Shown here piece by piece: positions 1 through 64,000 of a stretch of DNA of 64,000 nt. The notes beneath the pieces were generated by a model. The model saw nothing but the letters and a program-made list of their open reading frames with translations. It had not been told where the DNA came from and made no database searches. The stretch is from a virus. The stretch lies in the IMG/VR virus record IMGVR_UViG_3300029319_000010, positions 50,214 through 114,213 of that record. One strand, written 5' to 3'. Within the stretch, counting starts at the first letter, position 1; every line of letters starts with the position of its first letter. Both the position numbers and the translations under genes were made by a program.

Positions 1-1092
1 AACAATAGCTGTAAGAGCTTCTTGTATCATAGAATTGCCGTATTTATCAATAAAGGGCGGCATAGACCATTGTTCTGGTATAAAAAGACCTGCAATACCA
101 ATACCTCCCTTTTCATCCATTAGATCTGTTTCTACAGCAAATATATCATTTGCCTGTGGATTAAGTATCATTTCTTTTAATGGGTTGCATTGATCAAGAT
201 CACCCACTGATCCTGCAGCAATAAACATACCTGTAGTCATCATACCTGAAGACATTGCTGGTCTAATGTACTCATATGTTTGATCCATCTTTGGTGCAAT
301 ACCAGCCTCTTCATGAAAAAAATAAGTACAAGGTCCACCTACACCTGTTGTAGCATTCTTTTCAAAAGATGCTCCTTGTATTTTAGACATAAGTCCTTTA
401 TTTGTTTTTCTATTATTTATTCTAACTTCTATCTTTTGCTCCCATAATAATACTTTCTCAGGTGTACATGGTCTATACCATGCAGTATGTTCATTAAGAA
501 ATGTCTTATATTCATCTAAAAACTTCCAAGAACCTTTATCATTAATATAATCTTTTAGTGATGCTCCCATCTTACATATAGATCCTTCTTCAAACCAAAA
601 TTGATTTATAAGTTTAGCCATATGAAAATATGATGATGCTATCTGTCTTTTCTTTAGAATAGCTGCATGTTTATAATTAAGTTCTGCTAGAAGCTCATAT
701 ATAGCCATATGATATTGTGCATCTCTTACTTTAGCAAAGCCATACTTCTTTTCCTCTTTATCAAATATTGGTAAAAAGTTTAACCACATATAGTAGTCTC
801 TTGTTAGATACCATGTTTCCTTTTTTCCTACGTAAATTACACCATCTCTACACTTTTTCTTTTGATCATTCCAATAATTTATAAAATCTTTAGATCTAAA
901 TGGTTTATCACAATAATATCCTTGCTCATTAAAAATCTTAGCCTCTTTATTAAAGAGATATGCAGTTTTATCAAAATTATATTGACCTGGCTCTTTAAAT
1001 AAAACTACTACAAACTTTTTAAACTCATCTTGTGTCTTAAAATCTGTAGTAGTCCACTTATTATCTTTATATGTAGGTATAGATTTATACAT
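1..1092 (-). CDS. terL: Terminase large subunit, N-terminal ATPase part (continues past the left edge; not in ORF track)
   Basis: Manual translation from ATG 1092 (MYKSIPTYKDNKW...) gives Walker A-like ILKKRQIASSY and Walker B-like YFFHEEAG, as in crAss-like terminases. Confidence 0.9.
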   Translation of the reverse strand, partial: MYKSIPTYKDNKWTTTDFKTQDEFKKFVVVLFKEPGQYNFDKTAYLFNKEAKIFNEQGYYCDKPFRSKDFINYWNDQKKKCRDGVIYVGKKETWYLTRDYYMWLNFLPIFDKEEKKYGFAKVRDAQYHMAIYELLAELNYKHAAILKKRQIASSYFHMAKLINQFWFEEGSICKMGASLKDYINDKGSWKFLDEYKTFLNEHTAWYRPCTPEKVLLWEQKIEVRINNRKTNKGLMSKIQGASFEKNATTGVGGPCTYFFHEEAGIAPKMDQTYEYIRPAMSSGMMTTGMFIAAGSVGDLDQCNPLKEMILNPQANDIFAVETDLMDEKGGIGIAGLFIPEQWSMPPFIDKYGNSMIQEALTAIV

Positions 1093-1354
1093 CCTCTATA
1101 GCCCAAATATCTTGTTGCTTTAATAGAATATGTTCATCTCCCATATGAGATACTTTTACAGGTTGAATAAATTGATTAAATAGAACAACTTCACCTTCAT
1201 GTATACCTTTAACATCATCTCCAATTGCTACAACTGTTCCTTTGTCTTCTGACTCTTGTGCTGTTTCTGGTATATAAATACCACTACTTGTTTTTTCTTC
1301 AGCTTTGTGTCTTATAATTAGGAGCCTGTCTCCTACTGGTCTTATACTTTTCAT
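1085..1354 (-). CDS. groES: Co-chaperonin GroES (Cpn10)
   Basis: IRPVGDRLLI...EEKTSSGIYIP...GTVVAIG...ILLKQQDI; start moved to MKSIR (1354). Confidence 0.93.
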   Translation of the reverse strand: MKSIRPVGDRLLIIRHKAEEKTSSGIYIPETAQESEDKGTVVAIGDDVKGIHEGEVVLFNQFIQPVKVSHMGDEHILLKQQDIWAIEDV

Positions 1355-1364
1355 AGTTTTAAAT

Positions 1365-1883
1365 TTATAATTGATCATATGCTAACCCTTGTCCACCGCG
1401 GACAGAGCTTTTTTGTTCATCTTTCATATCATTATATGCTCCTTTAAATGACTGTCTTATTTGGTCAAATTTAGCAGCAGTATTAACTAAAGATGTTAAA
1501 TTACCGTCTCTACCATGTTCTATAGATGTAGTTTCCATATATCTTGCTAATCTATCTAACATTGTCTTAATACCTTTATATGCTCTATATGTAGGCGTTT
1601 GATATAATTCTTTACAAGTATCTAAACCATGTCTTATTGGACCATCCTCTGGTGAATCCTCTAAACCTATTTCTTCTATAATCATATCTTCTTTTTCATG
1701 CTCAGGCATATTAAAAAATGGATTCATATCAGGATCAGGACATGTCATGTAAAATATATACTGATATATAGACAAATAAGTTTTAGGATATTTATCCATA
1801 ATAGTCTTTAGAGACTTTAATGTATAGCAGTGTTCAGTAGGAACAACTTTGCCATTTTGTATGTCAAATAATTTTATTAGCAT
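1365..1883 (-). CDS. Hypothetical protein upstream of terminase (possible small terminase subunit)
   Basis: 172 aa helical ORF ending RGGQGLAYDQL; function inferred from position only. Confidence 0.45.
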   Translation of the reverse strand: MLIKLFDIQNGKVVPTEHCYTLKSLKTIMDKYPKTYLSIYQYIFYMTCPDPDMNPFFNMPEHEKEDMIIEEIGLEDSPEDGPIRHGLDTCKELYQTPTYRAYKGIKTMLDRLARYMETTSIEHGRDGNLTSLVNTAAKFDQIRQSFKGAYNDMKDEQKSSVRGGQGLAYDQL

Positions 1884-2710
1884 TGTGGATTATCTTTTAA
1901 CCATTTAATTATACTTTGTACTTCATCTTTTAAATACTTTAATGTATATATTTTAATATCTTCTATTATAGGTTCACCTTGCTCATTCTTTTCTGTAATA
2001 GGATATCCATGTTCATTATCACCTATCTTTTTAAATTTTACATGTTGTATTTGTAATTTACCTATTTTTAGTTTAGGATTATGCTTTTTTATTATATAAG
2101 CATATAAACTTAACTGTAAATTATAATGATTAAGATTACAATCATCTAAATGACTTACAGGATTATACATTTTAGATGTTATACCTTCCCAGTTAGTAAA
2201 TCCTTTTTCCTTTATTTCTTTATTAGTTTTATAATCAATAATATGTATTTGATTATTAACTATAGTTACTAAATCTGCTTGACCGCATATACCTAAAGAT
2301 TTAAGATAAACAAAATGTTCTGGATATACACCATCAGAAACTTTTTGATCCGGTGCAATCTTTGTACCGCTACCATCTACTATAGGTCTAACAATAGGAA
2401 CAACTACCCCATCTCTTTCTATAGTTTTAAATTCACATAAGTTTTTTTCTCTTTGATCATGATACCAATTACCAAGTTCAATAGCTCTTTGAGATTCACC
2501 ATCCCAAGCTGCTAGTATTTCTTTTGGTGTCATACCATGCCATTTAGATCTTTTGTTTTTAGATGATTTTTTTGCTTGTGCCTCAGCATCAAACTTAGGT
2601 TTAAATAAACCAACAAAAGATGTAACACTAGTCCATTTAATAGCATCTTTTGAAAGATCTTCATTTAAACTTTCATATATGTGACCATCCTCTTTAAATA
2701 TTACTGTCAT
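1877..2710 (-). CDS. PD-(D/E)XK (Cas4/RecB-like) nuclease
   Basis: SVTSFV, GNWYH, E...GQADL...IIDYKT, HYNLQLSLY. Confidence 0.85.
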   Translation of the reverse strand: MTVIFKEDGHIYESLNEDLSKDAIKWTSVTSFVGLFKPKFDAEAQAKKSSKNKRSKWHGMTPKEILAAWDGESQRAIELGNWYHDQREKNLCEFKTIERDGVVVPIVRPIVDGSGTKIAPDQKVSDGVYPEHFVYLKSLGICGQADLVTIVNNQIHIIDYKTNKEIKEKGFTNWEGITSKMYNPVSHLDDCNLNHYNLQLSLYAYIIKKHNPKLKIGKLQIQHVKFKKIGDNEHGYPITEKNEQGEPIIEDIKIYTLKYLKDEVQSIIKWLKDNPQC

Positions 2711-3086
2711 CTTCTCTAAGTTTTAAATTTTTACTCATTTGTTTTATTTTTTCATCATGCTCCTTTTTTTCATCTGCAATTATTTGTTGTTTAAGTAAAT
2801 TTTCTATTGCACCTGGCATTACTGCTTTCCATCTACCTTTTGGACATGCTGATGATAAAGCTCTTAATTTTAAACTTAAACTGCATCCACAATCAGAACA
2901 ACAGGGCTGTGTTCCATTAACAGCACATGCTTTACCTGTCTTATCTAATAAAGGACATATTTTACATTCTAGCCATCTTAATTTAGCTACAGCTTCTACA
3001 TCATCTTTTTTAAATACTTTATTCTTTACACCTTCAGTAATTTGTTTTATATTTCCTAATGCACCTAATAATTTACTTATTCTCAT
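2694..3086 (-). CDS. Cys-rich metal-binding protein (DUF6171-like)
   Basis: RWLECKICP...CSDCGC...K...SACPKGRW. Confidence 0.6.
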   Translation of the reverse strand: MRISKLLGALGNIKQITEGVKNKVFKKDDVEAVAKLRWLECKICPLLDKTGKACAVNGTQPCCSDCGCSLSLKLRALSSACPKGRWKAVMPGAIENLLKQQIIADEKKEHDEKIKQMSKNLKLREDDSNI

Positions 3087-3432
3087 TTTTAAAATCCTTT
3101 TTTTGTTGTATTTTTTTATTTAATTCAAGAAGAGCTTTTTCCATTTGTTCTAACTTATTTTTTACAGCTACAGACTTTTCATAACCTTTGTATGTAGTCT
3201 TTTGCAAATTACCTAATATATCTTTATTTCTCTTAATTGCTTTTTCAAGTTTAGTTTTGCGTAAACTAAATGTGCCTAGATTAGGTAATATAATTTTACT
3301 TGATGTTAGATTAGATAAATTATCTCTAAACTTCTCATAGAAAAAATATACTAAATCTGCAACTACATCTTTATGTACATCTGCTTTTTCTGCTACTTCT
3401 TTATAAAATTGTTTACTCTTCTTGGGATTCAA
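3073..3432 (-). CDS. HU/IHF-like DNA-binding protein
   Basis: Two N-terminal helices followed by IILPNLGTFSLRK; basic. Confidence 0.65.
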   Translation of the reverse strand: MNPKKSKQFYKEVAEKADVHKDVVADLVYFFYEKFRDNLSNLTSSKIILPNLGTFSLRKTKLEKAIKRNKDILGNLQKTTYKGYEKSVAVKNKLEQMEKALLELNKKIQQKKDFKNENK

Positions 3433-3784
3433 AACTTAATATTTTATAATCTAATAAGATTGTTTCTTCTGTTTGTATATTCATAATAGGATTTATCTTT
3501 ATAATCTTCTTATTCTTACCTTCTTTTACTATTAAGTTTTTCTTTTCTGCTTTTGATAAAGCATTTCTACATGATTGTGAACTTTTAAAAATACCACTGC
3601 TAGATATATGCTCACAAAATTTAGTTAATTCAATAGAATCAAGTTTAGATAACTCTAATAAACAATTAAGATCTGACAAACTTATTTGTATATTATTTAA
3701 AAAGCAATAAGTAAGGATCTGATATTTTATTACCATATCCTTACTCATTCTTACTTTCTTGTCAACTTTATTAACTATAGCCAT
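3413..3784 (-). CDS. Winged-helix DNA-binding protein
   Basis: SSQSCRNALSKAEKKNLIVKEG resembles a wHTH recognition helix and wing. Confidence 0.5.
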   Translation of the reverse strand: MAIVNKVDKKVRMSKDMVIKYQILTYCFLNNIQISLSDLNCLLELSKLDSIELTKFCEHISSSGIFKSSQSCRNALSKAEKKNLIVKEGKNKKIIKINPIMNIQTEETILLDYKILSFESQEE

Positions 3785-4392
3785 GAAGTAACAATATCTT
3801 TACTATCTAGTAATGTATATGTAAAATTATTATTCCATGTATCTCTAGCTTTTCTACATATTTTCATAAATAATCTCCAATCATCATTAGAAGCTATCAC
3901 TTGACAACCTGCTGACCATTTATCTACTTGACTAGATTTTTTACCAGCATATTTAGTTGCTCTATGAATGTTAATACCAAAAAGCCCTGTTTGCGTATTA
4001 TTATCATCTAGATCATAATTATTATCCCTATTATTATCTCTATAGACTGTCATAGGGTTTTGCTGACCAAGAGCTTCATATCTACCTTGATGTTTTCTAA
4101 TCTTATGACTATGCCTATATTGACCTGGTTTTAGTACAGCAACTCCTTCTTTTCTCATTATGTTCTCAACCCAATGAGTACCTGGATCTGTTGTACAATC
4201 AAATGTATGAAATTTCCATATGCCATTTTCTTTGTAAGACAAAGTCATTAAATCATCAAATCTATTTGTAACTTTAAAACCTGTTGAAGAGTTTCTGATC
4301 CCAATTACGTTAAGATTATATTCACCTCTTGTGAAGTACTTATATTCTTTTTGTTTCATAGTCTCTTCTATTTGTTCTCTAGTATATTTCAT
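3775..4392 (-). CDS. Putative endolysin with YkuD/L,D-transpeptidase-like catalytic motif
   Basis: GINIHRA...WSAGCQV (His...SxGC), TTDPG; near a holin-like gene. Confidence 0.65.
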   Translation of the reverse strand: MKYTREQIEETMKQKEYKYFTRGEYNLNVIGIRNSSTGFKVTNRFDDLMTLSYKENGIWKFHTFDCTTDPGTHWVENIMRKEGVAVLKPGQYRHSHKIRKHQGRYEALGQQNPMTVYRDNNRDNNYDLDDNNTQTGLFGINIHRATKYAGKKSSQVDKWSAGCQVIASNDDWRLFMKICRKARDTWNNNFTYTLLDSKDIVTSWL

Positions 4393-4757
4393 GATTTTGC
4401 ACGTTTTAAAGATCTTTTCATATCTTTCTTAATAGATTCTGCCATTTCCTTTCCGGATTTAGCAGCAGATTCAACAGAACTAAGATCTGGTTTTACATTC
4501 GTAGTTGGAGAAGGTGTGGAAGGTGCAGCAGGCATATCATCATTACCTGGACCTGCCATACTTTGAGCAATAAACATTTGTGCCTGTAATCTTTCAGCAC
4601 GTGTTTTTTCTATATCTCTTAAGAGACCTTCATATTCTAACTGAGTTTTAAGAGATGGAATTGTGCTTTTATAATAAGCATGAATCTCTTTTCTTTTCTT
4701 TTCCATTTCCTCCTTAGACATTTCTGCAGGATTTGGAATATTGGTTTCATTTGCCAT
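4389..4757 (-). CDS. Hypothetical coiled-coil protein
   Basis: ORF track; preceded by a TATATTTG promoter match. Confidence 0.6.
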   Translation of the reverse strand: MANETNIPNPAEMSKEEMEKKRKEIHAYYKSTIPSLKTQLEYEGLLRDIEKTRAERLQAQMFIAQSMAGPGNDDMPAAPSTPSPTTNVKPDLSSVESAAKSGKEMAESIKKDMKRSLKRAKS

Positions 4758-4785
4758 GTTAAAAAAATTTTAATTAATAATAAGG

Positions 4786-4793
4786 CAAATATA
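4786..4793 (-). promoter_or_regulatory. Bacteroidota -7 promoter element TAnnTTTG
   Basis: Minus strand reads TATATTTG, about 30 nt upstream of ATG 4757. Confidence 0.6.
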
Positions 4794-4832
4794 AACAAAT
4801 AAAATTTAAATCAAAAAAGTTTAGGATATTTT

Positions 4833-5048
4833 TTATTTTCCTTTAATTTTTTCAAATGAACTTATACCAAAGCTACCTAATGTAACAATAACAAATGAGT
4901 TATATATAACTTCGTTTATAACTAGTTCCATACCACACCATCCTGTAATTAGATCACATATAGCAAATATTACCATTAAAATAAATGATGCAAAGCCAAC
5001 TATAGCTTTTTCATTTATATCATTTTCATCTTTAAATAATTTCCACAT
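4833..5048 (-). CDS. Two-TM holin-like protein
   Basis: 71 aa with two hydrophobic segments and a basic tail, upstream of the endolysin candidate. Confidence 0.55.
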   Translation of the reverse strand: MWKLFKDENDINEKAIVGFASFILMVIFAICDLITGWCGMELVINEVIYNSFVIVTLGSFGISSFEKIKGK

Positions 5049-5051
5049 AAC

Positions 5052-5387
5052 TTAACATTTCCATTTTTTTCTTGCAAGACATGCTCTTTTCTTAGGAGTT
5101 TTCCTGCAATCTATATTAAACTTTTTAATTTGACCTAAATTTCTTGCACAGAAAGATCTTTTACGCGGCCCTCCTCCTGGTTGAGGTGGTTTTAAATTAG
5201 ATCCTGTTTTACGGTTAATCATCTTACGGCCTTTAGCTGTAAGTCCCCCTGATTTACTTTTACAACCATTTTTAATTGTACAGCCTGCCATACCACCTTT
5301 TTTGAATGATTCATACATTCCTGGTACTTTTCTGTTTCTATCATCATATATTGGGGCAACATCTGTCCCTGCTAATATTTGACTCAT
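5052..5387 (-). CDS. Small basic Cys-containing protein (DUF6321-like), FKKGG motif
   Basis: GGLTAKGRK...GSNLKPP...RKRSFCAR...ARKKWKC; start moved to MSQILAG. Confidence 0.6.
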   Translation of the reverse strand: MSQILAGTDVAPIYDDRNRKVPGMYESFKKGGMAGCTIKNGCKSKSGGLTAKGRKMINRKTGSNLKPPQPGGGPRKRSFCARNLGQIKKFNIDCRKTPKKRACLARKKWKC

Positions 5388-5388
5388 T

Positions 5389-5601
5389 TTATTTCTTTTT
5401 ATTTTTTTTCCAACTAATTCTTTTTTTACTGGTTTTTTTTCTAGCCGCAGATGTACATTGTGCTTTAGTAGGTCTACAAGCAGGATATGGTCTTTTAGAA
5501 TCAGTTCTAGACTTTCTTCCACAAGGCTTTCCAGTCTTACAATCTATCCAACCTTTACCCTGGTTTCTACTAAACCATTTACGTAAACCTTCTTTAGCCA
5601 T
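5389..5601 (-). CDS. Small basic protein (DUF5872-like)
   Basis: GLRKWF...WIDCKTGKPCGR...YPACRPT. Confidence 0.55.
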   Translation of the reverse strand: MAKEGLRKWFSRNQGKGWIDCKTGKPCGRKSRTDSKRPYPACRPTKAQCTSAARKKTSKKRISWKKNKKK

Positions 5602-5807
5602 TATTTTTTCTTTTTCTTCTTTTTAGAATTACCCCAATTAGCAGCACCTACCTTTCTACACTTTACTAAAGCTCCTGATCCATAAGCAGATGGCCAGGTA
5701 CCTCCATTTCTAGTATATCTTGCTTTTACTTTATAATAGCATGCATCTTTTTTACTACCACCTTTTTTATATTCTTTATCTTCTTTAACTTTTTTTAATA
5801 CTGACAT
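5601..5807 (-). CDS. Small basic protein, YKKGG motif
   Basis: KKDACYYKVKARY...WPSAYGSGALVKCRKVGAANWGN; start moved to MSVLKK. Confidence 0.65.
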   Translation of the reverse strand: MSVLKKVKEDKEYKKGGSKKDACYYKVKARYTRNGGTWPSAYGSGALVKCRKVGAANWGNSKKKKKKK

Positions 5808-5811
5808 CTTT

Positions 5812-6045
5812 TTATTTTTTACTATGTAATTTCTGTACTTTAAATTTAGCAACAAGTGATGCACCTTTATGTGGTTTAAACTTGCCTGTATGCTTCATTA
5901 ATTTATATCCAGATCCACTTTTCATCCAGTGAAAGCCAGCAGGAGCCTTTACAGACTTCATACTAGTAGATCCACCTTTTTTATAAACACTCTTAGGCAT
6001 TTTAGCATTTGACTTTGTAACTTTTCTTTTATTTAAATGTCCCAT
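5812..6045 (-). CDS. Small basic protein, YKKGG motif
   Basis: VKAPAGFHWMKSG...LMKH; Lys-rich. Confidence 0.7.
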   Translation of the reverse strand: MGHLNKRKVTKSNAKMPKSVYKKGGSTSMKSVKAPAGFHWMKSGSGYKLMKHTGKFKPHKGASLVAKFKVQKLHSKK

Positions 6046-6047
6046 AA

Positions 6048-6392
6048 TTAAAACGGTATTGTTATTGTTAAACTTCCTGAACCTTTACCTATATTTAAAC
6101 TACCCCATATACACATTCCATATTTGCAAAACCCCCTTGATGGTGGTTGTGTGCATTGACAATTAGGTAGATTTAATCTAGGATCACCAGTTCCACCTAC
6201 TTGTTCTGTAAATTTAATTTGTGCAGCTAAAAAACTTCTTAATTCAGCTAGTGTTAATTTATCTTCTTTTAATTGTCTAGCTCCTGCTTCTCCTCTTCTT
6301 CTTGCTATAGTATTAAATATAAATTCAGATGTATCTATAAGGGTATCACTATCTACAATGATTTCATGATATGTTTTTACTTGATCATTCAT
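6048..6392 (-). CDS. Hypothetical protein with Cys-rich C-terminus
   Basis: Start moved to MNDQVK (6392), abutting the upstream stop at 6394. Confidence 0.55.
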   Translation of the reverse strand: MNDQVKTYHEIIVDSDTLIDTSEFIFNTIARRRGEAGARQLKEDKLTLAELRSFLAAQIKFTEQVGGTGDPRLNLPNCQCTQPPSRGFCKYGMCIWGSLNIGKGSGSLTITIPF

Positions 6393-6393
6393 T

Positions 6394-6774
6394 TTAAAAA
6401 GTTTTACGTTTACCACCGTCATACTCCACGGCATAACCTTCTTTTACAAGACAATCATTTACACAAACTTTAGTTATTGTGTCTTTGCCTGCTATTTTAT
6501 CTATATGTAATCTACCAAGAACTCTACCATATTTACCCAGCTCTTGTGATTCTAACTCAAAACAATTAGCCGCACCATCTAACATATCTGTTAGCCTTTC
6601 TTTTGCAGCCAAACCTAATTTCTTTTCAACTTTATTTCTTGTTCTAGATTCTGGTGCATTAATACCAGCAAGTCTAATCCTTTTTTTAACGTGTACACCA
6701 AACCCTAGATCTATCATTGCATCTATTGTATCACCATCAACTACCTTTACACACTTTGCATTATAGTTATACAT
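6394..6774 (-). CDS. Thermonuclease (staphylococcal nuclease-like)
   Basis: VVDGDTID, RIRLAGINAPE, GKYGRVLG, LVKEGYAVEYDGG; start at MYNYNAK. Confidence 0.9.
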   Translation of the reverse strand: MYNYNAKCVKVVDGDTIDAMIDLGFGVHVKKRIRLAGINAPESRTRNKVEKKLGLAAKERLTDMLDGAANCFELESQELGKYGRVLGRLHIDKIAGKDTITKVCVNDCLVKEGYAVEYDGGKRKTF

Positions 6775-7078
6775 TATTAAATATTTTATTCTTAATCTTG
6801 AGCAACTCTGCACATTTTTCATATTCTTCTAGATCTTCATAATAATATATTGTATCATTATAAACATCTTCATCTGGCTCATCACTTGGATTATATATCA
6901 TAATTGCTTTTAAACCATACTTATCATTTACATCTAAAAGATCCTCAAATGAAGCTTTTTTTGTTAAAACCATATACGAGTTTTCAAATGCTTGTTCTAC
7001 AATATAGTTTTCATATTCTATTTTTTCTTCAAGACTCATCTTTTCAGATGATTCTTCATTGAAAGGATCTTTTGACAT
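6767..7078 (-). CDS. Acidic protein with UvrB/UvrC-like (UVR) motif
   Basis: YYEDLEEYEKCAELLKIK. Confidence 0.55.
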   Translation of the reverse strand: MSKDPFNEESSEKMSLEEKIEYENYIVEQAFENSYMVLTKKASFEDLLDVNDKYGLKAIMIYNPSDEPDEDVYNDTIYYYEDLEEYEKCAELLKIKNKIFNNV

Positions 7079-7097
7079 AATTTTAAGTTTTAGTTTT

Positions 7098-7271
7098 TTA
7101 ACCTCTTCCTCTACTTCTCTTTAGAGAAGAAGAACCTTTGAATCTTGCAGCTTCCATTCTTGGGTCCATATTATGAGATCCACCATACATCATGTATCCC
7201 ATACCCATAGTTTTAGGCTTCTTTTTGTCACCACCCGCACGGTAGTTCATTCTTTTTCTAGTTCCTGGCAT
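7098..7271 (-). CDS. 57-aa basic protein (not in ORF track)
   Basis: MPGTRKRMNYRAGGDKKKPKTMGMGYMMYGGSHNMDPRMEAARFKGSSSLKRSRGRG; fills the operon gap, A-rich leader. Confidence 0.8.
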   Translation of the reverse strand: MPGTRKRMNYRAGGDKKKPKTMGMGYMMYGGSHNMDPRMEAARFKGSSSLKRSRGRG

Positions 7272-7300
7272 AATTTTAAATTTTAATAGTTAATAAATAA

Positions 7301-8008
7301 TTACATCATGTTTCTTCTAAACATTCTGTCTCTTTTTCTATCCATACGTCTATCACGTCTTGCTTGCTGTCTCTCTGTTCTAGCATCTATTCTACCCATC
7401 TTTCTAGCTTGTCTGTCCATACGTCTATCCATTCTTCTTTCTTGTCTGTTCTCTCTTCTGTCCGCTCTACGTGCTTGTCTTTCCTCTCTTCTATCAGCTC
7501 TTCTAGCTTGTCTCATCTCTCTCATTAGGTCACGACCTTCTTTTCTAGCCGCTCTACGCATAAATCTGTTTCCTATTCTAGTTAAAGCTGGATCTGGTCC
7601 TCCCATTCCAGGTGCCATATAGTTAAATCCCATAGTTCCTGGTCCTGACATTCCCATCATATTAAATCCTGGTCTTGCATAAGCTGTTTGCATAGGGTTT
7701 ACAACAGGCATTATATTTGATCCTGTACCCATGCCTGCTTCAACGGCAGAGCTTAAATCTCCAGTAGTATTATAATTAGCTATTCCTTCATCAACCATAT
7801 CTGGATTTAGACCTGCATCTATTAATTCTTCTCTAATTTCTCCCGTATCTTGATACGAAGTCAATTTCTTTCTAGTTCCGCCTCCATACCCCATTCTTCT
7901 ACGAGCTGTCCCACCAGATTTAAGATAACCCATTTTCTTTCTAACACTAGGGTCTAATGCTCTTAATCCGTTATATTTTTTACCTTTTGGTATTGCTTTA
8001 AGTGCCAT
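7301..8008 (-). CDS. Arg/Met/Gly-rich low-complexity protein with protamine-like C-terminus
   Basis: Repeats such as RQARRADRRE and RRMDRRMDR; first gene of the leftward operon. Confidence 0.75.
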   Translation of the reverse strand: MALKAIPKGKKYNGLRALDPSVRKKMGYLKSGGTARRRMGYGGGTRKKLTSYQDTGEIREELIDAGLNPDMVDEGIANYNTTGDLSSAVEAGMGTGSNIMPVVNPMQTAYARPGFNMMGMSGPGTMGFNYMAPGMGGPDPALTRIGNRFMRRAARKEGRDLMREMRQARRADRREERQARRADRRENRQERRMDRRMDRQARKMGRIDARTERQQARRDRRMDRKRDRMFRRNMM

Positions 8009-8074
8009 AATTTTTATTTTAAAATTAGTATTTCATTTTTAAGTTACCCTTCTGTAAAGGATCCCCTCACTATT

Positions 8075-8087
8075 TAATATACAAAAA
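8075..8087 (-). promoter_or_regulatory. Candidate late promoter TTTTTGTATATTA
   Basis: Same motif precedes minus-strand units at 37038, 44738 and 47064. Confidence 0.6.
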
Positions 8088-8233
8088 CTCCCCCGGTAAT
8101 GCAAAAATAATGTGTTTAAGGTTCTAATGGGGTTTATGTTTTTGGCTCCCCCAATAAAGTCCGGCAGTGTACTACCCCCAGGTTGTATACTGGCAATATA
8201 TATAAATCTTAAATAAATTTAAAATTAATAGCT

Positions 8234-8569
8234 ATGGCGACAATAAAAATTAAGAACCACGGTTCTCAAATATTAGTAACTGACTCTGATGTAGTCAGAG
8301 ATGTGCAAGGTAATGAAAAGTGTAATGAAGAGTTTCCTTTTCTAAAAGATGTACCAATGTTAAACATTGATCCAACCGGCAAAGTTGGCATCCTTCCATT
8401 AAAGAAAGGATCCAAAATGGCTGAAGTATTTCTTGGCTTACCCAAAGGTACAAAAGTACCTGTTGAGTTAACCAAGAAAGAAATAGAAGGTGCAGATGGT
8501 AAAATCTACTACCGTGCAAGATTAATCTCTTCATACTTTACAGCAATAAAAGCAAAGGCAGATAAATAA
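8234..8569 (+). CDS. Hypothetical early protein
   Basis: First rightward ORF; A-rich leader; followed by two hairpins. Confidence 0.7.
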   Translation: MATIKIKNHGSQILVTDSDVVRDVQGNEKCNEEFPFLKDVPMLNIDPTGKVGILPLKKGSKMAEVFLGLPKGTKVPVELTKKEIEGADGKIYYRARLISSYFTAIKAKADK

Positions 8570-8634
8570 ATCTGCTTTTTGCTTTAGCTTGTCTTATGGA
8601 AGCTACGGTAATATGGAACTTACTGTAGCTTTTT
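8549..8634 (+). terminator. Two tandem stem-loops, terminator-like
   Basis: AAAGCAAAGGCAGAT/ATCTGCTTTTTGCTTT and AAGCTACGGTAA/TTACTGTAGCTT plus T-run. Confidence 0.6.
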
Positions 8635-8748
8635 ACCTGCTTATATAGCAATCCAGGTCCTGAACTTACGCAGAACAGTTGTACCTGCAACTATACAGCA
8701 ACTTTTTTATCTTTTTGCTCCCAAAATAATTTTTGCACAGCAAAAAGT

Positions 8749-8809
8749 TGTGTGTGTTAGTGTGTAAAGATGAGGTATACAATACCACATTTTACCACTT
8801 AACACCACA
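8749..8809. repeat. Imperfect inverted repeat (about 30-bp arms) with 10-bp-phased ACCAC units
   Basis: Left arm reverse complement ATACCTCATCTTTACACACTAACACACACA vs right arm ATACCACATTTTACCACTTAACACCACA; ACCAC at 8784, 8794, 8804. Confidence 0.75.
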
Positions 8810-8844
8810 TGGTCTAACGGAATGAACCGTATTAAATAATATAG

Positions 8845-9275
8845 CTATAACTACTACATCAGGCGTGCCAAACAGAAGAGTACAAGGTAGTACTCACGGA
8901 TTGATAGTAGTAGTTGTAGTCTTATGTTCTCTCTCTATAGGATAAGAGACATAGTAACCGCAAGGTTATAAATTGGAATTAAATAAATAGAGGTTTAGTT
9001 CTTCGGTAATATAAGTAAAGCACAGTAGGATGCTGTTGAGGAGTATTACTGCACCGGTCTACAAAGCTAGTAGATTGCCAGAGATCTTAGGTAGAAACAC
9101 TACTTAGTCTATTAGAGATGTAGTTATAATATATGTGCACAATGTATTATAACTCTCTCTTCTTATAATCTAACAGAGTAAACTGTATAAAAGAAACTAG
9201 GAGAAGTTAACTGCACATGGTTGCAAACATAGATGCAGAGGGTTAGGAGTAATTACCTAATCTTCTGTCTTCTCC
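8845..9275 (+). ncRNA. Candidate structured non-coding RNA or leader
   Basis: No ORF of 60 aa or more; stems 8845-8857/8907-8919, GCAA-tetraloop hairpin 8955-8968, 9122-9134/9142-9154, 9236-9247/9256-9267 inside 9200-9206/9269-9275; G-U pairs work on the plus strand. Confidence 0.4.
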
Positions 9276-9280
9276 ATCAC

Positions 9281-9324
9281 ATAACGTCCACATACTACGT
9301 TCAAAGTATGAATTCACTTAAATT
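9281..9324 (+). promoter_or_regulatory. Repeated leader element with H-type pseudoknot, copy 1
   Basis: AACGT/ACGTT and CATACT/AGTATG interleaved; 32/34 identity to copy 2 over 9291-9324. Confidence 0.65.
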
Positions 9325-9337
9325 TAATTAACTAAGA

Positions 9338-9616
9338 ATGGAAACATATGAAATAAGAATCTATCCTCATGAATATATGGATAGAGCTAAACAAGATCAC
9401 TTTGCTGCATTTAATATAGCAGATAAAATATCTAATGTAATAAAATTAATGTTAGATTCTGATACTGAAGTAAAATATATTGATGAATCAACTAATGATA
9501 GTTATCAGTATTTAATACTTAATCCAAATAGTCTTGTTACAAAGGAACTAAGAAAGAAAATAGAATTAGTTTTTCCTAAAGTACATTTTGGAAATAGATG
9601 GAGAGAGGTAGCTTAA
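9338..9616 (+). CDS. Hypothetical early protein
   Basis: ORF track; preceded by the repeated leader, followed by a hairpin. Confidence 0.7.
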   Translation: METYEIRIYPHEYMDRAKQDHFAAFNIADKISNVIKLMLDSDTEVKYIDESTNDSYQYLILNPNSLVTKELRKKIELVFPKVHFGNRWREVA

Positions 9617-9713
9617 TGTTACCTCTTTACTATTGGACCGTAACTCACCTATCTTTGGTTGGGCTTGATCACCTGTAATCATTGATCCAAATGACGTGAG
9701 TGAGGTCCTCATT

Positions 9714-9757
9714 ATAACGCTTGCATACTGCGTTTAAAGTATGAATTCACTTAAATT
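9714..9757 (+). promoter_or_regulatory. Repeated leader element with H-type pseudoknot, copy 2
   Basis: AACGC/GCGTT and CATACT/AGTATG. Confidence 0.65.
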
Positions 9758-9764
9758 AAATGAT

Positions 9765-10031
9765 ATGAACTTAGGAATAAAAATATTTAATAAAGCAATG
9801 TTTAAAAGATTTATGGGATTTGCTGACCAAGGTCAAGTATTTAAAAAGGACGCTCTTTATGTACTTAGAAATGAATGGAAATATTCAGATGGAAGTACAG
9901 GAAAATTCTTTGTTACAGGTAAAATGATTTATCAAGCACTAAATGACTCTACAAGTAATGACAGATTTAGTGATATAGATATTAATCATAAAGATTTTAT
10001 TAATCAAATGATTCTAAATCTTTGCGTGTAA
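9765..10031 (+). CDS. Hypothetical early protein
   Basis: Track start 9741 lies inside the repeated element; in-frame ATG 9765 preferred by analogy with copy 1. Confidence 0.65.
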   Translation: MNLGIKIFNKAMFKRFMGFADQGQVFKKDALYVLRNEWKYSDGSTGKFFVTGKMIYQALNDSTSNDRFSDIDINHKDFINQMILNLCV

Positions 10032-10171
10032 AGTAACAACGTCACCACTGACGTACAAACAATACCAGTATTAAAAGTACTGTTATAGTAAACAGTTGTT
10101 ATGATTGTTTATTTAAGTGGGTAGTGATTAAGGAGGGACATTATAGCTACTGTTCTTCCTTAATCCGTTTT

Positions 10172-10245
10172 GGTCTCATAGCTCAATTGGATAGAGCAAC
10201 AGCCTTCTAAGCTGTAGGTTCTAGGTTCAAGTCCTAGTGGGATCA
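10172..10245 (+). tRNA. tRNA-Arg(UCU), CCA not encoded
   Basis: Acceptor GGTCTCA/TGGGATC, D arm GCTC/GAGC, anticodon arm ACAGC-CTTCTAA-GCTGT, T arm CTAGG-TTCAAGT-CCTAG. Confidence 0.95.
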
Positions 10246-10731
10246 CGAAATAAATTGTATAACTTAATAATAATGACTATGAATCTAAATAATATTTTAA
10301 AGAAACTAATAACAACAGAAGATAGAAAAAACTTACATGACTATGTTTTTAATATGCTATTACACAATACAGATACAGCAGTATTAGAGTATTGTATACA
10401 TGTTATCTGTGAAGATAAAAAGCCAATGAGAATAGATATAGCTGATGATATATGGTTTGACCCTAAAGATAATATGTATGACCTTGAAGATGTACTTATG
10501 TATAAAGATAGATTAATTGATGCTAATCTTATGACTGAAGAAGGTCTACTAAAAGGCAAAATTATATCAGACACAAGTTATAAAGAAGAATGTAACCCTT
10601 ATGCAGCAGAATATAAAGTAGAATTTGGTATGAAAAAGTTTAAAGATATTGATAATACCAACTTCTACAAAGAGATAAGGGTTAAAAGACAAAACATATG
10701 GGGAATAGTAGAACCAGAAGATTTGGTATAG
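10237..10731 (+). CDS. Hypothetical protein (true start probably 10273 or 10279)
   Basis: Track GTG start overlaps the tRNA. Confidence 0.7.
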   Translation: MGSRNKLYNLIIMTMNLNNILKKLITTEDRKNLHDYVFNMLLHNTDTAVLEYCIHVICEDKKPMRIDIADDIWFDPKDNMYDLEDVLMYKDRLIDANLMTEEGLLKGKIISDTSYKEECNPYAAEYKVEFGMKKFKDIDNTNFYKEIRVKRQNIWGIVEPEDLV

Positions 10732-10952
10732 TTGACCATGATGTTGTCACTGATCCTGATTTGTCTCTACAAGCTAAAGGTGTTTATGCAGTCATAAGCA
10801 CCTTTTGCAACACCAACAGAACTTGTTATCCATCCATTGCAACTATTGCAGATTTATGTGATGTGAGTACAAGAACTGTGGATAGAAAGCTTAAAGAATT
10901 GAAAGATAAAGGTTATCTTCATAGAAATGGAAAAATAATTAAATTATTATAG
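10698..10952 (+). CDS. Helix-turn-helix protein (HTH_36-like)
   Basis: LSLQAKGVY...CYPSIATIADLCDVSTRTVDRKLKELKDKGYL. Confidence 0.85.
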   Translation: MGNSRTRRFGIVDHDVVTDPDLSLQAKGVYAVISTFCNTNRTCYPSIATIADLCDVSTRTVDRKLKELKDKGYLHRNGKIIKLL

Positions 10953-11029
10953 CTATATATATGCTATATTTATTTATTGCTGTCTCAATTAGATTAGTAT
11001 AAATAAATATAATAGTATACTTTTGTGCT

Positions 11030-11296
11030 ATGATATATCAATTACCAAACGGGCGTATAATAGAACTGACATTAGAACAATACCTAGATTTAACTGATGA
11101 TGAGTTAAAAGATTTAAACGGTCTAGATTCTAGCTACACTACTGACCCTAAAGGTCCTTTCTATAAATCAATTCTTGATAAAGCAAAGAAAGAAAAGAAA
11201 GATATCTCTTCTTCAGGTAATTATGAACCTGGAGTTGATGAGATATCCAAAGATGATATCATTAATGATGAATATTTTCATCGTGATGATACCTAA
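11030..11296 (+). CDS. Acidic hypothetical protein
   Basis: ORF track; TACTTTTG (-7-like) at 11018-11025. Confidence 0.7.
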   Translation: MIYQLPNGRIIELTLEQYLDLTDDELKDLNGLDSSYTTDPKGPFYKSILDKAKKEKKDISSSGNYEPGVDEISKDDIINDEYFHRDDT

Positions 11297-11329
11297 ACAA
11301 CCAAATTAATTAACTAAATATTTTTAAAA

Positions 11330-11917
11330 ATGATTGAAAACAACCAACCAGTTGTCATTTCACGTGATGAAAGTGGCAACATTATTAGAGTATCAAAGAA
11401 CAATCCTGAATACGGCTTTGTTAGAGTAGAGCAACCAACTTTTGCAATAGCAGGAGGATGGGTAGATGACAAAACTAGATCTGCAATTATCAACGGTAAG
11501 CTTGAAAAACTACAAAGAATGCTACCAGCGTTAGAAAAAAATGAAAAGAACTTAAAAGGACAAATTATTATTACTGAACAGTTTGATCCATTCTTTACTA
11601 ACACTGAACATCCTAAGTATGAGCAATTAAGAGATAAAAATCTTAAAGTTGCAGGTGATACAGGTGTAGTTCTTAAAGGTGTAGATCCTGAAACAGGTGA
11701 AGAAAGACCTATTTATAGAAAAACTGAATTCACTAGTGATATGAATGCTACTGATACTTTTATTTCTCACATTAACAGTGATGAGATAAGAGCAGCACAA
11801 GCAGGAACTACAACTAAAGAAGCAAAAGAAGATTTCATGGCAGCAGCAGAAGAAGCTGACAAAGAAGTTGAGAAAGAAGAAGAAGTAGAAATGCAAGATG
11901 AAACTTTTGAGCTATAG
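11330..11917 (+). CDS. Putative single-stranded DNA-binding protein
   Basis: Beta-rich core plus long acidic tail ending DETFEL; followed by a terminator. Confidence 0.5.
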   Translation: MIENNQPVVISRDESGNIIRVSKNNPEYGFVRVEQPTFAIAGGWVDDKTRSAIINGKLEKLQRMLPALEKNEKNLKGQIIITEQFDPFFTNTEHPKYEQLRDKNLKVAGDTGVVLKGVDPETGEERPIYRKTEFTSDMNATDTFISHINSDEIRAAQAGTTTKEAKEDFMAAAEEADKEVEKEEEVEMQDETFEL

Positions 11918-11960
11918 GTCTGTTAACACCTTAAGTTAATAATTTATTTCAAGTGAATTA

Positions 11961-11989
11961 GGGATTGTTAGAAATAGCAATCCCTTTTT
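11961..11989 (+). terminator. Intrinsic terminator
   Basis: GGGATTGTTA-GAAA-TAGCAATCCC-TTTTT. Confidence 0.85.
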
Positions 11990-12017
11990 CTTTATACAAA
12001 CATTTAAATAAATAATC

Positions 12018-12503
12018 ATGTTAGATAAAAATCAAGCAAATAAAATAAAATTACAACAAAGAAAAGATAGATACGAATACATGGGTTTACTAACTGAGTA
12101 TCAATTAGTTATGAACACAGGTAGTTTCGTTGAGTATACTAAATTAAATCCAAAGCAACACTTTATATTTAAAAGAGTATTGCATGGTCTAAAGATGTAT
12201 AATGAAGCAGAGATTGCTAAAATGCATTGGGATAAAAAGAGAAGAGTGATTAAAGTATGGAAGCGTGGTCAAGAGGTTATTAATGAGTTAAAACAATGGG
12301 TAGCTTATAAGCAAGTTCAACCTATTTTTCGTATATTTGCTAAGTCTGAATTAGGCAGGGCAATATATGAATCTGAGTTTGAATATTTACCAGACTACAG
12401 GAATAAACATACACTTAAAGACTTAGGATTAAACTATTCAGATTTAATTCTAAAGTTTATGAGTGTAGGATTAGTTCCTAAAAACTTTTATAGTTTAAAA
12501 TGA
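12018..12503 (+). CDS. Hypothetical protein
   Basis: ORF track, 161 aa. Confidence 0.75.
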   Translation: MLDKNQANKIKLQQRKDRYEYMGLLTEYQLVMNTGSFVEYTKLNPKQHFIFKRVLHGLKMYNEAEIAKMHWDKKRRVIKVWKRGQEVINELKQWVAYKQVQPIFRIFAKSELGRAIYESEFEYLPDYRNKHTLKDLGLNYSDLILKFMSVGLVPKNFYSLK

Positions 12504-12763
12504 GACAGAAATCAAAAAAAATGCAGAAGCTTGATGCAAAGTATAGTAAATTAAGGAGGGTATTTCTTGATGACTATCCTATGTGTCAAGCTGCACTGCC
12601 TAAATGTACTGTTAAATCTACAGATGTGCATCATAAGAAAGGTAGGGGGATCTACCATAATGATGTAAGTACGTGGTTATCAGTATGTAGGAACTGTCAC
12701 AACTGGATAGAACTAAATCCAGTAGAGGCAGAAGAATTAGGATTTTCAATTAAAAGAATATGA
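12500..12763 (+). CDS. HNH-family Zn-binding endonuclease
   Basis: CQAALPKC...DVHHKKGRG...VCRNCHNWI. Confidence 0.75.
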   Translation: MRQKSKKMQKLDAKYSKLRRVFLDDYPMCQAALPKCTVKSTDVHHKKGRGIYHNDVSTWLSVCRNCHNWIELNPVEAEELGFSIKRI

Positions 12764-12996
12764 TTAAATTATTACAATACTTAGCAGTAACTTTAAAAAG
12801 AGAAGATTTATATAATCTTGCAATGTTTTTGTCAGAGAATCCTGACATTATAGATCAAGAAACTTTAATGCATATAGTAGATGAAGTTGATGGATGGAAC
12901 AGTAACAATGAACTGTACCGTGAAGAACACAATAAACTTATTGAAGATAAAAAACTTAAAGATTTATTAAGAGATAATAACATTAATTTAAATTAA
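12760..12996 (+). CDS. Hypothetical protein
   Basis: ORF track; ATGA-coupled. Confidence 0.65.
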   Translation: MIKLLQYLAVTLKREDLYNLAMFLSENPDIIDQETLMHIVDEVDGWNSNNELYREEHNKLIEDKKLKDLLRDNNINLN

Positions 12997-12997
12997 G

Positions 12998-13195
12998 ATG
13001 AGAAAAAAAATTTTTAATATGAGTAAACATTTATTAGTATTACTTATAATGTTAACAGCACTTAGTTGCGGATCATACGGTATGTTTTATACACTATTTC
13101 ATGGATGGGTATACATAATATTATTTATAATTAGTGGTGCATCATTTGCACTTAGTATGTTTATACTATATACACTTTCTAATCAATCAAAATAA
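12998..13195 (+). CDS. Small two-TM membrane protein
   Basis: Two hydrophobic stretches. Confidence 0.6.
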   Translation: MRKKIFNMSKHLLVLLIMLTALSCGSYGMFYTLFHGWVYIILFIISGASFALSMFILYTLSNQSK

Positions 13196-14301
13196 TGGAA
13201 GTGAAGGAAATATCAAGAGATAAAGTACAAGCTGATGCATTAGATGTAGCAATACAGAATGTAAGAGCAACTCTAGCAGTATCTATGGGAGTAGGTAAAA
13301 CTAGAGTTGCTATTCAGCATTTAATGAAACTATATGATTCTTTTATAAGGGTGTTAGTTGTTGTACCAAAGTGGTCTGTAAAAGATTCTTGGGAAGATGA
13401 ACTACAAAAGATGGGTGAGCTTAGACTTGTACATCATATAGAGTTTTGCACATACTTATCATTAAATAAAAAGAATCCAAATGATTATGATATAGTCTAT
13501 CTTGATGAATGTCATAGCTTATTAGAATCACATGAATCATTTCTCTCTGAGTTTAAAGGTAGAATACTGGGACTTACTGGTACACCACCAAGATCAGGAG
13601 AGAAGCTAAAGATGGTTAATAAGTATTGTCCTGTTAAATATACATTTAGTGTAGATGATGCAGCTGACAATGATATACTTAATGACTATCAGATTATAGT
13701 ACATGAACTTGAATTATCAAGAGTAAAAAATGTTAAGAAGTCTACAAGAGATGGAAGAACATGGTATACATCTGAGAAAGCAGATTATGATTACTTTACT
13801 GGTGCACTGGGAGATGCACAAACACCAAAGCAGAAACAATATTTATCTATTATGCGTATGAAAGCAATGATGGATTATCCTACTAAAGAAAATTATGCTA
13901 AAGGTATAATTAAAAATATAGGATCTAAATGTATTGTCTTTGCTAATACGCAAGCACAAGCAGATAGAATGTGTCAACATAGTTATCATTCTAAAAACAC
14001 TGCATCGGAGGATAACTTACAGTTATTTAGTGATGGTAGAATAGATAAGCTATCTTGTGTATTACAACTAAGTGAGGGAGTTACTATACCTAACTTACGT
14101 CAAGGTATTATTATGCATGCATATGGCAATGAAAGAAAATCAGCACAACGTATTGGTAGGTTGCTGCGACTTAATCCTACTGAGACTGCTACATGTCATA
14201 TATTATGTTATAAGAATACACAAGATGTTAAGTGGGTTAACTCCGCACTTAGTTCTTTTGATGAAACTAAAGTTAAATATTATAATCCGTTAAATAAATG
14301 A
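13195..14301 (+). CDS. Superfamily 2 DExH helicase
   Basis: MGVGKT, LDECH, GLTGT, LSEGVTIP, QRIGRLLR. Confidence 0.92.
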   Translation: MEVKEISRDKVQADALDVAIQNVRATLAVSMGVGKTRVAIQHLMKLYDSFIRVLVVVPKWSVKDSWEDELQKMGELRLVHHIEFCTYLSLNKKNPNDYDIVYLDECHSLLESHESFLSEFKGRILGLTGTPPRSGEKLKMVNKYCPVKYTFSVDDAADNDILNDYQIIVHELELSRVKNVKKSTRDGRTWYTSEKADYDYFTGALGDAQTPKQKQYLSIMRMKAMMDYPTKENYAKGIIKNIGSKCIVFANTQAQADRMCQHSYHSKNTASEDNLQLFSDGRIDKLSCVLQLSEGVTIPNLRQGIIMHAYGNERKSAQRIGRLLRLNPTETATCHILCYKNTQDVKWVNSALSSFDETKVKYYNPLNK

Positions 14302-14417
14302 CAGAATTAATTGCACTTGGCACAGCCCTTATCCTTGCGTTAGGGGCTGGTGTCATTATAGGAATGTACGTTACAACACAAATAGGATCATGGATAGACA
14401 AGAACACCAAGAAATAA
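14298..14417 (+). CDS. 39-aa single-TM peptide (not in ORF track)
   Basis: MTELIALGTALILALGAGVIIGMYVTTQIGSWIDKNTKK; ATGA overlap with the helicase stop. Confidence 0.65.
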   Translation: MTELIALGTALILALGAGVIIGMYVTTQIGSWIDKNTKK

Positions 14418-14596
14418 TTTGTTGCTTATGTAATAAAAAGTTTACAGGTTATGGACATAATCCATTACCTCTATATAATTCAGAAGGAAGAGCTTGTTCT
14501 GCATGTAATATGTTAAAAGTTATTCCTGCAAGGTTAATACTAAAAAATCATAGAGATGGGAAAGATGAAAAACATCTACATTCAGATGAAGAATGA
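14390..14596 (+). CDS. Small Zn-ribbon protein
   Basis: CCLC...GHNPLPL...CSACN. Confidence 0.6.
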   Translation: MDRQEHQEIICCLCNKKFTGYGHNPLPLYNSEGRACSACNMLKVIPARLILKNHRDGKDEKHLHSDEE

Positions 14597-14690
14597 AAAC
14601 TGGAAGGGAACTCCAGCAGAATACTTAAAGAAAATAATTAAAGAAAAAGAATATAAAAAAAATGTTGAAGAATTATACAAAAAGAATTAA
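14556..14690 (+). CDS. 44-aa hypothetical protein (not in ORF track)
   Basis: MGKMKNIYIQMKNENWKGTPAEYLKKIIKEKEYKKNVEELYKKN. Confidence 0.5.
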   Translation: MGKMKNIYIQMKNENWKGTPAEYLKKIIKEKEYKKNVEELYKKN

Positions 14691-14916
14691 TGAATGGGAT
14701 CTAGATATAGAATATAAATATATACCAGCTGAACTTGCTACACATGACTATCCTGGTACAGGATCTACTGTAGAAATAGGAGCTATTTACTTATGGAATG
14801 ATGCTATAAATGTATCAACTGATGAACCGGTTGATATGTCTAGTTTCTTTTATGAGTTGTGTCCAGAGACAATGTATGAGTTAGAAAAAGAAATAACAGA
14901 ATATCATGAAGGGTAA
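14662..14916 (+). CDS. Acidic hypothetical protein
   Basis: ORF track. Confidence 0.6.
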   Translation: MLKNYTKRINEWDLDIEYKYIPAELATHDYPGTGSTVEIGAIYLWNDAINVSTDEPVDMSSFFYELCPETMYELEKEITEYHEG

Positions 14917-15289
14917 TTTCTTTTCAATATTAAAGAAAGTGGATGGAGAACTTGTCCACACTATAAAAGCAAAAGGTACACTCTATAAGAATTGGGTTAA
15001 AGAGTTACCTGAAGATACAAAGGTAGAAATATTTGTTAGTGTGGCTGGAGAAGATGGAACTAATGCACAACTTGCAAAGATCCATGCTATGATCAGAGAG
15101 TTAGCAAATGAAGTTGGCCATACCTTTAATGAAATTAAACTTGAGGCTAAGAGAAATACAGGTTTATGTTTTGTTAGAGATAAGCAAGAGTATTGTAAAT
15201 CATTTAAGGACTGCAGTAAGCAAGAATTAAATCTAGTTATACAGTCCTTAATTGAAATGGGGGATTTTGCTAATACTAATCTTCGTTAG
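14906..15289 (+). CDS. NinB/YbcN-like protein
   Basis: TNAQLAKIHAMIRELANEVGHT...SFKDCSKQELNLVI. Confidence 0.55.
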   Translation: MKGNFFSILKKVDGELVHTIKAKGTLYKNWVKELPEDTKVEIFVSVAGEDGTNAQLAKIHAMIRELANEVGHTFNEIKLEAKRNTGLCFVRDKQEYCKSFKDCSKQELNLVIQSLIEMGDFANTNLR

Positions 15290-15869
15290 TTTTTTTATCC
15301 TTGTCAGTGATACCTTCTATAGGTTTATAGTCTTTAGTTATGTTGTCTATTTCTTCTTGAGTAACTTCATAACTAGGATCATCTTGTAGTTTACCTATAA
15401 ACTCTGTTATATTATCTCCTATAGATTGATTTGTAGCTAATAATTTTCCTTGTTCTTGAGCTTGAAAATTTATTTCAGTTAATATACTCATTAGACACCA
15501 TATAGCCATATCTCCAGATGTTATCTTTTTAGGATCTTTTATACCTTCAAAGTCTGTTTGTATATTGAGCATGGCTCTTAATACTTCATCTTTAGACATT
15601 CTAGACATACAAAAGTTTAATGTATCTTGGATAGCATTTTTAAATGTACCTGATATAGGTATATTTATAATAGCTTCATTAGGAATTACAAAAGATTTTT
15701 GTTTGTATGTATCAGAGTTTCTTAATTCATGTTGTTTTTTTCTCATTGCTTCCCATTCAGCCTGATCTTTGGCTATATATGGGTCTTTGAGCTTTTTCAT
15801 TTCTTCTTCAGAAATAATTTTAATTTTTTTATTTATTTCTTCTGGAGTTTGTTCTTTTTTCTTAGCCAT
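15276..15869 (-). CDS. Hypothetical protein, lone inverted gene in the replication region
   Basis: Start moved to MAKKKEQ; has its own TATATTTG promoter match. Confidence 0.75.
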   Translation of the reverse strand: MAKKKEQTPEEINKKIKIISEEEMKKLKDPYIAKDQAEWEAMRKKQHELRNSDTYKQKSFVIPNEAIINIPISGTFKNAIQDTLNFCMSRMSKDEVLRAMLNIQTDFEGIKDPKKITSGDMAIWCLMSILTEINFQAQEQGKLLATNQSIGDNITEFIGKLQDDPSYEVTQEEIDNITKDYKPIEGITDKDKKTNED

Positions 15870-15887
15870 AATAATATTATTTATAAA

Positions 15888-15930
15888 CAAATATATAGAT
15901 AATAATATTAATAAAAAAATATTATATTTG
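15888..15930. promoter_or_regulatory. Back-to-back TAnnTTTG promoters
   Basis: TATATTTG on minus (15888-15895) and plus (15923-15930). Confidence 0.7.
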
Positions 15931-15949
15931 TAAACTTAAAAAAATCAAA

Positions 15950-16495
15950 ATGTTTAAAGAAGATATGTTGAATATGACAAATGATATTCATAACTTTAAG
16001 AATTCATTTGAATCAAAATACAATAAAAATATAAGTATATTAGTGACAGAAAATTCTGATGTTGTTGTAAATGTAAAACAATGGCAAGATGAAATAGAGG
16101 CCATGAAAGATGCACATCAGGATAGAACTATACAGATACTAGAAAAACTAGTATTAAGTACAATGCGTACATTATATCCTGAATTTAAAGGATGGAGATC
16201 TTTAGGTAAAGATTGTAGAATAAGAGAGTTTGTAATATTTAAACAACTTTTTTGTTATATGTGTAATAGAATAGGATTTACACTACAATATACAGGTAAC
16301 CATATTAATAAACATCATGCTAGTGTATTACATAGTATTAGACAAGTAGAAGGTTTATTAGATATTGGTGACCCTCAAATGTGTGAAGCTTATAATAAAT
16401 TAAAAGAAAATATTAAAAATTATGTTAGAACTATTCCAGAAGATATTAAAAGACAAGCTTACACCCAACCAATTACTTCTTTTGTATGGGATTAA
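15950..16495 (+). CDS. Protein with DnaA C-terminal-like HTH domain
   Basis: RIREFVIFKQLFCY...TLQYTGNHINKHHASVLHSIRQVE. Confidence 0.7.
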   Translation: MFKEDMLNMTNDIHNFKNSFESKYNKNISILVTENSDVVVNVKQWQDEIEAMKDAHQDRTIQILEKLVLSTMRTLYPEFKGWRSLGKDCRIREFVIFKQLFCYMCNRIGFTLQYTGNHINKHHASVLHSIRQVEGLLDIGDPQMCEAYNKLKENIKNYVRTIPEDIKRQAYTQPITSFVWD

Positions 16496-17027
16496 GAATA
16501 GCATTTCTTTTCCTAATTACCCTGAAGCTAAACAGTATGATGTAGGTCAATTAATTAAGTTAGGTTTATTAGCATTTAAAGAAGGAGCAAACTATTATGT
16601 AACGCCAAAAGGTAAATCTATTGTTACAAAGTATAATAATTTATACAAAGTAGCAAAGAAGAGAACTACTAAACAGTTATTGGGTGAAAACTATACAGAA
16701 TTTCTTAAGCTATATAGAGAAGCATTTCCTAAAGGTAAACTACCAAGTGGTAAACCTGCAAGAGTTAATATGAGAACATTAGAAAATTGTTTTAGATGGT
16801 TCTTTGAAACTTATGATTATACTTGGGATGAAATTGCACAAGCTACTCTTATGTATGTAAGTGAGTATGAAGATAAAGAGTATATGTATATGAAAACAAG
16901 TCAATACTTTGTCTGTAAACAAGACAAACATAAAGTAAAACATTCAGAGCTAGCTGATTATTGTGATATGGTACGTGATGGTATACAACCTGATACTAAT
17001 GAACCTTTTAAAGAGAAAGTTGTATGA
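16422..17027 (+). CDS. Putative replication initiator or helicase loader
   Basis: N-terminal wHTH (LIKLGLL...YYVTPKG); directly upstream of dnaB. Confidence 0.5.
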   Translation: MLELFQKILKDKLTPNQLLLLYGIKNSISFPNYPEAKQYDVGQLIKLGLLAFKEGANYYVTPKGKSIVTKYNNLYKVAKKRTTKQLLGENYTEFLKLYREAFPKGKLPSGKPARVNMRTLENCFRWFFETYDYTWDEIAQATLMYVSEYEDKEYMYMKTSQYFVCKQDKHKVKHSELADYCDMVRDGIQPDTNEPFKEKVV

Positions 17028-17977
17028 GTAAAATTAAACCAGCATGGGACGGACAATATCAGTCTTTTAATGAAGCACTGAAATATATGCTAGCTAGGCA
17101 GAGTGGTAAAGAGAAATCTATACAAACACCATGGCCTAAGTTTAATGATGCTATTACAGATGGATTAGAATGGAACACTCTTACTGTGATTGGTGGTAGA
17201 CCAGGATCAGGTAAAACTTTGATTAAAGATCAAATAATACGTGAGTCTTTCATTCTTAATCCTGAAGAAGAATATAGAGTACTTGAATTTCAATTTGAGA
17301 TGGTAGGTAGAACATCAGCACTTAGAGAGTTTAGTTCTTTAACAGGTAAAACTTATAAAGAATTATGTAGTGCTGGTACTAAATTAACTAAGGATACATT
17401 TGACCAATGTCATATGTATGCAAAGAATAGGATTAAGAGTCCTGTTGATATTATTAGTACACCTATGACTGTTAATCAAATGAGAGATCAAGTTGATATC
17501 TATATGAATATACATCAAAAGAAAACTATTATCACCTTAGATCATAGTATTCTTGTTAAGAGAGCACCTTATCAAAACAATAGATTAGATATGTTGTTTG
17601 AACTAGGTGAGTTCTTTACTGAAGTTAAACGTAAATATCCTTGTATGTTTATATGTTTATCACAATTAAATAGGAACATAGATAATCCTGATAGAGCACA
17701 GAATGGTAAGTATGGTAACTATGTATTAGAATCAGATATATTTGGTTCAGATGCAATGCTACAACATGCTGATACCTTAATTGGTATTAACCGTCCTGCT
17801 AAACAAAAGATTAGATACTATGGTCCTGATAGATTTATAATAGAGGATGATAGAACTCTTGTATTACATTTTCTAAAAGCAAGGAATGGTGATACACGTA
17901 TGAGTTTCTTCAGAGCAGAATTTGAAAATATGAAAATAACTGAGATGGATACACCACCTCAACAAGAAAGAAGATAA
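17024..17977 (+). CDS. dnaB: DnaB-like replicative helicase
   Basis: GGRPGSGKT, FEM, LDH, LSQLNR, KARNG. Confidence 0.92.
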   Translation: MSKIKPAWDGQYQSFNEALKYMLARQSGKEKSIQTPWPKFNDAITDGLEWNTLTVIGGRPGSGKTLIKDQIIRESFILNPEEEYRVLEFQFEMVGRTSALREFSSLTGKTYKELCSAGTKLTKDTFDQCHMYAKNRIKSPVDIISTPMTVNQMRDQVDIYMNIHQKKTIITLDHSILVKRAPYQNNRLDMLFELGEFFTEVKRKYPCMFICLSQLNRNIDNPDRAQNGKYGNYVLESDIFGSDAMLQHADTLIGINRPAKQKIRYYGPDRFIIEDDRTLVLHFLKARNGDTRMSFFRAEFENMKITEMDTPPQQERR

Positions 17978-18477
17978 TGATTAAAACTAAAAGTATGACT
18001 CCACAAGAGCGTAAAGCAAAAGTATTAGAATTAAGAAAAGAGCATGAAGATTACTTTCAAAAAGAAGGTAATGTAAATGCATTATATATTCCTAAGATGG
18101 CATATAGACCATCTGGTAAAGATGAACTACACGTATCATTCTTTCCAAGTGAGTTTCAAAAGGGTAGAGATATCTATACTGAGTTTGTTAGTATAGAGTA
18201 TGACTCTGAAGATCCTAAAAGAACTTTGTATTTATTAAAACATAATCCTGATTGGTCAAATGATTATGAGATAGTAACTAGTAGTTCAGGATTTGAAAGA
18301 CATATTGTTCCTGTAAGTAAGTTGATAGTTATTAATGATATTACAGATAGAGTTAAGATTGATTCACTAATTAATCCAGTGCCTGAAATTAAAAATCCAG
18401 ATGAAAGAGATATAGTAGATGTTCTTAAAGGTATTGAAAGAGCATTATTAAGTATAAACCAAAAATTAAGTAAATAA
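17977..18477 (+). CDS. Hypothetical protein
   Basis: ORF track. Confidence 0.75.
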   Translation: MIKTKSMTPQERKAKVLELRKEHEDYFQKEGNVNALYIPKMAYRPSGKDELHVSFFPSEFQKGRDIYTEFVSIEYDSEDPKRTLYLLKHNPDWSNDYEIVTSSSGFERHIVPVSKLIVINDITDRVKIDSLINPVPEIKNPDERDIVDVLKGIERALLSINQKLSK

Positions 18478-19160
18478 TGGCACAATCTGTATTAGTTATA
18501 GCTGACTCCGGGTCAGGTAAATCTACATCTATCAGGGATTTAGATCCTAAAGAGACATTTATTATTAACATTGCAAATAAACCTTTACCATTTAAAGGAT
18601 GGAAGAAGAATTATACAGCAATTAGTAAAGATAATCCTAAAGGTAATATGACACCAGTGTCGTCTGCTGCAGGGATTATGAAAGCTATGATGCATGTTAA
18701 TGATAAGATGCCTCATATAAAGAATCTAGTAGTTGATGACTGGCAATATATGTCCAGCTTTGAGTACTTTGATAGAGCTGATGAGAAAGGTTATGATAAG
18801 TTTACCTCTATTGCAAAGAATCTTGCACAAGTTGCTAAGATGCCTAAAGATATGAGAGATGACTTATATATATTCTTCCTTACACACTCTGAAGAATCAA
18901 CAGATGTGAATGGACACAGAAAAGTAAAAGCAAAAACTGTAGGTAAAATGATAGATAATGCTTTAACTTTGGAAGGTCTATTCTCTATAGTCTTATTTGG
19001 CAAGGTTGTCAAAAATGAGGATGATAAGTTAAGTTATGTATTTGAAACAGTTAATAATGGAGAGAATACTTGTAAATCACCAGACGGTATGTTTGATGAT
19101 GCACGTATAGATAATTCATTACAAGTTGTTAAAGATGCAATTATTGAATATGAAAATTAA
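18477..19160 (+). CDS. AAA_24/Sak4-like ATPase (recombinase)
   Basis: ADSGSGKSTS, VVDD, FLTH, KTVGKMID, LEGLFSIVL, CKSP. Confidence 0.85.
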   Translation: MAQSVLVIADSGSGKSTSIRDLDPKETFIINIANKPLPFKGWKKNYTAISKDNPKGNMTPVSSAAGIMKAMMHVNDKMPHIKNLVVDDWQYMSSFEYFDRADEKGYDKFTSIAKNLAQVAKMPKDMRDDLYIFFLTHSEESTDVNGHRKVKAKTVGKMIDNALTLEGLFSIVLFGKVVKNEDDKLSYVFETVNNGENTCKSPDGMFDDARIDNSLQVVKDAIIEYEN

Positions 19161-19165
19161 TAAAT

Positions 19166-19861
19166 ATGAATGAAGTAAATAAGAAAGTTATGTTAAATAC
19201 TAAAGACATGTCTGCAGGAAGTGGACGAACAAAACCTGTATTAGATCCGGGTAATCACGTAGTTAAGATTAATTCTATTAGTCTAGATCAAACACCGTAT
19301 GATGCTGATTCATACAATATACATTTACATGTAGAGACTGCACCTATTGGTGGTGGCTTTGAAGGTTTCTTCAGAGACTATAATGATCAATCTAAAGGTA
19401 GATATGACGGTCAAATAGGTAGAGTAAGAATTAGTCCTTATCCTTTTAAAGATACTACATTACCAAGTGGTAGAGAAATTAGCAGAGATCAAGAGATCTT
19501 AAAGCATATGATTACTCTTGCTGAGACATTAGACATGAGAGATGGACTAGATTCTATTGAAGCAGAAACTATTGAAGATTTTATGACTGAGTGTGATAGA
19601 TTAATGGGTGGTTCTAAACTTATTAACATGTGTATAGGTGGTCGTGAGTGGGAAAACAAAGAAGGTTATATAAATAATGATCTTTACTTACCACGTATAT
19701 CTAAAGATGGTATTGCTATGGAAGCATTAGATAAAGAAAACTCTAGATTACTTAAGTTTGATCGTGCTGTGCATGTAAAAGCTTTAGTTAAGAAAGAGAG
19801 TTCTAATGATGAAACTCCATTTAAAGCAGATTCAGGGTCAGGTTCTGACTTTGAATTATAA
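19166..19861 (+). CDS. Putative SSB (Sak4 partner)
   Basis: Follows the Sak4-like gene; LDPGNHVVKI start; acidic tail ending SDFEL. Confidence 0.55.
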   Translation: MNEVNKKVMLNTKDMSAGSGRTKPVLDPGNHVVKINSISLDQTPYDADSYNIHLHVETAPIGGGFEGFFRDYNDQSKGRYDGQIGRVRISPYPFKDTTLPSGREISRDQEILKHMITLAETLDMRDGLDSIEAETIEDFMTECDRLMGGSKLINMCIGGREWENKEGYINNDLYLPRISKDGIAMEALDKENSRLLKFDRAVHVKALVKKESSNDETPFKADSGSGSDFEL

Positions 19862-19961
19862 TAGTTGCAGGTATTAATTTTAAACTTAGTAAGGAGTTTT
19901 ATTGACTGTCCTGCACCGGAGTGAATACCGCATAAAACAGTCAATAGAAATTTAGATTAAT

Positions 19962-19995
19962 ATATAGGGGCACTTACTTGTCCCTATATTTTTTA
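19962..19995 (+). terminator. Intrinsic terminator
   Basis: ATATAGGGGCA-CTTACT-TGTCCCTATAT-TTTTT. Confidence 0.7.
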
Positions 19996-20000
19996 GAATT

Positions 20001-20954
20001 ATGATAAGCACAAAGAATCTCATATTAGATGGATCTAAAGTTCCAAGTACATGGGTGTTTGAGTTCTATCTGGATCTACCAGAAAGACTGAATGGACAGA
20101 ATGTGCAGATTAAATCTGTATTTCATCCGTCAGAAAGAACTCCAAGCATGTGGATATTTGTGGACAAAGGTCAATATAAGTTTAAAGATTTTTCAACCGG
20201 TAAAGGTGGTAATAAAATTGATTTAGTTAAAGAGTTATTTAATATGGATTATTCTAAAGCTGTATTTAAAATAGGTCAAGATTATAATAAGTTTATTTCA
20301 GATAAAGGTGTATACACACAGTCTACATTAAAACCAGAAGCAAAGTATAAAGTTGACAGTATAATGACAAGAGATTGGAAAAGGCATGATGTAAAATTTT
20401 GGCTACAATTTAATATTGATGCAGCAATGTTAGATAAGTATAATGTAAAAGCACTTGAATATTATCATATGGTTAAAGGAGATAATAAGATAACTATTCA
20501 ACAACCTTATATATATGGTTACTTTAGTAAGAATGATGTTTATAAGATCTACCAACCAAGAAATAAGAAGTTTAAATTTATTAAAGTTAAACCTCAACTT
20601 CAAGGTTTAGATCAGTTAGAGTATAATCAACCTTATCTTATTATATGTTCTTCTTTGAAAGATGCAATGTGTTTAAAACAATTTGGGTATAACATTGAAG
20701 TTATTGCTCCTGACTCAGAGAATACTATAATAAAACCTTATATTATTGAAAATCTTAAGAAAAAGTATAAAAAAGTTGTAACTTTATTTGATAATGATGT
20801 TGCAGGACATAATGCAGTTCACAAGTACAGAGAGCTGTATAACATTTCTGGCACATGGTTATACAGTAGCAAAGACATTGCTGATCTTGTAAAAGAGAAA
20901 GGCTTTACTGATGCTCACAAAGAAATTAAAGTTAAACTTAAAAGTGTTTTATGA
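20001..20954 (+). CDS. DNA primase (TOPRIM)
   Basis: SVFHPSERTPSM, FKDFSTG, SSLKDAM, FDNDVAG, KDIAD. Confidence 0.85.
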   Translation: MISTKNLILDGSKVPSTWVFEFYLDLPERLNGQNVQIKSVFHPSERTPSMWIFVDKGQYKFKDFSTGKGGNKIDLVKELFNMDYSKAVFKIGQDYNKFISDKGVYTQSTLKPEAKYKVDSIMTRDWKRHDVKFWLQFNIDAAMLDKYNVKALEYYHMVKGDNKITIQQPYIYGYFSKNDVYKIYQPRNKKFKFIKVKPQLQGLDQLEYNQPYLIICSSLKDAMCLKQFGYNIEVIAPDSENTIIKPYIIENLKKKYKKVVTLFDNDVAGHNAVHKYRELYNISGTWLYSSKDIADLVKEKGFTDAHKEIKVKLKSVL

Positions 20955-21358
20955 AATGGTTTATACCAGGTAACGTACCAAGTAGTAAGAATGGACGTAG
21001 ATGGACAGGTAAATATTTTATATCTAGCAAAGCTACTGCAAAGTATAGAAAGGATACAAAACAATACTATGTTAAATTAAGAAAGAGTTTTACTGAAGAA
21101 CTCTCTAAATATAAGTTACCGGTTAAAATATCATTTAAATTCATCAGAGGTACCAAGCATAAGTTTGATTATATTAATCCTGCACAGACAGTGCAAGATG
21201 ATATGGTTAAAAACCATTGGATTGAAGATGATAATTGTAAATACATTATACCTGTATTTGAACCTTATGAATATGATAAGGAAAATCCTGGTGTAGAAAT
21301 TAAGTTAATAAAAGATGGAAACAAAACTAAAAAGAAACATAGCAGTTCAAGTGATTAA
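20951..21358 (+). CDS. RusA-like Holliday junction resolvase
   Basis: GNVPSSKN...FDYIN...VQDDM...IEDDN. Confidence 0.7.
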   Translation: MKWFIPGNVPSSKNGRRWTGKYFISSKATAKYRKDTKQYYVKLRKSFTEELSKYKLPVKISFKFIRGTKHKFDYINPAQTVQDDMVKNHWIEDDNCKYIIPVFEPYEYDKENPGVEIKLIKDGNKTKKKHSSSSD

Positions 21359-21692
21359 AGATCACAATATAGCAAAAATAGAAGTAGATTATAGTGGTGG
21401 TGGTGATGATGGATGTATAGATGACGTTAGATATGAAGACATTGATGAAAATAAGATTGATATTCTCATGGAACCTGATGTATCAGCAGAATGGGATGAT
21501 TTAATATATGATATGTTAAGTCACCACATAGAGTGGGATTGGATTAATAATGAGGGAGGATATGGTCAAATGATGATTGATTGTACAAAAACTCCTTGGA
21601 AAGTTAATATTAATCATTCACAACGTGTTTTAGAAGATCATTACTATGATGATATAGATTTTGATACTGATAAAAAACAACATTTCTTTTAA
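21315..21692 (+). CDS. DUF6878-like acidic protein
   Basis: VDYSGGGDDGCID...DWINNEGGYG. Confidence 0.6.
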   Translation: METKLKRNIAVQVIKDHNIAKIEVDYSGGGDDGCIDDVRYEDIDENKIDILMEPDVSAEWDDLIYDMLSHHIEWDWINNEGGYGQMMIDCTKTPWKVNINHSQRVLEDHYYDDIDFDTDKKQHFF

Positions 21693-22039
21693 TGGCACAT
21701 CCAAATATTCATGCCAAGTCTTCTGTAAAGAAGTTTGGTGGGTGTCCTGATGATTACATACATATACATAACTGGTTAGATGCAACAAAAAGTTGGGTGG
21801 GCAATCACTTACACAGAATGTTTCGTCATCACAGTGAAGGTATATTTGAATGTGAAAGAAAATTTGGACCAGTATTCACAAATTCAGATGGTAAACCTGT
21901 TTATACAAGATATGTTGCAGAGCAGCATGTAAGAGAGGATTGTAATAATTACATTCCCTCTGCAAAAGAATGGTTGGACAATATTCACAAGAAAAAGCTA
22001 CCCTTGTGGATGATTAAAACAATGAAAATCAATGATTAG
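21692..22039 (+). CDS. DUF6915-like His-rich protein
   Basis: HPNIHAKSSVKKFGG...IHNWLD...HRMFRHH...AEQHVRED. Confidence 0.65.
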   Translation: MAHPNIHAKSSVKKFGGCPDDYIHIHNWLDATKSWVGNHLHRMFRHHSEGIFECERKFGPVFTNSDGKPVYTRYVAEQHVREDCNNYIPSAKEWLDNIHKKKLPLWMIKTMKIND

Positions 22040-22454
22040 TTTAGAAGAATATAAAAAATTAAGAGAACTTCTCCATGGATCTGATGAAGATTATGAGGTT
22101 GCATGTGAGAATATAAAGAACATAAAAGAAATAACATCTGTTACAAAAATGTTATTTGCTAAATCTTTGGCGTTTGGTAGAAGACAAGCTTTTTGTGAAA
22201 AGTTTAAGATAGACTACCATGGTATTAAAGAATGGAATAAAATGTTTAAAGATCTTAATAATACTTTAGGTATAAGAACTGAACAAGAGATTATAGAGTT
22301 TGAAGTACATAAACAAATGCTTCCTGTCTTTACAAGTACTTGGAGTTTTATTAAAGATGTTAAGATTAAACTTGATTGGGAGCATGAGCTACCAATTGAA
22401 CCAGTTAGTAAAGAGGATCAACGTGAAATAGATAAAATAGTAAATAATTTATAA
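22032..22454 (+). CDS. Hypothetical protein
   Basis: ORF track; N-terminal helical motif resembles segments of the 24886 and 25941 ORFs. Confidence 0.7.
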   Translation: MISLEEYKKLRELLHGSDEDYEVACENIKNIKEITSVTKMLFAKSLAFGRRQAFCEKFKIDYHGIKEWNKMFKDLNNTLGIRTEQEIIEFEVHKQMLPVFTSTWSFIKDVKIKLDWEHELPIEPVSKEDQREIDKIVNNL

Positions 22455-23620
22455 TGGACATACAAGATAAACTAGCAAGAGCTTGTAAGTCACTAATATT
22501 AAGAGAGCCCTTTTATGGGCTCTTTCTTATTGGGCTTAACAAGAAAATAAGAAAGGACGTCCCAACAGCGGGTGTCAGTAAAAATGGTATAGGTATACAA
22601 CTATCTATCAACCCTGATTTCTTTATGGGATTACCAGATGAACACCAGATAGGTCTACTTAAACATGAACTACTGCACGTTTCATTTGGACATCTTATGA
22701 TGAGAGACTCTTATCCTAACAAGAAGTTATTTAATATTGCTGCAGATCTTGAGATCAATCAGTATATAGATAGTAACATGCTTCCTGAAGGTGGTTTGAC
22801 TCTAGATAGTTTTGCTGAACTAAAGCTACCAAAGAAAGCTGGTACTAAAAAGTATTATGATTTATTGGAACAAGAGTGCAAGGATAATCCTTGTCAGTCA
22901 CTACAATCTATATTAGATCAGATGGATGGTGATAGTCAGTATGATCATAAGACATGGGAAGAGTTTGAAGATCTTACAGAAGCAGAGAAGAAGCTAGTTG
23001 AAAAACAAATTGAACATCAACTAAAAGAAACTGCAGAACAAACTGAAAAGAGAAGAGGAACTATTCCCGGTGAGTTAGCTGAATTAATTAAAAAGCTAAG
23101 AACCATACATCCTCCATCATTTGATTGGAAAGGTTATTTAAAAAGATTTGTGGGTAACTCCGTGTTTACTTTCACAAAGAAGTTGAGAAGAAAATTCAAC
23201 AAAAGGTATACAGATAATCCAGGTCTTAAGATTAAACACAAGAATCATATATTGATTGGTGTTGATACTTCTGCATCTGTTAACACGAAGGAACTAGAAC
23301 ACTTTATGAGTGAGATGGTTCATGTACAAAAGACGGGACATCAGATAACTGTAGCACAATGTGACACAGGTATTAGTGATATATCCCCCTTTAATAGTAA
23401 AAAGGATTGGCAAATAAAAGGTAGAGGAGGTACATGCTTCCAACCGGTTATTGACCACTTCAATGAAATGAGAGGTAGATATACTGCCCTTATATATTTA
23501 ACAGATGGTGAAGCACCTGCTCCAGAGAACTGTCCAAAGAACACATTATGGGTTCTTAGTGCAAGATCTCAGTGGACAGATCATTTACCAGGGAAAACAA
23601 TACAATTAAACACGCATTAG
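22454..23620 (+). CDS. Metallopeptidase (DUF2201-like) fused to a vWA domain
   Basis: HELLH, NIAADLEIN, MIDAS-like VDTSAS, GRGGT, LTDG. Confidence 0.88.
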   Translation: MDIQDKLARACKSLILREPFYGLFLIGLNKKIRKDVPTAGVSKNGIGIQLSINPDFFMGLPDEHQIGLLKHELLHVSFGHLMMRDSYPNKKLFNIAADLEINQYIDSNMLPEGGLTLDSFAELKLPKKAGTKKYYDLLEQECKDNPCQSLQSILDQMDGDSQYDHKTWEEFEDLTEAEKKLVEKQIEHQLKETAEQTEKRRGTIPGELAELIKKLRTIHPPSFDWKGYLKRFVGNSVFTFTKKLRRKFNKRYTDNPGLKIKHKNHILIGVDTSASVNTKELEHFMSEMVHVQKTGHQITVAQCDTGISDISPFNSKKDWQIKGRGGTCFQPVIDHFNEMRGRYTALIYLTDGEAPAPENCPKNTLWVLSARSQWTDHLPGKTIQLNTH

Positions 23621-23621
23621 A

Positions 23622-24884
23622 ATGGCACAAGTAAATTTAAATATTGATGAATTAAAAGGTTTTGTAAACCATATAATAAAGAATAATAGATTCTTACAAG
23701 AGCAAGGGAAGAACCCGGTTGCTGTAGAAGTAGTTGGTGAATCAGGTATTGGTAAGACATCTGCTGTACTAGATCTAGCTAAAGAAAATGATTTAGATTT
23801 TGTTAAGCTTAATCTTGCACAGATAGAAGAATTAGGTGACTTAGTTGGTTTTCCTGTTAGACAATTTCAAATGTATAGAGAGAAGCAAGTATCTAAGAAG
23901 ATTGATGATCTTCAGTATACAGTAGCTCAGAAAGCTGCAGCATCTGCACAAGTTGCAGACTCTACCATGACTAAGAAGATTGGTCAATGGGTTGATGAAC
24001 TTGCAGTTGAAGAGTATCTTAGAAAAGGATGGAAGATGACCGGTAAAAATAGAATGTCTTACTGTGCACCAGAGTGGATTGCTGATAAGAAGAAAGGTGG
24101 TATCCTGCTTCTTGATGATTGGAACCGTGCAGATGTTAGATTTATTCAGGCTGTAATGGAGTTGGTTGACAGACAGCAGTATATATCATGGTCTTTACCG
24201 GCTGATTGGCATATTATACTAACTAGTAATCCAGATAATGGTGACTACATGGTTAATAGTATTGACTCAGCACAAAAGACTAGATATATTACTGCTAACC
24301 TGAAGTTTGATGCAAATGTTTGGGCAAGATGGGCTGAAGAGCAGCACATAGACACACGTTGTATTAACTTCCTGTTACTACATCCTGAGTTAGTAAATAA
24401 AGAAACTAATGCAAGATCCATCACAGCATTCTTTAACTCTATTTCAAGTTTTGAAAAGTTTGAAGATGACTTAAGTATGATCCAAATGATTGGTGAAGGT
24501 TCTGTTGGGGACACATTTGCTTCTATGTTTACTACGTTTATTAACAACAAGCTGGATAAGCTGGTCACACCTAAAGATATGTTAACACATGATAACCAAG
24601 ATTGGGTTATTGGAGAATTAAATAGTGTTCTAGGAAAAGGTGACACATATAGAGCAGATATTGCATCTACTCTTGCAACAAGGTTGGCTAATTATTCAGT
24701 TGTTTATGCTAATGAAAATACTGTAACACCAAAGATCAATGAAAGATTGATAGCATTATGTACTAAAGATGTATTTGCTAATGATTTGAAGTATCTTATT
24801 GTTAGAACTATTTTCAACGGTAATAAAACTAAGTTTAACAAAATGATGATGAATCCAGAAATCATCAAAATGACAATGAAATAA
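23622..24884 (+). CDS. MoxR-like AAA+ ATPase
   Basis: GESGIGKT, LLLDDWNRA, TSNP, DSAQKTR. Confidence 0.88.
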   Translation: MAQVNLNIDELKGFVNHIIKNNRFLQEQGKNPVAVEVVGESGIGKTSAVLDLAKENDLDFVKLNLAQIEELGDLVGFPVRQFQMYREKQVSKKIDDLQYTVAQKAAASAQVADSTMTKKIGQWVDELAVEEYLRKGWKMTGKNRMSYCAPEWIADKKKGGILLLDDWNRADVRFIQAVMELVDRQQYISWSLPADWHIILTSNPDNGDYMVNSIDSAQKTRYITANLKFDANVWARWAEEQHIDTRCINFLLLHPELVNKETNARSITAFFNSISSFEKFEDDLSMIQMIGEGSVGDTFASMFTTFINNKLDKLVTPKDMLTHDNQDWVIGELNSVLGKGDTYRADIASTLATRLANYSVVYANENTVTPKINERLIALCTKDVFANDLKYLIVRTIFNGNKTKFNKMMMNPEIIKMTMK

Positions 24885-24885
24885 G

Positions 24886-25944
24886 ATGGCAAAAGTTTAT
24901 AATTGTACTTTCAGTGCTATAAAGGAACAGTTAGAAGACTTTGGTTTAGATGGGCAGCCTGTATATCAGGTTGCTCTATCTAGGCAAAGTTGGGATATGG
25001 GTCAAGCTATATTCTGTAACCTTAATAACACTTATAAAGTATTTCAAAACATGTTTGATCGTGAGATAGATGTAGTAGATCTAACTCAATATAAGAAAGC
25101 TTTTATACTTCCAGGATGTCCGGTTTCATTACCTAGAATGAAGGAAGCATTAAGAGAGCATAAGATTACTGTAACAAATGATTTTAATAAAGCTGATTGT
25201 TTTATAACTCATGATGAATATGGTCAATATCATTGTGATGGTGAGTCAATTAGAATTAATAGTATGCTATTCAAAGCTATGAACTATGAAGCTATGGATA
25301 TTAGTACAAGTATAGATTTAGCTAATAATCAAGGTGAACCAAATGTTGATGCTAATATTCCAATTGTATTTGATAGTAAGATGGCTGAGACATATAGCAG
25401 AAGTAGTATTGACTATGATGCAGATTTATATGAGTCTTATGTATTTACTCCTTTAGCTGTTCAGATTGCTTATAGAATTAGACATGAACAAATACCTGTT
25501 ATATATGCTGGTACATGTTTAAATGAATCAGCAAACAAAACGGTTCTTGATAATCAATTAATGGATGATATGATTAGAATGATTAAGGATGGTAGTTCTG
25601 AAGAGCGTGAGCTTGTTAAGAAAATGGTTCCTGCTATTGACTATAGAAAGAAGAAACACCTTCTATGGAATATGGCAAGAGAAGTTAGTGGTTATATGTA
25701 TATGTTTAATAGAGATAAAGACATGAACTATTGGATAGATAAATCTAACTTTACTAAATATTCACGTGCAACTGCTGAAGATATGATTAAGTATCTTGAA
25801 GAAGAAGAATACCTTGATTCAGAATCATTTAGATATCTTGAACCTATTGTTCGTAAAGAGATTGTTATTAGTAATAGAGACTTATATACATTTAAGGTAC
25901 AAGTTAAAGAAGAGTATAGAAAATATTTAAAACCAAAGATATGA
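24886..25944 (+). CDS. Hypothetical protein, probable paralog of the next gene
   Basis: ORF track; shared segments (see findings). Confidence 0.7.
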   Translation: MAKVYNCTFSAIKEQLEDFGLDGQPVYQVALSRQSWDMGQAIFCNLNNTYKVFQNMFDREIDVVDLTQYKKAFILPGCPVSLPRMKEALREHKITVTNDFNKADCFITHDEYGQYHCDGESIRINSMLFKAMNYEAMDISTSIDLANNQGEPNVDANIPIVFDSKMAETYSRSSIDYDADLYESYVFTPLAVQIAYRIRHEQIPVIYAGTCLNESANKTVLDNQLMDDMIRMIKDGSSEERELVKKMVPAIDYRKKKHLLWNMAREVSGYMYMFNRDKDMNYWIDKSNFTKYSRATAEDMIKYLEEEEYLDSESFRYLEPIVRKEIVISNRDLYTFKVQVKEEYRKYLKPKI

Positions 25945-27200
25945 CAGATTTAAAACAATTATGGTTAATTGATATTGACCCAAATAAAATGGACACAGTA
26001 AATAATACTTTAGTAATGCAAAGTGGTTGTCTTAAAGTAAAACAATTGGGTCATTATATAGAATCAGCTAAGAATAGTGGTGGGTATAGAAAGAGTTCTA
26101 ATACAAAGATTAAAGAGATAATGAATGATATTGGAACTATTACATCTGATGATCTTAAAAATGCTAATTCATTATATAGATTTCCTAGACTTAGTTTATC
26201 AAGAGATAAAGTAAAGGTACTACAAGAAAAGTTTGATCTTAAGTTGAAAAGAGATTTTCACCAGGCAGACTATGGTATTGTATCTGAGAAGTATTTTGAT
26301 GGATTATTTGTTACTAGATGGCTTGCTAAAGCAGATGTTGCAGATGTACTTTCTTGGGCACAAACTTATCAAGATTGTTTTGAAGAGGATCTTTTTGATG
26401 AAATTGTAAATGATTTAAACAAGATACCTGCAGATGCTTATATTGTATTTGAGTCAGAATGGTTTAGTTCATATTACCACGATGGTGCTAGTAATATTGA
26501 TAGATATTCTAAGATGGCTGAAAAAGCAAGAAACATAGGTAGAAATACTCAATATCATTATTACATTGAATCATTAGATCAGTGGAATGATATACAAGCT
26601 AATATGTCTAAACTTGTTTGGGACAGCAATATGAATGATCTTGCTACAGAAGACTCTGAAGTATTAACAGAAGAGATGTATATACAACTTAAAACTATGC
26701 TTGGTTGGGAAAAGACTGAAAGTGGTTGTGGTTGGCAAGGTACTAGAGACAAAGAGAATATGAATCTAGCTTTGAGCATTATTGCTAATTGTAATATTCA
26801 AAAGTCTCATACATATATAGCTTTATTATTTTCATTCTTAAGTGACTCTATGAAAGATTCATCTGTTTGGAATACTGTTAACTTTAAATCTGTAAGAAAG
26901 AAGTTTGATAAGTATATACAAATGAATGGTTGGAACTGGTGTCATAGTTATAATTATTTAATTGAATATTTAATTAAAGATAATGCATTAACTGAATACG
27001 CTTGGAAAGAAATTGCTCAGAAGATGTATGATGATGTATTGTCATCTCAGATGGGTGTTGATAGTAAAAATCATTTTAGTATTAGTCCTGATAGTATTCA
27101 ATTAAAACCGGAACTTAAAGAAAAGGTTATACCAAGTCAAGAAGAACTTCAGTATATGGAAGATCTTGTTGATATGCACACTGAATCACATAGATTATGA
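25941..27200 (+). CDS. Hypothetical protein, probable paralog of the previous gene
   Basis: ORF track. Confidence 0.7.
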   Translation: MTDLKQLWLIDIDPNKMDTVNNTLVMQSGCLKVKQLGHYIESAKNSGGYRKSSNTKIKEIMNDIGTITSDDLKNANSLYRFPRLSLSRDKVKVLQEKFDLKLKRDFHQADYGIVSEKYFDGLFVTRWLAKADVADVLSWAQTYQDCFEEDLFDEIVNDLNKIPADAYIVFESEWFSSYYHDGASNIDRYSKMAEKARNIGRNTQYHYYIESLDQWNDIQANMSKLVWDSNMNDLATEDSEVLTEEMYIQLKTMLGWEKTESGCGWQGTRDKENMNLALSIIANCNIQKSHTYIALLFSFLSDSMKDSSVWNTVNFKSVRKKFDKYIQMNGWNWCHSYNYLIEYLIKDNALTEYAWKEIAQKMYDDVLSSQMGVDSKNHFSISPDSIQLKPELKEKVIPSQEELQYMEDLVDMHTESHRL

Positions 27201-28183
27201 TAGATAAAATTAAAGAAGATCTGTTTTACAAGGGAGAGTTTAGCTTTAGCTACTCTTCCTTAAACAGGTTATTGTTTTCACCCAAACTCTTTTATAGAGA
27301 TTATATTCTTAAAGAAAGGGAACTTAAGATGGAAAAACATCTTATTGAAGGTAGGTTAGTACACTTACTTCTTCTTGAGCCAGACCGGTTTGATGAAGAG
27401 TTTAAAGTAGTGCCTACTAGAATTCCTTCAGACTCTCTTCGTAAAGTATTGTATGATATTAGTCAACACACTGATCTTACAGAACTTAGTATTATAGATG
27501 ACAAAATAATATTGCAATCACTTAAAAATGTTGGTCTATACCAATCGTTGAAAGATGAATCTAAACGTATTGCTAAAGTACGCACTATAGAATGTGAAGA
27601 TTATTATGGTTTCAAGACAAACTCAAAAGGTTTAGAAGTTATTGATAATGACATGTTAACCAGAGCAACAGAAAGAGTTGATATAATAAAGTCTAACAAA
27701 GATGTTATGGCTTTACTTATGGAACAAGGTACTGATTGGGATTTAGATCATATTCAAGTATATAATGAGAAGAAATTAAACTGTGATTTAAATAATTACA
27801 AGTTTGGTTTAAAAGGTATTATAGATAAGTATATAATTGATGATGAATCAAAGACAATAACTATTGTAGATCTTAAAACTACTGCAAAACCATTAGAAAA
27901 CTTTGCAGAAACTGTAGATTTTTACAATTATTGGCTTCAAGCAGCTATATATTCATTGCTTGTTATTAAAAATGTTGATGAAAGACAACAGGATTATAAA
28001 ATTATTTTTAAATTTGTAGCTATAGATAAGTATGATCAAGTCTATACATTTCCTGTATCAGAGTCAACACTACTAAGATGGATGAATGAATTAAATAGAG
28101 CATTAAAACTAGCAAATTATCATTACAGTGAAAGAAGATATGACTTACCATATGAATTTGCAAACGGTAATGTAATACTATGA
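27197..28183 (+). CDS. PD-(D/E)XK exonuclease (RecE/ExoVIII-like)
   Basis: FSYSSL, GRLVHLLLLEP, KGIIDK, IVDLKTT, YWLQAAIY. Confidence 0.85.
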   Translation: MIDKIKEDLFYKGEFSFSYSSLNRLLFSPKLFYRDYILKERELKMEKHLIEGRLVHLLLLEPDRFDEEFKVVPTRIPSDSLRKVLYDISQHTDLTELSIIDDKIILQSLKNVGLYQSLKDESKRIAKVRTIECEDYYGFKTNSKGLEVIDNDMLTRATERVDIIKSNKDVMALLMEQGTDWDLDHIQVYNEKKLNCDLNNYKFGLKGIIDKYIIDDESKTITIVDLKTTAKPLENFAETVDFYNYWLQAAIYSLLVIKNVDERQQDYKIIFKFVAIDKYDQVYTFPVSESTLLRWMNELNRALKLANYHYSERRYDLPYEFANGNVIL

Positions 28184-28734
28184 AGAAAATTTATGAATCT
28201 TATTTTCAAAAGAGCAAGGTGTTTTTATACCCCTTGCTCAATATACCTAAAGGTGTTAGATTTGTACCCAGTCAAACATATTTAACTTGGGAGGATCAGT
28301 TTGATCTATCTAGATATAAACTAATAGCACTTTATAAAATTAATCCTGACTGTAAAGACTTTCAACCATTTCATAAAGAAACATTAAAAGCTAATCCTTT
28401 TTATGAATATTATGAAAAAATAGATAAAGAATCTCATATATATGTATTTAGCATAGCTAGCTATAAAAATGATATAAATAAATTTATTAAAGGTCAGTAT
28501 TCAAAAATGACAAAAAAAACTAAAAAAATAATTACTAAGTTTTTTGGAGCTTCTGGCACTATATCAGAATATATTGAAAGTTATCTTTATCCTGAAAAAT
28601 ATTTTGAAATTTATTCAGATATACTTAATGTACCTGTAGAAGATTTAGAAAATGTAGGAGAGCTTTGTGATAAACCAGATTTAGAAAGAGAAACATTTAA
28701 AAATATTTTGGTTGCACTAAGTTTATTTAAATAA
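28180..28734 (+). CDS. Hypothetical protein
   Basis: ORF track. Confidence 0.75.
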   Translation: MKKIYESYFQKSKVFLYPLLNIPKGVRFVPSQTYLTWEDQFDLSRYKLIALYKINPDCKDFQPFHKETLKANPFYEYYEKIDKESHIYVFSIASYKNDINKFIKGQYSKMTKKTKKIITKFFGASGTISEYIESYLYPEKYFEIYSDILNVPVEDLENVGELCDKPDLERETFKNILVALSLFK

Positions 28735-28740
28735 TTTATA

Positions 28741-28748
28741 TATATTTG
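28741..28748 (+). promoter_or_regulatory. TAnnTTTG promoter element
   Basis: TATATTTG 22 nt before ATG 28771. Confidence 0.65.
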
Positions 28749-28770
28749 TAAAAACTAAAAATCAATAACT

Positions 28771-29202
28771 ATGGCTAATAAAGTAGAAAAATCAATGATG
28801 CTCGTTAAGAGTTCTTTTGGTCCAATGAAAAGCTTCAAGCTTATGCCTATCTCTAATGATTGTCCTTTTGTAGAATGTTTATTCTCACCATCTGAAAAAA
28901 TTATGGTGATTATATCTAAAGTAAAGAAACAATCTTATCATATGGTTGCAAAATTAGATGATAATGGAGATGAGGTACCTGTTAAAGGTAAACCAAGAGC
29001 AAATGGAAAGAAAGTCAAAGAAGAAAGAAGAATGGTTGATACCTTCTCTGAGCACTATATAGTGACAGAAGAAGAGATTAGAGAGATAATCAACATGTTT
29101 GCAATCAATCCAAAAGCTTTTGATCTTGATGAATTTTTCAGTTTAGAAACTGGATCTAATCTTATTACTCCAAAAATGGAGCCTATAACTACAAAAGCGT
29201 GA
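28771..29202 (+). CDS. Hypothetical protein
   Basis: ORF track; own promoter match. Confidence 0.75.
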   Translation: MANKVEKSMMLVKSSFGPMKSFKLMPISNDCPFVECLFSPSEKIMVIISKVKKQSYHMVAKLDDNGDEVPVKGKPRANGKKVKEERRMVDTFSEHYIVTEEEIREIINMFAINPKAFDLDEFFSLETGSNLITPKMEPITTKA

Positions 29203-29360
29203 TCAAGTTTATAAAAACATTAGCTGGTATGCTACTATTAAGTTTACTAGTTATAGTATTTATAATACTTGTTATATTTAAAGTTATAGTTATTACTGTA
29301 ACTTATATAGAAAACTCTTTGTGTGAAATGATAAAAAAATGTTTGGGCACTGATCTTTAG
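29199..29360 (+). CDS. 53-aa membrane peptide (not in ORF track)
   Basis: GTGA overlap; MIKFIKTLAGMLLLSLLVIVFIILVIFKVIVITVTYIENSLCEMIKKCLGTDL. Confidence 0.55.
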   Translation: MIKFIKTLAGMLLLSLLVIVFIILVIFKVIVITVTYIENSLCEMIKKCLGTDL

Positions 29361-29387
29361 TGCTTGGTTGTTTGTTTTCATTTTTAG

Positions 29388-29420
29388 GGAGGTTGTGTCA
29401 TGGCAACCTCCTTTTTTTTT
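29388..29420 (+). terminator. Intrinsic terminator
   Basis: GGAGGTTG-N8-CAACCTCC followed by a T-run. Confidence 0.85.
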
Positions 29421-29431
29421 AAATTAAAATT

Positions 29432-30142
29432 ATGAATGTAAAAGAAATACAAGAAAAATTTATGAATAAGCTCTCAGATGCTGCTGAGAGTCCATATGAA
29501 AGCTGGGTAGATGCACTTTGGAATACAGTAAATTCTAAAGCATTCTCTGATCCACTATTAGAATTAGCTAAAGAAGTTGATAATGGTAAGAAGTTTACAC
29601 CAAAATTTCCTGATTTACTTAAAGCATATGAGATGTGTCCATATAGAGATCTTAAAGTTGTTATTGTTGGACAAGATCCATACCCTCAAGAAGGAGTTGC
29701 TGACGGAATAGCATTTAGTTGTTCAAAGACTAACAAGGAACAACCATCATTAAGGTACATCTTTGATGAATTACAAAGACAGTATCCAGATGCAACCAGA
29801 GACTGTGATCTAAGTAGATGGTCTAAGCAAGGCGTGCTTATGTTAAACACAGCACTTACATGTGAAGTAGATAACATTGGGGCTCATGTTAATATATGGA
29901 AGCATTGGAGTCAATGTATATTTGGACATATTTTAACTGATCATCCAAAGATACTTGAGTTTGTATTTATGGGTGCTAAAGCAAAACCATTTGCAAAATC
30001 TATTTCTAATGATCATAATAAACATTTTGTTGCACATCCTGCAGCTGCTGCATACCGTGGTGGTAAATGGGATTCAGACAATCTATTTAAAAAAATAAAT
30101 GAAAACTTAATTAATAATGGTGAAGAACCAATAAATTGGTAA
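29432..30142 (+). CDS. ung: Uracil-DNA glycosylase (family 1)
   Basis: VVIVGQDPYP, ADGIAFS, PSLRYI, QGVLMLNTALT, AHPA. Confidence 0.93.
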   Translation: MNVKEIQEKFMNKLSDAAESPYESWVDALWNTVNSKAFSDPLLELAKEVDNGKKFTPKFPDLLKAYEMCPYRDLKVVIVGQDPYPQEGVADGIAFSCSKTNKEQPSLRYIFDELQRQYPDATRDCDLSRWSKQGVLMLNTALTCEVDNIGAHVNIWKHWSQCIFGHILTDHPKILEFVFMGAKAKPFAKSISNDHNKHFVAHPAAAAYRGGKWDSDNLFKKINENLINNGEEPINW

Positions 30143-30369
30143 CTATGAGTTCAAGAAGTAAATGGAAATTATATTATTTTGCATTATTTTTATGGTATTT
30201 ATTTTTAGCTTCTCTTGTTGGTTGCGAAAAGCAACTTGAAGAACAGATATGTTGTGATTGGGATGCTACAAATTTTGATCCTGAATATAATGGTCATAAT
30301 GTAAATCAACTATACTTTACAAACAGTTCATTATGTAATGATGATGTTTGTATCTATGAAAACTATTAA
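30136..30369 (+). CDS. Putative lipoprotein
   Basis: Basic N-terminus, hydrophobic core, lipobox LVG-C. Confidence 0.55.
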   Translation: MVTMSSRSKWKLYYFALFLWYLFLASLVGCEKQLEEQICCDWDATNFDPEYNGHNVNQLYFTNSSLCNDDVCIYENY

Positions 30370-30371
30370 AT

Positions 30372-32276
30372 ATGAATCACTGGGTAATGGATTATGAAAC
30401 CCTAGTGGACTGTTTTGTTGGTGTATTTAAACACTACAAGACTGAAGAAACTAAAATCTTTGCAATATGTAAACAACGTAATGATTTTAGTAAGTTCCTA
30501 GAGTTTCTTAAAGAAAATACGGAAAATAAAGAGTGGCATATATCCTACAATGGATTAGCATTTGATGCACAGATCACTCATTATATTATAAAACATTACA
30601 AAGATTGGAAATCAATGAAAGGAGAAGACATTGCTCGTGAGATATATTCTTATGCACAGAGTTGTATAGATAAAGCTCATAGTGGTGAGTTTCAAGAGTA
30701 TCCTGAATGGCATATGTGTATTAAACAAATAGATGTATTTAAATTAAATCATTGGGATAACATGGCCAAGAGATCTAGCCTTAAATGGATAGAGTATACT
30801 ATGGACTGGGATAATATCTTAGACATGCCTATACACCATGATACAGAGATAAATACACAGGATCAGTTAGATTTAGTTATTGAATACTGTATTAATGATG
30901 TAGAAGCAACTAAGGAAATCTTTAATAGATGTAAACCTTTGATTGCATTAAGAAAGAACTTAACTGAGAAATATAATATTAATTTATTTAGTGCATCTGA
31001 ACCAAGAATAAGTAAAGAAATCTTTGCTTACTATCTTAGTAAAGAACTAGACATGCCACGGTATGAAGTTAAGAAGTTAAGAACATTTAGAAATGTAATT
31101 AAAGTTAAAGATCTTATACTAGACTATATTAAGTTTGATACAGTAGAGTTTAAATCTTTACTAGAAAGGTTTAGGACAGTTGAAGTTAATCCTAATTATA
31201 CTAAAGGTGGATTTAGATCTTCGGTTGTATATAAAGGTGTAAAGACTGACTTTGGGTTAGGTGGTGCTCATGGTGCTACTGCACCTGGAGTGTATGAGTC
31301 TGATACTGAGAGAGTTATAATGTCTTCTGATGTTACTAGCTTCTATCCTAACTTAGCTATTGTTAATAAGTATGCACCGGCTCATATACCAAAAGAAAAG
31401 TTTTGTGAATTATATCAATGGTTCTTTGATGAAAGAAAGAAGATACCAAAGAGTGATCCAATGAACTATGTGTATAAAATTATCTTAAACTCAACTTATG
31501 GGTTAAGTAATGATAAAAACTCTTTTCTATATGATCCGCAGTTTACTATGTTTATTACTGTTAATGGTCAACTTACACTAATGATGTTATATGAAATGAT
31601 TATGACTAGGATACCAAATGCTGTAGCACTTATGCAAAATACTGATGGCGTAGAAACTATCATACCACGTGAGCACATAGATGCTTACATGGAAGTTTGT
31701 AAAGAGTGGGAGCAGATAACCGGTCTTAATCTTGAGCATGATCAGTATAGTAAACTAGTGTTAGCTGATGTTAATAACTATATAGCAGTAGATACTAATG
31801 GTAAGTCTAAATGTAAAGGTAGATTTGAATATGAAGGTTTAGCTCTTCATAAAAACAAGTCTAAACTGATCATTCCAAAAGCATTGTATGCATACTTTGT
31901 TGATGGAACTTTACCAGAACATACAATAAAACATAATAGAAATATTTTAGATTATTGTATTGGAGCTAAATCTAAGGGTGCATGGAGACAGCACTCTGTA
32001 TATGTTAAAGATGGTGTTGCACATAAAGATGTGCTACAAAAAATTAACAGATACTACATCTCTAACAAAGGTTGTAAGATAGTTAAGATAAATAAAAGTG
32101 ATAATAGAGAAATTCAATTAGAGTCTGGACAATGGGTTCAAACTGTAATGAATAAGATAGAAAATAAAAAGTGGTCAGACTATGACATTAATGAGAAATA
32201 TTATCTAAATGCAATTGAGAAAGAGATTAACAATATAATTGGTGTGAAAAATAATCAATTATTATTGTTTGAATAA
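30372..32276 (+). CDS. Family B DNA polymerase with 3'-5' exonuclease
   Basis: DYE, YNGLAFD, YCINDV, SDVTSFYPN, KIILNSTYG, NTDG. Confidence 0.95.
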   Translation: MNHWVMDYETLVDCFVGVFKHYKTEETKIFAICKQRNDFSKFLEFLKENTENKEWHISYNGLAFDAQITHYIIKHYKDWKSMKGEDIAREIYSYAQSCIDKAHSGEFQEYPEWHMCIKQIDVFKLNHWDNMAKRSSLKWIEYTMDWDNILDMPIHHDTEINTQDQLDLVIEYCINDVEATKEIFNRCKPLIALRKNLTEKYNINLFSASEPRISKEIFAYYLSKELDMPRYEVKKLRTFRNVIKVKDLILDYIKFDTVEFKSLLERFRTVEVNPNYTKGGFRSSVVYKGVKTDFGLGGAHGATAPGVYESDTERVIMSSDVTSFYPNLAIVNKYAPAHIPKEKFCELYQWFFDERKKIPKSDPMNYVYKIILNSTYGLSNDKNSFLYDPQFTMFITVNGQLTLMMLYEMIMTRIPNAVALMQNTDGVETIIPREHIDAYMEVCKEWEQITGLNLEHDQYSKLVLADVNNYIAVDTNGKSKCKGRFEYEGLALHKNKSKLIIPKALYAYFVDGTLPEHTIKHNRNILDYCIGAKSKGAWRQHSVYVKDGVAHKDVLQKINRYYISNKGCKIVKINKSDNREIQLESGQWVQTVMNKIENKKWSDYDINEKYYLNAIEKEINNIIGVKNNQLLLFE

Positions 32277-32286
32277 GTTTTATTAT

Positions 32287-32362
32287 TATATTTGTAAAAG
32301 TCCAGGGGGAGCTAAGGTCGTGTATAAAGATTTACACTTCATTCGTGCACAGCTCCCCATGG
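32287..32362 (+). promoter_or_regulatory. TAnnTTTG promoter followed by a 5' leader stem-loop
   Basis: TATATTTG at 32287-32294; GGGGAGCT/AGCTCCCC stem. Confidence 0.6.
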
Positions 32363-32382
32363 CAACTAAAAACCAATAAATT

Positions 32383-33198
32383 ATGGGATATACAAGACCA
32401 AGAAAAACTACTAAAGATTACTTGGTAGCAGCACCGCTACCTAATCATGGAAAAACTTACACAGTTATTCCTCATAAAGATGTTATAGAGACAACTAAGA
32501 CTCTATTAGACAACAGTGGATTTCAGATCACTAAAGAACTTTACAGGGCAAACATGAATGCTAAAGTAGCACAAGGTGTTTATCACCTTGCTTCAGATCA
32601 AGATGAAGAAATGGGGATGATGTTTGCTTGGACTAATTCTTATGATAAAAGTACACGGTTTCAGTGTGCTGTAGGAGCTTTCGTAAATGTATGTAGCAAT
32701 GGTATGTTATGTGGAGACATGGCAAACTATGCTAGAAAACATACAGGTAAAGCAGATCATGATATTCATACTCAAATAAGTTCACAAATTAAATCAGCTA
32801 ACAAGTATTATACTAAGTTAATTGATGATAAGAATGAGATGAGAAAAATATTTCTACCTAAGAAAGATCAAGCAGAATTAGTTGGAAGATTATTCTTAGA
32901 TGAAGAGATTATTGATTCATCACAAGTTTCTTGCATAAAAGCAGAAATGAAAGAACCATCTTATGATTATAAAGCTGATCTTAATAATGCTTGGACATTC
33001 TACAATCACATAACACATGCACTTAAAAAGTCACATCCACGTACATGGATGAGTGATCAAGTAAAGTTTCATGAGTTTATGACTGCAGAATTACTTAGTC
33101 AAGCTGCACTTAAGAAGCAGGATACTAGTTGGCCTGTAGATTTTATAGCAGATATGGAAGCTCAAGAGTATGATACATTTGAAGAGTTTAAAATATAA
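32383..33198 (+). CDS. DUF932-family protein
   Basis: NSYDKS...GAFVNVCSNG...RKHT...WTFYNHIT. Confidence 0.75.
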   Translation: MGYTRPRKTTKDYLVAAPLPNHGKTYTVIPHKDVIETTKTLLDNSGFQITKELYRANMNAKVAQGVYHLASDQDEEMGMMFAWTNSYDKSTRFQCAVGAFVNVCSNGMLCGDMANYARKHTGKADHDIHTQISSQIKSANKYYTKLIDDKNEMRKIFLPKKDQAELVGRLFLDEEIIDSSQVSCIKAEMKEPSYDYKADLNNAWTFYNHITHALKKSHPRTWMSDQVKFHEFMTAELLSQAALKKQDTSWPVDFIADMEAQEYDTFEEFKI

Positions 33199-34034
33199 TG
33201 CCAATAAAATATCAAAAGACTAGAACATTAGTTACCAAGACAAATAACAATAGTAGTGACTGCATAGCACCAAATATAATTTACGGGTGCTACGGGGGCT
33301 GTGTAGACACCTATTGTTATATGTCTAGGTTTAATGGTAATAGAGTATTTGTTAACAAAAATGTTAATGATATATTTAATTCTGTAGTAGAATGGGAAAA
33401 ATCTTATAATAAAGTTCCTAATCAACAGGATCCTGTTTACACTATGGTAGACATTGCTTGTAATTCAGATTTAGTTTTGATGCAGAAGCATATGCCAGAA
33501 CCACTTCATGATTATCTTAAAAGGTATGATGATCATCAACAGCTTAATAGTACTATGGCTACTAAGTATCCAGGTCTGCTTAAGTTAGATGTAAATCATT
33601 TTAATAAAAGGCCACGTGTGCGTGTTAGTCTTATGCCTCAAGAGTACTCTAACATTCTAGAACCTAAAATGCAGAAGATATCGTCAAGAATAGATGATGT
33701 TAATAGGTTAAAAGGTCTAGGATGGGAAGTACATTTAAACTATTCACCTCTTGTATTTTATCCAGGATGGAGTAAAGAGTATGAAAGTTTATTTAAAGAA
33801 GTAAAAGAGAAAGCCGGTGAGAATAAATGTGAAGTTATTGCACTTACTAATCATGTTCATCAAATGAATAGAAGCAGTGAGGAAGCAAGGGAATTAATGA
33901 AATATTCTGATGAGATCAAAAATGGTAATGGAATAATGCGTTATCCTATACGCCAGAAAACAAGAGCTTTAGCTAACTTTAAAATGATCTACAGTAAATA
34001 TTTTAATTTACAAACTATTAGATATATATTTTAA
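33198..34034 (+). CDS. splB: Spore photoproduct lyase-like radical SAM enzyme
   Basis: GCYGGCVDTYCYM, DIACNSD, ATKY, RVRVSLMP, GWEVHLNYSPLV, MRYP. Confidence 0.75.
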   Translation: MPIKYQKTRTLVTKTNNNSSDCIAPNIIYGCYGGCVDTYCYMSRFNGNRVFVNKNVNDIFNSVVEWEKSYNKVPNQQDPVYTMVDIACNSDLVLMQKHMPEPLHDYLKRYDDHQQLNSTMATKYPGLLKLDVNHFNKRPRVRVSLMPQEYSNILEPKMQKISSRIDDVNRLKGLGWEVHLNYSPLVFYPGWSKEYESLFKEVKEKAGENKCEVIALTNHVHQMNRSSEEARELMKYSDEIKNGNGIMRYPIRQKTRALANFKMIYSKYFNLQTIRYIF

Positions 34035-34035
34035 A

Positions 34036-34119
34036 ATGACTGATGACCAAAAAGAAGCTGTTGTAAGATTAATATTAGTAATAATATTATTAATAGTATT
34101 TGTATTAATTCAATTATAA
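34036..34119 (+). CDS. 27-aa membrane peptide (not in ORF track)
   Basis: MTDDQKEAVVRLILVIILLIVFVLIQL, 1 nt after the upstream stop. Confidence 0.5.
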   Translation: MTDDQKEAVVRLILVIILLIVFVLIQL

Positions 34120-34123
34120 AGAA

Positions 34124-34191
34124 AGGGGGTCAATGGTAGCGTGAACCCCCTCTCTGTTCTCTGTAAAATTCAACCTGCACGGTTACAGAGA
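34124..34191. terminator. Paired hairpins between convergent operons
   Basis: AGGGGGT/ACCCCCT and TCTCTGTAA/TTACAGAGA. Confidence 0.5.
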
Positions 34192-34207
34192 TATATAAGA
34201 AGTGTTA

Positions 34208-34342
34208 TTATCTACCTTGACCTCTATACTTTTTAGTATAATTGCTACCTCCCTTATTGAATGTAGTTCTACTCTTAGCATGTCTACCATGAGATTTTCT
34301 ACTATTAGGCATAAATGTAAATGTATTTTTCTTTGTCGCCAT
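34208..34342 (-). CDS. 44-aa basic protein ending KKYRGQGR (not in ORF track)
   Basis: MATKKNTFTFMPNSRKSHGRHAKSRTTFNKGGSNYTKKYRGQGR; TAATG overlap with the upstream gene. Confidence 0.8.
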   Translation of the reverse strand: MATKKNTFTFMPNSRKSHGRHAKSRTTFNKGGSNYTKKYRGQGR

Positions 34343-34722
34343 TATACTCTTGTAAAGAATGCATATACTACATTTGTAACTGCAGTATCATACTTTAATT
34401 TTGCACCTGTTCCATCTTCAACTACAAAAAATGCAAAATCACCAACTCCTAATTTAGTTAAGTTAGTGCTTCCACCATCATTAGTAACAAGTATATTACC
34501 AGTTCCAGTACCACCACCATTAGTTCCTGTATTATGAACAAATAAATATGTATCACCTTGACTTGTAGGAATAATTGATTGATTTAAAGCAGCATATGTC
34601 GTTATACCAGCTGAAGTTACTGTGCTTTCTTGTACAGTAATAACAGGGTTTAAGGTTATAGACACAGGATCACTTTGACCAGTTATAGTACCTGTAAGAT
34701 TAAATAAAGTTTGTAAATTCAT
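34342..34722 (-). CDS. Beta-rich putative virion protein, paralog A1
   Basis: YLFVHNTG...KLGVGDFAFF...KLKYD. Confidence 0.65.
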   Translation of the reverse strand: MNLQTLFNLTGTITGQSDPVSITLNPVITVQESTVTSAGITTYAALNQSIIPTSQGDTYLFVHNTGTNGGGTGTGNILVTNDGGSTNLTKLGVGDFAFFVVEDGTGAKLKYDTAVTNVVYAFFTRV

Positions 34723-34745
34723 TTTATTATTATTTTATATTATTA

Positions 34746-35150
34746 TTAATGTCTTTTTAGATAAGCATAAACATATGTAGTAACTGAGTTATCATATACA
34801 GCCTTTAAACCTGCTTGTGCTATCAAAGGTATAAACATTGCATCACCAACATTTAAATGTGCTATGTTTGTTCCAGCACCGTTTGTAAGTATAACTTTAC
34901 CTCCAGTACTAAGATCTCCGTTTGCACCAACATTTCTAACATACACATACTGTGTAGAACCTCCAGCTGCAGGTGCAGCAGATGTTCCTAGTATTTCAAA
35001 AGGTGTACCATTTACGGTATTTCTTGATGCAGATGTTAGAGAAGGATTTTCAACGTCTAATTCAAAGTCAGTAAAATTAATACCTACTGAATCACTTTGA
35101 CCTGTTAAACTTCCGTTTAAACTTAAACTAAATTTTACTTTATCAGCCAT
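34746..35150 (-). CDS. Beta-rich putative virion protein, paralog A2
   Basis: YVYVRNVG...HLNVGDAMFIP...KAVYD. Confidence 0.65.
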   Translation of the reverse strand: MADKVKFSLSLNGSLTGQSDSVGINFTDFELDVENPSLTSASRNTVNGTPFEILGTSAAPAAGGSTQYVYVRNVGANGDLSTGGKVILTNGAGTNIAHLNVGDAMFIPLIAQAGLKAVYDNSVTTYVYAYLKRH

Positions 35151-35168
35151 TTTTTTAAATTTTAAATA

Positions 35169-35570
35169 TTATTGTTTCTTCTTATTAAATTTTTCAACAG
35201 ATCTACCACCAAAATAGGCACCAATCACTGTTATTAATACTAACTGTAGAAGATCAGTCCACTTTTCTTCTACGGTAAATGTTAATGCACCAGCATCAAT
35301 AAAGATCAATAACATAGTACATACTATTAAAAATATAAGAACCATAGGTCTTACATTTTTACTTAACCAACTATCAGAATTCATATCTGCCGTCCAACGG
35401 TCAGTTATATTTTTTTCCATTTGAGCTTCATGATTCATGATTAGCTCTTTTAGTTTTCTTTTAGCGTCTAGTTTTTCTTCATCTGTTGTTACTAAGTTAT
35501 CTATCACACCACCAACTGATTCTACCAAGTTGCTTCCGGCACCTGAGAAAATCTTTTTTAGTATACTCAT
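35169..35570 (-). CDS. Holin of the 3TM/GTA-release type
   Basis: DRWTADMNSDSWLSKNVRP, two TMs, GAYFGGRSVEK. Confidence 0.85.
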   Translation of the reverse strand: MSILKKIFSGAGSNLVESVGGVIDNLVTTDEEKLDAKRKLKELIMNHEAQMEKNITDRWTADMNSDSWLSKNVRPMVLIFLIVCTMLLIFIDAGALTFTVEEKWTDLLQLVLITVIGAYFGGRSVEKFNKKKQ

Positions 35571-35587
35571 ACTTTAAGTTTTTAAAT

Positions 35588-35764
35588 TTACAATACCCCG
35601 TTAGGACCAATAGAACCAACAGAACCTCCATATTTAGCAAATATGTCACTGGTACCAGTTCCATAACCACCTACCCTCGACCCTCTTTTCATTGCTTTTC
35701 TTTTTTCTCTTCTATCTTGTCTTCTATTTCTTCTATCTTGTCTTTTTTCTTTATTTCCAAACAT
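35588..35764 (-). CDS. 58-aa basic protein ending GPNGVL (not in ORF track)
   Basis: MFGNKEKRQDRRNRRQDRREKRKAMKRGSRVGGYGTGTSDIFAKYGGSVGSIGPNGVL. Confidence 0.8.
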   Translation of the reverse strand: MFGNKEKRQDRRNRRQDRREKRKAMKRGSRVGGYGTGTSDIFAKYGGSVGSIGPNGVL

Positions 35765-35783
35765 AATATTTATTTTTTAATAT

Positions 35784-35918
35784 TTATAATACCCCATTAG
35801 GTCCCACAGACTTCATTAATGGTTTGTGATATTCACCACCACACATCATCATGTGAGATCCCCCACACTTATAAGTCTTTTTCTTTTTCTTATCTTTCTT
35901 TTTCTTTTTATACATCAT
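35784..35918 (-). CDS. 44-aa poly-Lys protein ending GPNGVL (not in ORF track)
   Basis: MMYKKKKKDKKKKKTYKCGGSHMMMCGGEYHKPLMKSVGPNGVL; ATGA overlap. Confidence 0.8.
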   Translation of the reverse strand: MMYKKKKKDKKKKKTYKCGGSHMMMCGGEYHKPLMKSVGPNGVL

Positions 35919-36148
35919 AATAAACTATTTGGTCCCATGTTCATACCATATGGACAACCGCAACCCTGCACCTGTCCACCTTCAGCTTTTTTAAAGCTTT
36001 TTAATGTTTTAGCTAAGTTACATCTACGTTTTGCTTTAGTAGATGGAGGATTCTTGCAATATTCTGAGATGCTCTTTCCTTCAGCTTTAGCAGCTGCAGT
36101 CAAAGCACCTGGTTTTTTTATTGCTTTTTTTATCCAATTCTTAGCCAT
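35915..36148 (-). CDS. Small basic protein ending GPNSLL
   Basis: KNWIKKAIKKPGAL...RRCNLAKTLK. Confidence 0.75.
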   Translation of the reverse strand: MAKNWIKKAIKKPGALTAAAKAEGKSISEYCKNPPSTKAKRRCNLAKTLKSFKKAEGGQVQGCGCPYGMNMGPNSLL

Positions 36149-36151
36149 ATT

Positions 36152-36457
36152 TTAATCTTCACAAACATTTGAGTGGGAGCCATCACAGTATCCATCAGGA
36201 TCTGAAGTGGTACCACACACACATTCTTTCTTATCTTTAACAAAGAATCTATCATATGCACCTTCTTTAACTGTCTTTACAAAAAGTTCAAATTGATCTT
36301 TTGTAAACTCAGTATAGCCTTCATCTTCTCCACCAACAATTACTTTGTCAGATTCGGTTGAGATGTCAATTGCTGGACAACTCTTACAGCTAGCACAAAA
36401 AGTCATTTGTGATCTGTTTGCACTAATTTTTACATTTTTTAATCCTTCTAATTCCAT
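36152..36457 (-). CDS. Protein with C-terminal CDGSH iron-sulfur motif
   Basis: CVCGTTSDPDGYCDGSH; N-terminal CASCKSC. Confidence 0.75.
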   Translation of the reverse strand: MELEGLKNVKISANRSQMTFCASCKSCPAIDISTESDKVIVGGEDEGYTEFTKDQFELFVKTVKEGAYDRFFVKDKKECVCGTTSDPDGYCDGSHSNVCED

Positions 36458-36461
36458 TGGT

Positions 36462-36830
36462 TTATACTTTTTTAAATTTAGCGTAATTAACTACACATGC
36501 AGCAGTGTCAGAAATTAATTCTAATCCTTCTCCACCGTCACAACATAAAAACATGAAGCTACCTGGAAAGAGTTTAGCATATGTATTATTTGCCACGTCT
36601 TGAACAGTTACAAAATTGGCAAGATCTGTATTTTGAATGAATATATAAGTATCAGCAGCAGTAGTTGGAATAATCTCTGTAGCAGATGTTGGTATTGACA
36701 TAGATTTTGATTCTACGTCAGTATTATCAAAATTTACAGTGTCTAAAACTGTGCTATTTAAACTAAATATACCACTAACTGTGTCAGCAGTATTAAGGTT
36801 TAATGAGAGATTAAGTGCTTGTGTTGCCAT
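36462..36830 (-). CDS. Beta-rich putative virion protein, paralog A3
   Basis: YIFIQNTD...KLFPGSFMFL. Confidence 0.6.
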   Translation of the reverse strand: MATQALNLSLNLNTADTVSGIFSLNSTVLDTVNFDNTDVESKSMSIPTSATEIIPTTAADTYIFIQNTDLANFVTVQDVANNTYAKLFPGSFMFLCCDGGEGLELISDTAACVVNYAKFKKV

Positions 36831-37012
36831 TATATTTCAAATCCAAAGTTAAATATCATAAATCTAAATCTTTTACAATTTGGCTGTTTGTTTTCACAAA
36901 ACCAGCATGGGCAAAAGTATAGTTCTAATAATGTTAATTTACCAAGTCTAAGGTTTAATTCATAAACCTCTTTCTTATTTCCTGATTTCCAGGAATTAAT
37001 CCAATTTATCAT
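36830..37012 (-). CDS. 60-aa amphipathic beta-strand, Cys-containing protein
   Basis: First gene after the late motif at 37038. Confidence 0.65.
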   Translation of the reverse strand: MINWINSWKSGNKKEVYELNLRLGKLTLLELYFCPCWFCENKQPNCKRFRFMIFNFGFEI

Positions 37013-37037
37013 AATAAAATAATTTATGTTATATTAT

Positions 37038-37050
37038 TAATATACAAAAA
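37038..37050 (-). promoter_or_regulatory. Candidate late promoter TTTTTGTATATTA
   Basis: 25 nt upstream of ATG 37012. Confidence 0.6.
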
Positions 37051-37062
37051 AATAAGTGAAAA

Positions 37063-38136
37063 TTAAAGTATGATATAGTTTATTCCAAACTTGAAATCAT
37101 GCCAGTCACGGTTCCAGTATTTGTTATATTTTCCTTCAATAAAGATACCTAGGTTCTTATTGATCTTATAACCAAATATTAAACCACCTGAATAATCTAT
37201 CCAATTGCCACCATTAAAATTATGATATGAGTACTCACCCCCTGTATCCAAATGCACCGGTAGTAGGTTCGCCCAAGAATGAAACCATATTGTTTTAGTG
37301 TAGTGATAGTAGTCTAAACCAACTACTAGAGAATGACACCACTGAACAGGTAATGCATCCTTTTTTGATTTCACATAATCATTAAGAACTTGGGGGACCA
37401 CTACCTCTTCCCATACTTCACTACTTGTAGCCACGACTGCTCCACTAGGGTCTAAGTAGCTTATTCCTGTTGGGTCAAACCCAATTGTGTAGCCTTCCTC
37501 TAAAGCAAGGTTTGTGTAGTGTATGTTTCCATTAGATAGTACCCACTCAGCTAAAGGGTCATAACCGTAAGGTTCTGATATTCTTTGTACAGCTCCTGCA
37601 GTAACTGAAAGTTTTCTACCTATCTTTTGTCTATATCGTTGTGACGCTTCCATGTATTCTACATCAGCAAAGCCGTCTTGTAAGTACTCTATCTTAACCA
37701 CCCATCTATCTGCTAAGTATCGTAAAAAGTGATGTTGGTCTACATAAGAGTTACCTTGTTGTCTTTTATAATCTGCCTCAAACAAAAACTCAAATCCTCT
37801 AGTTCGTCCAATAGTAGCGGCATCAGAGTAAGAAGTTTCTGTACCATCTTTGAATGTATTAGCTTTATTCTCGTATCCAAATCTTTGTATCTTTCTTACA
37901 CCTACAGTAAAAGCATAGTCAAATGGAGTTTCTATTACATCGGTTTGAAGTCCATCTAATATAGAATATGTATTCTGATCTGAAATAGAGGTACCACCAT
38001 TTACTGCAGCGTAGAATGTAGAGAACTTAAAAGTTTTCTTAAGTTCTGTTTTAAACTTGCTATCCTGAGCACAACACTTTTTAGGTGCTACACAAGACAA
38101 TAATAGTAATAATATGGTTAGTAGTATTTTTTTCAC
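37063..38136 (-). CDS. Putative outer-membrane beta-barrel protein
   Basis: Signal peptide; alternating aromatic strands; C-terminal strand DFKFGINYIIL. Confidence 0.7.
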   Translation of the reverse strand: MKKILLTILLLLLSCVAPKKCCAQDSKFKTELKKTFKFSTFYAAVNGGTSISDQNTYSILDGLQTDVIETPFDYAFTVGVRKIQRFGYENKANTFKDGTETSYSDAATIGRTRGFEFLFEADYKRQQGNSYVDQHHFLRYLADRWVVKIEYLQDGFADVEYMEASQRYRQKIGRKLSVTAGAVQRISEPYGYDPLAEWVLSNGNIHYTNLALEEGYTIGFDPTGISYLDPSGAVVATSSEVWEEVVVPQVLNDYVKSKKDALPVQWCHSLVVGLDYYHYTKTIWFHSWANLLPVHLDTGGEYSYHNFNGGNWIDYSGGLIFGYKINKNLGIFIEGKYNKYWNRDWHDFKFGINYIIL

Positions 38137-41100
38137 AACTTAATTATTTTCTTGGTTATTCTTATTTTATCATATGTAATAATCAAATTATACATTCCAT
38201 CGGGATAATCTGATAAATCTATTCTTTTAATATTATCTGTTTGTATAATCTCTCCTACCATATTATATAGTTCTACATCAACATCTAGTCTTGTTTCTAT
38301 AGTAAATGTATTTGCTGTAGGATTGGGGTATACAATTATATCACTACCTGATAGCTCATCTAAGTTAACTGGCCATCCTTCTTCACAATAATTATACATA
38401 GATTGACAGGTCTCATCCCATACCTCAGTACAACAATAGTTATCTATATCTATAACCCAAGCATAACAAGGATCATTTAACCAATAAGGTTCTCCAGGTC
38501 CACCATAGCAACCAGCATCATAAAGACAAGTGGTATTATCTGGTAAGTTAACTAACGGATCATAGTTATATGCATTAGGATCAGCACATCCTTCTATTAT
38601 AACTACACAACTACCATCATCAAAACAAGCATCTTCATCATAGTTTAGTGCAGTACTATCTGTACAACCTCCAACATAACAACATGAATTATCTAAAGTA
38701 TTTGCTAACGGATCAAAGTTAAGAGCCATTGTGTCTGTACAACCATATACAAATTCTATACACGTACCATTATCTGTATTTGCTAATGGGTCATAGTTAA
38801 ATGCAGTAGAATCCATGCAACCATATACATAAGGTATACAGTTACCGCTATCAGTATTTGCAGTAGAATCATAATTAAACATGGTAGAATCCATACATCC
38901 TATAATAACACCTTCACAGCTTCCATCATCTGTATTGGCATCTGCATTATAGTTAAAAGCCTCTGGATTGGTGCAACCTAGTATAGGGTATATACATCCA
39001 TTATTAGTATTTGCTAACTCATTATAATTTAACGCAGTTGAATCTGTACAACCAATCACAACATCAATACATGAGCCGTTGTTTGTATTTGCTGTGGCAT
39101 TAAAATTAAATGCACTTGGATCTGTGCATCCATATATAGCATATATACACCCTGAATTAGTATTAGCGGTAATTTGATAATTTAAAGCTGTATCATCAGT
39201 GCATCCTATTACTACTGGTTGACATGAATCATCATCAATATTAGCATTTACATTAAAGTTAAATGCTGTTGGGTCAGTACATCCTAGAACAGGATATACA
39301 CAACCTGAGTTAGTATTAGCTAGTTGATCATAGTTTAGTGCTGTATCATCTGTACACCCTATAACAACATCAACACAACTATTGTCAGTAGTATTAGCTT
39401 GTGGATTATAGTTAAATGAATCAGGATTTGTACAACCATAAACAAATGAAATACATCCTACATTTGTGTTAGCAGTTTCATCATAATTATATGCTTCAGG
39501 ATCCGTACATCCATATGCAAACTCTATACATGATCCATCATCAGTGTTTGCATTAACATTAAAATTAAACATTGTAGGATCCATACAACCATATACAAAT
39601 GGCTCACATGGATTATTTTCATCTGCTGTATTAGCTTCTGCATTATAATTAAATGCTGTTTCATCTAAACAACCGTATATAAATGGTTCACATAAATTAT
39701 TATTTGTGTTAACATCTACACCATTTATTCCTGTTAATGGATTTCCTACTCCATCATTATCATAATCATTATATGTATAAGAGTTTGGATTTAAACAACC
39801 ATATACAAAAGGATAACATGAGCCATCATCGGTATTAGCTAGCTCATTATAGTTAAATTGATTTGACTGTGTACAACCTTCAACAACTGGTTCACAACTA
39901 TCATCATCTACATTTGCATCTGGATAGTAATTAAATGCTTCATCATCTGTACAGCCATACACTATTTCTATGCAAGAGTCATTATCTGTATTAGCGTCTT
40001 CATCATAGTTAAACGCAGCAGAGTCTGTACAACCATTAATAACAGGCTGACATGATCCTGGTTCTAGAGTATTTGCTTCTTGATCATAATTAAATGCTAA
40101 TGGGTCTGTACAACCTAATATAGTTGGTATACAAGGATCTGTTTCATCTTCAACAGCTACTTGATTAACTGTTGCTAGTTCATTATAGTTATATGCAGTT
40201 TCATCTATACAGCCGAATATAGCATATACTTCACATGTTCCATCATCAAAATCTGCTTCTATTGCATTTTGTTCTATATAATTATAATATTCAATATAAG
40301 CTGCATCAGTACAACCAGGGTTGTAATAACAGTCATTACTGCTTGTATTTGCTATTGGATCAAAGTTAACTGCTTCTAAATCTAAACAACCATAAATTTT
40401 AGGAATACAGTTATTACCACACAGAGCTTGACCTTGATATAGAAAGTTGTATTGATTATAAGAAAGTATTGGATTTGTATAAGGGTTAGTTCCACCTTCT
40501 AATATAATGTCTCCTATAGGGTTAATTATTTCAAAGCTGCATTGTTCTGTTGTTTGTTGAGATTGACCAAAAGAATAAAAATAAGCTTTAACCATTTCAC
40601 TGGTATTAAAATTAATTTCAGTTTCAAAAACTGTTTGATCACTTTGTAATGTAAAAGGCCCCCACCACTGATCACCTTGTGTAACTACTAAAAATGAACC
40701 TGCCCAACCATTATCAGCCCAATCCGTCAATCTTAATGTATTTGTACAATTAGGGTTTGATAGTTGTGTATTTGCATCAGGGTTAAAATTAAAAGCATCA
40801 GGGTTTATACAGCCAAATATTCTTTCTGTTTCACATGATCCGTCATCTTCATTAGCATAAGGGTTAAACTCTAAATACTCATTGTTTGTACATCCTTGTA
40901 CAGTCTCTGGTGCACATGGTGTTACTTGACCAACATCAATTATAAGCTCTCCAAAATCACCTATACCTTCTGATATTGTATCACCACATTCTGTATATAC
41001 CGCCCAAGTACCATCTATACCACCCCATTGAGCTCCACCAAGACCATCTCCATATGAGTCTTGTAACCAAAACATTATGTTAGTATTGTCATCAATGCAA

Positions 41101-42299
41101 GTTTGATATTCTACTGTAGTACCTACTGGCACACCACAATACGTTGTGTTATCATTTACTTCTGCTAAAGGTGTTCCATCACCATACTGATCATATATTA
41201 TCCAACTAGTTTCACAGCCATACTGATCCACCATTATTTCAACTGTAACTAAAGTTTTACCTGCTGTGCATGTTATATCTCCTCCATTACATGAACCATC
41301 GTCTGTAGTTGCTGCAGGGTTATAACTAGCTGCTTCTGGGTCTGTACAACCTGGTATGTTAATACAAGATCCATCATCAATACCTGCTTCTTCATTATAG
41401 TTTAATGCATTTGGGTCTGTACATCCATAAATAAAAATACAAGGATCTACCTGCCATGTTTCTCCTACTACAGCATTTACATTTACACCTGGAGTATTTG
41501 TATTAGGGTTTCCATCTGCTTCTGCTTGTGTTGATACTACATAGATTAATGTTGTGGGTGAATTACAACCTCCACCATCAAAAGCTACAGCATCTATAAA
41601 CCATTGTTGTCCATTATCACCAACATATATTCTTGCACCAATTTGTAGAATATCTTGATATTGTAAATAAAATTCGGGATCAACTCCAAAGTGAGTATTA
41701 GTAAAGGATACCAAGTTACATGTTGAACCTGGTGTTATAATGCCTGTTGGTATATCTGCTGCAAGTGGATTATAATTAAATGCAAACTCATTTATACATC
41801 CATAAATATATGTACAACTACCATCATTAATTAAGGCATCTTCGTTAAAGTTTTCTGCTAATTCATCTGTACAACCTTGTAAAGGAGGAGCACAAGGTGC
41901 TATAGTTAATGTATCTACTAAAGATATTGGTCCGCTAGGTTCTGTTGTTAGTACTGAATCTTCATAAAAAGCACCTTCTACATACATTAAACTATCTTGA
42001 CAAGCATTACTTATTGAAAACCATCCATTATTACCACCCCAAAAAGATCCAGCTAAACCATCACCATAAGCATCATTTAATGAAATAATATATTCACCTG
42101 CTGGTATACTTATTATAGTATCATGTAAAAATTCTGGCAATAAAAATGGTTCATTTACAGCTATTGCAGCACCGCTAATATCATAAAGTTCCCATGATGT
42201 TTCACCAGGATATTGGTCTGTTTGTAACTGTATATGTATCCAAGATTCTTGAGTAAATACTAGTATAGGAACTAGTAATAAGAATATTAGTTTTTTCAT
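38133..42299 (-). CDS. T9SS type A sorting-domain protein with about 29 GCTDxxAxNY repeats
   Basis: Sec signal MKKLIFLLLVPILVFT-Q; C-terminal IVYPNP...LYNMVGE...IDLSDYPDGMYNLII...TKKIIKL. Confidence 0.9.
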   Translation of the reverse strand: MKKLIFLLLVPILVFTQESWIHIQLQTDQYPGETSWELYDISGAAIAVNEPFLLPEFLHDTIISIPAGEYIISLNDAYGDGLAGSFWGGNNGWFSISNACQDSLMYVEGAFYEDSVLTTEPSGPISLVDTLTIAPCAPPLQGCTDELAENFNEDALINDGSCTYIYGCINEFAFNYNPLAADIPTGIITPGSTCNLVSFTNTHFGVDPEFYLQYQDILQIGARIYVGDNGQQWFIDAVAFDGGGCNSPTTLIYVVSTQAEADGNPNTNTPGVNVNAVVGETWQVDPCIFIYGCTDPNALNYNEEAGIDDGSCINIPGCTDPEAASYNPAATTDDGSCNGGDITCTAGKTLVTVEIMVDQYGCETSWIIYDQYGDGTPLAEVNDNTTYCGVPVGTTVEYQTCIDDNTNIMFWLQDSYGDGLGGAQWGGIDGTWAVYTECGDTISEGIGDFGELIIDVGQVTPCAPETVQGCTNNEYLEFNPYANEDDGSCETERIFGCINPDAFNFNPDANTQLSNPNCTNTLRLTDWADNGWAGSFLVVTQGDQWWGPFTLQSDQTVFETEINFNTSEMVKAYFYSFGQSQQTTEQCSFEIINPIGDIILEGGTNPYTNPILSYNQYNFLYQGQALCGNNCIPKIYGCLDLEAVNFDPIANTSSNDCYYNPGCTDAAYIEYYNYIEQNAIEADFDDGTCEVYAIFGCIDETAYNYNELATVNQVAVEDETDPCIPTILGCTDPLAFNYDQEANTLEPGSCQPVINGCTDSAAFNYDEDANTDNDSCIEIVYGCTDDEAFNYYPDANVDDDSCEPVVEGCTQSNQFNYNELANTDDGSCYPFVYGCLNPNSYTYNDYDNDGVGNPLTGINGVDVNTNNNLCEPFIYGCLDETAFNYNAEANTADENNPCEPFVYGCMDPTMFNFNVNANTDDGSCIEFAYGCTDPEAYNYDETANTNVGCISFVYGCTNPDSFNYNPQANTTDNSCVDVVIGCTDDTALNYDQLANTNSGCVYPVLGCTDPTAFNFNVNANIDDDSCQPVVIGCTDDTALNYQITANTNSGCIYAIYGCTDPSAFNFNATANTNNGSCIDVVIGCTDSTALNYNELANTNNGCIYPILGCTNPEAFNYNADANTDDGSCEGVIIGCMDSTMFNYDSTANTDSGNCIPYVYGCMDSTAFNYDPLANTDNGTCIEFVYGCTDTMALNFDPLANTLDNSCCYVGGCTDSTALNYDEDACFDDGSCVVIIEGCADPNAYNYDPLVNLPDNTTCLYDAGCYGGPGEPYWLNDPCYAWVIDIDNYCCTEVWDETCQSMYNYCEEGWPVNLDELSGSDIIVYPNPTANTFTIETRLDVDVELYNMVGEIIQTDNIKRIDLSDYPDGMYNLIITYDKIRITKKIIKL

Positions 42300-42302
42300 A
42301 TT

Positions 42303-42626
42303 TTAAAATTTATTAGCAAGTATTTCGTCAATATATGCTTGCACTTCTTTTGCATCTGCTTTCATAGTAAATGATATATCTGCTTGATATCTTTTTACTT
42401 CTTCACCATCATCAAATATTATAATTGTAGGAACTACTGCTATATTATGTTTTTCTTGTTGTTTTGGTTTGTCTGCTATATCTACATATGCTATATCACA
42501 ATCAACTAAATCATTACACCATTCTACATCATTTGTAGAGTTCCATCCTGCATTATATTGAACAACTTCTACCTGTCCATAGGCAATAGAAGACATCAAA
42601 CAAAATATAAAGAATATATTTTTCAT
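42303..42626 (-). CDS. Exported thioredoxin-fold protein lacking canonical CxxC
   Basis: Signal peptide ending AYG-Q; VVQYNAGWN, YVDI, IAVVPTIIIFDDGEEVKRY. Confidence 0.75.
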   Translation of the reverse strand: MKNIFFIFCLMSSIAYGQVEVVQYNAGWNSTNDVEWCNDLVDCDIAYVDIADKPKQQEKHNIAVVPTIIIFDDGEEVKRYQADISFTMKADAKEVQAYIDEILANKF

Positions 42627-42904
42627 TTTAATCTATCTATTTTATCTTCTATACGTTTTAAATCTTCTTTTATTTCCTCAACATCATCTTGAGTATTTTG
42701 AATTGTTAAACGTATATTTTTATCTTTCATATCAAACTCCATTCTTGTTACATCTGGATTTGGTGGTACAGGTAGCTCTTTAGCCTCAGCAATATCTGCC
42801 TGTAAAACAAACCACATACTTACTAAAGTAGTAATTAAAAAACCTATTCCACCTAGTGTCTTTAGGCTTATTTCAAATTTGGAATCTTCTGATATTTCTT
42901 TCAT
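42623..42904 (-). CDS. Single-TM coiled-coil membrane protein
   Basis: TM LGGIGFLITTLVSMWFVL, then PVPP and a coiled coil. Confidence 0.7.
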   Translation of the reverse strand: MKEISEDSKFEISLKTLGGIGFLITTLVSMWFVLQADIAEAKELPVPPNPDVTRMEFDMKDKNIRLTIQNTQDDVEEIKEDLKRIEDKIDRLK

Positions 42905-43308
42905 TTTGTACCTCCTTTTCTCATATAACCCTGGCCTGAAAATATAATCATCTTGTCTTTGTTTGCACCTCCTCTTTTCTTTGGTGATTTCTTAGCACCA
43001 GGATTTGACGTTTTTAATTTTCTTACATTATTTGTCATTGAAGTCAACTTATTCTGATTTTCTAGAAGTTTATTTTGACTCTCAATTAGTTGGTTATTGA
43101 GTTGAAGTTGTTTAATAATCTCTTTTTGATTATTCATTATAGATTGTTGATTAAGCATTGCTTGTTCATCAGGGTTAGGAACTTTATTAGGATCCATTTG
43201 AGGAACATCTACAAAATCAGATACAGCGGGTCTACCAATCCTAGATACCTTTCTAGGACCGGCATGATTATTAGGACCTCCCGCTCTATATTGTCTAATT
43301 CTACGCAT
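42901..43308 (-). CDS. Basic coiled-coil protein with YRAGG and MRKGG motifs
   Basis: Start moved to MRRIRQYRAGG (43308). Confidence 0.7.
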   Translation of the reverse strand: MRRIRQYRAGGPNNHAGPRKVSRIGRPAVSDFVDVPQMDPNKVPNPDEQAMLNQQSIMNNQKEIIKQLQLNNQLIESQNKLLENQNKLTSMTNNVRKLKTSNPGAKKSPKKRGGANKDKMIIFSGQGYMRKGGTK

Positions 43309-43312
43309 ATTA

Positions 43313-43696
43313 CTATGAAGTTGTATCCCAGTCAATTACAATTGATCCACAAACTACTCCAAGATTAGTTGCATTAGGAGCAATTTCAAGAAATCTTGCA
43401 TTTGCTGGATTAGTAATTTCAGTTGTACCTGCTCTAGCTAAAAATTCTGTAATTGCTCTTTGCAATTTTAATGCTTCACCAGTTGTTGTTATTGATGCTT
43501 TACAATCTTTTCTAGTATGTCCTAACCAAGTACCACTATGACCAGCATCTAGAAAAAAGATTTCAAGAGTATTTGCATCTGCTATTCTCATATTAACATT
43601 ATTTCCTGATCCAACTGGATAGGATATAATATCTTCTGTGTCATCAGCATATGTCATAATCCATTTTGGTAATGCTGCTAAATTTAATTCTGCCAT
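43313..43696 (-). CDS. Putative virion protein, paralog B1
   Basis: MAELNLAALPKWIM...LDAGH...ARAGTTEITN. Confidence 0.65.
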   Translation of the reverse strand: MAELNLAALPKWIMTYADDTEDIISYPVGSGNNVNMRIADANTLEIFFLDAGHSGTWLGHTRKDCKASITTTGEALKLQRAITEFLARAGTTEITNPANARFLEIAPNATNLGVVCGSIVIDWDTTS

Positions 43697-43722
43697 GTTT
43701 AAAAAATTTATTAAGTTAATTA

Positions 43723-44148
43723 TTATGCTATTATATCTTCTACTACCTCTAAGTCAGTAACAGTTGCTCCTAAAAAAGTATTTACATCACTTAAAACATC
43801 TCCATCAAGATATATCATTCTGTTATTATCTGTATTAGTAATTTCTGTAGATCCTGCTCTAGCTACCCACCTTGTAAAATTTCTTACTATATTAAGTCTA
43901 GTAGCATCGTCATCAGCATGTGTAAATACAATTGCCATATCACGTCTTGCACCAACAACACCTTCACTATCATGACCTGCATCCAATATACACACTAATG
44001 TTTTAGTTGGTGCACCTCCTGTTCCAGTATTACAAGATTTAAAAAATACTCTTGCACCCAAACCAATAGGTACTGATACACTTTTATTTTCTCCTGTGTC
44101 TTTAGCCATAACCCACTTGGGTAGTATTGCTTTGTTTAATTCTGCCAT
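43723..44148 (-). CDS. Putative virion protein, paralog B2
   Basis: MAELNKAILPKWVM...LDAGH...ARAGSTEITN. Confidence 0.65.
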   Translation of the reverse strand: MAELNKAILPKWVMAKDTGENKSVSVPIGLGARVFFKSCNTGTGGAPTKTLVCILDAGHDSEGVVGARRDMAIVFTHADDDATRLNIVRNFTRWVARAGSTEITNTDNNRMIYLDGDVLSDVNTFLGATVTDLEVVEDIIA

Positions 44149-44190
44149 ATTTAAAATATTTTAATTGTTTATATTCTTGTTTGTTATATT

Positions 44191-44691
44191 TTATAAAACC
44201 CTATTAGGTCCTGCTCCTCCTCTTGCTCCTTTTGCTCTGTTATAAGCTACAAGTTCAGTTGCTAAATTATTAGATCTTGTTGTATTTCTACTTTGTGCAT
44301 CTGTTCTTGCACGTAATGCTACATTATAACGGCTTAGATCTGCTGGGTCTAATGTATAATAAGCCAGTCTATCAGCAGTAACCGCACCTCTAGTGCCCGG
44401 ACTTACACGTCTTGCACTTCTATATATAGCAGGATTAGGTGCATCTGGAACAGTCTCTGGTGCAAATTTACTTTGTCTTGTACTAGGTTTTATTAAAACA
44501 TCTCTATTAATAGGATTTCTTGTACCTTTTGTTTGAAATTTTGCTGAAAACTTACTTGTAGGAAGTGGGGTTTCTGGTTTAACCAATAACTGTGCAGATA
44601 AATTATTACTTGGCGTAATACTGTTTAATGCATCGTTTGTTCTTTGACCATGAGATTGTTTCTCTTGGTCTGCTCTTTTTCTTGAAGCCAT
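44191..44691 (-). CDS. Basic, probably disordered protein ending GPNRVL
   Basis: First gene after the late motif at 44738. Confidence 0.75.
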   Translation of the reverse strand: MASRKRADQEKQSHGQRTNDALNSITPSNNLSAQLLVKPETPLPTSKFSAKFQTKGTRNPINRDVLIKPSTRQSKFAPETVPDAPNPAIYRSARRVSPGTRGAVTADRLAYYTLDPADLSRYNVALRARTDAQSRNTTRSNNLATELVAYNRAKGARGGAGPNRVL

Positions 44692-44714
44692 AACTTTAAT
44701 TAATTAATTATTAT

Positions 44715-44750
44715 TATATTTGCTATTCTTATATAGATAATATACAAAAA
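44715..44750. promoter_or_regulatory. Overlapping promoters: plus TATATTTG (44715-44722) and minus late motif (44738-44750)
   Basis: Direct motif matches between divergent genes. Confidence 0.6.
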
Positions 44751-44762
44751 AAACTTTGAAAT

Positions 44763-44948
44763 ATGAAAACACATGAATTTAAAATAGAATTTCTAACAGA
44801 TAGTCCACTATTAGGACTACATATGACACAATTTGATAGAAAGAATAATGATACCTTAAGATGGAATCCAACCATCAAAATCTCTTTAGGTTTTTTATTT
44901 TTTCATTTTACTTACATAAATACAGATTATACAATAGAAAAGGATTAA
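44763..44948 (+). CDS. 61-aa hypothetical beta-strand protein
   Basis: ORF track. Confidence 0.6.
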   Translation: MKTHEFKIEFLTDSPLLGLHMTQFDRKNNDTLRWNPTIKISLGFLFFHFTYINTDYTIEKD

Positions 44949-45016
44949 ATTTTCACTATATTATTATTACCTGACTATCTCAGGTATCTCAATTATTAAC
45001 TACTAAATACAATAAA

Positions 45017-46876
45017 ATGGAATTGAATAACAAGATTCTAAGTGATATTACTGTCCACATGAAATATGCACGGTATAATCCTGAATTAAAAAGAAGAGAG
45101 ACCTGGGAAGAACTGGTCACTAGAAATATGAATATGCACCTTAAAAGATATCCTAAACTATCAGATGATATAAAAGGGGCCTATGATTACGTGCTTGATA
45201 AAAAAGTACTACCATCTATGAGATCTATGCAGTTTGGTGGCAAACCAATAGAAATTTCTCCTAATAGAATATATAACTGTGCTTATCTTCCTATAGATAG
45301 TGTAGATGCATTTAGTGAAACTATGTTTTTGCTACTTGGAGGAACCGGTGTTGGTTACTCTGTACAAAGACATCATGTAGATAAACTACCACTAATCAAT
45401 AAACCATATAAAAAAAGAACAAGACGTTACCTAATTGGTGACTCTATAGAAGGCTGGGCAGATGCTATTAAGATGTTAATGAAGTCTTACTTAAATGGTA
45501 AAAGCTCACGCATAGTATTTGACTATTCAGATATTAGACCTAAAGGTGCTAGGTTAGTAACATCAGGTGGTAAAGCTCCTGGCCCACAACCATTAAAAGA
45601 ATGTATACTTAAGATCACAGGTGTTCTTCAAAATAAAGAAGATGGTGATTCACTTAGTACACTTGAAGCACATGATATTATATGTTACATAGCTGATGCT
45701 GTATTAGCTGGTGGGATTAGACGTGCTGCTCTTATTAGCTTATTTAGTGCTGATGATGATGAGATGATATCTTGCAAGTCTGGTGCATGGTGGGAGCTTA
45801 ACCCTCAGCGTGGTAGAGCTAATAACTCTGCTGTTCTAATGAGACATAAGATAACTAAGTCTTTCTTTATGGATCTATGGAAGAGAGTTGAGTTAAGTAA
45901 AGCCGGTGAACCTGGTATCTACTTTAACAATGACAAAGACTGGGGAACTAATCCTTGTTGTGAGATTGCTTTACGTCCTTTTCAGTTCTGTAACTTGTGT
46001 GAAGTTAATGTAAGCAACATTGAATCTCAAGAAGATCTTGAACTAAGAGTTAAAGCTGCTGCATTTATAGGAACACTTCAAGCGGGATATACTAACTTCC
46101 ACTACCTCAGACCAGTATGGCAAGAGACTACAGAAAAAGATGCACTTATTGGTGTATCTATGACTGGTATAGGATCTGGCAGAATACTTGGGTATGATAT
46201 GGAAGCTGCCGCTAAAGTAGTTAATAAAGAGAATACACGTGTTGCTAAATTAATTGGTATCAGAAGGGCTGCTAGAACAACAACAGTAAAACCTGCTGGT
46301 ACAACATCATTAACATTAGGAACTAGCTCTGGTATACATGCATGGCATAATGATTACTACATTAGAAGAATACGTGTAGGTAAGAATGAAGCTATATATA
46401 CATACCTTGCTAACAATCATCCTGCCCTTGTAGAGGATTGTGTGTTCCGTGGTCATGATACTGCTGTAATAAGCATACCTCAATCAGCTCCTAAAGGCTC
46501 TATTCTTAGAACTGAGTCTGCTTTTCAATTACTTGAAAGAGTAAAAAGAGTGGCAACGGAGTGGGTAAAGACTGGACATAGATCTGGGTCTAATACTCAT
46601 AATGTATCTGCTACTATCAGCTTAAAAGATGAAGACTGGGAGTTAGCTGGTGACTGGATGTGGAAAAATAGAGATCATTACAACGGTCTAGCTGTTCTTC
46701 CATATGACGGAGGTACTTATACCCAAGCTCCTTTTGAAGATATTTCTAAAGAAAAGTATAATGAAATGGTTAAGTCATTAATGGATATTGATCTATCTAA
46801 GATCACTGAAGAAAATGATGAAACCAATCTAACAGGAGAGCTAGCATGTGCTGGTGGTAATTGTGAAGTCAAGTAA
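45017..46876 (+). CDS. nrdJ: Class II (B12-dependent) ribonucleotide reductase
   Basis: RRETWEE, PSMR, YNC, TNPCCEI, FCNLCE, TVKPAGT, C-terminal ACAGGNCE; no nrdB nearby. Confidence 0.92.
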   Translation: MELNNKILSDITVHMKYARYNPELKRRETWEELVTRNMNMHLKRYPKLSDDIKGAYDYVLDKKVLPSMRSMQFGGKPIEISPNRIYNCAYLPIDSVDAFSETMFLLLGGTGVGYSVQRHHVDKLPLINKPYKKRTRRYLIGDSIEGWADAIKMLMKSYLNGKSSRIVFDYSDIRPKGARLVTSGGKAPGPQPLKECILKITGVLQNKEDGDSLSTLEAHDIICYIADAVLAGGIRRAALISLFSADDDEMISCKSGAWWELNPQRGRANNSAVLMRHKITKSFFMDLWKRVELSKAGEPGIYFNNDKDWGTNPCCEIALRPFQFCNLCEVNVSNIESQEDLELRVKAAAFIGTLQAGYTNFHYLRPVWQETTEKDALIGVSMTGIGSGRILGYDMEAAAKVVNKENTRVAKLIGIRRAARTTTVKPAGTTSLTLGTSSGIHAWHNDYYIRRIRVGKNEAIYTYLANNHPALVEDCVFRGHDTAVISIPQSAPKGSILRTESAFQLLERVKRVATEWVKTGHRSGSNTHNVSATISLKDEDWELAGDWMWKNRDHYNGLAVLPYDGGTYTQAPFEDISKEKYNEMVKSLMDIDLSKITEENDETNLTGELACAGGNCEVK

Positions 46877-47015
46877 ATTTAGTCCATATTTTTACAAAGA
46901 CAAAGACGGTAATACAGTCATGACCGTAGCATATCATCTAAAAAGAGGATATTGCTGTGGTAGTGGCTGTAAACACTGTCCTTTTAAATCAAAAGACCCA
47001 AAGCAAAAGCACTAA
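46863..47015 (+). CDS. 50-aa Cys-rich protein, DUF5522-like (not in ORF track)
   Basis: GTG start; GNTVMTVAYHLKRGYCCGSGCKHCPF. Confidence 0.75.
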   Translation: MKSSKFSPYFYKDKDGNTVMTVAYHLKRGYCCGSGCKHCPFKSKDPKQKH

Positions 47016-47058
47016 CCATTAGCATTATGTATATATAATTGGTAACATTTACTCTCAT
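46984..47058 (-). CDS. Possible 24-aa hydrophobic peptide
   Basis: MRVNVTNYIYIMLMVSAFALGLLI, 5 nt after TTTGTATATTA (47064-47074). Confidence 0.4.
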   Translation of the reverse strand: MRVNVTNYIYIMLMVSAFALGLLI

Positions 47059-47107
47059 ATAAATAATATACAAATCTAATATTAAGTATACGTTAAGGAA
47101 TTGTTAA

Positions 47108-50100
47108 CTATTTGTTACCTGTATATACATCTGTTTCATCATCAAAGTTTTTCCATCTTTGAATTGAATATGCCCAAGGAGTTATATCACCTATTTCTTT
47201 AATATACTTAGGCAGACCTCTTTTATTACCTCTTTGATAGAAGAATCTTTTATCTCTTTTAAGTTTTCTAAGAAGATCTTCATCAAAATATTTTGCATAT
47301 TGTATATATGGTATATGATGCAAGCTTGTTGCCACGTCCACCATTTCTCCTATAACTCTAGTAATTGGAAGTGGATCCGTGGTTTTCATAGTTATCAAAT
47401 CAGGTAAATTAAAAGGTGTAAAGAATAATACTTCTTTTGCTAACTTTCTTAATGAGTATCTTGCAAAATAACGGAATCTTCTTAAAAAAGTTCCTTTGTC
47501 ATGCGGGTTATCACCTCCAAATAAGAAAGCGGCTAAAGCTAAAGATGTTGCTATTACAAGATAATCATATAAAACCTTATATGCATTTCTTCTTCTAACC
47601 AAAGATATATCAGGATTTTGCGCATCAAAAGTTGCCTTGGCAGTTCCTTTATATATTTGTGCTACAAAGTTACCAAGAGCTCTTTGTCTACCTTCTACCC
47701 AACCTAGGTTTTCATCAAAATACAATGGAGAATATGCTGCTCTACCTAAAGGAGCAACCCACTTACCAAACTGCATTGCAAGCTCACCAAGGAAACTTGC
47801 CTGTAATTGTGTTTTATCATCATAAGCATAGTTACCATGTGCTTGTATATTAAGCTCTCTTATATCATTTCTTATTTTTGCATAGAATTTTTCAAACTGT
47901 TGTTTTGTCTGAACAGGAGTTGCAATTCTTTGATCACCATTTTCAGTAACACTAAGAGTTCTATTTTTAGTATCCATATAGTGTGTAAATCTACCACCTT
48001 CAGCAGCAATATCTAACTTATATTCACCTGTTGTTGAGTCAAAAATACCAATGTTTAATAAAGACTTTTCTTCTAATACTTTACCATCCTTATCTCTAAC
48101 TTGCATCTTAATAGTATCTAGATAAGATCTACCTAATATTGTTTGAACCTTATATTCTACACCATTATTTAAAGCAAAGGCTATATTTGCGGCACTTTCT
48201 GCAACGCCTGCCTGTTGAGCTCTTTGTCTCCCAATCTCTGCAACTTCTGCATAACTATCCATCATTCTCCAATAATCAGTTGATGCCCAGTATTCATTAG
48301 GAGCTTTCATTTTATCAAATCTACCTGCACCAGTAAGCCATGCATATGAACTTCTATGTCCCAGTTTAGCAAATAAACTAGGAAGTGCAGTGGCATAATA
48401 AGCTTTTGTTGCTCTAGCAACAGATCCTCTAGTTACCCAGTTTTGCCCTACAGCTTCTCTCCATGTTGCATTTGTACCTTGTACAAGGTTACCAAAGTTA
48501 GCAATAGGACTTGACCCAACATACAAGAATGATGTAAAAAACTTAAAATTATTTAATATCTTAGGCATATTAGCTTCTTGTCTACCCTTTCCTATATTTC
48601 TATAGAATGTATTTTTCATCCACGTTCTATATCTTTCTGGAAGTTTTGATTCTGATGCTGGTTTAGTTGCTAAACCTTCTGTGCTTGCTCCTCCTGGTTC
48701 AAGTGGATCATACAAACGCCCAGTTCCAACACCAGGAACAATACCTGCTGCAAGATCTGTATAACCTTTATTACCCACTAAACCTCCCGGTTGATATTTT
48801 GCACCATCAATTATATCTTGCACACTATTTAAAAAACCTTTTATTTGGCTCATATTATCATAATGATTTGCCATAGCCATAAAATCTATTAAATTACTAG
48901 CAGCATTTAAACTCATTTCATTTTTTGTAGGTGCATCTTCTAATAACATTATCCTTTGATCTATTTTTTCAATTTCTTCTTTATATTCTTTGGATGTTAT
49001 TTCATCATTATTTCTTTTAACTATAAGCTCTTCTTTTAACTCATATAGTTTTTCAATAGCATTATCATCTTTTGCATTTCCAACATACATAATTGGAGGA
49101 AGTTCTATATGCACACCAGCAATTTTATCAAAAGCAGAGCTTGCAGCCATAGTAGGTTTTAATGGATTTAATCTTGATTTAGCAAATTTCTTTCTTGCAT
49201 CTTTATTTGCAAAATTCCATCCACCCATTTTTTCATACATCCTTGTAAAGTAAGATCCCTCATTACTTAAATTATTAAAAAACTTATTAAATATTAAAGG
49301 ACTTTTACCATTAAATGATTGTTTAGCAGAAGCAGGGAGCATATTTAAATACTCTTCCATAAGCTTTGTATACATTAAATAGAATTCTTTTTTAGCTACA
49401 CCTAGCTGATCATTTGGATCAACTTCCATTATAGCTTTATACTTTGGATTTACAAGATTATCTCCATTTTGAGATACATCTCTAGGAATCCTAGTTAACT
49501 CTCCGTCTACAACTTTTCTATCAAAATCTTTTGGGGGTAAAATTTCTACAACACCTGTTGGTCCACCACCTAAAAAATCATATTCCATTTTTTGATAATC
49601 TTTATCAGGTTTATCTTTCCATTTGTTTCTCCACTTTTGATACTTATATCTACTAACATCAGATTTCTTTTGCCATTTACCACTAACAGTATTAAAATAT
49701 GCAACTTCTGCTCTAGCTTTTTTATAAGCATCGGTGTGTTTGTGATAATCACCATCTCTATATGTATATACACCATCAACTTTTTCTACAGTTTCTGGAG
49801 CATAAAATTTTGCAGCTCTTACTTTAGCTTTATGAACTTTAATATTATGAGCTTTATCCTTATCTGTTAAAACACTTGCATCTTTAATTATATATTCTAA
49901 CGGTTCTCCTAAAGCATCTCTAGTATCTTTTGTTTCTCTGTCCCATATAGCTTGATAATTTTTCCAATCTGTTTTTTGTACAATATTACCAGTAAAGTCT
50001 CCATTCTCTTTAAACTCATACATGTAATGAAAGAAATCTTTTACAAATCTTTTTTGACCTAATATATTTGTTGAAGGTTGTAGTCTTTCCAACTTCTGAA

Positions 50101-52864
50101 CAAGCGGTAAAACTTCATTCTCAATCCTTTTTTCAACCGTATTCATCCCATTTATCTTAGTTGATTTAAATAATTGATCAGCTAATGCTAATAAAGGATT
50201 ATCTGATCCTGCAACTGTACCAAGATAATAATCAGTACTTGTTTGATCTTGTATAAAATTTAAAAGATCATCTAATGCTGCCTCATCAAACTTTTCAGAC
50301 TCTCTACTATAAAATGGATTATTAGTATTATTCATTATATAGAGTTTGATTGCAGACTTTTTACCTTCAAGCAGTAGAGATTTTTTATTTTTTCCAGTAC
50401 CCATCAACTTATTAAGTTGTCTCTTTACTTTGTCTCTTAACTTGTTCTCTGAATCAGAAAATTTTATATCATTAGGTTCTATATTAAGTTCTTCAAGACT
50501 AGCTGAAGCATCTGCTAAGCTACTAAATGAATCAATAAAGTTTCCAAAGAAGTCAAGTGCACTTAAATAATCTTTATAGTTTACCATTTTTTTAGGATCA
50601 TTTATATAATCCGCCATCTTTTCAATTTCTTTTGATGCATTTGTTAACATCTTTTCATAGGTAAGATCAAAAGCTCCTGCTTCTAGACCATGTGAAATAA
50701 GACTATTATTTATATCAATAAACTTAAGTGTCTTTGCAGCAACAGAACCATCATCATTTAAAACTTTTTGTGAATTGATTGCACGTGTAGCTTTTTGTAG
50801 ATTTATAAATTCAACTCTATAGTCTTCTAATACTTTTGCACGTAACTTATTTGTAGCTATCCCTTCAAAAACCTCACGGTTGCTAAGATCTTTAGCTGCA
50901 GCTTCATAAGCATTTGATTCTATTTCTTCATCTGATAATTTAGATAATTCTTCTGATAAATTTTCTGATGCATCTTCTACACTTCTGTCTCGTGTAAGAG
51001 GTTTTACAATAAGATCTGTGTAATCTGTATAATTAGATATATCTTGGGAGATAGGGGCTTCTACTGTTCCATCTGCTTTTATAATTATTGTCTTAGCTTT
51101 GTCACTAGTTTTATAGCCTTTATTTTGTAATATCCTTAGTTGAGCACTAGCCTCTATACCAAACAACATCTTTCTTGTAATACCATCAGGTAATAATTTA
51201 GAAAATGCTCCATTTTGATTTAACTTTAAAGTTTCAATAATACCCGCATCTCCAATATCATTAAATATATTTATAGGTGTAAGATCACCATTCTCTTCAA
51301 TAGCAAGCAAACTTATTGTGCTAGCACGTTTAGACTTTGTATCTGCAACAACTACATTTGGGACTATAACAGCACCTATTTCTTTATATCCTCTTACTCT
51401 TTCAGATAGTCCTTCATATATTTTTTTTATATAGTCTTCATTATTTATTGTCTTTAACTTAGATATGTCAACATCTTGATTTAATATAACAGCCTCTGCA
51501 ATTATATTTAAATCTTGTGATCTTTCTGTTACACCTTCTTGACTAATATCAAGTTCAACACCCATATAATCCATGACAGATTCACTTACATCATTAACAT
51601 CATCTATATTATAGTATTTACCATCAACATTTATTACTATAGGATCTTCTAATTGTTTTATATAATCTGCTGCTGTAAAATTTTCTATGTTTCTTTCTGC
51701 TTCTCTACTTGCATATGTAAGTCTATCAACTATATCTTTTTGTTTATCAGTTGCTTCTTCATTTATTTGAGTTATTAATGCAGATCTATTATCAGACAAT
51801 GCAAACTGAACTGCTGTATTTTTAATTACCTCATCATTTAAATTAAACTTTAAATCTTTTGTATTTAATAACTTAGTTATATCTGATATAGTACTTGTAG
51901 ACTTGATATCTGCTACAGAAAGATTAGCCCCGGATATATATTTAAATAAGTTTTTTACAACATTACCAATAAACTTTAGCAAGTCCATTACTCTTTGCTT
52001 CCAAGTATTTGTAGGTTCTTGTTCAAACTCCTTATTAAAGTTATTACTTAACGCTTTAGTTAAAAACTCTCTGTCTAAGTTCTCTTGAGTATAGTTCTTA
52101 TATATCTCTTGTGTTTGTTCTAGTAGCTCTGGATATATCTTTTTAGCCTCTGATAATAAATTTTTATATAAAGCATTGTTCTCTGCCTCCACTGTGTTTA
52201 CAAACGGGTGTAGTATTTCTTCAGCAACTGTCTCCGGGCTTACACTACCTTTTACAATCTTAACTGTATTATCAACATAGTAAGCTTTAACATTAAAGAA
52301 TGATGATCCATAACTTAATTCTTTTTGTTCTTCACTAAGATTATCATAATATGCTCGTGCCTCTTGTCTACTAACTACATCTATATCAAGCTGAGGAAAC
52401 ATTTTTAACATATGATCTATAACATCTAGTGAGTGAGCATCATTATCTCTAGATAGAATCATATTAGATTTATTAAACTTAGAAGCATCTATTTCTAAAA
52501 CTAAACCATCTCCCATAAACTTTACACTATAACTTGAAGGCGGAACACTCCAAACTTTCATAAGTCTATATATCTTTTGAGTGTTTTTAGTTTGATCTGG
52601 TTTAACCATATACATGTCACCAACTCTTGTTACTAAATTTCTATTTGAAAAATTATTTAGTAATATATTTTTATATGAGTTTTGATCAACAGACATAGCC
52701 TCTTCCTTTTGTCTCAAGAATGTATTTACATCTTGCAAAGAAGGCAGGGCCTCTGTGTTATTACTTTCTTGCCACTTAGTCATAATGCTATCTACAACTA
52801 TAGGGTTCTTATACTTAGCATTTATAGCTTTCCATTGGGCTGTATTTCTATTAAAACATGTCAT
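47108..52864 (-). CDS. Giant virion (ejected cargo-type) protein, 1918 aa
   Basis: Follows the vRNAP gene; degenerate zincin (AEEILH) and nuclease-like segments; hydrophobic helix near the C-terminus. Confidence 0.75.
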   Translation of the reverse strand: MTCFNRNTAQWKAINAKYKNPIVVDSIMTKWQESNNTEALPSLQDVNTFLRQKEEAMSVDQNSYKNILLNNFSNRNLVTRVGDMYMVKPDQTKNTQKIYRLMKVWSVPPSSYSVKFMGDGLVLEIDASKFNKSNMILSRDNDAHSLDVIDHMLKMFPQLDIDVVSRQEARAYYDNLSEEQKELSYGSSFFNVKAYYVDNTVKIVKGSVSPETVAEEILHPFVNTVEAENNALYKNLLSEAKKIYPELLEQTQEIYKNYTQENLDREFLTKALSNNFNKEFEQEPTNTWKQRVMDLLKFIGNVVKNLFKYISGANLSVADIKSTSTISDITKLLNTKDLKFNLNDEVIKNTAVQFALSDNRSALITQINEEATDKQKDIVDRLTYASREAERNIENFTAADYIKQLEDPIVINVDGKYYNIDDVNDVSESVMDYMGVELDISQEGVTERSQDLNIIAEAVILNQDVDISKLKTINNEDYIKKIYEGLSERVRGYKEIGAVIVPNVVVADTKSKRASTISLLAIEENGDLTPINIFNDIGDAGIIETLKLNQNGAFSKLLPDGITRKMLFGIEASAQLRILQNKGYKTSDKAKTIIIKADGTVEAPISQDISNYTDYTDLIVKPLTRDRSVEDASENLSEELSKLSDEEIESNAYEAAAKDLSNREVFEGIATNKLRAKVLEDYRVEFINLQKATRAINSQKVLNDDGSVAAKTLKFIDINNSLISHGLEAGAFDLTYEKMLTNASKEIEKMADYINDPKKMVNYKDYLSALDFFGNFIDSFSSLADASASLEELNIEPNDIKFSDSENKLRDKVKRQLNKLMGTGKNKKSLLLEGKKSAIKLYIMNNTNNPFYSRESEKFDEAALDDLLNFIQDQTSTDYYLGTVAGSDNPLLALADQLFKSTKINGMNTVEKRIENEVLPLVQKLERLQPSTNILGQKRFVKDFFHYMYEFKENGDFTGNIVQKTDWKNYQAIWDRETKDTRDALGEPLEYIIKDASVLTDKDKAHNIKVHKAKVRAAKFYAPETVEKVDGVYTYRDGDYHKHTDAYKKARAEVAYFNTVSGKWQKKSDVSRYKYQKWRNKWKDKPDKDYQKMEYDFLGGGPTGVVEILPPKDFDRKVVDGELTRIPRDVSQNGDNLVNPKYKAIMEVDPNDQLGVAKKEFYLMYTKLMEEYLNMLPASAKQSFNGKSPLIFNKFFNNLSNEGSYFTRMYEKMGGWNFANKDARKKFAKSRLNPLKPTMAASSAFDKIAGVHIELPPIMYVGNAKDDNAIEKLYELKEELIVKRNNDEITSKEYKEEIEKIDQRIMLLEDAPTKNEMSLNAASNLIDFMAMANHYDNMSQIKGFLNSVQDIIDGAKYQPGGLVGNKGYTDLAAGIVPGVGTGRLYDPLEPGGASTEGLATKPASESKLPERYRTWMKNTFYRNIGKGRQEANMPKILNNFKFFTSFLYVGSSPIANFGNLVQGTNATWREAVGQNWVTRGSVARATKAYYATALPSLFAKLGHRSSYAWLTGAGRFDKMKAPNEYWASTDYWRMMDSYAEVAEIGRQRAQQAGVAESAANIAFALNNGVEYKVQTILGRSYLDTIKMQVRDKDGKVLEEKSLLNIGIFDSTTGEYKLDIAAEGGRFTHYMDTKNRTLSVTENGDQRIATPVQTKQQFEKFYAKIRNDIRELNIQAHGNYAYDDKTQLQASFLGELAMQFGKWVAPLGRAAYSPLYFDENLGWVEGRQRALGNFVAQIYKGTAKATFDAQNPDISLVRRRNAYKVLYDYLVIATSLALAAFLFGGDNPHDKGTFLRRFRYFARYSLRKLAKEVLFFTPFNLPDLITMKTTDPLPITRVIGEMVDVATSLHHIPYIQYAKYFDEDLLRKLKRDKRFFYQRGNKRGLPKYIKEIGDITPWAYSIQRWKNFDDETDVYTGNK

Positions 52865-52866
52865 AT

Positions 52867-55800
52867 CTATTTACCTTTACATTTTTTAATATCCTCCATA
52901 AATTCCTCTTTTGTATCATATAGTTGTTTAGGATCTTGATACAAAGCTATCAAATCTTCTGCACTTCTCACACCTAAACCACCTAAATTTTCTGCTACAG
53001 CAATATTTTGTTTTTCTGACTCTGTAAGTTTATCATACTCTTCAGTCAAAAACTTAACATCCTCATTTTGTTCACCGGGTATTTCAAGAGCATCTTCTTT
53101 TAATCCTGTTAAATCTATTTCTAACTCTTCTTGTGCTTCTTCTAATTCCTCTGCAGTAAATTCAAGATCTTTAAATGGATCAAGCCCCTCTTGCTCTTCA
53201 GTTATTTTTACTTCTTTTGGTTTAACATCTGCCCCTTTCTCATTTTTAAAACCTTGCTCAGTGGCACTTATAGCATCACCTAATTCTCCTAACTGATTAG
53301 TATCTTCTTCAGCTAGTCCTTCTACTAAGCTAGTAGGATCAGTTTCCATAAACTCTTGCATAGGTATCTTATTTTCTAATCTGTCTTTTCTATTTTCCAT
53401 CAATAAGCTAAACGCAGGTCTTTTACTTGTAAATACATCACCTATATCTGTTGCACTATCTACACCTAAAGATTCAGTTTCAGTGTATATAGCATTAACA
53501 CCTAATATTTCACTAACTCTACCATCTGTTTCTGATTTTAAATTATACATTAAAGTTTGTTGATCAGCACCTCTATCTAAAATCTTTGGTACAGTAACAC
53601 TTGTTAACACTTCTGTAATAAACGTTGTCTCTTTTCCTGACCCAGTTTTAATTTTTCTAACTAATGGGAATTTAATTAAGTCATAATCTTTATTATTGAT
53701 TGTAAGATTAACAACCTCAAAACCTTTTCCTTTTAATTGTTTTTTATTTAAGCTCAATCTCTTTTTAAAAGCCTCAACACTAAGTTGTTTACCATATTGT
53801 TTTTTCTTTTGAGCTTCATACTTTCTTATAAGTCTACCTTTGAGTTTTCTATCTTGAGCAGGGCCAAGTTTTGCAAATAAGTTTACATAAGTTTCACCTA
53901 GACCTGAATCAAATTGAACTGCTCCACCTTGAACTGCTGCAGGTTGTTTTTCTGCAACTTCTTCTGTAGTCTTCTTTACAAGAGTTAAATAACCTTTTAG
54001 TCTTGAATCTGTATTAGACATTGCATCATAATACTCTTTAGTATATCCTGTTAAAATAGAAAATTTTGATGAAAAGTTTTTTACACTTTTTTGTTTCTTA
54101 GTTAATCTTATTATATCAGTAATTTCATATGGATTACCCTCTGCACCTATTCGTATAATATGACCCTTCTTTGCATTAGCATATAGTTTATTCTCTGTAG
54201 ATATTGCTTTTATCTGACCAGAAAATAATCCCTCTTCTAATGATATGTCTTTTTTATATCTACTATCTTCAGCAGCTATATTATAGTTTAAACTTGACTC
54301 ATCTTTAAATTCTTTTAATGCTAATCTTGCATTACCTGCCCTACTAACTTTTAAATTAAAACTATTTTTATGTGATAGCAATATACTTTTTACAACTTGA
54401 TTAGTTATTTCATTTAACGTTGCTCCAAAAACTTCTCTATATCTTGTATCATCTAATGTTTCTGATTTTAAAAGACTATGTGCAGGGCTTACAGCACTAA
54501 TGATATCCTTCAACATTACAGGAGGCATAACATTTATAAAAGAATCTCTTGCAAAAGTAAAGCCATCTTTAACTAATAAATAGTTTAATAGATGGTTCAT
54601 GTCTTGATAGTTTTGTTCATCTTTTGTATAGATGTTTGCTATATCACGTCCTATCTCTATCATCATTGCATCTGGAACTGTCTTCCAAGTATTTGCAACA
54701 ATCCTATCAATCATTTGCTTATTATTAGGATTATCATATGTAATAGGTTTTAAGAAGTCATATAAGAAGTAACTATCAGGATTATTTTTCATAAGCCTTC
54801 TCATTACATCCATAATAATTAATGGTGTATTCTCACTTGCTTCAGGATATATAATACCATTATCTAGTGTTACTAACCTTTTTCCATCACCTCTAGTTTT
54901 TAGTCTATGTATAAAAGACTTTGCTGTTAAATATGATATTATACTTTTCTTTATTTCACCTCTACTCTCAACAGATCTTGCAGCACCTTTATAGTGAGAA
55001 AGAACTATATCAGTTATTTGTTCAAAAGGTTTTGTTTTAGAAATAAACACAGAAGGAGTAACTTTATTAATCATACTTGCCATTCTATATAATGTTGTCA
55101 AATATGGTTGTGTTTTAACTCCACCAATATCATTTATCTGACCAAAGAACTTTCTAAAGTCTACAGGTACACTACTATTTTTAAAATCACTATCTGATTT
55201 ATTTATATCTAAGTCATCTAAAGATTTTAAAGATCTTTCTAGGTCTAAAGTTGATGATCCTATACCATCTATAAAGTTTGGTAGAGCAATAAACTTATTT
55301 GTTGCTCGTTTAATTCTTTCTAAAGTTAAAAATTGTTGTAAAACTTTAAGCTCTGCTTCTTCTAATTTTTCATATGCTTCTGAGCCAACCTCAACTTCAC
55401 CCGTAAACGTTTTACTTAAAGTTTTTACACCTCCAACATACTCCCATGCATTTAATTGTTCTGTTAAAACTTCTGTTGACATACGTAAAGTAGCAGCATT
55501 TTCTAGAAGGAATGGTTTATCGGTTGTCATTGCTTCTATCTTTTTTTCTATAATTTTAGAAATATTAGCAGGTTCATTATTTCTAATTTTACTACTATAC
55601 ATTCTATATACATCTTTAATTGTAGGATGATTAACCATCATTACAGGAATTCTAATTGGCATACCAAGTGCTACACCATTTGCTACTGTAGATAGTGCTT
55701 GTTTATTAAGACCTAAGAAATATGCTATATTGTATTTAGCATTGTCTGTCATCCCTGTGATCTCTGCAGATCCCATAAACGCTCTTCTTATAAGTTCATT

Positions 55801-58800
55801 TTGATTTTTTGGATCTAAAATATAAGGGTTTGTAAATTCATTATAGTTTTGACCATCTATAACTAGTTTGCCAAACTGTGATCCATCTCTTAAATCTAAA
55901 CCATATTCTGAAAATATATGAAAGTTCAAGTTTTGTGGAACTATAGAACCAATGTTCTTTGCACCATCATGAAAACTATCATATATCCTTAGTATATCAT
56001 TTAAGAAATCTGTATCAGTTGAAGAATCAAAAATTCTTTTTCTATTAGCAAAAGACTTAACTTGACTTTCTAAGTTGGTAAGTAAATCAGTTAATGGATC
56101 TATAGAAGTAGGCTCATTAGCAACACCAACACTACTATATTCAGAAGGTGCTTCCATTCTTGGATTAGACTGTAATGCTATTTTAGTATCTAGAAGTATA
56201 TTATTATTTGCTGCCTCATAAGGCTCTATTTTAAATTTATTTTTATAATCAATATACTCTTCTTTTGACTTTGGTTTATTTAACTGATGCAGTGCTCCCA
56301 AAATTTCTTCTTGACTTATATCTACTTTTATATATTTAGGCCCAAACTCATCTTCCTTTTTATTATATGTAAAGTCCTCTGCCTTTGCAAATCTTAATTT
56401 TGATTCTTTTGCATTCCATCCTGGTACTGTCTGATCTTCATTTTCTCTAAGCCACTCAGTCCACATAACTTCTACCTCATCCTCTTCATATAAAAGTTTG
56501 TATTCTTCTTCAAGTGCTCCTGGATTTTTTCTTTTATACTTTCTAAGAGCAAGATTATATATAGATCCTGACCTTTGCACTTCTCTTTCTACAAAGTTTA
56601 AGTACTCTTCATATAATGTATCCTCTGATTTATTATTTACACCCTTAGTTGATCTATTAGGATCTACTGGCACACCATCACCATACTCAATAATTTTACC
56701 ACCCTTTACATATACATCTTTTTCTTGATTATATACTTGATCAATATCAAGGTCACGTCCAGAACGTAGCATATAAGATTGAGAAATCATACCTGATGAT
56801 GCCATCCATGGTGGTAAAAAGTCTACTATCTTACCATAAGCAGCAGAGTGAGCATCCTGTGCAGGTACAGTAGCAGTATATAAATCACTTACTTCATCTG
56901 GTATAACTTCATCATTTTTTATTTGACTCATGTAAGATCTTTGAGGTGCAACAATCATTTCATGATATCTTAAATCACTCTTTGATCCATCTTTATTTAA
57001 CTTAACTACACTACCTCTTAAACCATCTATAAATAAATCTCCTACTTCTAATGGCTTATCTAAAACTTGATCTAGATATTCTTTTGTAATGTTATCTTCT
57101 CTTTTTAAGTTCAAAGGCTGACCTGTTCTTGTTAATCTTAAAGCTTCTCTTTGATCTGATGGTTTTAATTCATAACCTCTAACAACCTCCCAAGCTACAG
57201 GTATACCATCTTCTATAAGTTTTACTCTCTTAACTCTAGCTCCTAATGCATTTGTAATTAATGTTGTATTAAAACCAGGAACTCTTTCATTAAATGTACT
57301 ATTAAAGAATGTTAAAAATAATTGTTCAAACTTTGTTGAAGTTAAACTATTATTAAGATCAGGTGAGTTTTTAAATAACTCTACCATTTGATTATTTGCC
57401 TGAGATGCCTCTAAAGATGATATTGCATAGTCTTTAAAAGTTTGTAAATCTGGTGTCATTTTACCTAGATCTCTAGCTTCTTCAAGTGCTACAATAGCTT
57501 CATCTAAAGTAAATATTAAATTCATTTTAGATAGTAAAGAAGACTTAGCTTTTTCTCCCTCTACTTTATTATATATACCTCTTAGTTTTCCTAAAGTCAT
57601 TGACTCACCAAATACATTTATATCTGCACTATTATCTTGCTCAGATGAAACTATAATTTTCATTTGTTTAAGATTGCTAATTGTATTTTTACCAGCAACT
57701 TGTTTTTGTTGTTGATACATAAAGTTTGCATCAAGATATGTAATTGAGTTAGTTAAATCTTTAGGACTTAATGTTTCACTTAGTGTAGAAATATCTTCAA
57801 AGCTTAATACTTTACTCTTTTCTGCTTTTGATGCAGAAGCAGGAGTAGCTAAAGCAACAACTTCTTGATTAGCTTCTATTGCTTTTAAGTTTTCATGAAT
57901 AGCAAAAAACTCTGGGTTTGTTATAGATGGAGTTGTAAAGTTTGTAGAAGGATCTCCAACTATCTGATCTGATAAAAACATAATAGACATTTTATCATAA
58001 ATCTTACCATCACCATAAGCAAACTTTTCACTTTGAACCTGACCACCTAAAGAAAGTAAGCCATTCACTCCTTCAGATCCTAAAATTTCACTAACGTTAA
58101 TAATTTCTCCTTGCTCAATTCTGTTTATTAATTCTAGTTTAGCTTTAGAAGTACCAACCCCATAGTTTAAATACTTTGCACCTTTCATTGTTGCAAATAT
58201 CAAACCATCAGTTTCTTCCATACCTTTAAATTTTCTATCTTCAAAAATAACTTGAGCAATAGAATTTTTACCCATAGTATGAGTAATACCAAACTCAGGT
58301 GCTATAGTTTCAAAAGCTACATCTCTACCAGTTATTGCAAACTGTTTATTTCTTTTGTTCTCAACTGTTGCATCTGCTAAACTTTTATTTGTATTACCAA
58401 GTAAAGCTTTATTTATTGTAGACGCATTTAAATAAGCATTAAAAAATATTTGTCTTAGGTTATGTTGTTGTTGACCCGCAACTAAATTTAAATCTTGAGT
58501 AACAGTGCCTGCTACAGGATCACCTGCTGATGTATTTAAATTACCAGAGATATTACTAGTTACTAGCTTTAAAATATCCTCATTTACTATCATATCATTA
58601 AACATAGTAAACTTATTCTCAAGTGTTTCCATCACCTGATATTGTAATTGATCTATAAGTATACCTGGAGTTTCTTCAACTGCCTCAGTAAAAGTATATA
58701 GTTCATTTGTTTCTGGATTTTTTGTTACAAGTAAATCCTCAACTCCTGTTATAATAGAATCATCTTCTATAAATTCATCAGTAGATTCTGTAAATAAACT

Positions 58801-61800
58801 AACCTCTTCCTCAGATAACTTATCTAAATAATACACAGTATATTTATCTTTACTATCTTCTTTTAAAAAGTTTCTTATTGTAGCATTATCAGTATAGTAT
58901 GTTTTATTACCTCTTTTAAATGAAAAAGCTTTACTAAGTCCAACAGCACTAGTTTTTACTTCACCACCTAGTAGTTTTTTCAAAATCTCATCATAGTTAA
59001 AATTATCTATTGATCCAGATCCAAGATTATCTAGTGAGTAATTCTTTTCATTAATTTTAACTAACACTTTTTCTCCTTGTGGATAACCTTCTTTTTTTGC
59101 AGTAGCATTTTTTCTAAGAATAACTGTTGAACCTAGACCTTCTAGTCCTTGTTGTTGTACTTTATTTAGATATGGTGCCTTAAAGTTTTTATCTATACCC
59201 AATCTTGTCTTTTGTTGAGTAAAGTATTCTCTTGTCTTTTTAAATCTTCTCCATCTACCATTCTCTGTATCATTATAACCTTGTATGTCTCCTGGTATAA
59301 ACGTTTCACCACCCTGATATCTTTCTTGATATTCTCTTTGTATTTCATAGGCTTCTGCTCTTATCTTATCAAAAACTCTATCTACAGTTTCTATTGTAAT
59401 ATTAGACTTTCCATTCTTAAACTCTACAGTTTTAACTATAGGCATGTTAATGTAATCTAATGTACTATTAGCTTCTAGAATCCTAGGGTAGATTCTTGCT
59501 GTTGCATACCTTGCTATTCTTATACCCGCATCACTCTCTTCTTGGTATTCTTTTAAATCTAACTTACCAGTCTGTGGTACAAAGTCTATAAAGTAACCAT
59601 TTATAACAGAAGCTATTAGATCTCTCCCGCCAAAGTTAGAAGCATCTACACCCGGCTTTCTGTTAACATCTAAGTTATTATTCATAACATAGTATCCTTC
59701 ATCAGTTCTACTAAACTTACCTAGCTTATATCCTGCAACTCTGCTTATTCTTAACTCATTGTTCTCAGCCATATCTCTAATATCAGGACTATTAACAAGT
59801 AGTTCATTTTCATAGAAAGGATCTGCTTTTAAATTATCTAAATAATTAGTATCATTTAACTGTCTAATTAACTTCATATGTACAGAAGCTAATTGTTGTG
59901 AGTATATTCTTTTACCTGAAGGAGTTATATGTGTAGAAGCACCAACAGTTTCATTAAATGCAGCATCTATTCTACCTAATCTTGCAAATCTACCAGCACT
60001 TCCAGGATCTTTCTCAGATGTTTCTTCAATATTTTTCCCTTGTAAAAATGCATCAGTATATTTTGTAAATAAAACAGGAATAGACTGATTGTTTGCATCT
60101 GTTTTATTTAGCCCAGCTATTATAGCATTTATATCAGTTGCTGTAACTGTTTCTAATCTACCAAACTGACGTAAAAATTTTCTTTGGTTTGTATTAGGAC
60201 TTTGTATGTTTGATAAAATTGCATATCTTAAAAATCCAGGAGTAAAATTAATACCAGTTGTTCTAAATATTTCAGATTGAACACTACCTGCAGCTGTACT
60301 TATTTTTTCTTCTAATTTTTTATCTGTAATTGACTTTCTCCCCATCAACTTTGTAAGATCTTTTAAAGCACCAACTGCCTCAGATCTAAACTGAGCATTA
60401 TTTTTTAACTCTGGATATCTTGCAGCAAATGCATTATTCCATCTCTCCATAGTCTGATTTGCATCATCCTTTTTAGTTGCTGACATTATTTGTAATGCTC
60501 CTGTTTCTTGATCTAACTGATCATAAGAATAATCTACTCTAGTTTGATTTTTAAAATGATTAATAAAATCTTGATAGAATAAAGGATTTTGAATTTGCTT
60601 TGGTATTGTAAAACCATCTTGCATAATATCTTGCCTAGTTAGCCCTATCTTATCAAGCACTCTTTCAACAATAGCAAAAGTTTGCTCTGAGTCATTGGAG
60701 AATCTAACTAAAGATTCTAACACATCAACCTCTGTAAATGCATCTGATGTAGCTTTCATTAACCCTTCATAACCAGTTTGAAAATGAACTGTCTGAACAA
60801 CACTTCTACCAAACATATCTTTTGAACTATATGTTGTAGTTGCAATTAAATTACGCATATACTGACTGAATGATTTTAATCCACCAATTTCATCTTGTGA
60901 CTTTTCATATTCAGCAATACTCTTTATATTATTAGTTCCTACACCTGGTTCTATAACTTGATCAGAAGTTTTCTCTATAATGACATCCATTCCTCTTAGG
61001 TATGTTGAAACTGCATTAATAATATCACCACGTACAGAGAAAGGTCTTGTTTGAAGTAGAGAAGCATATACATCTTTTATTTGTTTTTCTTGATTTATAT
61101 AATCTTCTGGGCTTAATTCTTCTTGTAATACAGTGGGGTTGTAAGTTTCTATATAATCTGCAACTGCATTTTCTAATATATTTAAAGGGTTATATGGCCC
61201 TGTAATATTCTCAATATAATCATTATATATACGTGCAATATTTGCAACTAGTTGATTCTGCATATTAGGATCAAAGTATGTATTAACAGACTTTCTTATA
61301 GTAGTACCATCATCTCTCTTAATAAACAATCTCTTAGATCCATTTCTAATATTTTTAAATGCTAATCTATTTACACCAACAGCATATGCACTAGTTTCAG
61401 GTCTAGTAAATTGATTATCTACAATATCTGCATACTTAAAACCACCAGATAAAATTTTATCATATAAAGCTTGTATATCAAATGGAGACTTAGTTCTAAA
61501 TAAACCCTTTATAAAGTCTAATACCTTTTTAAAGAATAGCACTATCTTGCCAGTAAAAGTTTTTTTCTTATTTGCATAGTCTTGGAAGTTGTCCCATATA
61601 AACTCTTCAACTAGTCTATCTGTAGCTTGTTTATCAGTAGCTCTTACACGTGCATAATCCTCTAATTTCCAATTAGTTATCTCATCTTTAAGATTCTTAC
61701 CATCTGCTTTAAGTTGCTTTAAGTATTTAGATTTTTCTTCTTTTATATATCCTTGCTGTTGTTCATCTGTAAGTAGCAATCTCCATACACCATGACCTGC

Positions 61801-64000
61801 TTCATGATATGCAAACTGTGTAACCTCTGGTAAATATATAATACCACCTTCTACTCTAGCACCTACAGTAGCCATGTTCAAGCCAAAAGCAGCAACAGTT
61901 TCTTGATTATCTACAAGTCTATCTTTTAATACTTTAAGATCCTCTACAGTAAAGAACTCAGGTAAGATAGTTTCCATCTCACTTATAAAGTCTTCTCTAT
62001 TTACTGCTTGTAAACCATCTAATAGCTCACCTCTTTCTAATACTTTATTTGCAACATCATCACCTAAATTATCAAATCTTTTTAATTGTCTCTCTAATTC
62101 TATTCTCTTTGTATCAAGTTCAATTACTCTAGGATCTTTTAATACAGCCTCATCTAATTTTTTATGTAGAGTAACTGCTTTTATATTTGGATTTTCAGAT
62201 TTTATTAGATCTACTTTCTCTAGTTTTAACTCTTTAACCAGATCTGCATACTGTTCAGTGACATCATCAAGTTTGTTTTGTATTCTTTCTTCTTCAGTCA
62301 TATTATCTTCATATGACTCTAATAAAAGATCTTGCATTTCAACATTATCATCTATTGCTTCTTCTTTTACTGAACGTATATAACTCTCATTAGCATCATT
62401 ATTATCAACCTGTTTATTATCTAAATATTGATGAACTTGATTTACAAAATTAATATCTGTCTCACTATACTCATACATCTGACCATCTAACATACTAATA
62501 AGATCATCTATTGCAGCAGCATATTTTTTAGCTATGTTATCAGTAAGTTCAGTGATATTATCTTCTGCTTGTTTATTTTCTTGATTAGCTCCTTCATCCA
62601 CCACTTTATTCTTTGGAACATTATCTGATGGTTTCATGTCTGCAGCTTGCTCTCTAGAAGATTTTCTACCTGTGCTCTCTAATGTAATATTTAAACTTCT
62701 ACCTTTTCTTATATTTCTAACCACCTCTGCAGTAACTAGACTATTTAACTCATTATTTAATTGATCTGTAGTAAGAGTTTTATCTAAATTCTTTACAAAA
62801 TTATCTAAGGTTAATTTAAAATTTTGTATAGGTCTATAATTTTCATATCCCTTGATATTCTTTCCATTTTTAACAAAGTAGTCTTGAACTTGCTTAAATC
62901 CTTTATTTACTTGATCTAAAAACTCTTGCATTGTTTTAGCCTCAGCAAGTAATTTATTTGCCTCTTTGTTAAACATAACCTTAGCTCTACCGTTCTTACC
63001 TACACTCTCATCTGTTAAATTTCTATATGTTACTTGGATGTATCCATTTTCATTAAATTCTATACCAACAATAGTACCTGGATCATATTCTATATAAAAA
63101 TCTCTTTGTAGTTTATTATTAAATTCAGCTATAGGTTGTAAATCTTTAACACTTTCATCAGCATTTCTATCTGCATCAATCTTTTGTTGCATTTCTTTTA
63201 TCTCAGTAAATACTTCATTTAGCTTGCTTACTTCTTGCTTCATAGGCCTTAACCTAAAAAAGGTTATAGTTCCATTAGGTTCTTTTACCGCCATAGAATA
63301 TCTACCTATAGGGACATCTGCAAGCGTAGTATTAGAATTACCATTATTAAAATTATTCTTAATATATTCTACTAACTCTCTTTGAATCTCTGAACGTGCT
63401 TTGCCCTCTGCAGTAGTATAGTAATCAAAAGTTGGAGTAATCTTACCCTCACTATATGTATTATATTTATCTATAATAAAAATTTGATTATTTATTTTAG
63501 TGTATTTAAGATTTTCAAGTAAATTTTCTGCAGGTTTATTGTTAACTTGATATCCTGGACTACCTGCAGTTGCTTGTATATTTATAGGAACTGATGATAA
63601 TGGTACATCTACAGTATTTTTATTACCTAATTTAGATCTTAGCAGATCGTTTATTTCTATTAGTGTTTGATAATTACTTTGAATTTCTTTATAGGCATTT
63701 GGATTACCTTCAGTTATAAATAATTTTTCTGCTTGTAATGCATTTATTGTAGAGCCATTAATAATTTTACCATTATCTAATAATGTTACCAAACCTACAT
63801 TTCTTAATTTAGCAATAGGTTGATTATCTAAAACTAGAGTAACCTCAAACTCATTCATACCAAAGGCAAGATCATCATTTGGTTTATTTCTTTTATCAAA
63901 CTTATTGTTCTTATCAAACTCTGGAAACTTAACTTCACCTTTTTCTGCCCTCTTTAATGTTTCTTGATACTTTTCATATTGTGGATTTCTATCTATTGTT
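52867..64000 (-). CDS. Virion two-barrel RNA polymerase polyprotein (at least 3710 aa; 5' end beyond the window)
   Basis: Frame open from 63999; catalytic-type SGRDLDID (about 56740-56763), ETDG, KIVDFLP; zincin YHEAGH (about 61790-61810). Confidence 0.88.
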   Translation of the reverse strand, partial: TIDRNPQYEKYQETLKRAEKGEVKFPEFDKNNKFDKRNKPNDDLAFGMNEFEVTLVLDNQPIAKLRNVGLVTLLDNGKIINGSTINALQAEKLFITEGNPNAYKEIQSNYQTLIEINDLLRSKLGNKNTVDVPLSSVPINIQATAGSPGYQVNNKPAENLLENLKYTKINNQIFIIDKYNTYSEGKITPTFDYYTTAEGKARSEIQRELVEYIKNNFNNGNSNTTLADVPIGRYSMAVKEPNGTITFFRLRPMKQEVSKLNEVFTEIKEMQQKIDADRNADESVKDLQPIAEFNNKLQRDFYIEYDPGTIVGIEFNENGYIQVTYRNLTDESVGKNGRAKVMFNKEANKLLAEAKTMQEFLDQVNKGFKQVQDYFVKNGKNIKGYENYRPIQNFKLTLDNFVKNLDKTLTTDQLNNELNSLVTAEVVRNIRKGRSLNITLESTGRKSSREQAADMKPSDNVPKNKVVDEGANQENKQAEDNITELTDNIAKKYAAAIDDLISMLDGQMYEYSETDINFVNQVHQYLDNKQVDNNDANESYIRSVKEEAIDDNVEMQDLLLESYEDNMTEEERIQNKLDDVTEQYADLVKELKLEKVDLIKSENPNIKAVTLHKKLDEAVLKDPRVIELDTKRIELERQLKRFDNLGDDVANKVLERGELLDGLQAVNREDFISEMETILPEFFTVEDLKVLKDRLVDNQETVAAFGLNMATVGARVEGGIIYLPEVTQFAYHEAGHGVWRLLLTDEQQQGYIKEEKSKYLKQLKADGKNLKDEITNWKLEDYARVRATDKQATDRLVEEFIWDNFQDYANKKKTFTGKIVLFFKKVLDFIKGLFRTKSPFDIQALYDKILSGGFKYADIVDNQFTRPETSAYAVGVNRLAFKNIRNGSKRLFIKRDDGTTIRKSVNTYFDPNMQNQLVANIARIYNDYIENITGPYNPLNILENAVADYIETYNPTVLQEELSPEDYINQEKQIKDVYASLLQTRPFSVRGDIINAVSTYLRGMDVIIEKTSDQVIEPGVGTNNIKSIAEYEKSQDEIGGLKSFSQYMRNLIATTTYSSKDMFGRSVVQTVHFQTGYEGLMKATSDAFTEVDVLESLVRFSNDSEQTFAIVERVLDKIGLTRQDIMQDGFTIPKQIQNPLFYQDFINHFKNQTRVDYSYDQLDQETGALQIMSATKKDDANQTMERWNNAFAARYPELKNNAQFRSEAVGALKDLTKLMGRKSITDKKLEEKISTAAGSVQSEIFRTTGINFTPGFLRYAILSNIQSPNTNQRKFLRQFGRLETVTATDINAIIAGLNKTDANNQSIPVLFTKYTDAFLQGKNIEETSEKDPGSAGRFARLGRIDAAFNETVGASTHITPSGKRIYSQQLASVHMKLIRQLNDTNYLDNLKADPFYENELLVNSPDIRDMAENNELRISRVAGYKLGKFSRTDEGYYVMNNNLDVNRKPGVDASNFGGRDLIASVINGYFIDFVPQTGKLDLKEYQEESDAGIRIARYATARIYPRILEANSTLDYINMPIVKTVEFKNGKSNITIETVDRVFDKIRAEAYEIQREYQERYQGGETFIPGDIQGYNDTENGRWRRFKKTREYFTQQKTRLGIDKNFKAPYLNKVQQQGLEGLGSTVILRKNATAKKEGYPQGEKVLVKINEKNYSLDNLGSGSIDNFNYDEILKKLLGGEVKTSAVGLSKAFSFKRGNKTYYTDNATIRNFLKEDSKDKYTVYYLDKLSEEEVSLFTESTDEFIEDDSIITGVEDLLVTKNPETNELYTFTEAVEETPGILIDQLQYQVMETLENKFTMFNDMIVNEDILKLVTSNISGNLNTSAGDPVAGTVTQDLNLVAGQQQHNLRQIFFNAYLNASTINKALLGNTNKSLADATVENKRNKQFAITGRDVAFETIAPEFGITHTMGKNSIAQVIFEDRKFKGMEETDGLIFATMKGAKYLNYGVGTSKAKLELINRIEQGEIINVSEILGSEGVNGLLSLGGQVQSEKFAYGDGKIYDKMSIMFLSDQIVGDPSTNFTTPSITNPEFFAIHENLKAIEANQEVVALATPASASKAEKSKVLSFEDISTLSETLSPKDLTNSITYLDANFMYQQQKQVAGKNTISNLKQMKIIVSSEQDNSADINVFGESMTLGKLRGIYNKVEGEKAKSSLLSKMNLIFTLDEAIVALEEARDLGKMTPDLQTFKDYAISSLEASQANNQMVELFKNSPDLNNSLTSTKFEQLFLTFFNSTFNERVPGFNTTLITNALGARVKRVKLIEDGIPVAWEVVRGYELKPSDQREALRLTRTGQPLNLKREDNITKEYLDQVLDKPLEVGDLFIDGLRGSVVKLNKDGSKSDLRYHEMIVAPQRSYMSQIKNDEVIPDEVSDLYTATVPAQDAHSAAYGKIVDFLPPWMASSGMISQSYMLRSGRDLDIDQVYNQEKDVYVKGGKIIEYGDGVPVDPNRSTKGVNNKSEDTLYEEYLNFVEREVQRSGSIYNLALRKYKRKNPGALEEEYKLLYEEDEVEVMWTEWLRENEDQTVPGWNAKESKLRFAKAEDFTYNKKEDEFGPKYIKVDISQEEILGALHQLNKPKSKEEYIDYKNKFKIEPYEAANNNILLDTKIALQSNPRMEAPSEYSSVGVANEPTSIDPLTDLLTNLESQVKSFANRKRIFDSSTDTDFLNDILRIYDSFHDGAKNIGSIVPQNLNFHIFSEYGLDLRDGSQFGKLVIDGQNYNEFTNPYILDPKNQNELIRRAFMGSAEITGMTDNAKYNIAYFLGLNKQALSTVANGVALGMPIRIPVMMVNHPTIKDVYRMYSSKIRNNEPANISKIIEKKIEAMTTDKPFLLENAATLRMSTEVLTEQLNAWEYVGGVKTLSKTFTGEVEVGSEAYEKLEEAELKVLQQFLTLERIKRATNKFIALPNFIDGIGSSTLDLERSLKSLDDLDINKSDSDFKNSSVPVDFRKFFGQINDIGGVKTQPYLTTLYRMASMINKVTPSVFISKTKPFEQITDIVLSHYKGAARSVESRGEIKKSIISYLTAKSFIHRLKTRGDGKRLVTLDNGIIYPEASENTPLIIMDVMRRLMKNNPDSYFLYDFLKPITYDNPNNKQMIDRIVANTWKTVPDAMMIEIGRDIANIYTKDEQNYQDMNHLLNYLLVKDGFTFARDSFINVMPPVMLKDIISAVSPAHSLLKSETLDDTRYREVFGATLNEITNQVVKSILLSHKNSFNLKVSRAGNARLALKEFKDESSLNYNIAAEDSRYKKDISLEEGLFSGQIKAISTENKLYANAKKGHIIRIGAEGNPYEITDIIRLTKKQKSVKNFSSKFSILTGYTKEYYDAMSNTDSRLKGYLTLVKKTTEEVAEKQPAAVQGGAVQFDSGLGETYVNLFAKLGPAQDRKLKGRLIRKYEAQKKKQYGKQLSVEAFKKRLSLNKKQLKGKGFEVVNLTINNKDYDLIKFPLVRKIKTGSGKETTFITEVLTSVTVPKILDRGADQQTLMYNLKSETDGRVSEILGVNAIYTETESLGVDSATDIGDVFTSKRPAFSLLMENRKDRLENKIPMQEFMETDPTSLVEGLAEEDTNQLGELGDAISATEQGFKNEKGADVKPKEVKITEEQEGLDPFKDLEFTAEELEEAQEELEIDLTGLKEDALEIPGEQNEDVKFLTEEYDKLTESEKQNIAVAENLGGLGVRSAEDLIALYQDPKQLYDTKEEFMEDIKKCKGK

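Follow-up and report, generated by a model that had tools for sequence, protein, structure and literature searches.

A duplicated pseudoknot-like element heads small genes at the start of the replicative module of a marine crAss-like phage

The sequences analysed here point to a real and new regulatory module in marine crAss-like phages, in which a pseudoknot or otherwise structured expression signal appears to stand at the head of portable gene cassettes. The element was studied in a window of 64 kb, that is, the whole stretch of DNA that was analysed, which forms the last 64 kb of an IMG/VR virus record of 114,213 bp that is 98% complete. The GC content is about 31%. As to function, we tentatively favour, with a confidence slightly short of even, a portable 5′ leader RNA pseudoknot that would control translation or protect the 5′ end.

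The element occurs as two full repeats, at positions 9281-9324 and 9714-9757. Its 30-base core is made of a stem S1 (AACGY/RCGTT) interleaved with a stem S2 (CATACT/AGTATG). The order is S1 5′ arm, three-nucleotide loop, S2 5′ arm, S1 3′ arm without a spacer, three-nucleotide loop and S2 3′ arm, a layout which would correspond to the topology of an H-type pseudoknot. The features of the two copies are as follows.

9281..9310, + strand: class-1 element, copy 1; AT, then the interleaved arms of S1 and S2
9283-9287 (AACGT) with 9297-9301 (ACGTT): S1 of copy 1
9288-9290 (CCA): loop 1 of copy 1
9291-9296 (CATACT) with 9305-9310 (AGTATG): S2 of copy 1
9302-9304 (CAA): loop 3 of copy 1
9311..9337, + strand: AU-rich leader of copy 1, AATTCACTTAAATTTAATTAACTAAGA, ending at the ATG at 9338
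9338..9616, + strand: small ORF 1, 92 aa
9714..9743, + strand: class-1 element, copy 2; interleaved arms of S1 and S2
9716-9720 (AACGC) with 9730-9734 (GCGTT): S1 of copy 2
9721-9723 (TTG): loop 1 of copy 2
9724-9729 with 9738-9743: S2 of copy 2
9735-9737 (TAA): loop 3 of copy 2
9744..9764, + strand: AU-rich leader of copy 2, AATTCACTTAAATTAAATGAT, ending at the ATG at 9765
9765..10031, + strand: small ORF 2, 88 aa counted from 9765

An earlier note on this DNA had described two 44-nucleotide copies with these stems, and the sequence agrees at both places. It had also described a change of S1 from T-A to C-G, with all remaining differences confined to the three-nucleotide loops. This is borne out by the comparison of the copies, since the six differences are the two bases of the compensated S1 pair, three bases of loop 1 and one base of loop 3. 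The spacing of 21 to 27 nucleotides to the ATG given in the same note is correct when counted from the end of S2 (27 nucleotides to 9338, 21 nucleotides to 9765), not from the end of the 44-mer.

In the window, exactly two occurrences were counted for the 21-mer and two for the 30-mer pattern, where shuffled sequences would give 0.03 and 0.00, and the element is present exactly twice in the whole 114-kb genome. A descriptor scan for the bare 5+6 bp H-type topology gave about 0.85 chance occurrences per strand of the genome. Topology alone is therefore weak evidence. Because the bare fold arises by chance, the case for the element rests on its duplication and on its conservation and covariation in relatives. 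Folding energies of the element, computed with nested pairs only, were unremarkable. Rfam covariance models run on 8000-13000 (E ≤ 1) returned a tRNA only, with no match to a small ribozyme or to a preQ1-type pseudoknot.

The proteins encoded by ORF 1 and ORF 2 are unrelated to each other, and neither matches a Pfam or PHROG family. A recent tandem gene duplication was rejected on this ground and because the two upstream blocks are not alike. In copy 2, an in-frame ATG (9741) lies inside S2 and is not kept as a start in relatives. An upstream ORF starting from the ATG in S2 was also rejected; its frame and length are not conserved and it stops after 2-12 codons in many instances.

Relatives were gathered in two ways. 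Using the helicase, 66 related loci were collected, and the element is present in 6 of them. IMG/VR was scanned with a degenerate pattern, and the JGI and Tara metagenomes with a looser one in which the four variable positions were left free. Pooling the scans gave 17 distinct instances in marine viral or metagenome contigs, with 1-3 instances per contig. The same pattern had zero matches in 596 Gb of prokaryote genomes, and the idea of a host-derived element was rejected on this ground. The exact 20-mer was not found in IMG/VR. Covariance models R1 and R2, run on about 1.5 Mb of related loci, recovered nothing beyond the pattern matches. When S1 was left free in the pattern, only TAACG[TC]…[AG]CGT members and obvious chance matches were obtained; when S2 was left free, no family members were found among the matches listed, at least 120 in number. 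The instances fall into three haplotypes.

Haplotype 1: pair 13:23 (S1) T-A, pair 21:32 (S2) C-G; 8 instances
Haplotype 2: pair 13:23 (S1) C-G, pair 21:32 (S2) C-G; 2 instances
Haplotype 3: pair 13:23 (S1) C-G, pair 21:32 (S2) T-A; 7 instances

Both pairs are Watson-Crick in 17/17 instances, as T-A or C-G, and the metagenome search had left all four bases free. Thus, the relatives extended the proposed pseudoknot by a second covarying pair, in S2. The earlier note had named covariation in homologs beforehand as the test of its structure; covariation is present in the relatives and the claim is upheld. Overall, 96% of the cells are paired and 34/34 variable cells are complementary. The covariation score and the percentage of pairing were reached by 0/500 shuffles, a result to be read with the limit that the data demand only at least two independent double substitutions. 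The S1 covarying pair is moreover the one that first suggested the structure. The search patterns fixed most stem positions, and divergent members may be missed. Sliding the registers lowered the paired fraction to 16-49%. All 7 instances of haplotype 3 lack pairing at A9:T27, the outermost pair of S1.

The stems are nearly invariant, with variation at 2 of the 11 pairs. No G-U or G-T intermediate was seen in the 17 instances, so that the folding strand is not readable from the variation. Loop 1 is variable, with T as its first base in 16/17 instances, and loop 3 keeps an invariant AA. All three haplotypes coexist in contig L080 and two of them in the window. One set of proteins must accept all of these haplotypes, and therefore pairing rather than base identity is probably what is read at the variable positions. 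These comparisons argue that base pairing is under selection and that the element works as a folded single-stranded nucleic acid.

The position of the element with respect to genes is also constrained. In all 17 instances it has the orientation of the downstream small ORF. The distance from S2 to the ATG is 20-27 nucleotides in 16/17 instances and 20-23 nucleotides in 14/17. Copy 1 of the window stands at the upper end of this range (27 nucleotides), and in contig L083 the ORF starts about 105 nucleotides downstream. Across the instances, the downstream proteins belong to diverse and unrelated small families without a Pfam or PHROG match. Conservation has a sharp 5′ edge, at N-TAACG. Upstream of it, the instances have no sequence in common, and most often a strong hairpin stands there. 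The leader past S2, A(C/T)T(C/A/T)ACTTAAA(T/A)T…ATG, is also found at genes that lack the element, including after the class-2 boxes described below.

The genes of the window change strand near position 8000: those to the left lie on the − strand, and a module on the + strand spans 8234 to about 34000. The helicase of this module (13195-14301) shares about 30% identity with proteins from the IAS virus and from crAss-like phages of Flavobacterium, Bacteroides and Cellulophaga. In a phage protein of 1388 aa (38133-42299, − strand), a C-terminal sorting domain of type IX secretion was recognised (Por_Secre_tail, E = 2e-11). All related contigs are of marine origin, Tara Oceans among them. From the kinship of the helicase and the type IX sorting domain, it follows that the source virus is an uncultured marine crAss-like phage of a Bacteroidota host. 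Phages of the crAss-like group are among the most abundant viruses known. A megablast search of GenBank phages found no close relatives of the source phage.

The early class of the crAss-like phage phi14:2 is its rightward replicative module, which the injected virion RNA polymerase gp66 transcribes (10.1101/2020.03.07.982082). Abundant early ncRNAs arise there from long intergenic tracts, g004-g006, at the head of the replicative module, and a common motif upstream of the early transcripts was not found (10.1101/2020.03.07.982082). The two pseudoknot-headed genes of the window may be called "early" by likeness to phi14:2 only.

Further signals surround the two copies, on the same strand.

8913-8963, + strand: conserved block, the most conserved non-coding stretch of the locus; a small hairpin lies inside it and GTAACCGCAA at its end
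9171..9186, + strand: class-2 box, TAACAGAGTAAACTGT; positional alternative to the class-1 element in relatives
9200..9275, + strand: structured block before copy 1, closed by GGAGAAG/CTTCTCC; 96% identical to L017:2731-2805
9635..9708, + strand: structured block before copy 2, closed by GGACC/GGTCC; 94-95% identical in L026 and L028
10172-10246, + strand: tRNA-Arg(TCT), directly preceded by an imperfect 18-bp hairpin (10126-10165)

Both window copies of the element begin 5 nucleotides after the closing helix of a structured block. The block at 9200-9275 contains a 13-bp inner stem with three G-U pairs on the + strand. These pairs indicate reading as + strand RNA, reaching at least to where the element begins. 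In contigs L017 and L064 and at copy b of L080, the upstream hairpin ends with a T run, resembles a terminator and directly abuts the element. More generally, the ORF-free tracts 8570-9280 and 9597-9708 (+ strand) are densely structured, with G-U pairs on the + strand and with a block order that is shuffled among relatives. They recall the early ncRNAs of phi14:2 or T7-like RNase III sites. The tRNA-Arg region (block 10034-10295) is 86-93% identical in several relatives.

The class-2 box has the consensus (AATC)TAACAGAGTAAACTGT(W)(Y)AAATC and is commoner than class 1. About 45 instances were counted in the related loci, with 0-3 copies per genome and always in the orientation of the replicative module (for instance L003:269; L009:4818 and 5346; L064:6303 and 6428). 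It heads either a leader and a small ORF, with about 36-55 nucleotides to the ATG, or short structured non-coding blocks at a variable distance. The class-2 box looks like a phage-specific promoter. It also contains a weak hairpin (−1.6 kcal/mol as DNA). A post-hoc alignment gives a lead that this hairpin may be homologous to class 1 (ACAG/CTGT as compared to ACGY/RCGT, loop 1 being a three-nucleotide insertion).

Class 1 and class 2 both start with TAAC and replace each other. In six upstream contexts, the same block is joined either to the pseudoknot element or to class 2, and the junction is exactly TAAC. One gene (MKVFGFNRYGF…) is headed by class 2 in L003 and L009, and by the pseudoknot element in L077. 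A further case is the near-identical phage G013 (contig L003), whose helicase is 98% and whose giant protein is 99% identical to that of the window. At the locus corresponding to 9166-10295, G013 has one class-2 cassette with a 63-aa ORF (MKVFGF…), where the window has a structured block and two pseudoknot cassettes. This difference is a recent replacement of cassettes. It illustrates the way in which marine phages that are nearly identical exchange small early genes.

The three signals of the window (9171, 9281 and 9714) are confined, within the whole genome, to the head of the replicative module, which runs over 25 kb on the + strand. The conserved block at 8913-8963 reaches up to 100% identity over 39-51 nucleotides where the helicases are 84-91% identical. 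In G003, a complete relative which has neither class 1 nor class 2, the first early gene comes after the conserved block and a leader; in L021 too, the block directly precedes this gene. The conserved block is a candidate for the primary early signal or for the end of an ncRNA. The pseudoknot element is an accessory, portable cassette head.

An injected polymerase could in principle read such signals, and the phage encodes one. A giant ORF (52867-63999, − strand) is cut by the end of the record to a reading of 3663 aa; in complete relatives the protein has 5040-5293 aa. The catalytic site GSDFDIDKMY of gp66 aligns with GRDLDIDQVY in the window, at residues ~2367-2376 (pairwise BLASTP, E = 0.023). 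The homologous site in G003 and G005 reads G(A/S)DFDIDK(L/I)Y, so that DLDID of the window stands against DFDID in the relatives and in phi14:2. By the alignment at the catalytic motif and the DFDID of the relatives, the phage has a crAss-type virion polymerase, of the two-barrel gp66 type, an enzyme placed solely by pairwise BLASTP and by this motif of the relatives. A six-frame search of the genome with gp66 as a query gave no match. The giant ORFs had no RNA polymerase match in PDB, PHROGs or Pfam, and tblastn against phages gave none.

The giant protein of the window is 24-36% identical to those of G003 and G005, for which the helicases are 91% and 72% identical. A 25-mer of the conserved block (8935-8959) is nevertheless identical at 25/25 positions in G003 and G005, and class 2 is perfect in G005. 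The signals of the early region therefore seem to travel with the replicative module, not with the polymerase, as seen for the conserved block and class 2 only. The divergence of the giant protein (24-36%) as compared to that of the replicative modules (72-91%) might reflect very fast evolution or an exchange of modules.

As functions, the earlier note had offered a translational operator, a nuclease-blocking element or an ssDNA promoter for the virion polymerase. In the reading that we favour, the element would head a portable early-gene cassette and act in the transcript. The sequences establish the element and its copies, together with their covariation, spacing and modular use; we infer that RNA is the strand that folds and that the effect is on translation or on stability. 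The 30-nucleotide core would form a compact H-type RNA pseudoknot, with an S1 of 4-5 bp and an S2 of 6 bp stacked end to end. Loop 1 (three nucleotides, U first) would cross S2 and loop 3 (NAA) would cross S1. The fold is predicted to start 1-2 nucleotides past the conserved 5′ edge and to stop 20-23 nucleotides short of the start codon. It would be followed by an unstructured AU-rich leader (…ACUUAAAUUAAAUGAYAUG). Most likely, the element would set the level of translation of the small downstream gene. It may lie at the upstream border of the ribosome-binding region and serve there for docking or as an operator. Alternatively, it may be a 5′-terminal fold that guards the mRNA once the long early transcript has been started or cut just upstream.

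Several observations led us to favour a leader RNA. The coupling to the start codon is tight, whereas class 2 also precedes non-coding blocks. The fold begins 1-2 nucleotides from the 5′ edge, as is the case in 5′-protective structures. The surrounding blocks fold as + strand RNA with G-U pairs. RNA H-type pseudoknots typically have U first in loop 1 and AA in loop 3, a pattern that the loops of the element suit. The two hairpins are also more stable as RNA (−1.3 to −6.1 kcal/mol at 37 °C, −3.4 to −10.2 at 15 °C) than as DNA (−2.7 to −4.1 kcal/mol, z −1.1 to −1.7), with loops of 8-9 nucleotides. Finally, the neighbouring motifs are identical despite a diverged virion polymerase, which makes conserved host machinery or early-module proteins an easier explanation.

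Other points are contrary to a leader RNA. Where terminator-like hairpins abut the element, in three contexts, the element itself would have to contain a promoter. At an exact junction, a 16-nucleotide box that looks like a phage promoter takes its place. Near-invariant stems without G-U pairs are more typical of a site read by a protein. A three-nucleotide loop 3 over a 5-bp stem is sterically tight, and the ORF of L083 is located about 105 nucleotides downstream.

Several of these points would be accounted for by a fold-dependent early promoter, which we regard as possible but doubtful. Here, the injected crAss-type virion polymerase or a partner protein would read folded single-stranded or melted DNA, following the logic of the N4 hairpin promoters with a pseudoknot-like fold, and transcription would start in or just past S2. 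The layout repeats as a hairpin, sometimes with a T run, a conserved signal, a short leader and a small ORF. A promoter would fit the grouping of all three signals where the module begins and their absence elsewhere, as well as the six exact interchanges with class 2 and the shared TAAC start. Bacteroidota promoters have the −33/−7 consensus TTTG/TAnnTTTG, and the element is unlike this consensus. A scan for + strand sigma70-like sites overlapping the element, made with a consensus of the sigma70 type for a host that belongs to the Bacteroidota, found none. A gp66-type enzyme is encoded, as judged at the DFDID site; gp66 itself transcribes ssDNA and not dsDNA in vitro, and an early promoter motif for it is not known (10.1101/2020.03.07.982082). 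N4 promoters also mix conserved stem bases with positions at which only pairing is kept (PMC4496689).

Against such a promoter, the DNA hairpins are weak and their 8-9 nucleotide loops make extrusion from duplex DNA implausible. The virion polymerases are only 24-36% identical between genomes with identical P0 and class-2 motifs. In the complete relative G003, the first early gene comes right after the conserved block, with neither class. With the ATG so close, just ~10-24 nucleotides would remain as a leader. Taken together, the weak DNA hairpins and the diverged polymerase beside identical motifs tilt the balance away from a sequence-specific promoter of the virion polymerase. To our knowledge, a DNA pseudoknot promoter is without precedent. 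The narrower proposal, that the crAss-type two-barrel polymerase recognises the element only as a pseudoknot-like folded DNA promoter, appears unlikely.

The very high conservation of the stem bases and the crisp boundaries would also be expected from a plain double-stranded DNA promoter or operator, used by a phage early protein or by the host polymerase. The repeats would then be half-sites, or the covariation coincidental. An HTH protein is encoded nearby (10698-10952). Interleaved palindromes with a half-site spacing of 14 bp and an offset of ~8 bp would however make an unusual dimer site. Moreover, one protein would need to read three haplotypes in L080, and two in the window, that differ at both symmetric positions. 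Together with the complementarity of every variable cell, this makes a double-stranded site improbable. A recombination or mobility signal, that is, a crossover point shuffling early-gene cassettes like T4-like PeSL or folded integron attC, would explain why one upstream block can be followed by different cassette heads exactly from TAAC on, and why G013, 98-99% identical, has a different cassette set. It is very improbable, since shuffling at a shared regulatory sequence is an expected by-product of homology without a dedicated function, no recombinase was identified at the locus, and both the orientation and the constant distance to the start codon suggest a role in expression.

Whether the element is a leader RNA or a folded-DNA promoter, either outcome would be new for crAss-like phages. 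If the promoter reading is true, it would be the first defined start signal for the crAss-type two-barrel polymerase family and the first pseudoknot-shaped promoter. The question bears on how the injected polymerase of crAss-like phages finds early genes, and on how early expression is tuned in hosts that lack Shine-Dalgarno pairing. For both, this clade supplies a short and well-delimited structure-dependent signal, natural compensatory variants and a class-2 alternative at the same junctions.

Four known systems can be compared with the locus. As in the early ncRNA region of phi14:2, long structured ORF-free tracts head a rightward replicative module in a marine crAss-like phage. Unlike in phi14:2, where a repeated motif upstream of the early transcripts was not reported, the motif is repeated here, and the ncRNA regions share no sequence similarity. 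The PeSL (promoter-early/stem-loop) cassettes of T4-like phages (PMC2839356, PMC4122927) also place a stem-loop and then a conserved expression signal between small variable ORFs, and replacements between close relatives likewise end at the motif. They carry sigma70-type early promoters and a conserved terminator, whereas the hairpins upstream of the element are not conserved, and the element is unlike a host promoter and has base pairs that covary in its core.

The early promoters P1-P3 of N4 are DNA hairpins read by the injected virion polymerase (PMC4496689). As for P1-P3, 2-3 clustered copies are located at the head of early genes in a phage with an injected polymerase, and conserved stem bases are combined with positions that keep pairing only. 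The N4 signal is however a single GC-rich hairpin with a stem of 5-7 bp and a purine-rich loop of three nucleotides near −11, as compared to two AT-rich interleaved repeats (5 + 6 bp) with 8-9 nucleotide loops in the element. The N4 enzyme is a T7-like single-subunit polymerase, whereas that of the window phage is of the two-barrel gp66 type.

The differences from the gene 32 leader of T4 and T2 are clear. There is no sequence similarity to it, and the element is more compact (a loop 3 of three nucleotides as compared to about 7) and closer to the ATG. The element heads diverse unrelated ORFs, not an autoregulating gene for an ssDNA-binding protein, and its RNA fold is predicted. The gene 32 leader forms an H-type pseudoknot with stacked stems, followed by unstructured AU-rich UUAAA-type repeats up to the start codon. 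Similarly, both stems of the element are paired and an AU-rich leader of 20-27 nucleotides runs to the ATG in 16/17 instances. The closest functional likeness of the element is thus the T4 gene 32 leader, with its pseudoknot followed by an AU-rich operator.

Follow-up and report, generated by a model that had tools for sequence, protein, structure and literature searches.

Why should several small proteins of one phage, which have nothing else in common, end in the same few residues? The question is raised by a window of 64,000 nt (the whole stretch of DNA analysed here, record positions 50,214 to 114,213 of the IMG/VR record IMGVR_UViG_3300029319_000010), in which an initial annotation had noticed that four basic proteins share a GPNx[VL]L end and had proposed a terminal sorting signal, either for capsid loading or for degradation. 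The genome is crassvirus-like, with crAss_MUZ, Ring 1 and Ring 2 domains found in a domain search, and its capsid protein is of the HK97 type and matches crAss001 gp32 (7QOF). Whole-genome counts given below refer to the 114,213-bp phage genome, and wider counts to 2.4 Mb of related phage DNA.

All four open reading frames are present on the minus strand. They encode a 58-aa Arg/Lys-rich protein (35588..35764, net charge +11, ending in YGGSVGSIGPNGVL, tag plus stop at 35588-35608), a 44-aa poly-Lys protein (35784..35918, net +11, tag plus stop at 35784-35804), a 77-aa protein (35915..36148, net +13, tag plus stop at 35915-35935) and a 166-aa basic protein (44191..44691, net +16, ending in GAGPNRVL, tag plus stop at 44191-44211). 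In this order, the last residues read IGPNGVL, VGPNGVL, MGPNSLL and AGPNRVL. The description of the four proteins as basic and otherwise unrelated agrees with their net charges (+11 to +16) and with the best pairwise alignment obtained once the tag had been removed (E = 0.11). The 44-aa protein carries a class III tail (CGG..CGGEYH..VGPNGVL), which in relatives (e.g., G008 and L105) is fused to a KKPGAL-type body, and the 77-aa protein combines a KKPGAL-type N-terminal module (phrog_20603) with a class II tail (GGQVQGCGCPYGMNMGPNSLL). For the 58-aa protein, whose gene is missing from the near-identical relative L158, three metagenome homologues could be found (57-78% identity, with in-frame indels), all of which keep the tail. 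The family of the 166-aa protein was gathered via its N-terminal domain, so that its end provides an independent test: 20 of the 21 homologues, which reach down to 35% identity, keep G-x-N-x-[VM]-L or N-x-V-L at this position. In an AF2 model of the 166-aa protein, the core (residues 65-157) is confident and residues 159-166 are disordered (pLDDT below 50), and the tail is thus predicted to be free of the folded core.

The shared C-terminal peptide comprises about ten residues ending in GPNG-I/V-L, and the full consensus of the tag is K-K-[YF]-G-G-[AS]-[VI]-G-P-N-G-[VI]-L-COOH. A GG pair stands at a fixed distance before the tag in 47-48 of 60 tags (~80%), and class II and III tails have GG at other distances. 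Its position is strict. GPN is located exactly six residues ahead of a stop in four of the seven six-frame GPN triplets of the window and in four of the 13 of the whole genome, whereas terminal GPN occurred on average 0.06 times (maximum 1) in 300 shuffles of the genome; a reversed-pattern control gave no matches for the tag. In the 2.4 Mb of related phage DNA, GPNG[VIML]L was found 56 times, always directly before a stop (56/56) and never internally. The initial observation is thereby confirmed, and its extent is greater than first described. The two GPNGVL copies are encoded by GGT CCT AAC GGG GTA TTG and GGA CCT AAT GGG GTA TTA, as quoted previously, and across all tags four Gly, three Pro, both Asn and four Leu codons are used together with all three stops. 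Synonymous codons vary at each position of the tag, and selection on it therefore acts at the level of the protein, as had been claimed. In 596 Gb of bacterial genomes, only three matches were detected versus approximately four expected (an estimate), which is the level of chance; beyond chance, the tag is confined to virus-derived DNA.

A comparative analysis of the related DNA identified 60 distinct tagged proteins that fall into 21 unrelated body families, a lower bound that corresponds to at least 21 unrelated proteins. Every tagged protein has a net positive charge (+1 to +38). An amphipathic Lys-rich start (MPGKLLKK type) is seen in many of them, and some are Thr- and Asp-rich proteins of 300 aa; their N-termini are rich in Lys/Arg and not hydrophobic, and no signal peptide is present. 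For KKPGAL and DUF5872 bodies, tagged as well as untagged versions exist. In G001, the KKPGAL-type body and the class II tail are split over two separate genes, which implies that the tail is modular. Comparison of these sequences thus indicates that the tag has been exchanged among unrelated bodies.

Two positions are occupied by tagged genes, one adjoining the holin and the other upstream of terminase and portal. A promoter-like motif (TTTGTATATTA, with a T-run before the motif) is located at 44738..44748 on the minus strand, 47 bp upstream of the 166-aa gene, and the assignment of this gene to a different transcription unit is therefore plausible. The same motif at 37038..37048 (minus strand) heads an operon that comprises genes for proteins of 60, 122 and 101 aa, the three tagged genes and the holin, and it is conserved at the equivalent place in G001, G007 and G008. 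It also precedes structural and cargo genes, in the tail, cargo and head operons, at distances of 17-67 bp, and none was found upstream of the plus-strand replication genes. This motif evidence supports the view that the tagged genes have a putative promoter element in common with structural genes.

The holin (35169..35570, minus strand; phrog_3427, E = 1e-32) is a conserved neighbour of the tagged array and is 71-98% identical across the tag-bearing stretches in which a holin was found. On its upstream side, the array slot is bordered by a conserved 101-aa Cys-rich protein with a CDGSH-like end (36152..36457, minus strand), for which a Pfam search gives nothing. It is present only in tag-positive genomes; these genomes form a single clade in the capsid-protein tree, so that co-occurrence of the tag with any gene is uninformative. 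Untagged members of the same protein class are also encoded in the window, including a 44-aa small basic protein (34208..34342, minus strand) in the operon of the holin and the tagged array, and a 144-aa basic protein (42901..43335, minus strand), which has YRAGGPN close to the N-terminus and ends in RKGGTK, and whose internal GPN is not conserved in L158. A first cluster of small basic late proteins (5052..8008, minus strand), located at the head of the terminase-portal-capsid operon, is untagged here, and the equivalent region of L100, L180 and L186 contains a tagged DUF5872 protein and a class II tagged protein.

The tag is limited to a single clade of uncultured marine Crassvirales-like phages, in whose near-complete genomes 3-5 tagged genes each were counted. 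This phage lineage is common in ocean metagenomes, including TARA samples. Tagged arrays differ between close relatives in which the flanking genes show 97-99% identity. Among phages with proteomics, the nearest is Cellulophaga phage phi14:2, in which no proteins of this kind were found.

A peptide that occurs only at the very end of proteins and moves between unrelated ones looks like a sorting or docking signal, and to this extent the initial proposal stands. The best single reading, which is tentative and slightly less likely than not to be correct, is that the tag acts as a portable docking peptide at the C-terminus, by which polycationic proteins are loaded into the capsid; this reading is preferred because of the apparent late co-regulation with virion genes and the cargo zone of crassviruses. 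The tag would consist of a GG hinge followed by the docking peptide [AS]-[VI]-G-P-N-G-[VI]-L with a free carboxyl end, and would mark fast-turning polycationic late proteins for one common partner. The likeliest partner would lie within the capsid during its assembly and could be the HK97-fold major capsid protein, at its luminal face, or a scaffold, for which a 428-aa protein is a candidate; on this view, the tagged proteins may enter the capsid together with the DNA, to neutralise its charge or to be injected as cargo. Here, we infer the capsid destination and the binding mode as well as the fate of the peptide, which might be either kept or cut after GG. In the available passages of the crAss001 structural atlas, the capsid is described as holding a cargo zone of ~5 MDa, and no mention of a protease, scaffold or loading signal was found in these passages (PMC10172136). 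The cargo of crAss001 (gp45, gp46 and RNA polymerase subunits) illustrates large luminal protein storage in the same virion type; on the other hand, it is large (60-277 kDa) and helical, no shared terminal tag is reported for it, and small basic proteins are not mentioned in those passages (PMC10172136).

A more specific version of capsid loading, which is possible but doubtful, is that the free C-terminal GG-A-V-G-P-N-G-I/V-L docks directly on the luminal face of the HK97-fold capsid in the manner of encapsulins, and that an exchangeable polycationic arsenal travels with the DNA. Encapsulin cargo bears short terminal peptides, among which those of Family 2 (GPxGLGT, GP(N/T)GLGTSAAR) bind a luminal three-fold pocket of the HK97-fold shell, and the Family 1 C-terminal consensus is SDGSLGIGSLKRS (PMC8346489, PMC13739066, PMC11550324). 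Like these peptides, which sit in disordered Gly/Pro/Ala-rich stretches at a cargo terminus, the phage tag is short and Gly/Pro-rich with spaced aliphatic residues, and it lies at the disordered end of unrelated proteins; moreover, the encapsulin shell, which is bound at its luminal face, has the HK97 fold, and the phage likewise has an HK97-type crassvirus capsid protein. G-P-N-G-aliphatic is common to Family 2 and the tag, which amounts to four or five positions, too few to show homology, and the tag is without the following G-T; the Family 1 consensus does not match it. Family 2 motifs may also be internal or N-terminal, whereas the phage tag is always at the very end. In addition, encapsulins are cellular compartments with enzyme cargo, and their cargo genes adjoin the shell gene in a cellular genome, whereas the present case involves a phage with polycationic hypervariable proteins, whose genes lie 41-51 kb away from that of the capsid protein in the genome analysed here.

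The internal proteins of phage T4 are diverse and have only a capsid-targeting sequence (CTS) in common, and IPI-III and Alt resemble the tagged proteins in that these small basic proteins are diverse and change rapidly, share one short terminal peptide and are encoded at loci that vary among close relatives (PMC3012670). The T4 internal proteins are packed with DNA, as is proposed for the tagged proteins. Furthermore, the CTS is N-terminal, comprises ~10 residues, binds the scaffolding core and is cut by the prohead protease after Glu, whereas the phage tag is C-terminal and unrelated in sequence, and no protease was found. By analogy, the tag appears to resemble most closely the short cargo-loading peptides of HK97-fold shells, with the encapsulin type probably closer than the T4 CTS. 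The adenovirus core precursors pVII, pre-Mu and pVI are also very basic and DNA-condensing, and have Gly-Gly sites as well as a short peptide at the C-terminus that fulfils a separate function. However, the adenain consensus (M/L/I)-x-G-G does not fit the phage tag, in which P4 is Lys or Arg, adenovirus is a eukaryotic virus, and no CE-clan protease was found in this phage. Several observations count against capsid loading: the tagged genes are not beside the capsid gene, most arrays instead adjoin the holin (a location that would also fit a lysis role), the late proteins scanned contain no PDZ, TPR or protease domains, and the few residues shared with encapsulin Family 2 were noticed post hoc.

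It is unlikely that the tag instead docks its proteins on a cytoplasmic hub of the host or phage (nucleoid, replication, transcription or defence) and that these proteins are never packaged. Although a strictly terminal peptide common to several unrelated proteins is typical of hub-binding motifs, and arrays that differ between close relatives would fit host-interaction genes, the late, structural-type promoter-like motif argues against this reading, which would also leave the uniform polycationic make-up unexplained. Besides, the same end is found on no host protein beyond chance in the 596 Gb of bacterial genomes, and the tag is unlike the SSB tail or the clamp-binding motif, which is QL[SD]LF.

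The direct contact between arrays and holin at most loci raises the alternative that the tagged proteins are lysis accessories, i.e., envelope-attacking polycations like phiKT gp28, which the tag would tie to the holin or another envelope part. The amphipathic Lys-rich start of many tagged proteins would suit this function, in the tag-negative relatives G004 and G005 the holin likewise has small basic proteins without the tag beside it, and neither spanin nor endolysin was recognised near the holin. Nevertheless, a lysis role appears unlikely, considering that the second late locus, upstream of terminase and portal, is far from the holin, that the three holin-adjacent tagged proteins of the window are not amphipathic, that the 300-aa Thr/Asp-rich proteins bear the tag as well, and that the tag would have no role of its own.

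Recognition of free C-termini is typical of ClpX, Tsp and PDZ-type proteases, and the tag could thus be a site for an end-specific protease or adaptor, either as a pro-peptide cut after GG, as the fixed GG distance in most tags might suggest, or as a degron serving to curb the toxic effect of free polycations. Such cleavage would be compatible with prior capsid loading, as in T4. This reading is improbable: scans of the phage proteins gave no protease domain except a DUF2201 putative metallopeptidase, which also occurs in tag-negative relatives, and the GG distance differs in class II and III tails. As for the degradation part of the earlier proposal, nothing positive was found, with no likeness to ssrA-type ends (..LAA) and chance-level matches in bacterial genomes.

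It is very improbable that the conservation serves DNA, RNA or translation (as a terminator, as a linker for recombination, or by stalling the nascent peptide at the stop codon and coupling translation to the next gene); the tag always abuts the stop codon and the genes are tightly packed in arrays, but all tag codons vary synonymously and all three stops are used, neither an Rfam match nor a terminator-like site was found at the tags, and the 166-aa protein, whose family retains the tag, has a folded core and is encoded by the first gene of a separate unit. Release of the C-terminal hexapeptide as an arbitrium-style (AimP) signal, for which a conserved six-residue end on short precursors and several copies per genome could be cited, is hardly credible for highly basic bodies that have no signal peptide and may be 300 aa long, in a phage that looks strictly lytic and whose Pfam scans gave no receptor-like TPR protein.

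With ~5 MDa of cargo and no loading signal, scaffold or protease described in the available passages of the crAss001 atlas, the way in which crassviruses fill this space looks undescribed. A short, portable and strictly terminal tag on at least 21 unrelated proteins offers a concrete and testable handle. On the capsid-loading reading, it may be the earliest example of a cargo-loading signal from crassviruses. If encapsulin-style loading is true, there would be a possible evolutionary link to the GPxGLGT peptide of Family 2 as well as a ready-made tag for packing foreign proteins; the likeness raises the question of whether shell-docking peptides predate the split between phage capsids and encapsulins or arose twice. 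Moreover, the change of arrays between close relatives suggests a fast-evolving set of packed proteins. Should its role instead lie in lysis or host takeover, the tag would nonetheless represent a sorting signal that has not been described before.

The four minus-strand ORFs that the initial annotation had described as sharing a C-terminal tag are present in the window and encode proteins of 58, 44, 77 and 166 aa, which end in IGPNGVL, VGPNGVL, MGPNSLL and AGPNRVL, respectively. The first three form an array beside the holin gene (window 35169-35570, minus strand), and the fourth lies 8 kb away. In six frames of the whole genome, 13 GPN triplets could be detected, and four of them stand exactly six residues ahead of a stop. 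Four matches to GPN-x-[VILM]-[VILM]-stop were observed, versus an average of 0.06 and never more than one over 300 shuffles of the whole genome; the reversed pattern used as a control gave no match, and all four true matches are on the late strand. The protein bodies had also been called otherwise unrelated, and no pairwise similarity was found among the four proteins with the tag removed (best E-value 0.11). Their net charges range from +11 to +16.

Several other ORFs were considered in this context. A PD-(D/E)XK nuclease (window 27197-28183, plus strand) ends in ANGNVIL, and its orthologue in the closest relative (G001) in AKGNVIL, both resembling the tag core N-x-[VI]-L; as a fifth tagged protein it was rejected as probably a chance likeness, being acidic, encoded in the early/middle module and devoid of G-P. 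Two ORFs antisense to tagged genes (window 35826-36155, 109 aa, and 35486-35800, 104 aa, both plus strand) are likely spurious, and the 109-aa ORF has tblastn matches in relatives only because it shadows the conserved gene for the KKPGAL module, the N-terminal body of the 77-aa tagged protein.

The IMG/VR record (114,213 bp; estimated completeness 98%), of which the window forms the final 64 kb, contains the crassvirus muzzle protein, tail ring proteins 1 and 2, and a 2,191-aa protein with an SLT domain, as detected with Pfam, and the portal and major head protein were recognised with PHROGs, the head protein being a sequence match of crAss001 gp32 (7QOF). A 1,388-aa protein has a type IX secretion sorting domain, indicative of a host in the Bacteroidota. 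In IMG/VR, over 590 related capsid genes were found. Among cultured phages there was no close relative (best capsid match, 28% identity) and no match at the DNA level, and protein searches gave no tagged protein, the only matches being weak ones to the KKPGAL module; Cellulophaga phage phi14:2, for which proteomics exist, is without such proteins. The phage also encodes GroES (Cpn10; window 1085-1378, minus strand), an HU-like DNA-binding protein (3073-3432, minus strand) and a DUF2201 protein (22454-23620, plus strand), a putative metallopeptidase with a VWA-like domain whose gene adjoins that of an AAA ATPase. Outside the window, the first ~4.6 kb of the record (L005:1-4660, corresponding to 1-4660 of the whole record, G000) contain neither a tRNA gene nor, on either strand, an ORF longer than 60 aa.

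By using the pattern GG-x-V-G-P-N-G-x-L-stop in a wide scan, 38 matches were identified in 22 IMG/VR stretches and 33 further stretches in JGI/TARA metagenomes; 596 Gb of bacterial and archaeal genomes yielded three isolated matches, versus approximately four expected by our own estimate. All tagged virus and metagenome stretches that could be placed fall in one syntenic clade, and the tag-positive genomes have one origin, being monophyletic in the tree of capsid proteins (support 100/100). Near-complete tag-positive genomes carry 3-5 tagged genes each, and the closest relative has three tagged ORFs. No tagged ORF was present in four near-complete relatives with a capsid protein ~80% identical, and no alternative shared C-terminal end was found in tag-negative relatives. 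A literature search with the tag letters returned unrelated rhabdovirus papers only. The logo over 60 distinct tagged proteins reads K-K-K-[YF]-G-G-[AS]-[VI]-G-P-N-G-[VI]-L, in which the mode of collection itself imposed G, P, N and L, but not GG, [AS] and [VI]. Three tail classes were distinguished: a short form, a form with a QGCGCPYGM insert, and a form with paired CGG motifs and EYH. Within 2.4 Mb of related DNA, GPNG[VIML]L occurs 56 times, each time directly before a stop, which argues for recognition of the tag as a free C-terminus. The tag is under protein-level selection: the 60 tagged proteins use every synonymous codon at its positions as well as each of the three stop codons, and no Rfam match was found.

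The tag was found on 21 body families, and the net charge is positive in every tagged protein, many of which are Lys-rich and of low complexity. It is portable between bodies: the KKPGAL module and a DUF5872 protein both exist with and without it, and the KKPGAL module in the window bears a tail that in the closest relative belongs to a separate gene. Searches of the tagged proteins against PHROGs and Pfam returned only phrog_20603 (the KKPGAL module) and DUF5872, neither with a known function. The family of the 166-aa protein, gathered via its conserved N-terminal domain, provides an independent check; 20 of its 21 members, with identities down to 35%, end in G-x-N-x-[VM]-L or N-x-V-L. The AF2 model of this protein is confident in the core and not in the last eight residues, and the tail is predicted to be flexible. 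No match to the model was found in the PDB at E <= 0.001, and an ESM Atlas search gave no usable match. Turnover among tagged genes occurs between close relatives, as in a related stretch (L158) whose flanking genes are 97-99% identical, where the 58-aa gene is absent and the homologue of the 166-aa protein is only 50% identical and ends in GANGVL.

Tagged genes occupy two loci, one adjoining the holin, either immediately past it or on the stretch that separates it from a conserved 101-aa gene, and the other in a small-basic cluster upstream of the terminase and portal. A promoter-like motif (a T-run, then TTTGTATATTA, often closely followed by TATAAC) precedes both tagged units at a distance of 17-67 bp and also precedes tail, cargo and head-operon genes, and no plus-strand replication gene has it upstream. 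Its sites, all on the minus strand, are at window 44738, 37038 and 8075 and at 40796, 39214, 37222, 32869, 31586 and 14675 of the whole record. The copy heading the array operon is kept in the closest relative and two other related genomes (G007, G008). The total count of the motif is not above shuffle expectation in this AT-rich genome, and the evidence is its placement; it looks like the late promoter of this phage lineage. A scan for consensus sigma-70 promoters and terminators stayed at chance level.

The neighboring genes have features of their own. Upstream of the array (window 37063-42904, minus strand) are genes for a Por_Secre_tail type IX secretion cargo protein, a 357-aa protein without a family match, a thioredoxin-like protein and a membrane protein, all found only in the tag-positive clade; since this clade is monophyletic, their link to the tag may be descent only. 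For the same reason, no weight was given to phyletic profiling of tag-positive versus tag-negative genomes, which listed the T9SS cassette, a nuclease, and genes for proteins of 60, 101 and 204 aa. The 101-aa protein (window 36152-36457, minus strand), for which Pfam found nothing, combines an N-terminal Cys-rich module, which we take to be reminiscent of DUF397, with a CDGSH-like Cys/His module that in relatives ends in an acidic NEDVPFGD-type tail; the two modules are separate ORFs in two related stretches (L098, L104), and the second is missing in G001, L096 and L107. An endonuclease (phrog_452; window 6394-6822, minus strand) inside the small-basic cluster ends in EYDGGKRKTF (EYHGGKR in G001) and is likewise restricted to the tag-positive clade. 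Two small acidic paralogue families without family matches, one with three copies and an LTGQSD-like start and the other with two copies starting MAELN, are interleaved with the basic genes (window 34342-35150, 36462-36830 and 43313-44148, minus strand).

Other terminal or shared motifs were also observed. A 428-aa acidic protein without a family match, encoded between the portal and capsid genes (L007:11855-13141 in a stretch of the same record, minus strand; portal at L007:13251-16010 and capsid at L007:9750-11384, same strand), keeps the end N-[KN]-N-I-F-K-R-[IFM] in all relatives and is a candidate scaffold that has a terminal motif of its own. YQD[QT]GE[VI] is common to a 235-aa basic protein (window 7301-8008), the N-terminus of a 950-aa cargo-like protein (L005:11798-14650) and the interior of the 2,191-aa SLT protein (L006:708-7283), all on the minus strand; it is possibly a processing site, and it is not linked to the GPN tag. 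A merger of the tag with the YQDxGE of large cargo proteins as Y-x-x-x-G-x-[VI] was dropped, as only the three YQD sites fit.

Capsid loading of the tagged proteins is proposed as the best explanation, tentatively and at somewhat under an even chance, because the properties of the tag fit those of T4 internal proteins and encapsulins, and the crAss001 capsid has a cargo zone. The T4 internal proteins are a diverse set with nothing in common but a capsid-targeting sequence, through which they enter the scaffolding core (PMC3012670), and they resemble the tagged proteins in joining diverse bodies to one short terminal peptide. Encapsulins are HK97-fold shells of viral derivation, which load cargo via short peptides in disordered Gly/Pro/Ala-rich stretches, C-terminal in Family 1 (PMC8346489); in Family 2, GPxGLGT or GP(N/T)GLGTSAAR binds a luminal three-fold pocket, and in vitro even a minimal peptide is loaded (PMC11550324, PMC13739066). 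In the S. griseus Family 2 shell, the conserved hydrophobic residues that bind the CLD are F430, Y441, L285 and L264 (PMC11550324). The phage tag core, G-P-N-G plus an aliphatic residue, equals the Family 2 motif over four or five positions; this likeness, short and recognised only post hoc, is a lead rather than a claim of membership. The crAss001 capsid has a cargo zone of ~5 MDa, and text searches of the paper describing it revealed no mention of a loading signal, scaffold or protease (PMC10172136). Among the late proteins of the present phage, no PDZ, TPR or protease partner was found with Pfam and PHROGs.

Among the alternatives, a motif that binds a cytoplasmic hub is unlikely. That the tagged proteins are lysis accessories tied to the holin is quite unlikely: adjacency to the holin weighs most heavily against capsid loading, and the holin also has untagged small basic neighbors in tag-negative relatives, but there is a second tagged locus, some tagged proteins are non-amphipathic, and 300-aa proteins also bear the tag. 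A protease site or degron is improbable and ranks behind both. It is very improbable that the conservation reflects a DNA, RNA or translational effect, given the variation among codons and stops. A signal peptide is the least credible reading of all.

The properties of the tag are those of a sorting or docking peptide, carried by proteins otherwise constrained only by positive charge. Under capsid loading, the tag would bring polycationic proteins into the capsid of these phages as cargo, and in a sub-case, possible but doubtful, it would dock directly on the capsid protein.

What the first reader, a model, noticed from the sequence alone, without database searches (positions are those of the whole stretch)
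37063..42904. Phage-encoded envelope cassette: T9SS cargo, OM beta-barrel, exported thioredoxin fold and inner-membrane protein
Seen: four consecutive minus-strand genes inside a phage late-type operon, coupled by ATGA/GTGA overlaps (42901-42904, 42623-42626, 38133-38136) and one 3-nt gap. They encode a single-TM coiled-coil protein, an exported Trx-fold protein, a 1388-aa protein with Sec signal, about 29 two-Cys GCTDxxAxNY repeats and an intact type A T9SS C-terminal domain, and a beta-barrel-like protein. The three exported proteins have Gln at the apparent cleavage site (AYG-Q, VFT-Q, CCA-Q). Established: the type A CTD routes proteins through the Bacteroidota T9SS, and Gln at +1 is typical of Bacteroidota SPI substrates. 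Inference: the phage uses host Sec/BAM/T9SS to remodel the infected-cell surface (receptor masking, superinfection exclusion, adhesion, or occupying the T9SS), with the Trx fold helping to fold the disulfide-rich cargo and the barrel possibly acting as a PorV-like shuttle or anchor. I know of no characterised phage system of this kind.
Basis: partly seen in the sequence, partly recalled or inferred. Interest (0 to 1): 0.9.

Follow-up and report, generated by a model that had tools for sequence, protein, structure and literature searches.

The report
Phage envelope module with T9SS fibre
An uncultured marine crAss-like phage of Bacteroidota carries four genes found only in phages (an inner-membrane helix protein, an inactive periplasmic thioredoxin, a cysteine-rich fibre addressed to the host's type IX secretion system and an outer-membrane barrel), a set that is common in ocean viral DNA, lies beside lysis genes, and has never been tested.

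Summary
Four overlap-coupled minus-strand genes encode a 93-aa TM/coiled-coil protein, a 107-aa exported thioredoxin fold, a 1388-aa signal-peptide protein with 26-29 two-Cys repeats and a type A T9SS domain above the curated cut-offs, and a 357-aa predicted outer-membrane barrel. The genome is a complete ~114-kb crAss-like phage.

- The CTD passes the HMM.
- Contigs from independent metagenomes bridge every junction.
- All four genes co-occur in 60 of 80 viral loci, as cyclic permutations of one order. They also occur in T4-like phages.

- The thioredoxin has no CxxC motif in any of the 18 members aligned.
- The barrel shows no specific likeness to PorV or PorP.
- About half of the family's cargoes (38 of 70) carry a short tail instead of a recognisable CTD.
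- In relatives the set sits among holin and endolysin genes.
- I found barrel and cargo body only in viral DNA.

Best reading (0.45): the set displays a binding fibre on the infected cell late in infection. Main rival (0.3): the three small proteins act in lysis. Phage T9SS cargo has a precedent (Bellas 2020). This scan has already found this module on other genomes.

The parts
42623..42904 (-). TMcc: 93-aa protein with a short acidic N-terminus, one TM helix (about residues 19-37) and a ~55-residue periplasmic helical/coiled-coil tail
   Evidence: It is 60-79% identical across phages, with 25 invariant columns. At least 581 IMG/VR contigs encode a relative. No Pfam, PHROG, NCBIfam, PADLOC or PDB relative was found.
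42303..42626 (-). Exported thioredoxin-fold protein, 107 aa, without the CxxC site (redox-dead)
   Evidence: The family profile hits solved thioredoxins at E 1e-9. The cis-Pro motif (VPT) is kept, and WCGPC is replaced by W-N-x-x-N in 18 of 18 members.
38133..42299 (-). Cargo: 1388-aa protein with a signal peptide. It has beta-sandwich modules at the N-terminal end, a stalk of Cys repeats, a six-Cys knob and a type A T9SS CTD.
38520..40112 (-). Main run of 25-26-aa two-Cys repeats (GCTDxxAxNY...DDGSC), residues ~730-1260. Further copies are scattered from residue 143.
   Evidence: The repeat number varies between near-identical phages: L004 has a 994-aa cargo inside flanks that are about 90-96% identical in DNA. 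Joints in metagenome contigs point the same way.
38385..38510 (-). Invariant six-Cys knob, PYWLNDxCYAWVIxVDxYCCxxxWDxxCQxxYxxC (residues ~1264-1305). It is the most conserved part of the cargo.
   Evidence: Alignment A3. It is present in both tail classes.
38136..38333 (-). Type A T9SS C-terminal sorting domain (residues 1323-1388)
   Evidence: TIGR04183 at 48.4 bits and PF18962 at 44.3 bits. Five of five divergent class-A relatives also pass.
37063..38136 (-). 357-aa outer-membrane beta-barrel with a leader, a possible lipobox (LLLSC) and an OMP-type C-terminal motif (GINYIIL; F in most relatives)
   Evidence: There are more than 3600 metagenome relatives and 98 IMG/VR contigs. No Pfam family matches any of 30 members.
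36830..37012 (-). 60-aa conserved small ORF (MNWINSW...FNFGFEI) that travels with the module
   Evidence: It is found in 21 of 80 loci with the window's copy as query. It forms an 18-locus neighbour family, usually just after the barrel. Function unknown.
35169..35570 (-). Candidate holin, 133 aa (3-TM GTA-type), 1.5 kb downstream on the same strand
   Evidence: PF11351 at 25.6 bits against a cut-off of 24.8, over the full profile. It is present in 51 of 80 loci. In several loci it follows the module directly.

Best explanation
This is a phage-only, horizontally mobile envelope module. Its four products go to four layers of the infected Bacteroidota cell.
- TMcc sits in the inner membrane with a helical tail in the periplasm.
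- The redox-dead thioredoxin fold is periplasmic.
- The barrel is inserted into the outer membrane by the host BAM machinery.
- The cargo crosses the inner membrane by Sec and, in this phage, the outer membrane by the host T9SS through its type A CTD.

The cargo is a non-enzymatic fibre. It has beta-sandwich binding modules at the tip, a disulfide-stapled repeat stalk of variable length, an invariant six-Cys knob and then the sorting tail.

I infer that the three small conserved proteins form a platform that receives or holds the cargo's conserved C-terminal end. Late in infection, together with the lysis genes, the infected cell and its debris would then become coated with a fibre chosen by the phage. 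The purpose could be adhesion or shielding of the surface against further phage adsorption.

Shown: the gene structures, the CTD, the barrel fold, the dead thioredoxin, the conserved linkage and the restriction to phages. Inferred: the localisations, physical contact between the parts, the timing and the purpose.
For: - CTD above curated cut-offs, and hydrophobic leaders followed by Gln.
- Barrel model and OMP-type C-terminal motif.
- All four genes lie on one strand in 60 of 80 loci fetched with the barrel, as three cyclic permutations of one order. The other 20 loci are mostly cut by contig ends.
- Of 36 loci fetched with TMcc that have full flanks, 36 have the thioredoxin and the barrel. 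32 have a giant cargo. The other 4 have a 181-249-aa exported protein with a short tail beside the trio.
- The most conserved part of the cargo is its C-terminal knob. The N-terminal modules are swapped, some for MAM domains, and the repeat number varies.
- The cargo core folds as beta-sandwiches. The best match is a Ca-dependent carbohydrate-binding module at Z 6.3, and no enzyme fold appears.
- The barrel is found in GTDB genomes only on 6 MAG contigs of scattered taxa. The cargo body was not found in 150 Flavobacteriaceae genomes; only the CTD matched.
- The same set occurs in crAss-like phages, T4-like phages and a third, ~45-55-kb type.
Against: - No experiment or transcript data exist for any member.
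- 38 of 70 classified cargoes lack a recognisable T9SS domain. T9SS therefore cannot be the common route unless the short tail is a divergent signal, and hhalign gives that only 18.6% probability.
- In relatives the set is embedded in lysis cassettes: 3-TM holin, 2-TM holin-like protein, M15 peptidase and a small lipoprotein. This fits a lysis role for the trio equally well.
- The thioredoxin has no catalytic cysteines.
- The barrel has no specific likeness to the known T9SS barrels.
- The host is unknown.
Confidence: 0.45

Rival explanations
1. The trio (TMcc, dead thioredoxin, barrel) is part of the lysis machinery. It would be an envelope-spanning device that helps break or time the breaking of the Bacteroidota outer membrane, playing a spanin-like or lysis-control role. 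The cargo would be a separate late gene that merely travels with it.
For: - TMcc has i-spanin-like topology: an N-terminal TM helix and a periplasmic coiled coil.
- The holin homologue lies within 5 kb downstream in 34 of 60 complete modules, often abutting it. An M15 endolysin is found in 15 loci, a DUF5675-like protein in 10 and a 2-TM holin-like gene in 9 of the barrel-fetched loci (36 of the 80 TMcc-fetched loci). A 63-aa proline-rich lipoprotein lies between cargo and barrel in 7 loci.
- No canonical spanin pair or small lipoprotein gene was seen in this block.
- The trio is far more conserved than the cargo.
Against: - The periplasmic part of TMcc is only ~55 residues, much shorter than in known i-spanins.
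- Known o-spanins are small lipoproteins, not 350-aa barrels.
- The slot next to the trio was filled by a tail-bearing exported protein in every locus with full flanks. That argues for a functional tie to the cargo.
- No spanin family in PHROGs or Pfam matches.
Confidence: 0.3
2. The trio is itself a small phage-encoded export or anchoring device for proteins carrying the short C-terminal tail. The type A CTD would be a variant tail that additionally, or instead, uses the host T9SS.
For: - 38 of 70 cargoes end in a ~45-aa tail (ITDLLGRP...LLFYIYDDGTVEKK) with no T9SS HMM hit at E up to 10.
- Mini-cargoes of 181-249 aa keep only a leader, one module and such a tail.
- The tail class switches within each gene order.
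Against: - A 12-14-strand barrel is too narrow to pass a folded, disulfide-rich protein.
- No energy source is evident.
- The short tail loosely resembles the last strands of the CTD, so it may still be a T9SS signal.
Confidence: 0.12
3. The cargo is a virion or tail-fibre protein whose CTD-like domain is just an Ig-like fold. Alternatively, the stretch is bacterial DNA or an assembly chimera.
For: Ig-like domains are common on virions. The cargo is large, repetitive and variable, like receptor-binding proteins.
Against: - All three exported proteins have cleavable-type leaders.
- The CTD scores well above the curated cut-offs.
- The module lies outside the structural block.
- Independent contigs from four other studies bridge all junctions, and IMG/VR contigs are colinear.
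- The family is absent from isolate genomes.
Confidence: 0.04

Closest known systems
Phage-encoded T9SS type A cargo genes of 'Cryophage' (Bellas et al. 2020, Nat Commun, PMC7468147); T9SS sorting domains near crAss-BACON ORFs (PMC6949934)
   Same: In both, a phage of Bacteroidota encodes proteins with a type A T9SS sorting domain. The cargo genes are highly variable between phage variants. The authors also guessed at secretion through the host system and a role in competition or superinfection.
   Different: Those cargoes are single genes (glycoside hydrolases, a PA14 protein) in flexible islands. No accompanying barrel, membrane protein or thioredoxin fold is described. Here the cargo is a non-enzymatic Cys-repeat fibre locked into a conserved four-gene set that lies beside lysis genes.
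sprC-sprD-sprB-sprF operon of Flavobacterium johnsoniae: a T9SS adhesin followed by its cognate PorP/SprF-family barrel (from my own knowledge of the gliding-motility literature)
   Same: A large repetitive surface protein secreted by T9SS is followed directly by a gene for an outer-membrane barrel of about 350 aa, with small accessory genes in the same operon.
   Different: SprB has a type B CTD and SprF belongs to PF11751. Here the CTD is type A or a short tail. None of 30 barrel family members matches any Pfam family in more than one member, and PF11751 is not among the matches.
Two-component spanins (lambda Rz/Rz1) in holin-endolysin-spanin lysis cassettes
   Same: TMcc has the i-spanin layout of an N-terminal TM helix and a periplasmic coiled coil. 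The set lies beside holin and endolysin genes. Some relatives have a small proline-rich lipoprotein gene inside the set.
   Different: TMcc is much shorter. Its constant outer-membrane neighbour is a barrel, not a small lipoprotein. A thioredoxin fold and a large exported protein have no counterpart in spanin systems.
Phage-encoded outer-membrane proteins: T5 Llp and phi80/N15 Cor receptor blockers, lambda Lom/Bor, cyanophage OMP-like barrels (PF24653; lead)
   Same: A phage places its own protein in the host outer membrane. In the cases of Llp and Cor, this stops further adsorption to infected cells and debris.
   Different: Those are single proteins. None comes with a T9SS cargo, a membrane coiled coil or a dead thioredoxin. 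The barrel here does not match PF24653.

Membership tests
T9SS type A cargo (TIGR04183 / PF18962) | C-terminal ~70-aa sorting domain scoring above the curated HMM cut-off | tested here: met
   TIGR04183 scores 48.4 bits (cut-off 23) and PF18962 scores 44.3 bits (cut-off 27), over residues 1323-1387.
T9SS type A cargo (TIGR04183 / PF18962) | N-terminal Sec signal peptide | tested here: met
   By inspection only, as no SignalP was available. The leader reads MKKLIFLLLVPILVFT|QESW. Leaders are also seen in the full-length relatives.
T9SS type A cargo (TIGR04183 / PF18962) | Secretion that depends on a host T9SS, with removal of the CTD | not testable with these tools
   The host is unknown and uncultured. 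Bacteroidota is inferred from the crAss-like terminase, from the CTD and from Gln after the leaders.
T9SS type A cargo, as a property of the whole cargo family | All family members carry the sorting domain | tested here: not met
   32 cargoes are class A and 38 have the short tail. Five of five short tails have no T9SS HMM hit at E up to 10. hhalign of tail against CTD gives 18.6% probability.
PorV (T9SS shuttle, FadL-like 14-strand barrel) | Specific fold or sequence likeness to PorV | tested here: inconclusive
   PorV chain 6h3i_F scores Z 8.3 (rmsd 4.9, 171 aligned). That is below generic 12-strand barrels at Z 10-10.8. No NCBIfam or Pfam hit.
PorP/SprF family (PF11751) | Match to the family HMM | tested here: not met
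   None of the 30 barrel family members gave that family at E up to 1.
Thioredoxin | Thioredoxin fold | tested here: met
   The profile of 18 members hits solved thioredoxins at E 1e-9. The single sequence scores 22.6 bits, just under the Pfam cut-off of 23.5.
Thioredoxin | CxxC redox site | tested here: not met
   The site reads W-N-x-x-N in 18 of 18 members. The two Cys of the window's copy are not conserved.
Two-component spanin | i-spanin: N-terminal TM helix plus a periplasmic coiled coil long enough to span the periplasm | tested here: inconclusive
   The topology fits, but the periplasmic part is only ~55 residues. There is no PHROG or Pfam spanin hit.
Two-component spanin | o-spanin: small outer-membrane lipoprotein gene adjacent to or embedded in the i-spanin gene | tested here: not met
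   No such gene lies beside TMcc in this window. A 63-aa lipoprotein lies between cargo and barrel in 7 related loci.
GTA-type 3-TM holin (PF11351), for the 133-aa neighbour | HMM match above cut-off over the full profile | tested here: met
   25.6 bits against a cut-off of 24.8, profile positions 2-123 of 123. The margin is narrow.
crAss-like phages (Crassvirales in the wide sense), for the genome | crAss-type terminase, portal and capsid genes, and giant late proteins | tested here: met
   phrog_6681, phrog_6547 and phrog_11589 all match. The best terminase relatives are crAss-like phages at ~25% identity. There are ORFs of 1918 to more than 5000 aa.

The most novel reading that the evidence does not exclude
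The barrel, the membrane coiled coil and the dead thioredoxin form a previously unknown phage-encoded envelope machine. It would be exchanged between unrelated phage lineages. It would recognise a short C-terminal tail (of which the T9SS CTD is one form) and either mount exchangeable binding proteins on the dying cell or couple their release to lysis.
Probability: 0.3. Interest if true: 0.85.

Novelty: new variant of a known kind. Interest (0 to 1): 0.62.

Why it matters
Phages of marine Bacteroidota are major agents of carbon turnover after algal blooms, yet how they handle the host envelope and how they lyse it is almost unknown. This gene set occurs only in phages and is present in hundreds of viral contigs and thousands of metagenome proteins. 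It is shared by crAss-like and T4-like phages at 60-75% identity even though their core genes are unrelated. That implies strong selection and exchange.

If it displays binding fibres, it is a new way for a virus to reprogram the surface of its host. If it acts in lysis, it fills the gap of the missing spanins in these phages. Either answer can be tested by expression in Flavobacterium johnsoniae.

Tried and rejected
- The complex prediction of the barrel (residues 24-357) with the cargo's C-terminal 134 residues gave no verdict: score 0.00 in two runs, controls not run. It counts neither for nor against binding.
- tblastn of cargo, barrel and TMcc against 50,697 GenBank phage records found nothing.
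- The first genome-contig scan with the single barrel sequence found nothing. The alignment A1 was too diverse to make patterns.
- PADLOC gave no hit for any of six proteins, so nothing ties the set to known defence systems.
- PHROGs gave no hit for the four proteins.
- The TMcc profile has no relative among solved structures.
- The cargo has no solved relative by sequence.
- The sigma-70 promoter and terminator scan did not exceed shuffled controls. It says nothing about operon limits in a Bacteroidota phage.
- No RNA holder was listed among the sequencing runs.
- No M15, DUF5675-like or small-lipoprotein homologue was found in this genome by tblastn. Its endolysin was not located.
- The idea that some relatives carry the trio with no cargo at all was checked. 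In the four candidate loci a small exported protein with a short tail lies beside the trio.
Full report
**Observation**

- The 1388-aa protein has a hydrophobic leader followed by Gln and contains 79 Cys. A strict pattern finds 26 two-Cys repeats of period 25-26 aa, and a few degenerate copies raise the count towards 29.
- Its C-terminal domain scores 48.4 bits on TIGR04183 (cut-off 23) and 44.3 bits on PF18962 (cut-off 27).
- The 107-aa protein scores just under the Pfam thioredoxin cut-off on its own.
- The 93-aa and 357-aa proteins match no family in Pfam, NCBIfam, PHROGs or PADLOC.

**Genome context**

- The window is the last 64 kb of a single 114,213-bp contig. The first 30 bases recur ~128 bp from the end, so the genome is complete and circularly closed. 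One giant ORF runs across the junction.
- Terminase, portal and major capsid genes match crAss-type PHROG families. The nearest terminases in GenBank are crAss-like phages of Bacteroides, Flavobacterium and Cellulophaga at about 25% identity.
- The plus-strand block at 8-34 kb holds replication genes.
- The cassette lies in a minus-strand block of small genes between the replication module and a ribonucleotide reductase gene.
- The 133-aa product of 35169-35570, 1.5 kb downstream on the same strand, matches the 3-TM GTA-type holin family PF11351 over the full profile. The score is 25.6 bits against a cut-off of 24.8.

**Assembly**

The assembly is not chimeric.
- Three IMG/VR contigs are colinear with the window across the cassette. 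L004 is about 87-96% identical in DNA, and L008 and L028 about 82-91%.
- Logan contigs from four further studies were laid on 35000-45000. One run alone has pieces spanning 36828-38490, 38461-40571, 41294-42411 and 42385-43303. These cross every gene junction.
- The only systematic difference inside the cargo is repeat number. L004 has a 994-aa cargo between similar flanks.

**Linkage of the four genes**

The barrel has more than 3600 relatives in marine metagenomes and 98 IMG/VR contigs. ORFs of the 80 fetched loci were compared with the window's proteins:
- The cargo is present in 72 loci, the thioredoxin in 64 and TMcc in 63.
- 60 loci have all four genes on one strand. The other 20 are mostly cut by contig ends.
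- The orders are TMcc-Trx-cargo-barrel (28 loci), barrel-TMcc-Trx-cargo (23) and cargo-barrel-TMcc-Trx (9). These are three cyclic permutations of one order.

A second search started from TMcc.
- It found at least 581 viral contigs.
- Of the 36 fetched loci with full 8-kb flanks, all have the thioredoxin and the barrel, and 32 have a large cargo.
- In the remaining four, a 181-249-aa exported protein with a short C-terminal tail lies beside the trio. One of these consists of a leader, a single copy of the cargo's DSYGDG beta-sandwich module and the tail.

**Restriction to phages and mobility**

- No GenBank phage record has the barrel, TMcc or cargo.
- In one genome per 185,579 prokaryote species, the barrel occurs on only six contigs. 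All six are in MAGs of unrelated taxa: Parvibaculum, a Nitrosopelagicus archaeon, Winogradskyella, Rickettsiales and Maricaulis. One of them is a 120-kb contig. I read these as binned phage DNA.
- In 150 Flavobacteriaceae genomes only the CTD of the cargo finds matches, not its body.
- The set is not confined to crAss-like phages. Two contigs of 173 kb and 158 kb, rated 100% and 97% complete, carry a T4-type capsid gene (PF07068, 256 bits) and gave no match to this phage's terminase. They have all four genes, with TMcc 69-72% and the barrel 62% identical to the window's.
- Three contigs of 42-55 kb with the set gave neither marker.
- The module therefore moves between unrelated phage lineages.

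**The parts**

*Barrel.* With a 30-member alignment it folds as a 12-14-strand barrel with a helical insertion (pLDDT 76, pTM 0.71).
- Its matches are generic outer-membrane barrels: NanC, autotransporter domains and Tsx at Z about 10.
- PorV scores Z 8.3 and is not distinctive.
- The family ends in an OMP-type motif (GINYxIF), and a subset including this copy has a possible lipobox.
- None of the 30 members matches PorP/SprF or any other Pfam family in more than one member.

*Thioredoxin.*
- The fold is secure with a family profile (E 1e-9 to solved thioredoxins), and the cis-Pro motif is kept.
- The WCGPC site is W-N-x-x-N in all 18 members, so it cannot exchange disulfides.

*TMcc.* It is the most conserved part and has no known relative.

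*Cargo.*
- Its core (residues 340-640) folds as two beta-sandwiches joined by Cys repeats (pLDDT 76).
- The best match is a calcium-dependent carbohydrate-binding module at Z 6.3.
- All matches are below Z 8 and none is an enzyme.
- Relatives swap the N-terminal modules, some for MAM domains.
- The most conserved cargo segment is a six-Cys knob just before the tail.

**Two tail classes**

- Of 70 cargoes that could be classified, 32 end in a type A CTD. All five divergent ones tested pass TIGR04183.
- The other 38 end in a ~45-aa tail (ITDLLGRP...LLFYIYDDGTVEKK). It gave no T9SS hit at E up to 10 in five of five tests.
- Profile comparison aligns the short tail with the last strands of the CTD, but at only 18.6% probability.
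- T9SS use is therefore well supported for this phage, but not for the family as a whole.

**Neighbours**

Around the 60 complete modules, the recurrent same-strand neighbours are:
- the 3-TM holin (34 loci, always downstream, sometimes abutting the module);
- an M15-type peptidase (15 loci);
- a DUF5675-like protein (10 loci);
- a 2-TM holin-like protein;
- a coiled-coil protein with a C-terminal TM helix;
- a 63-aa proline-rich lipoprotein between cargo and barrel (7 loci);
- a family of ~130-aa small proteins.

This genome has the 3-TM holin and a 2-TM holin-like gene at 4851-5042. Neither of the two peptidase-like neighbours (M15, DUF5675-like) was detected.

**Interpretation**

Conserved linkage in permuted orders, four different envelope addresses and a cargo whose constant part is its C-terminal end all point one way. 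I think the three small proteins most likely act on or with that end, and the module most likely puts an exchangeable binding fibre on the infected cell late in infection (0.45).

The lysis-cassette setting supports a rival in which the trio acts in outer-membrane disruption or lysis control and the cargo is a fellow traveller (0.3). The short-tail class allows a bolder reading, that the trio is itself a small export or anchoring device (0.12). A virion role or an artefact is unlikely (0.04).

The one complex prediction I could run gave no verdict.

**Known work and novelty**

- Phage-encoded T9SS cargo was reported for 'Cryophage' by Bellas et al. 2020 (PMC7468147, read). T9SS sorting domains were noted near crAss-BACON ORFs (PMC6949934).
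- Searches of the paper library found no description of the four-gene set, or of a phage barrel, coiled-coil and dead-thioredoxin trio.
- This scan has already noted the same module on several other phage genomes, with similar verdicts.
- Added here: the cyclic-permutation pattern; the two tail classes with counts; the mini-cargoes that fill the apparently empty slot; the invariant knob; the direct test that T4-like and crAss-like phages share the set; and read-level support for this assembly.

Noticed in passing
G000 1-128 and 114086-114213 (window 63873-64000); window 52867-63999 continuing into L001:1-4660: The contig ends repeat ~128 bp, so the genome is closed. One giant minus-strand ORF runs across the junction: 3710 aa in the window plus about 1550 aa at the contig start. 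It is one of at least eight ORFs of 950-2700 aa or more in the late block.
   Followed up: partly
window 35582-35782: Contigs from four independent metagenome studies skip 199 bp here. This removes the 58-aa very basic ORF at 35588-35764, so that ORF is dispensable or is an insertion in this strain.
   Followed up: no
window 34342-34722, 34746-35150, 36462-36830 (and 43313-43696, 43723-44148): There are two sets of paralogous small proteins of 122-141 aa with no family match. The first set belongs to a family found near the module in 46 of 60 loci, often in several copies.
   Followed up: partly
window 4851-5042 (-): A second holin-like gene: a ~64-aa two-TM protein, 55% identical to the small two-TM protein that abuts the module in many relatives. 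The endolysin of this genome was not located.
   Followed up: partly
L105:5979-6647, L116:6454-7203, L118:5385-6047, L151:8637-9182: Mini-cargoes beside the trio. Three combine an LDL-receptor-class-A-like Cys motif (DCxDGSDE) with an acidic T/E/V/I-rich repeat and a short tail. The fourth is a single DSYGDG beta-sandwich plus tail.
   Followed up: partly
L084-L089 (GTDB MAG contigs): Phage contigs carrying the barrel are binned into MAGs named Parvibaculum, Candidatus Nitrosopelagicus, Winogradskyella, Rickettsiales (a 120-kb contig) and Maricaulis. This looks like bin contamination by phage DNA.
   Followed up: no
L019 and L021 (one IMG/VR contig of 245,646 bp): One viral contig carries the module twice, about 119 kb apart. 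This looks like a two-copy concatemer assembly of a ~120-kb genome.
   Followed up: no
window 36830-37012 (-): A 60-aa ORF (MNWINSW...FRFMIFNFGFEI) with Cys pairs is conserved next to the module in some 20 loci. It has no family match.
   Followed up: partly
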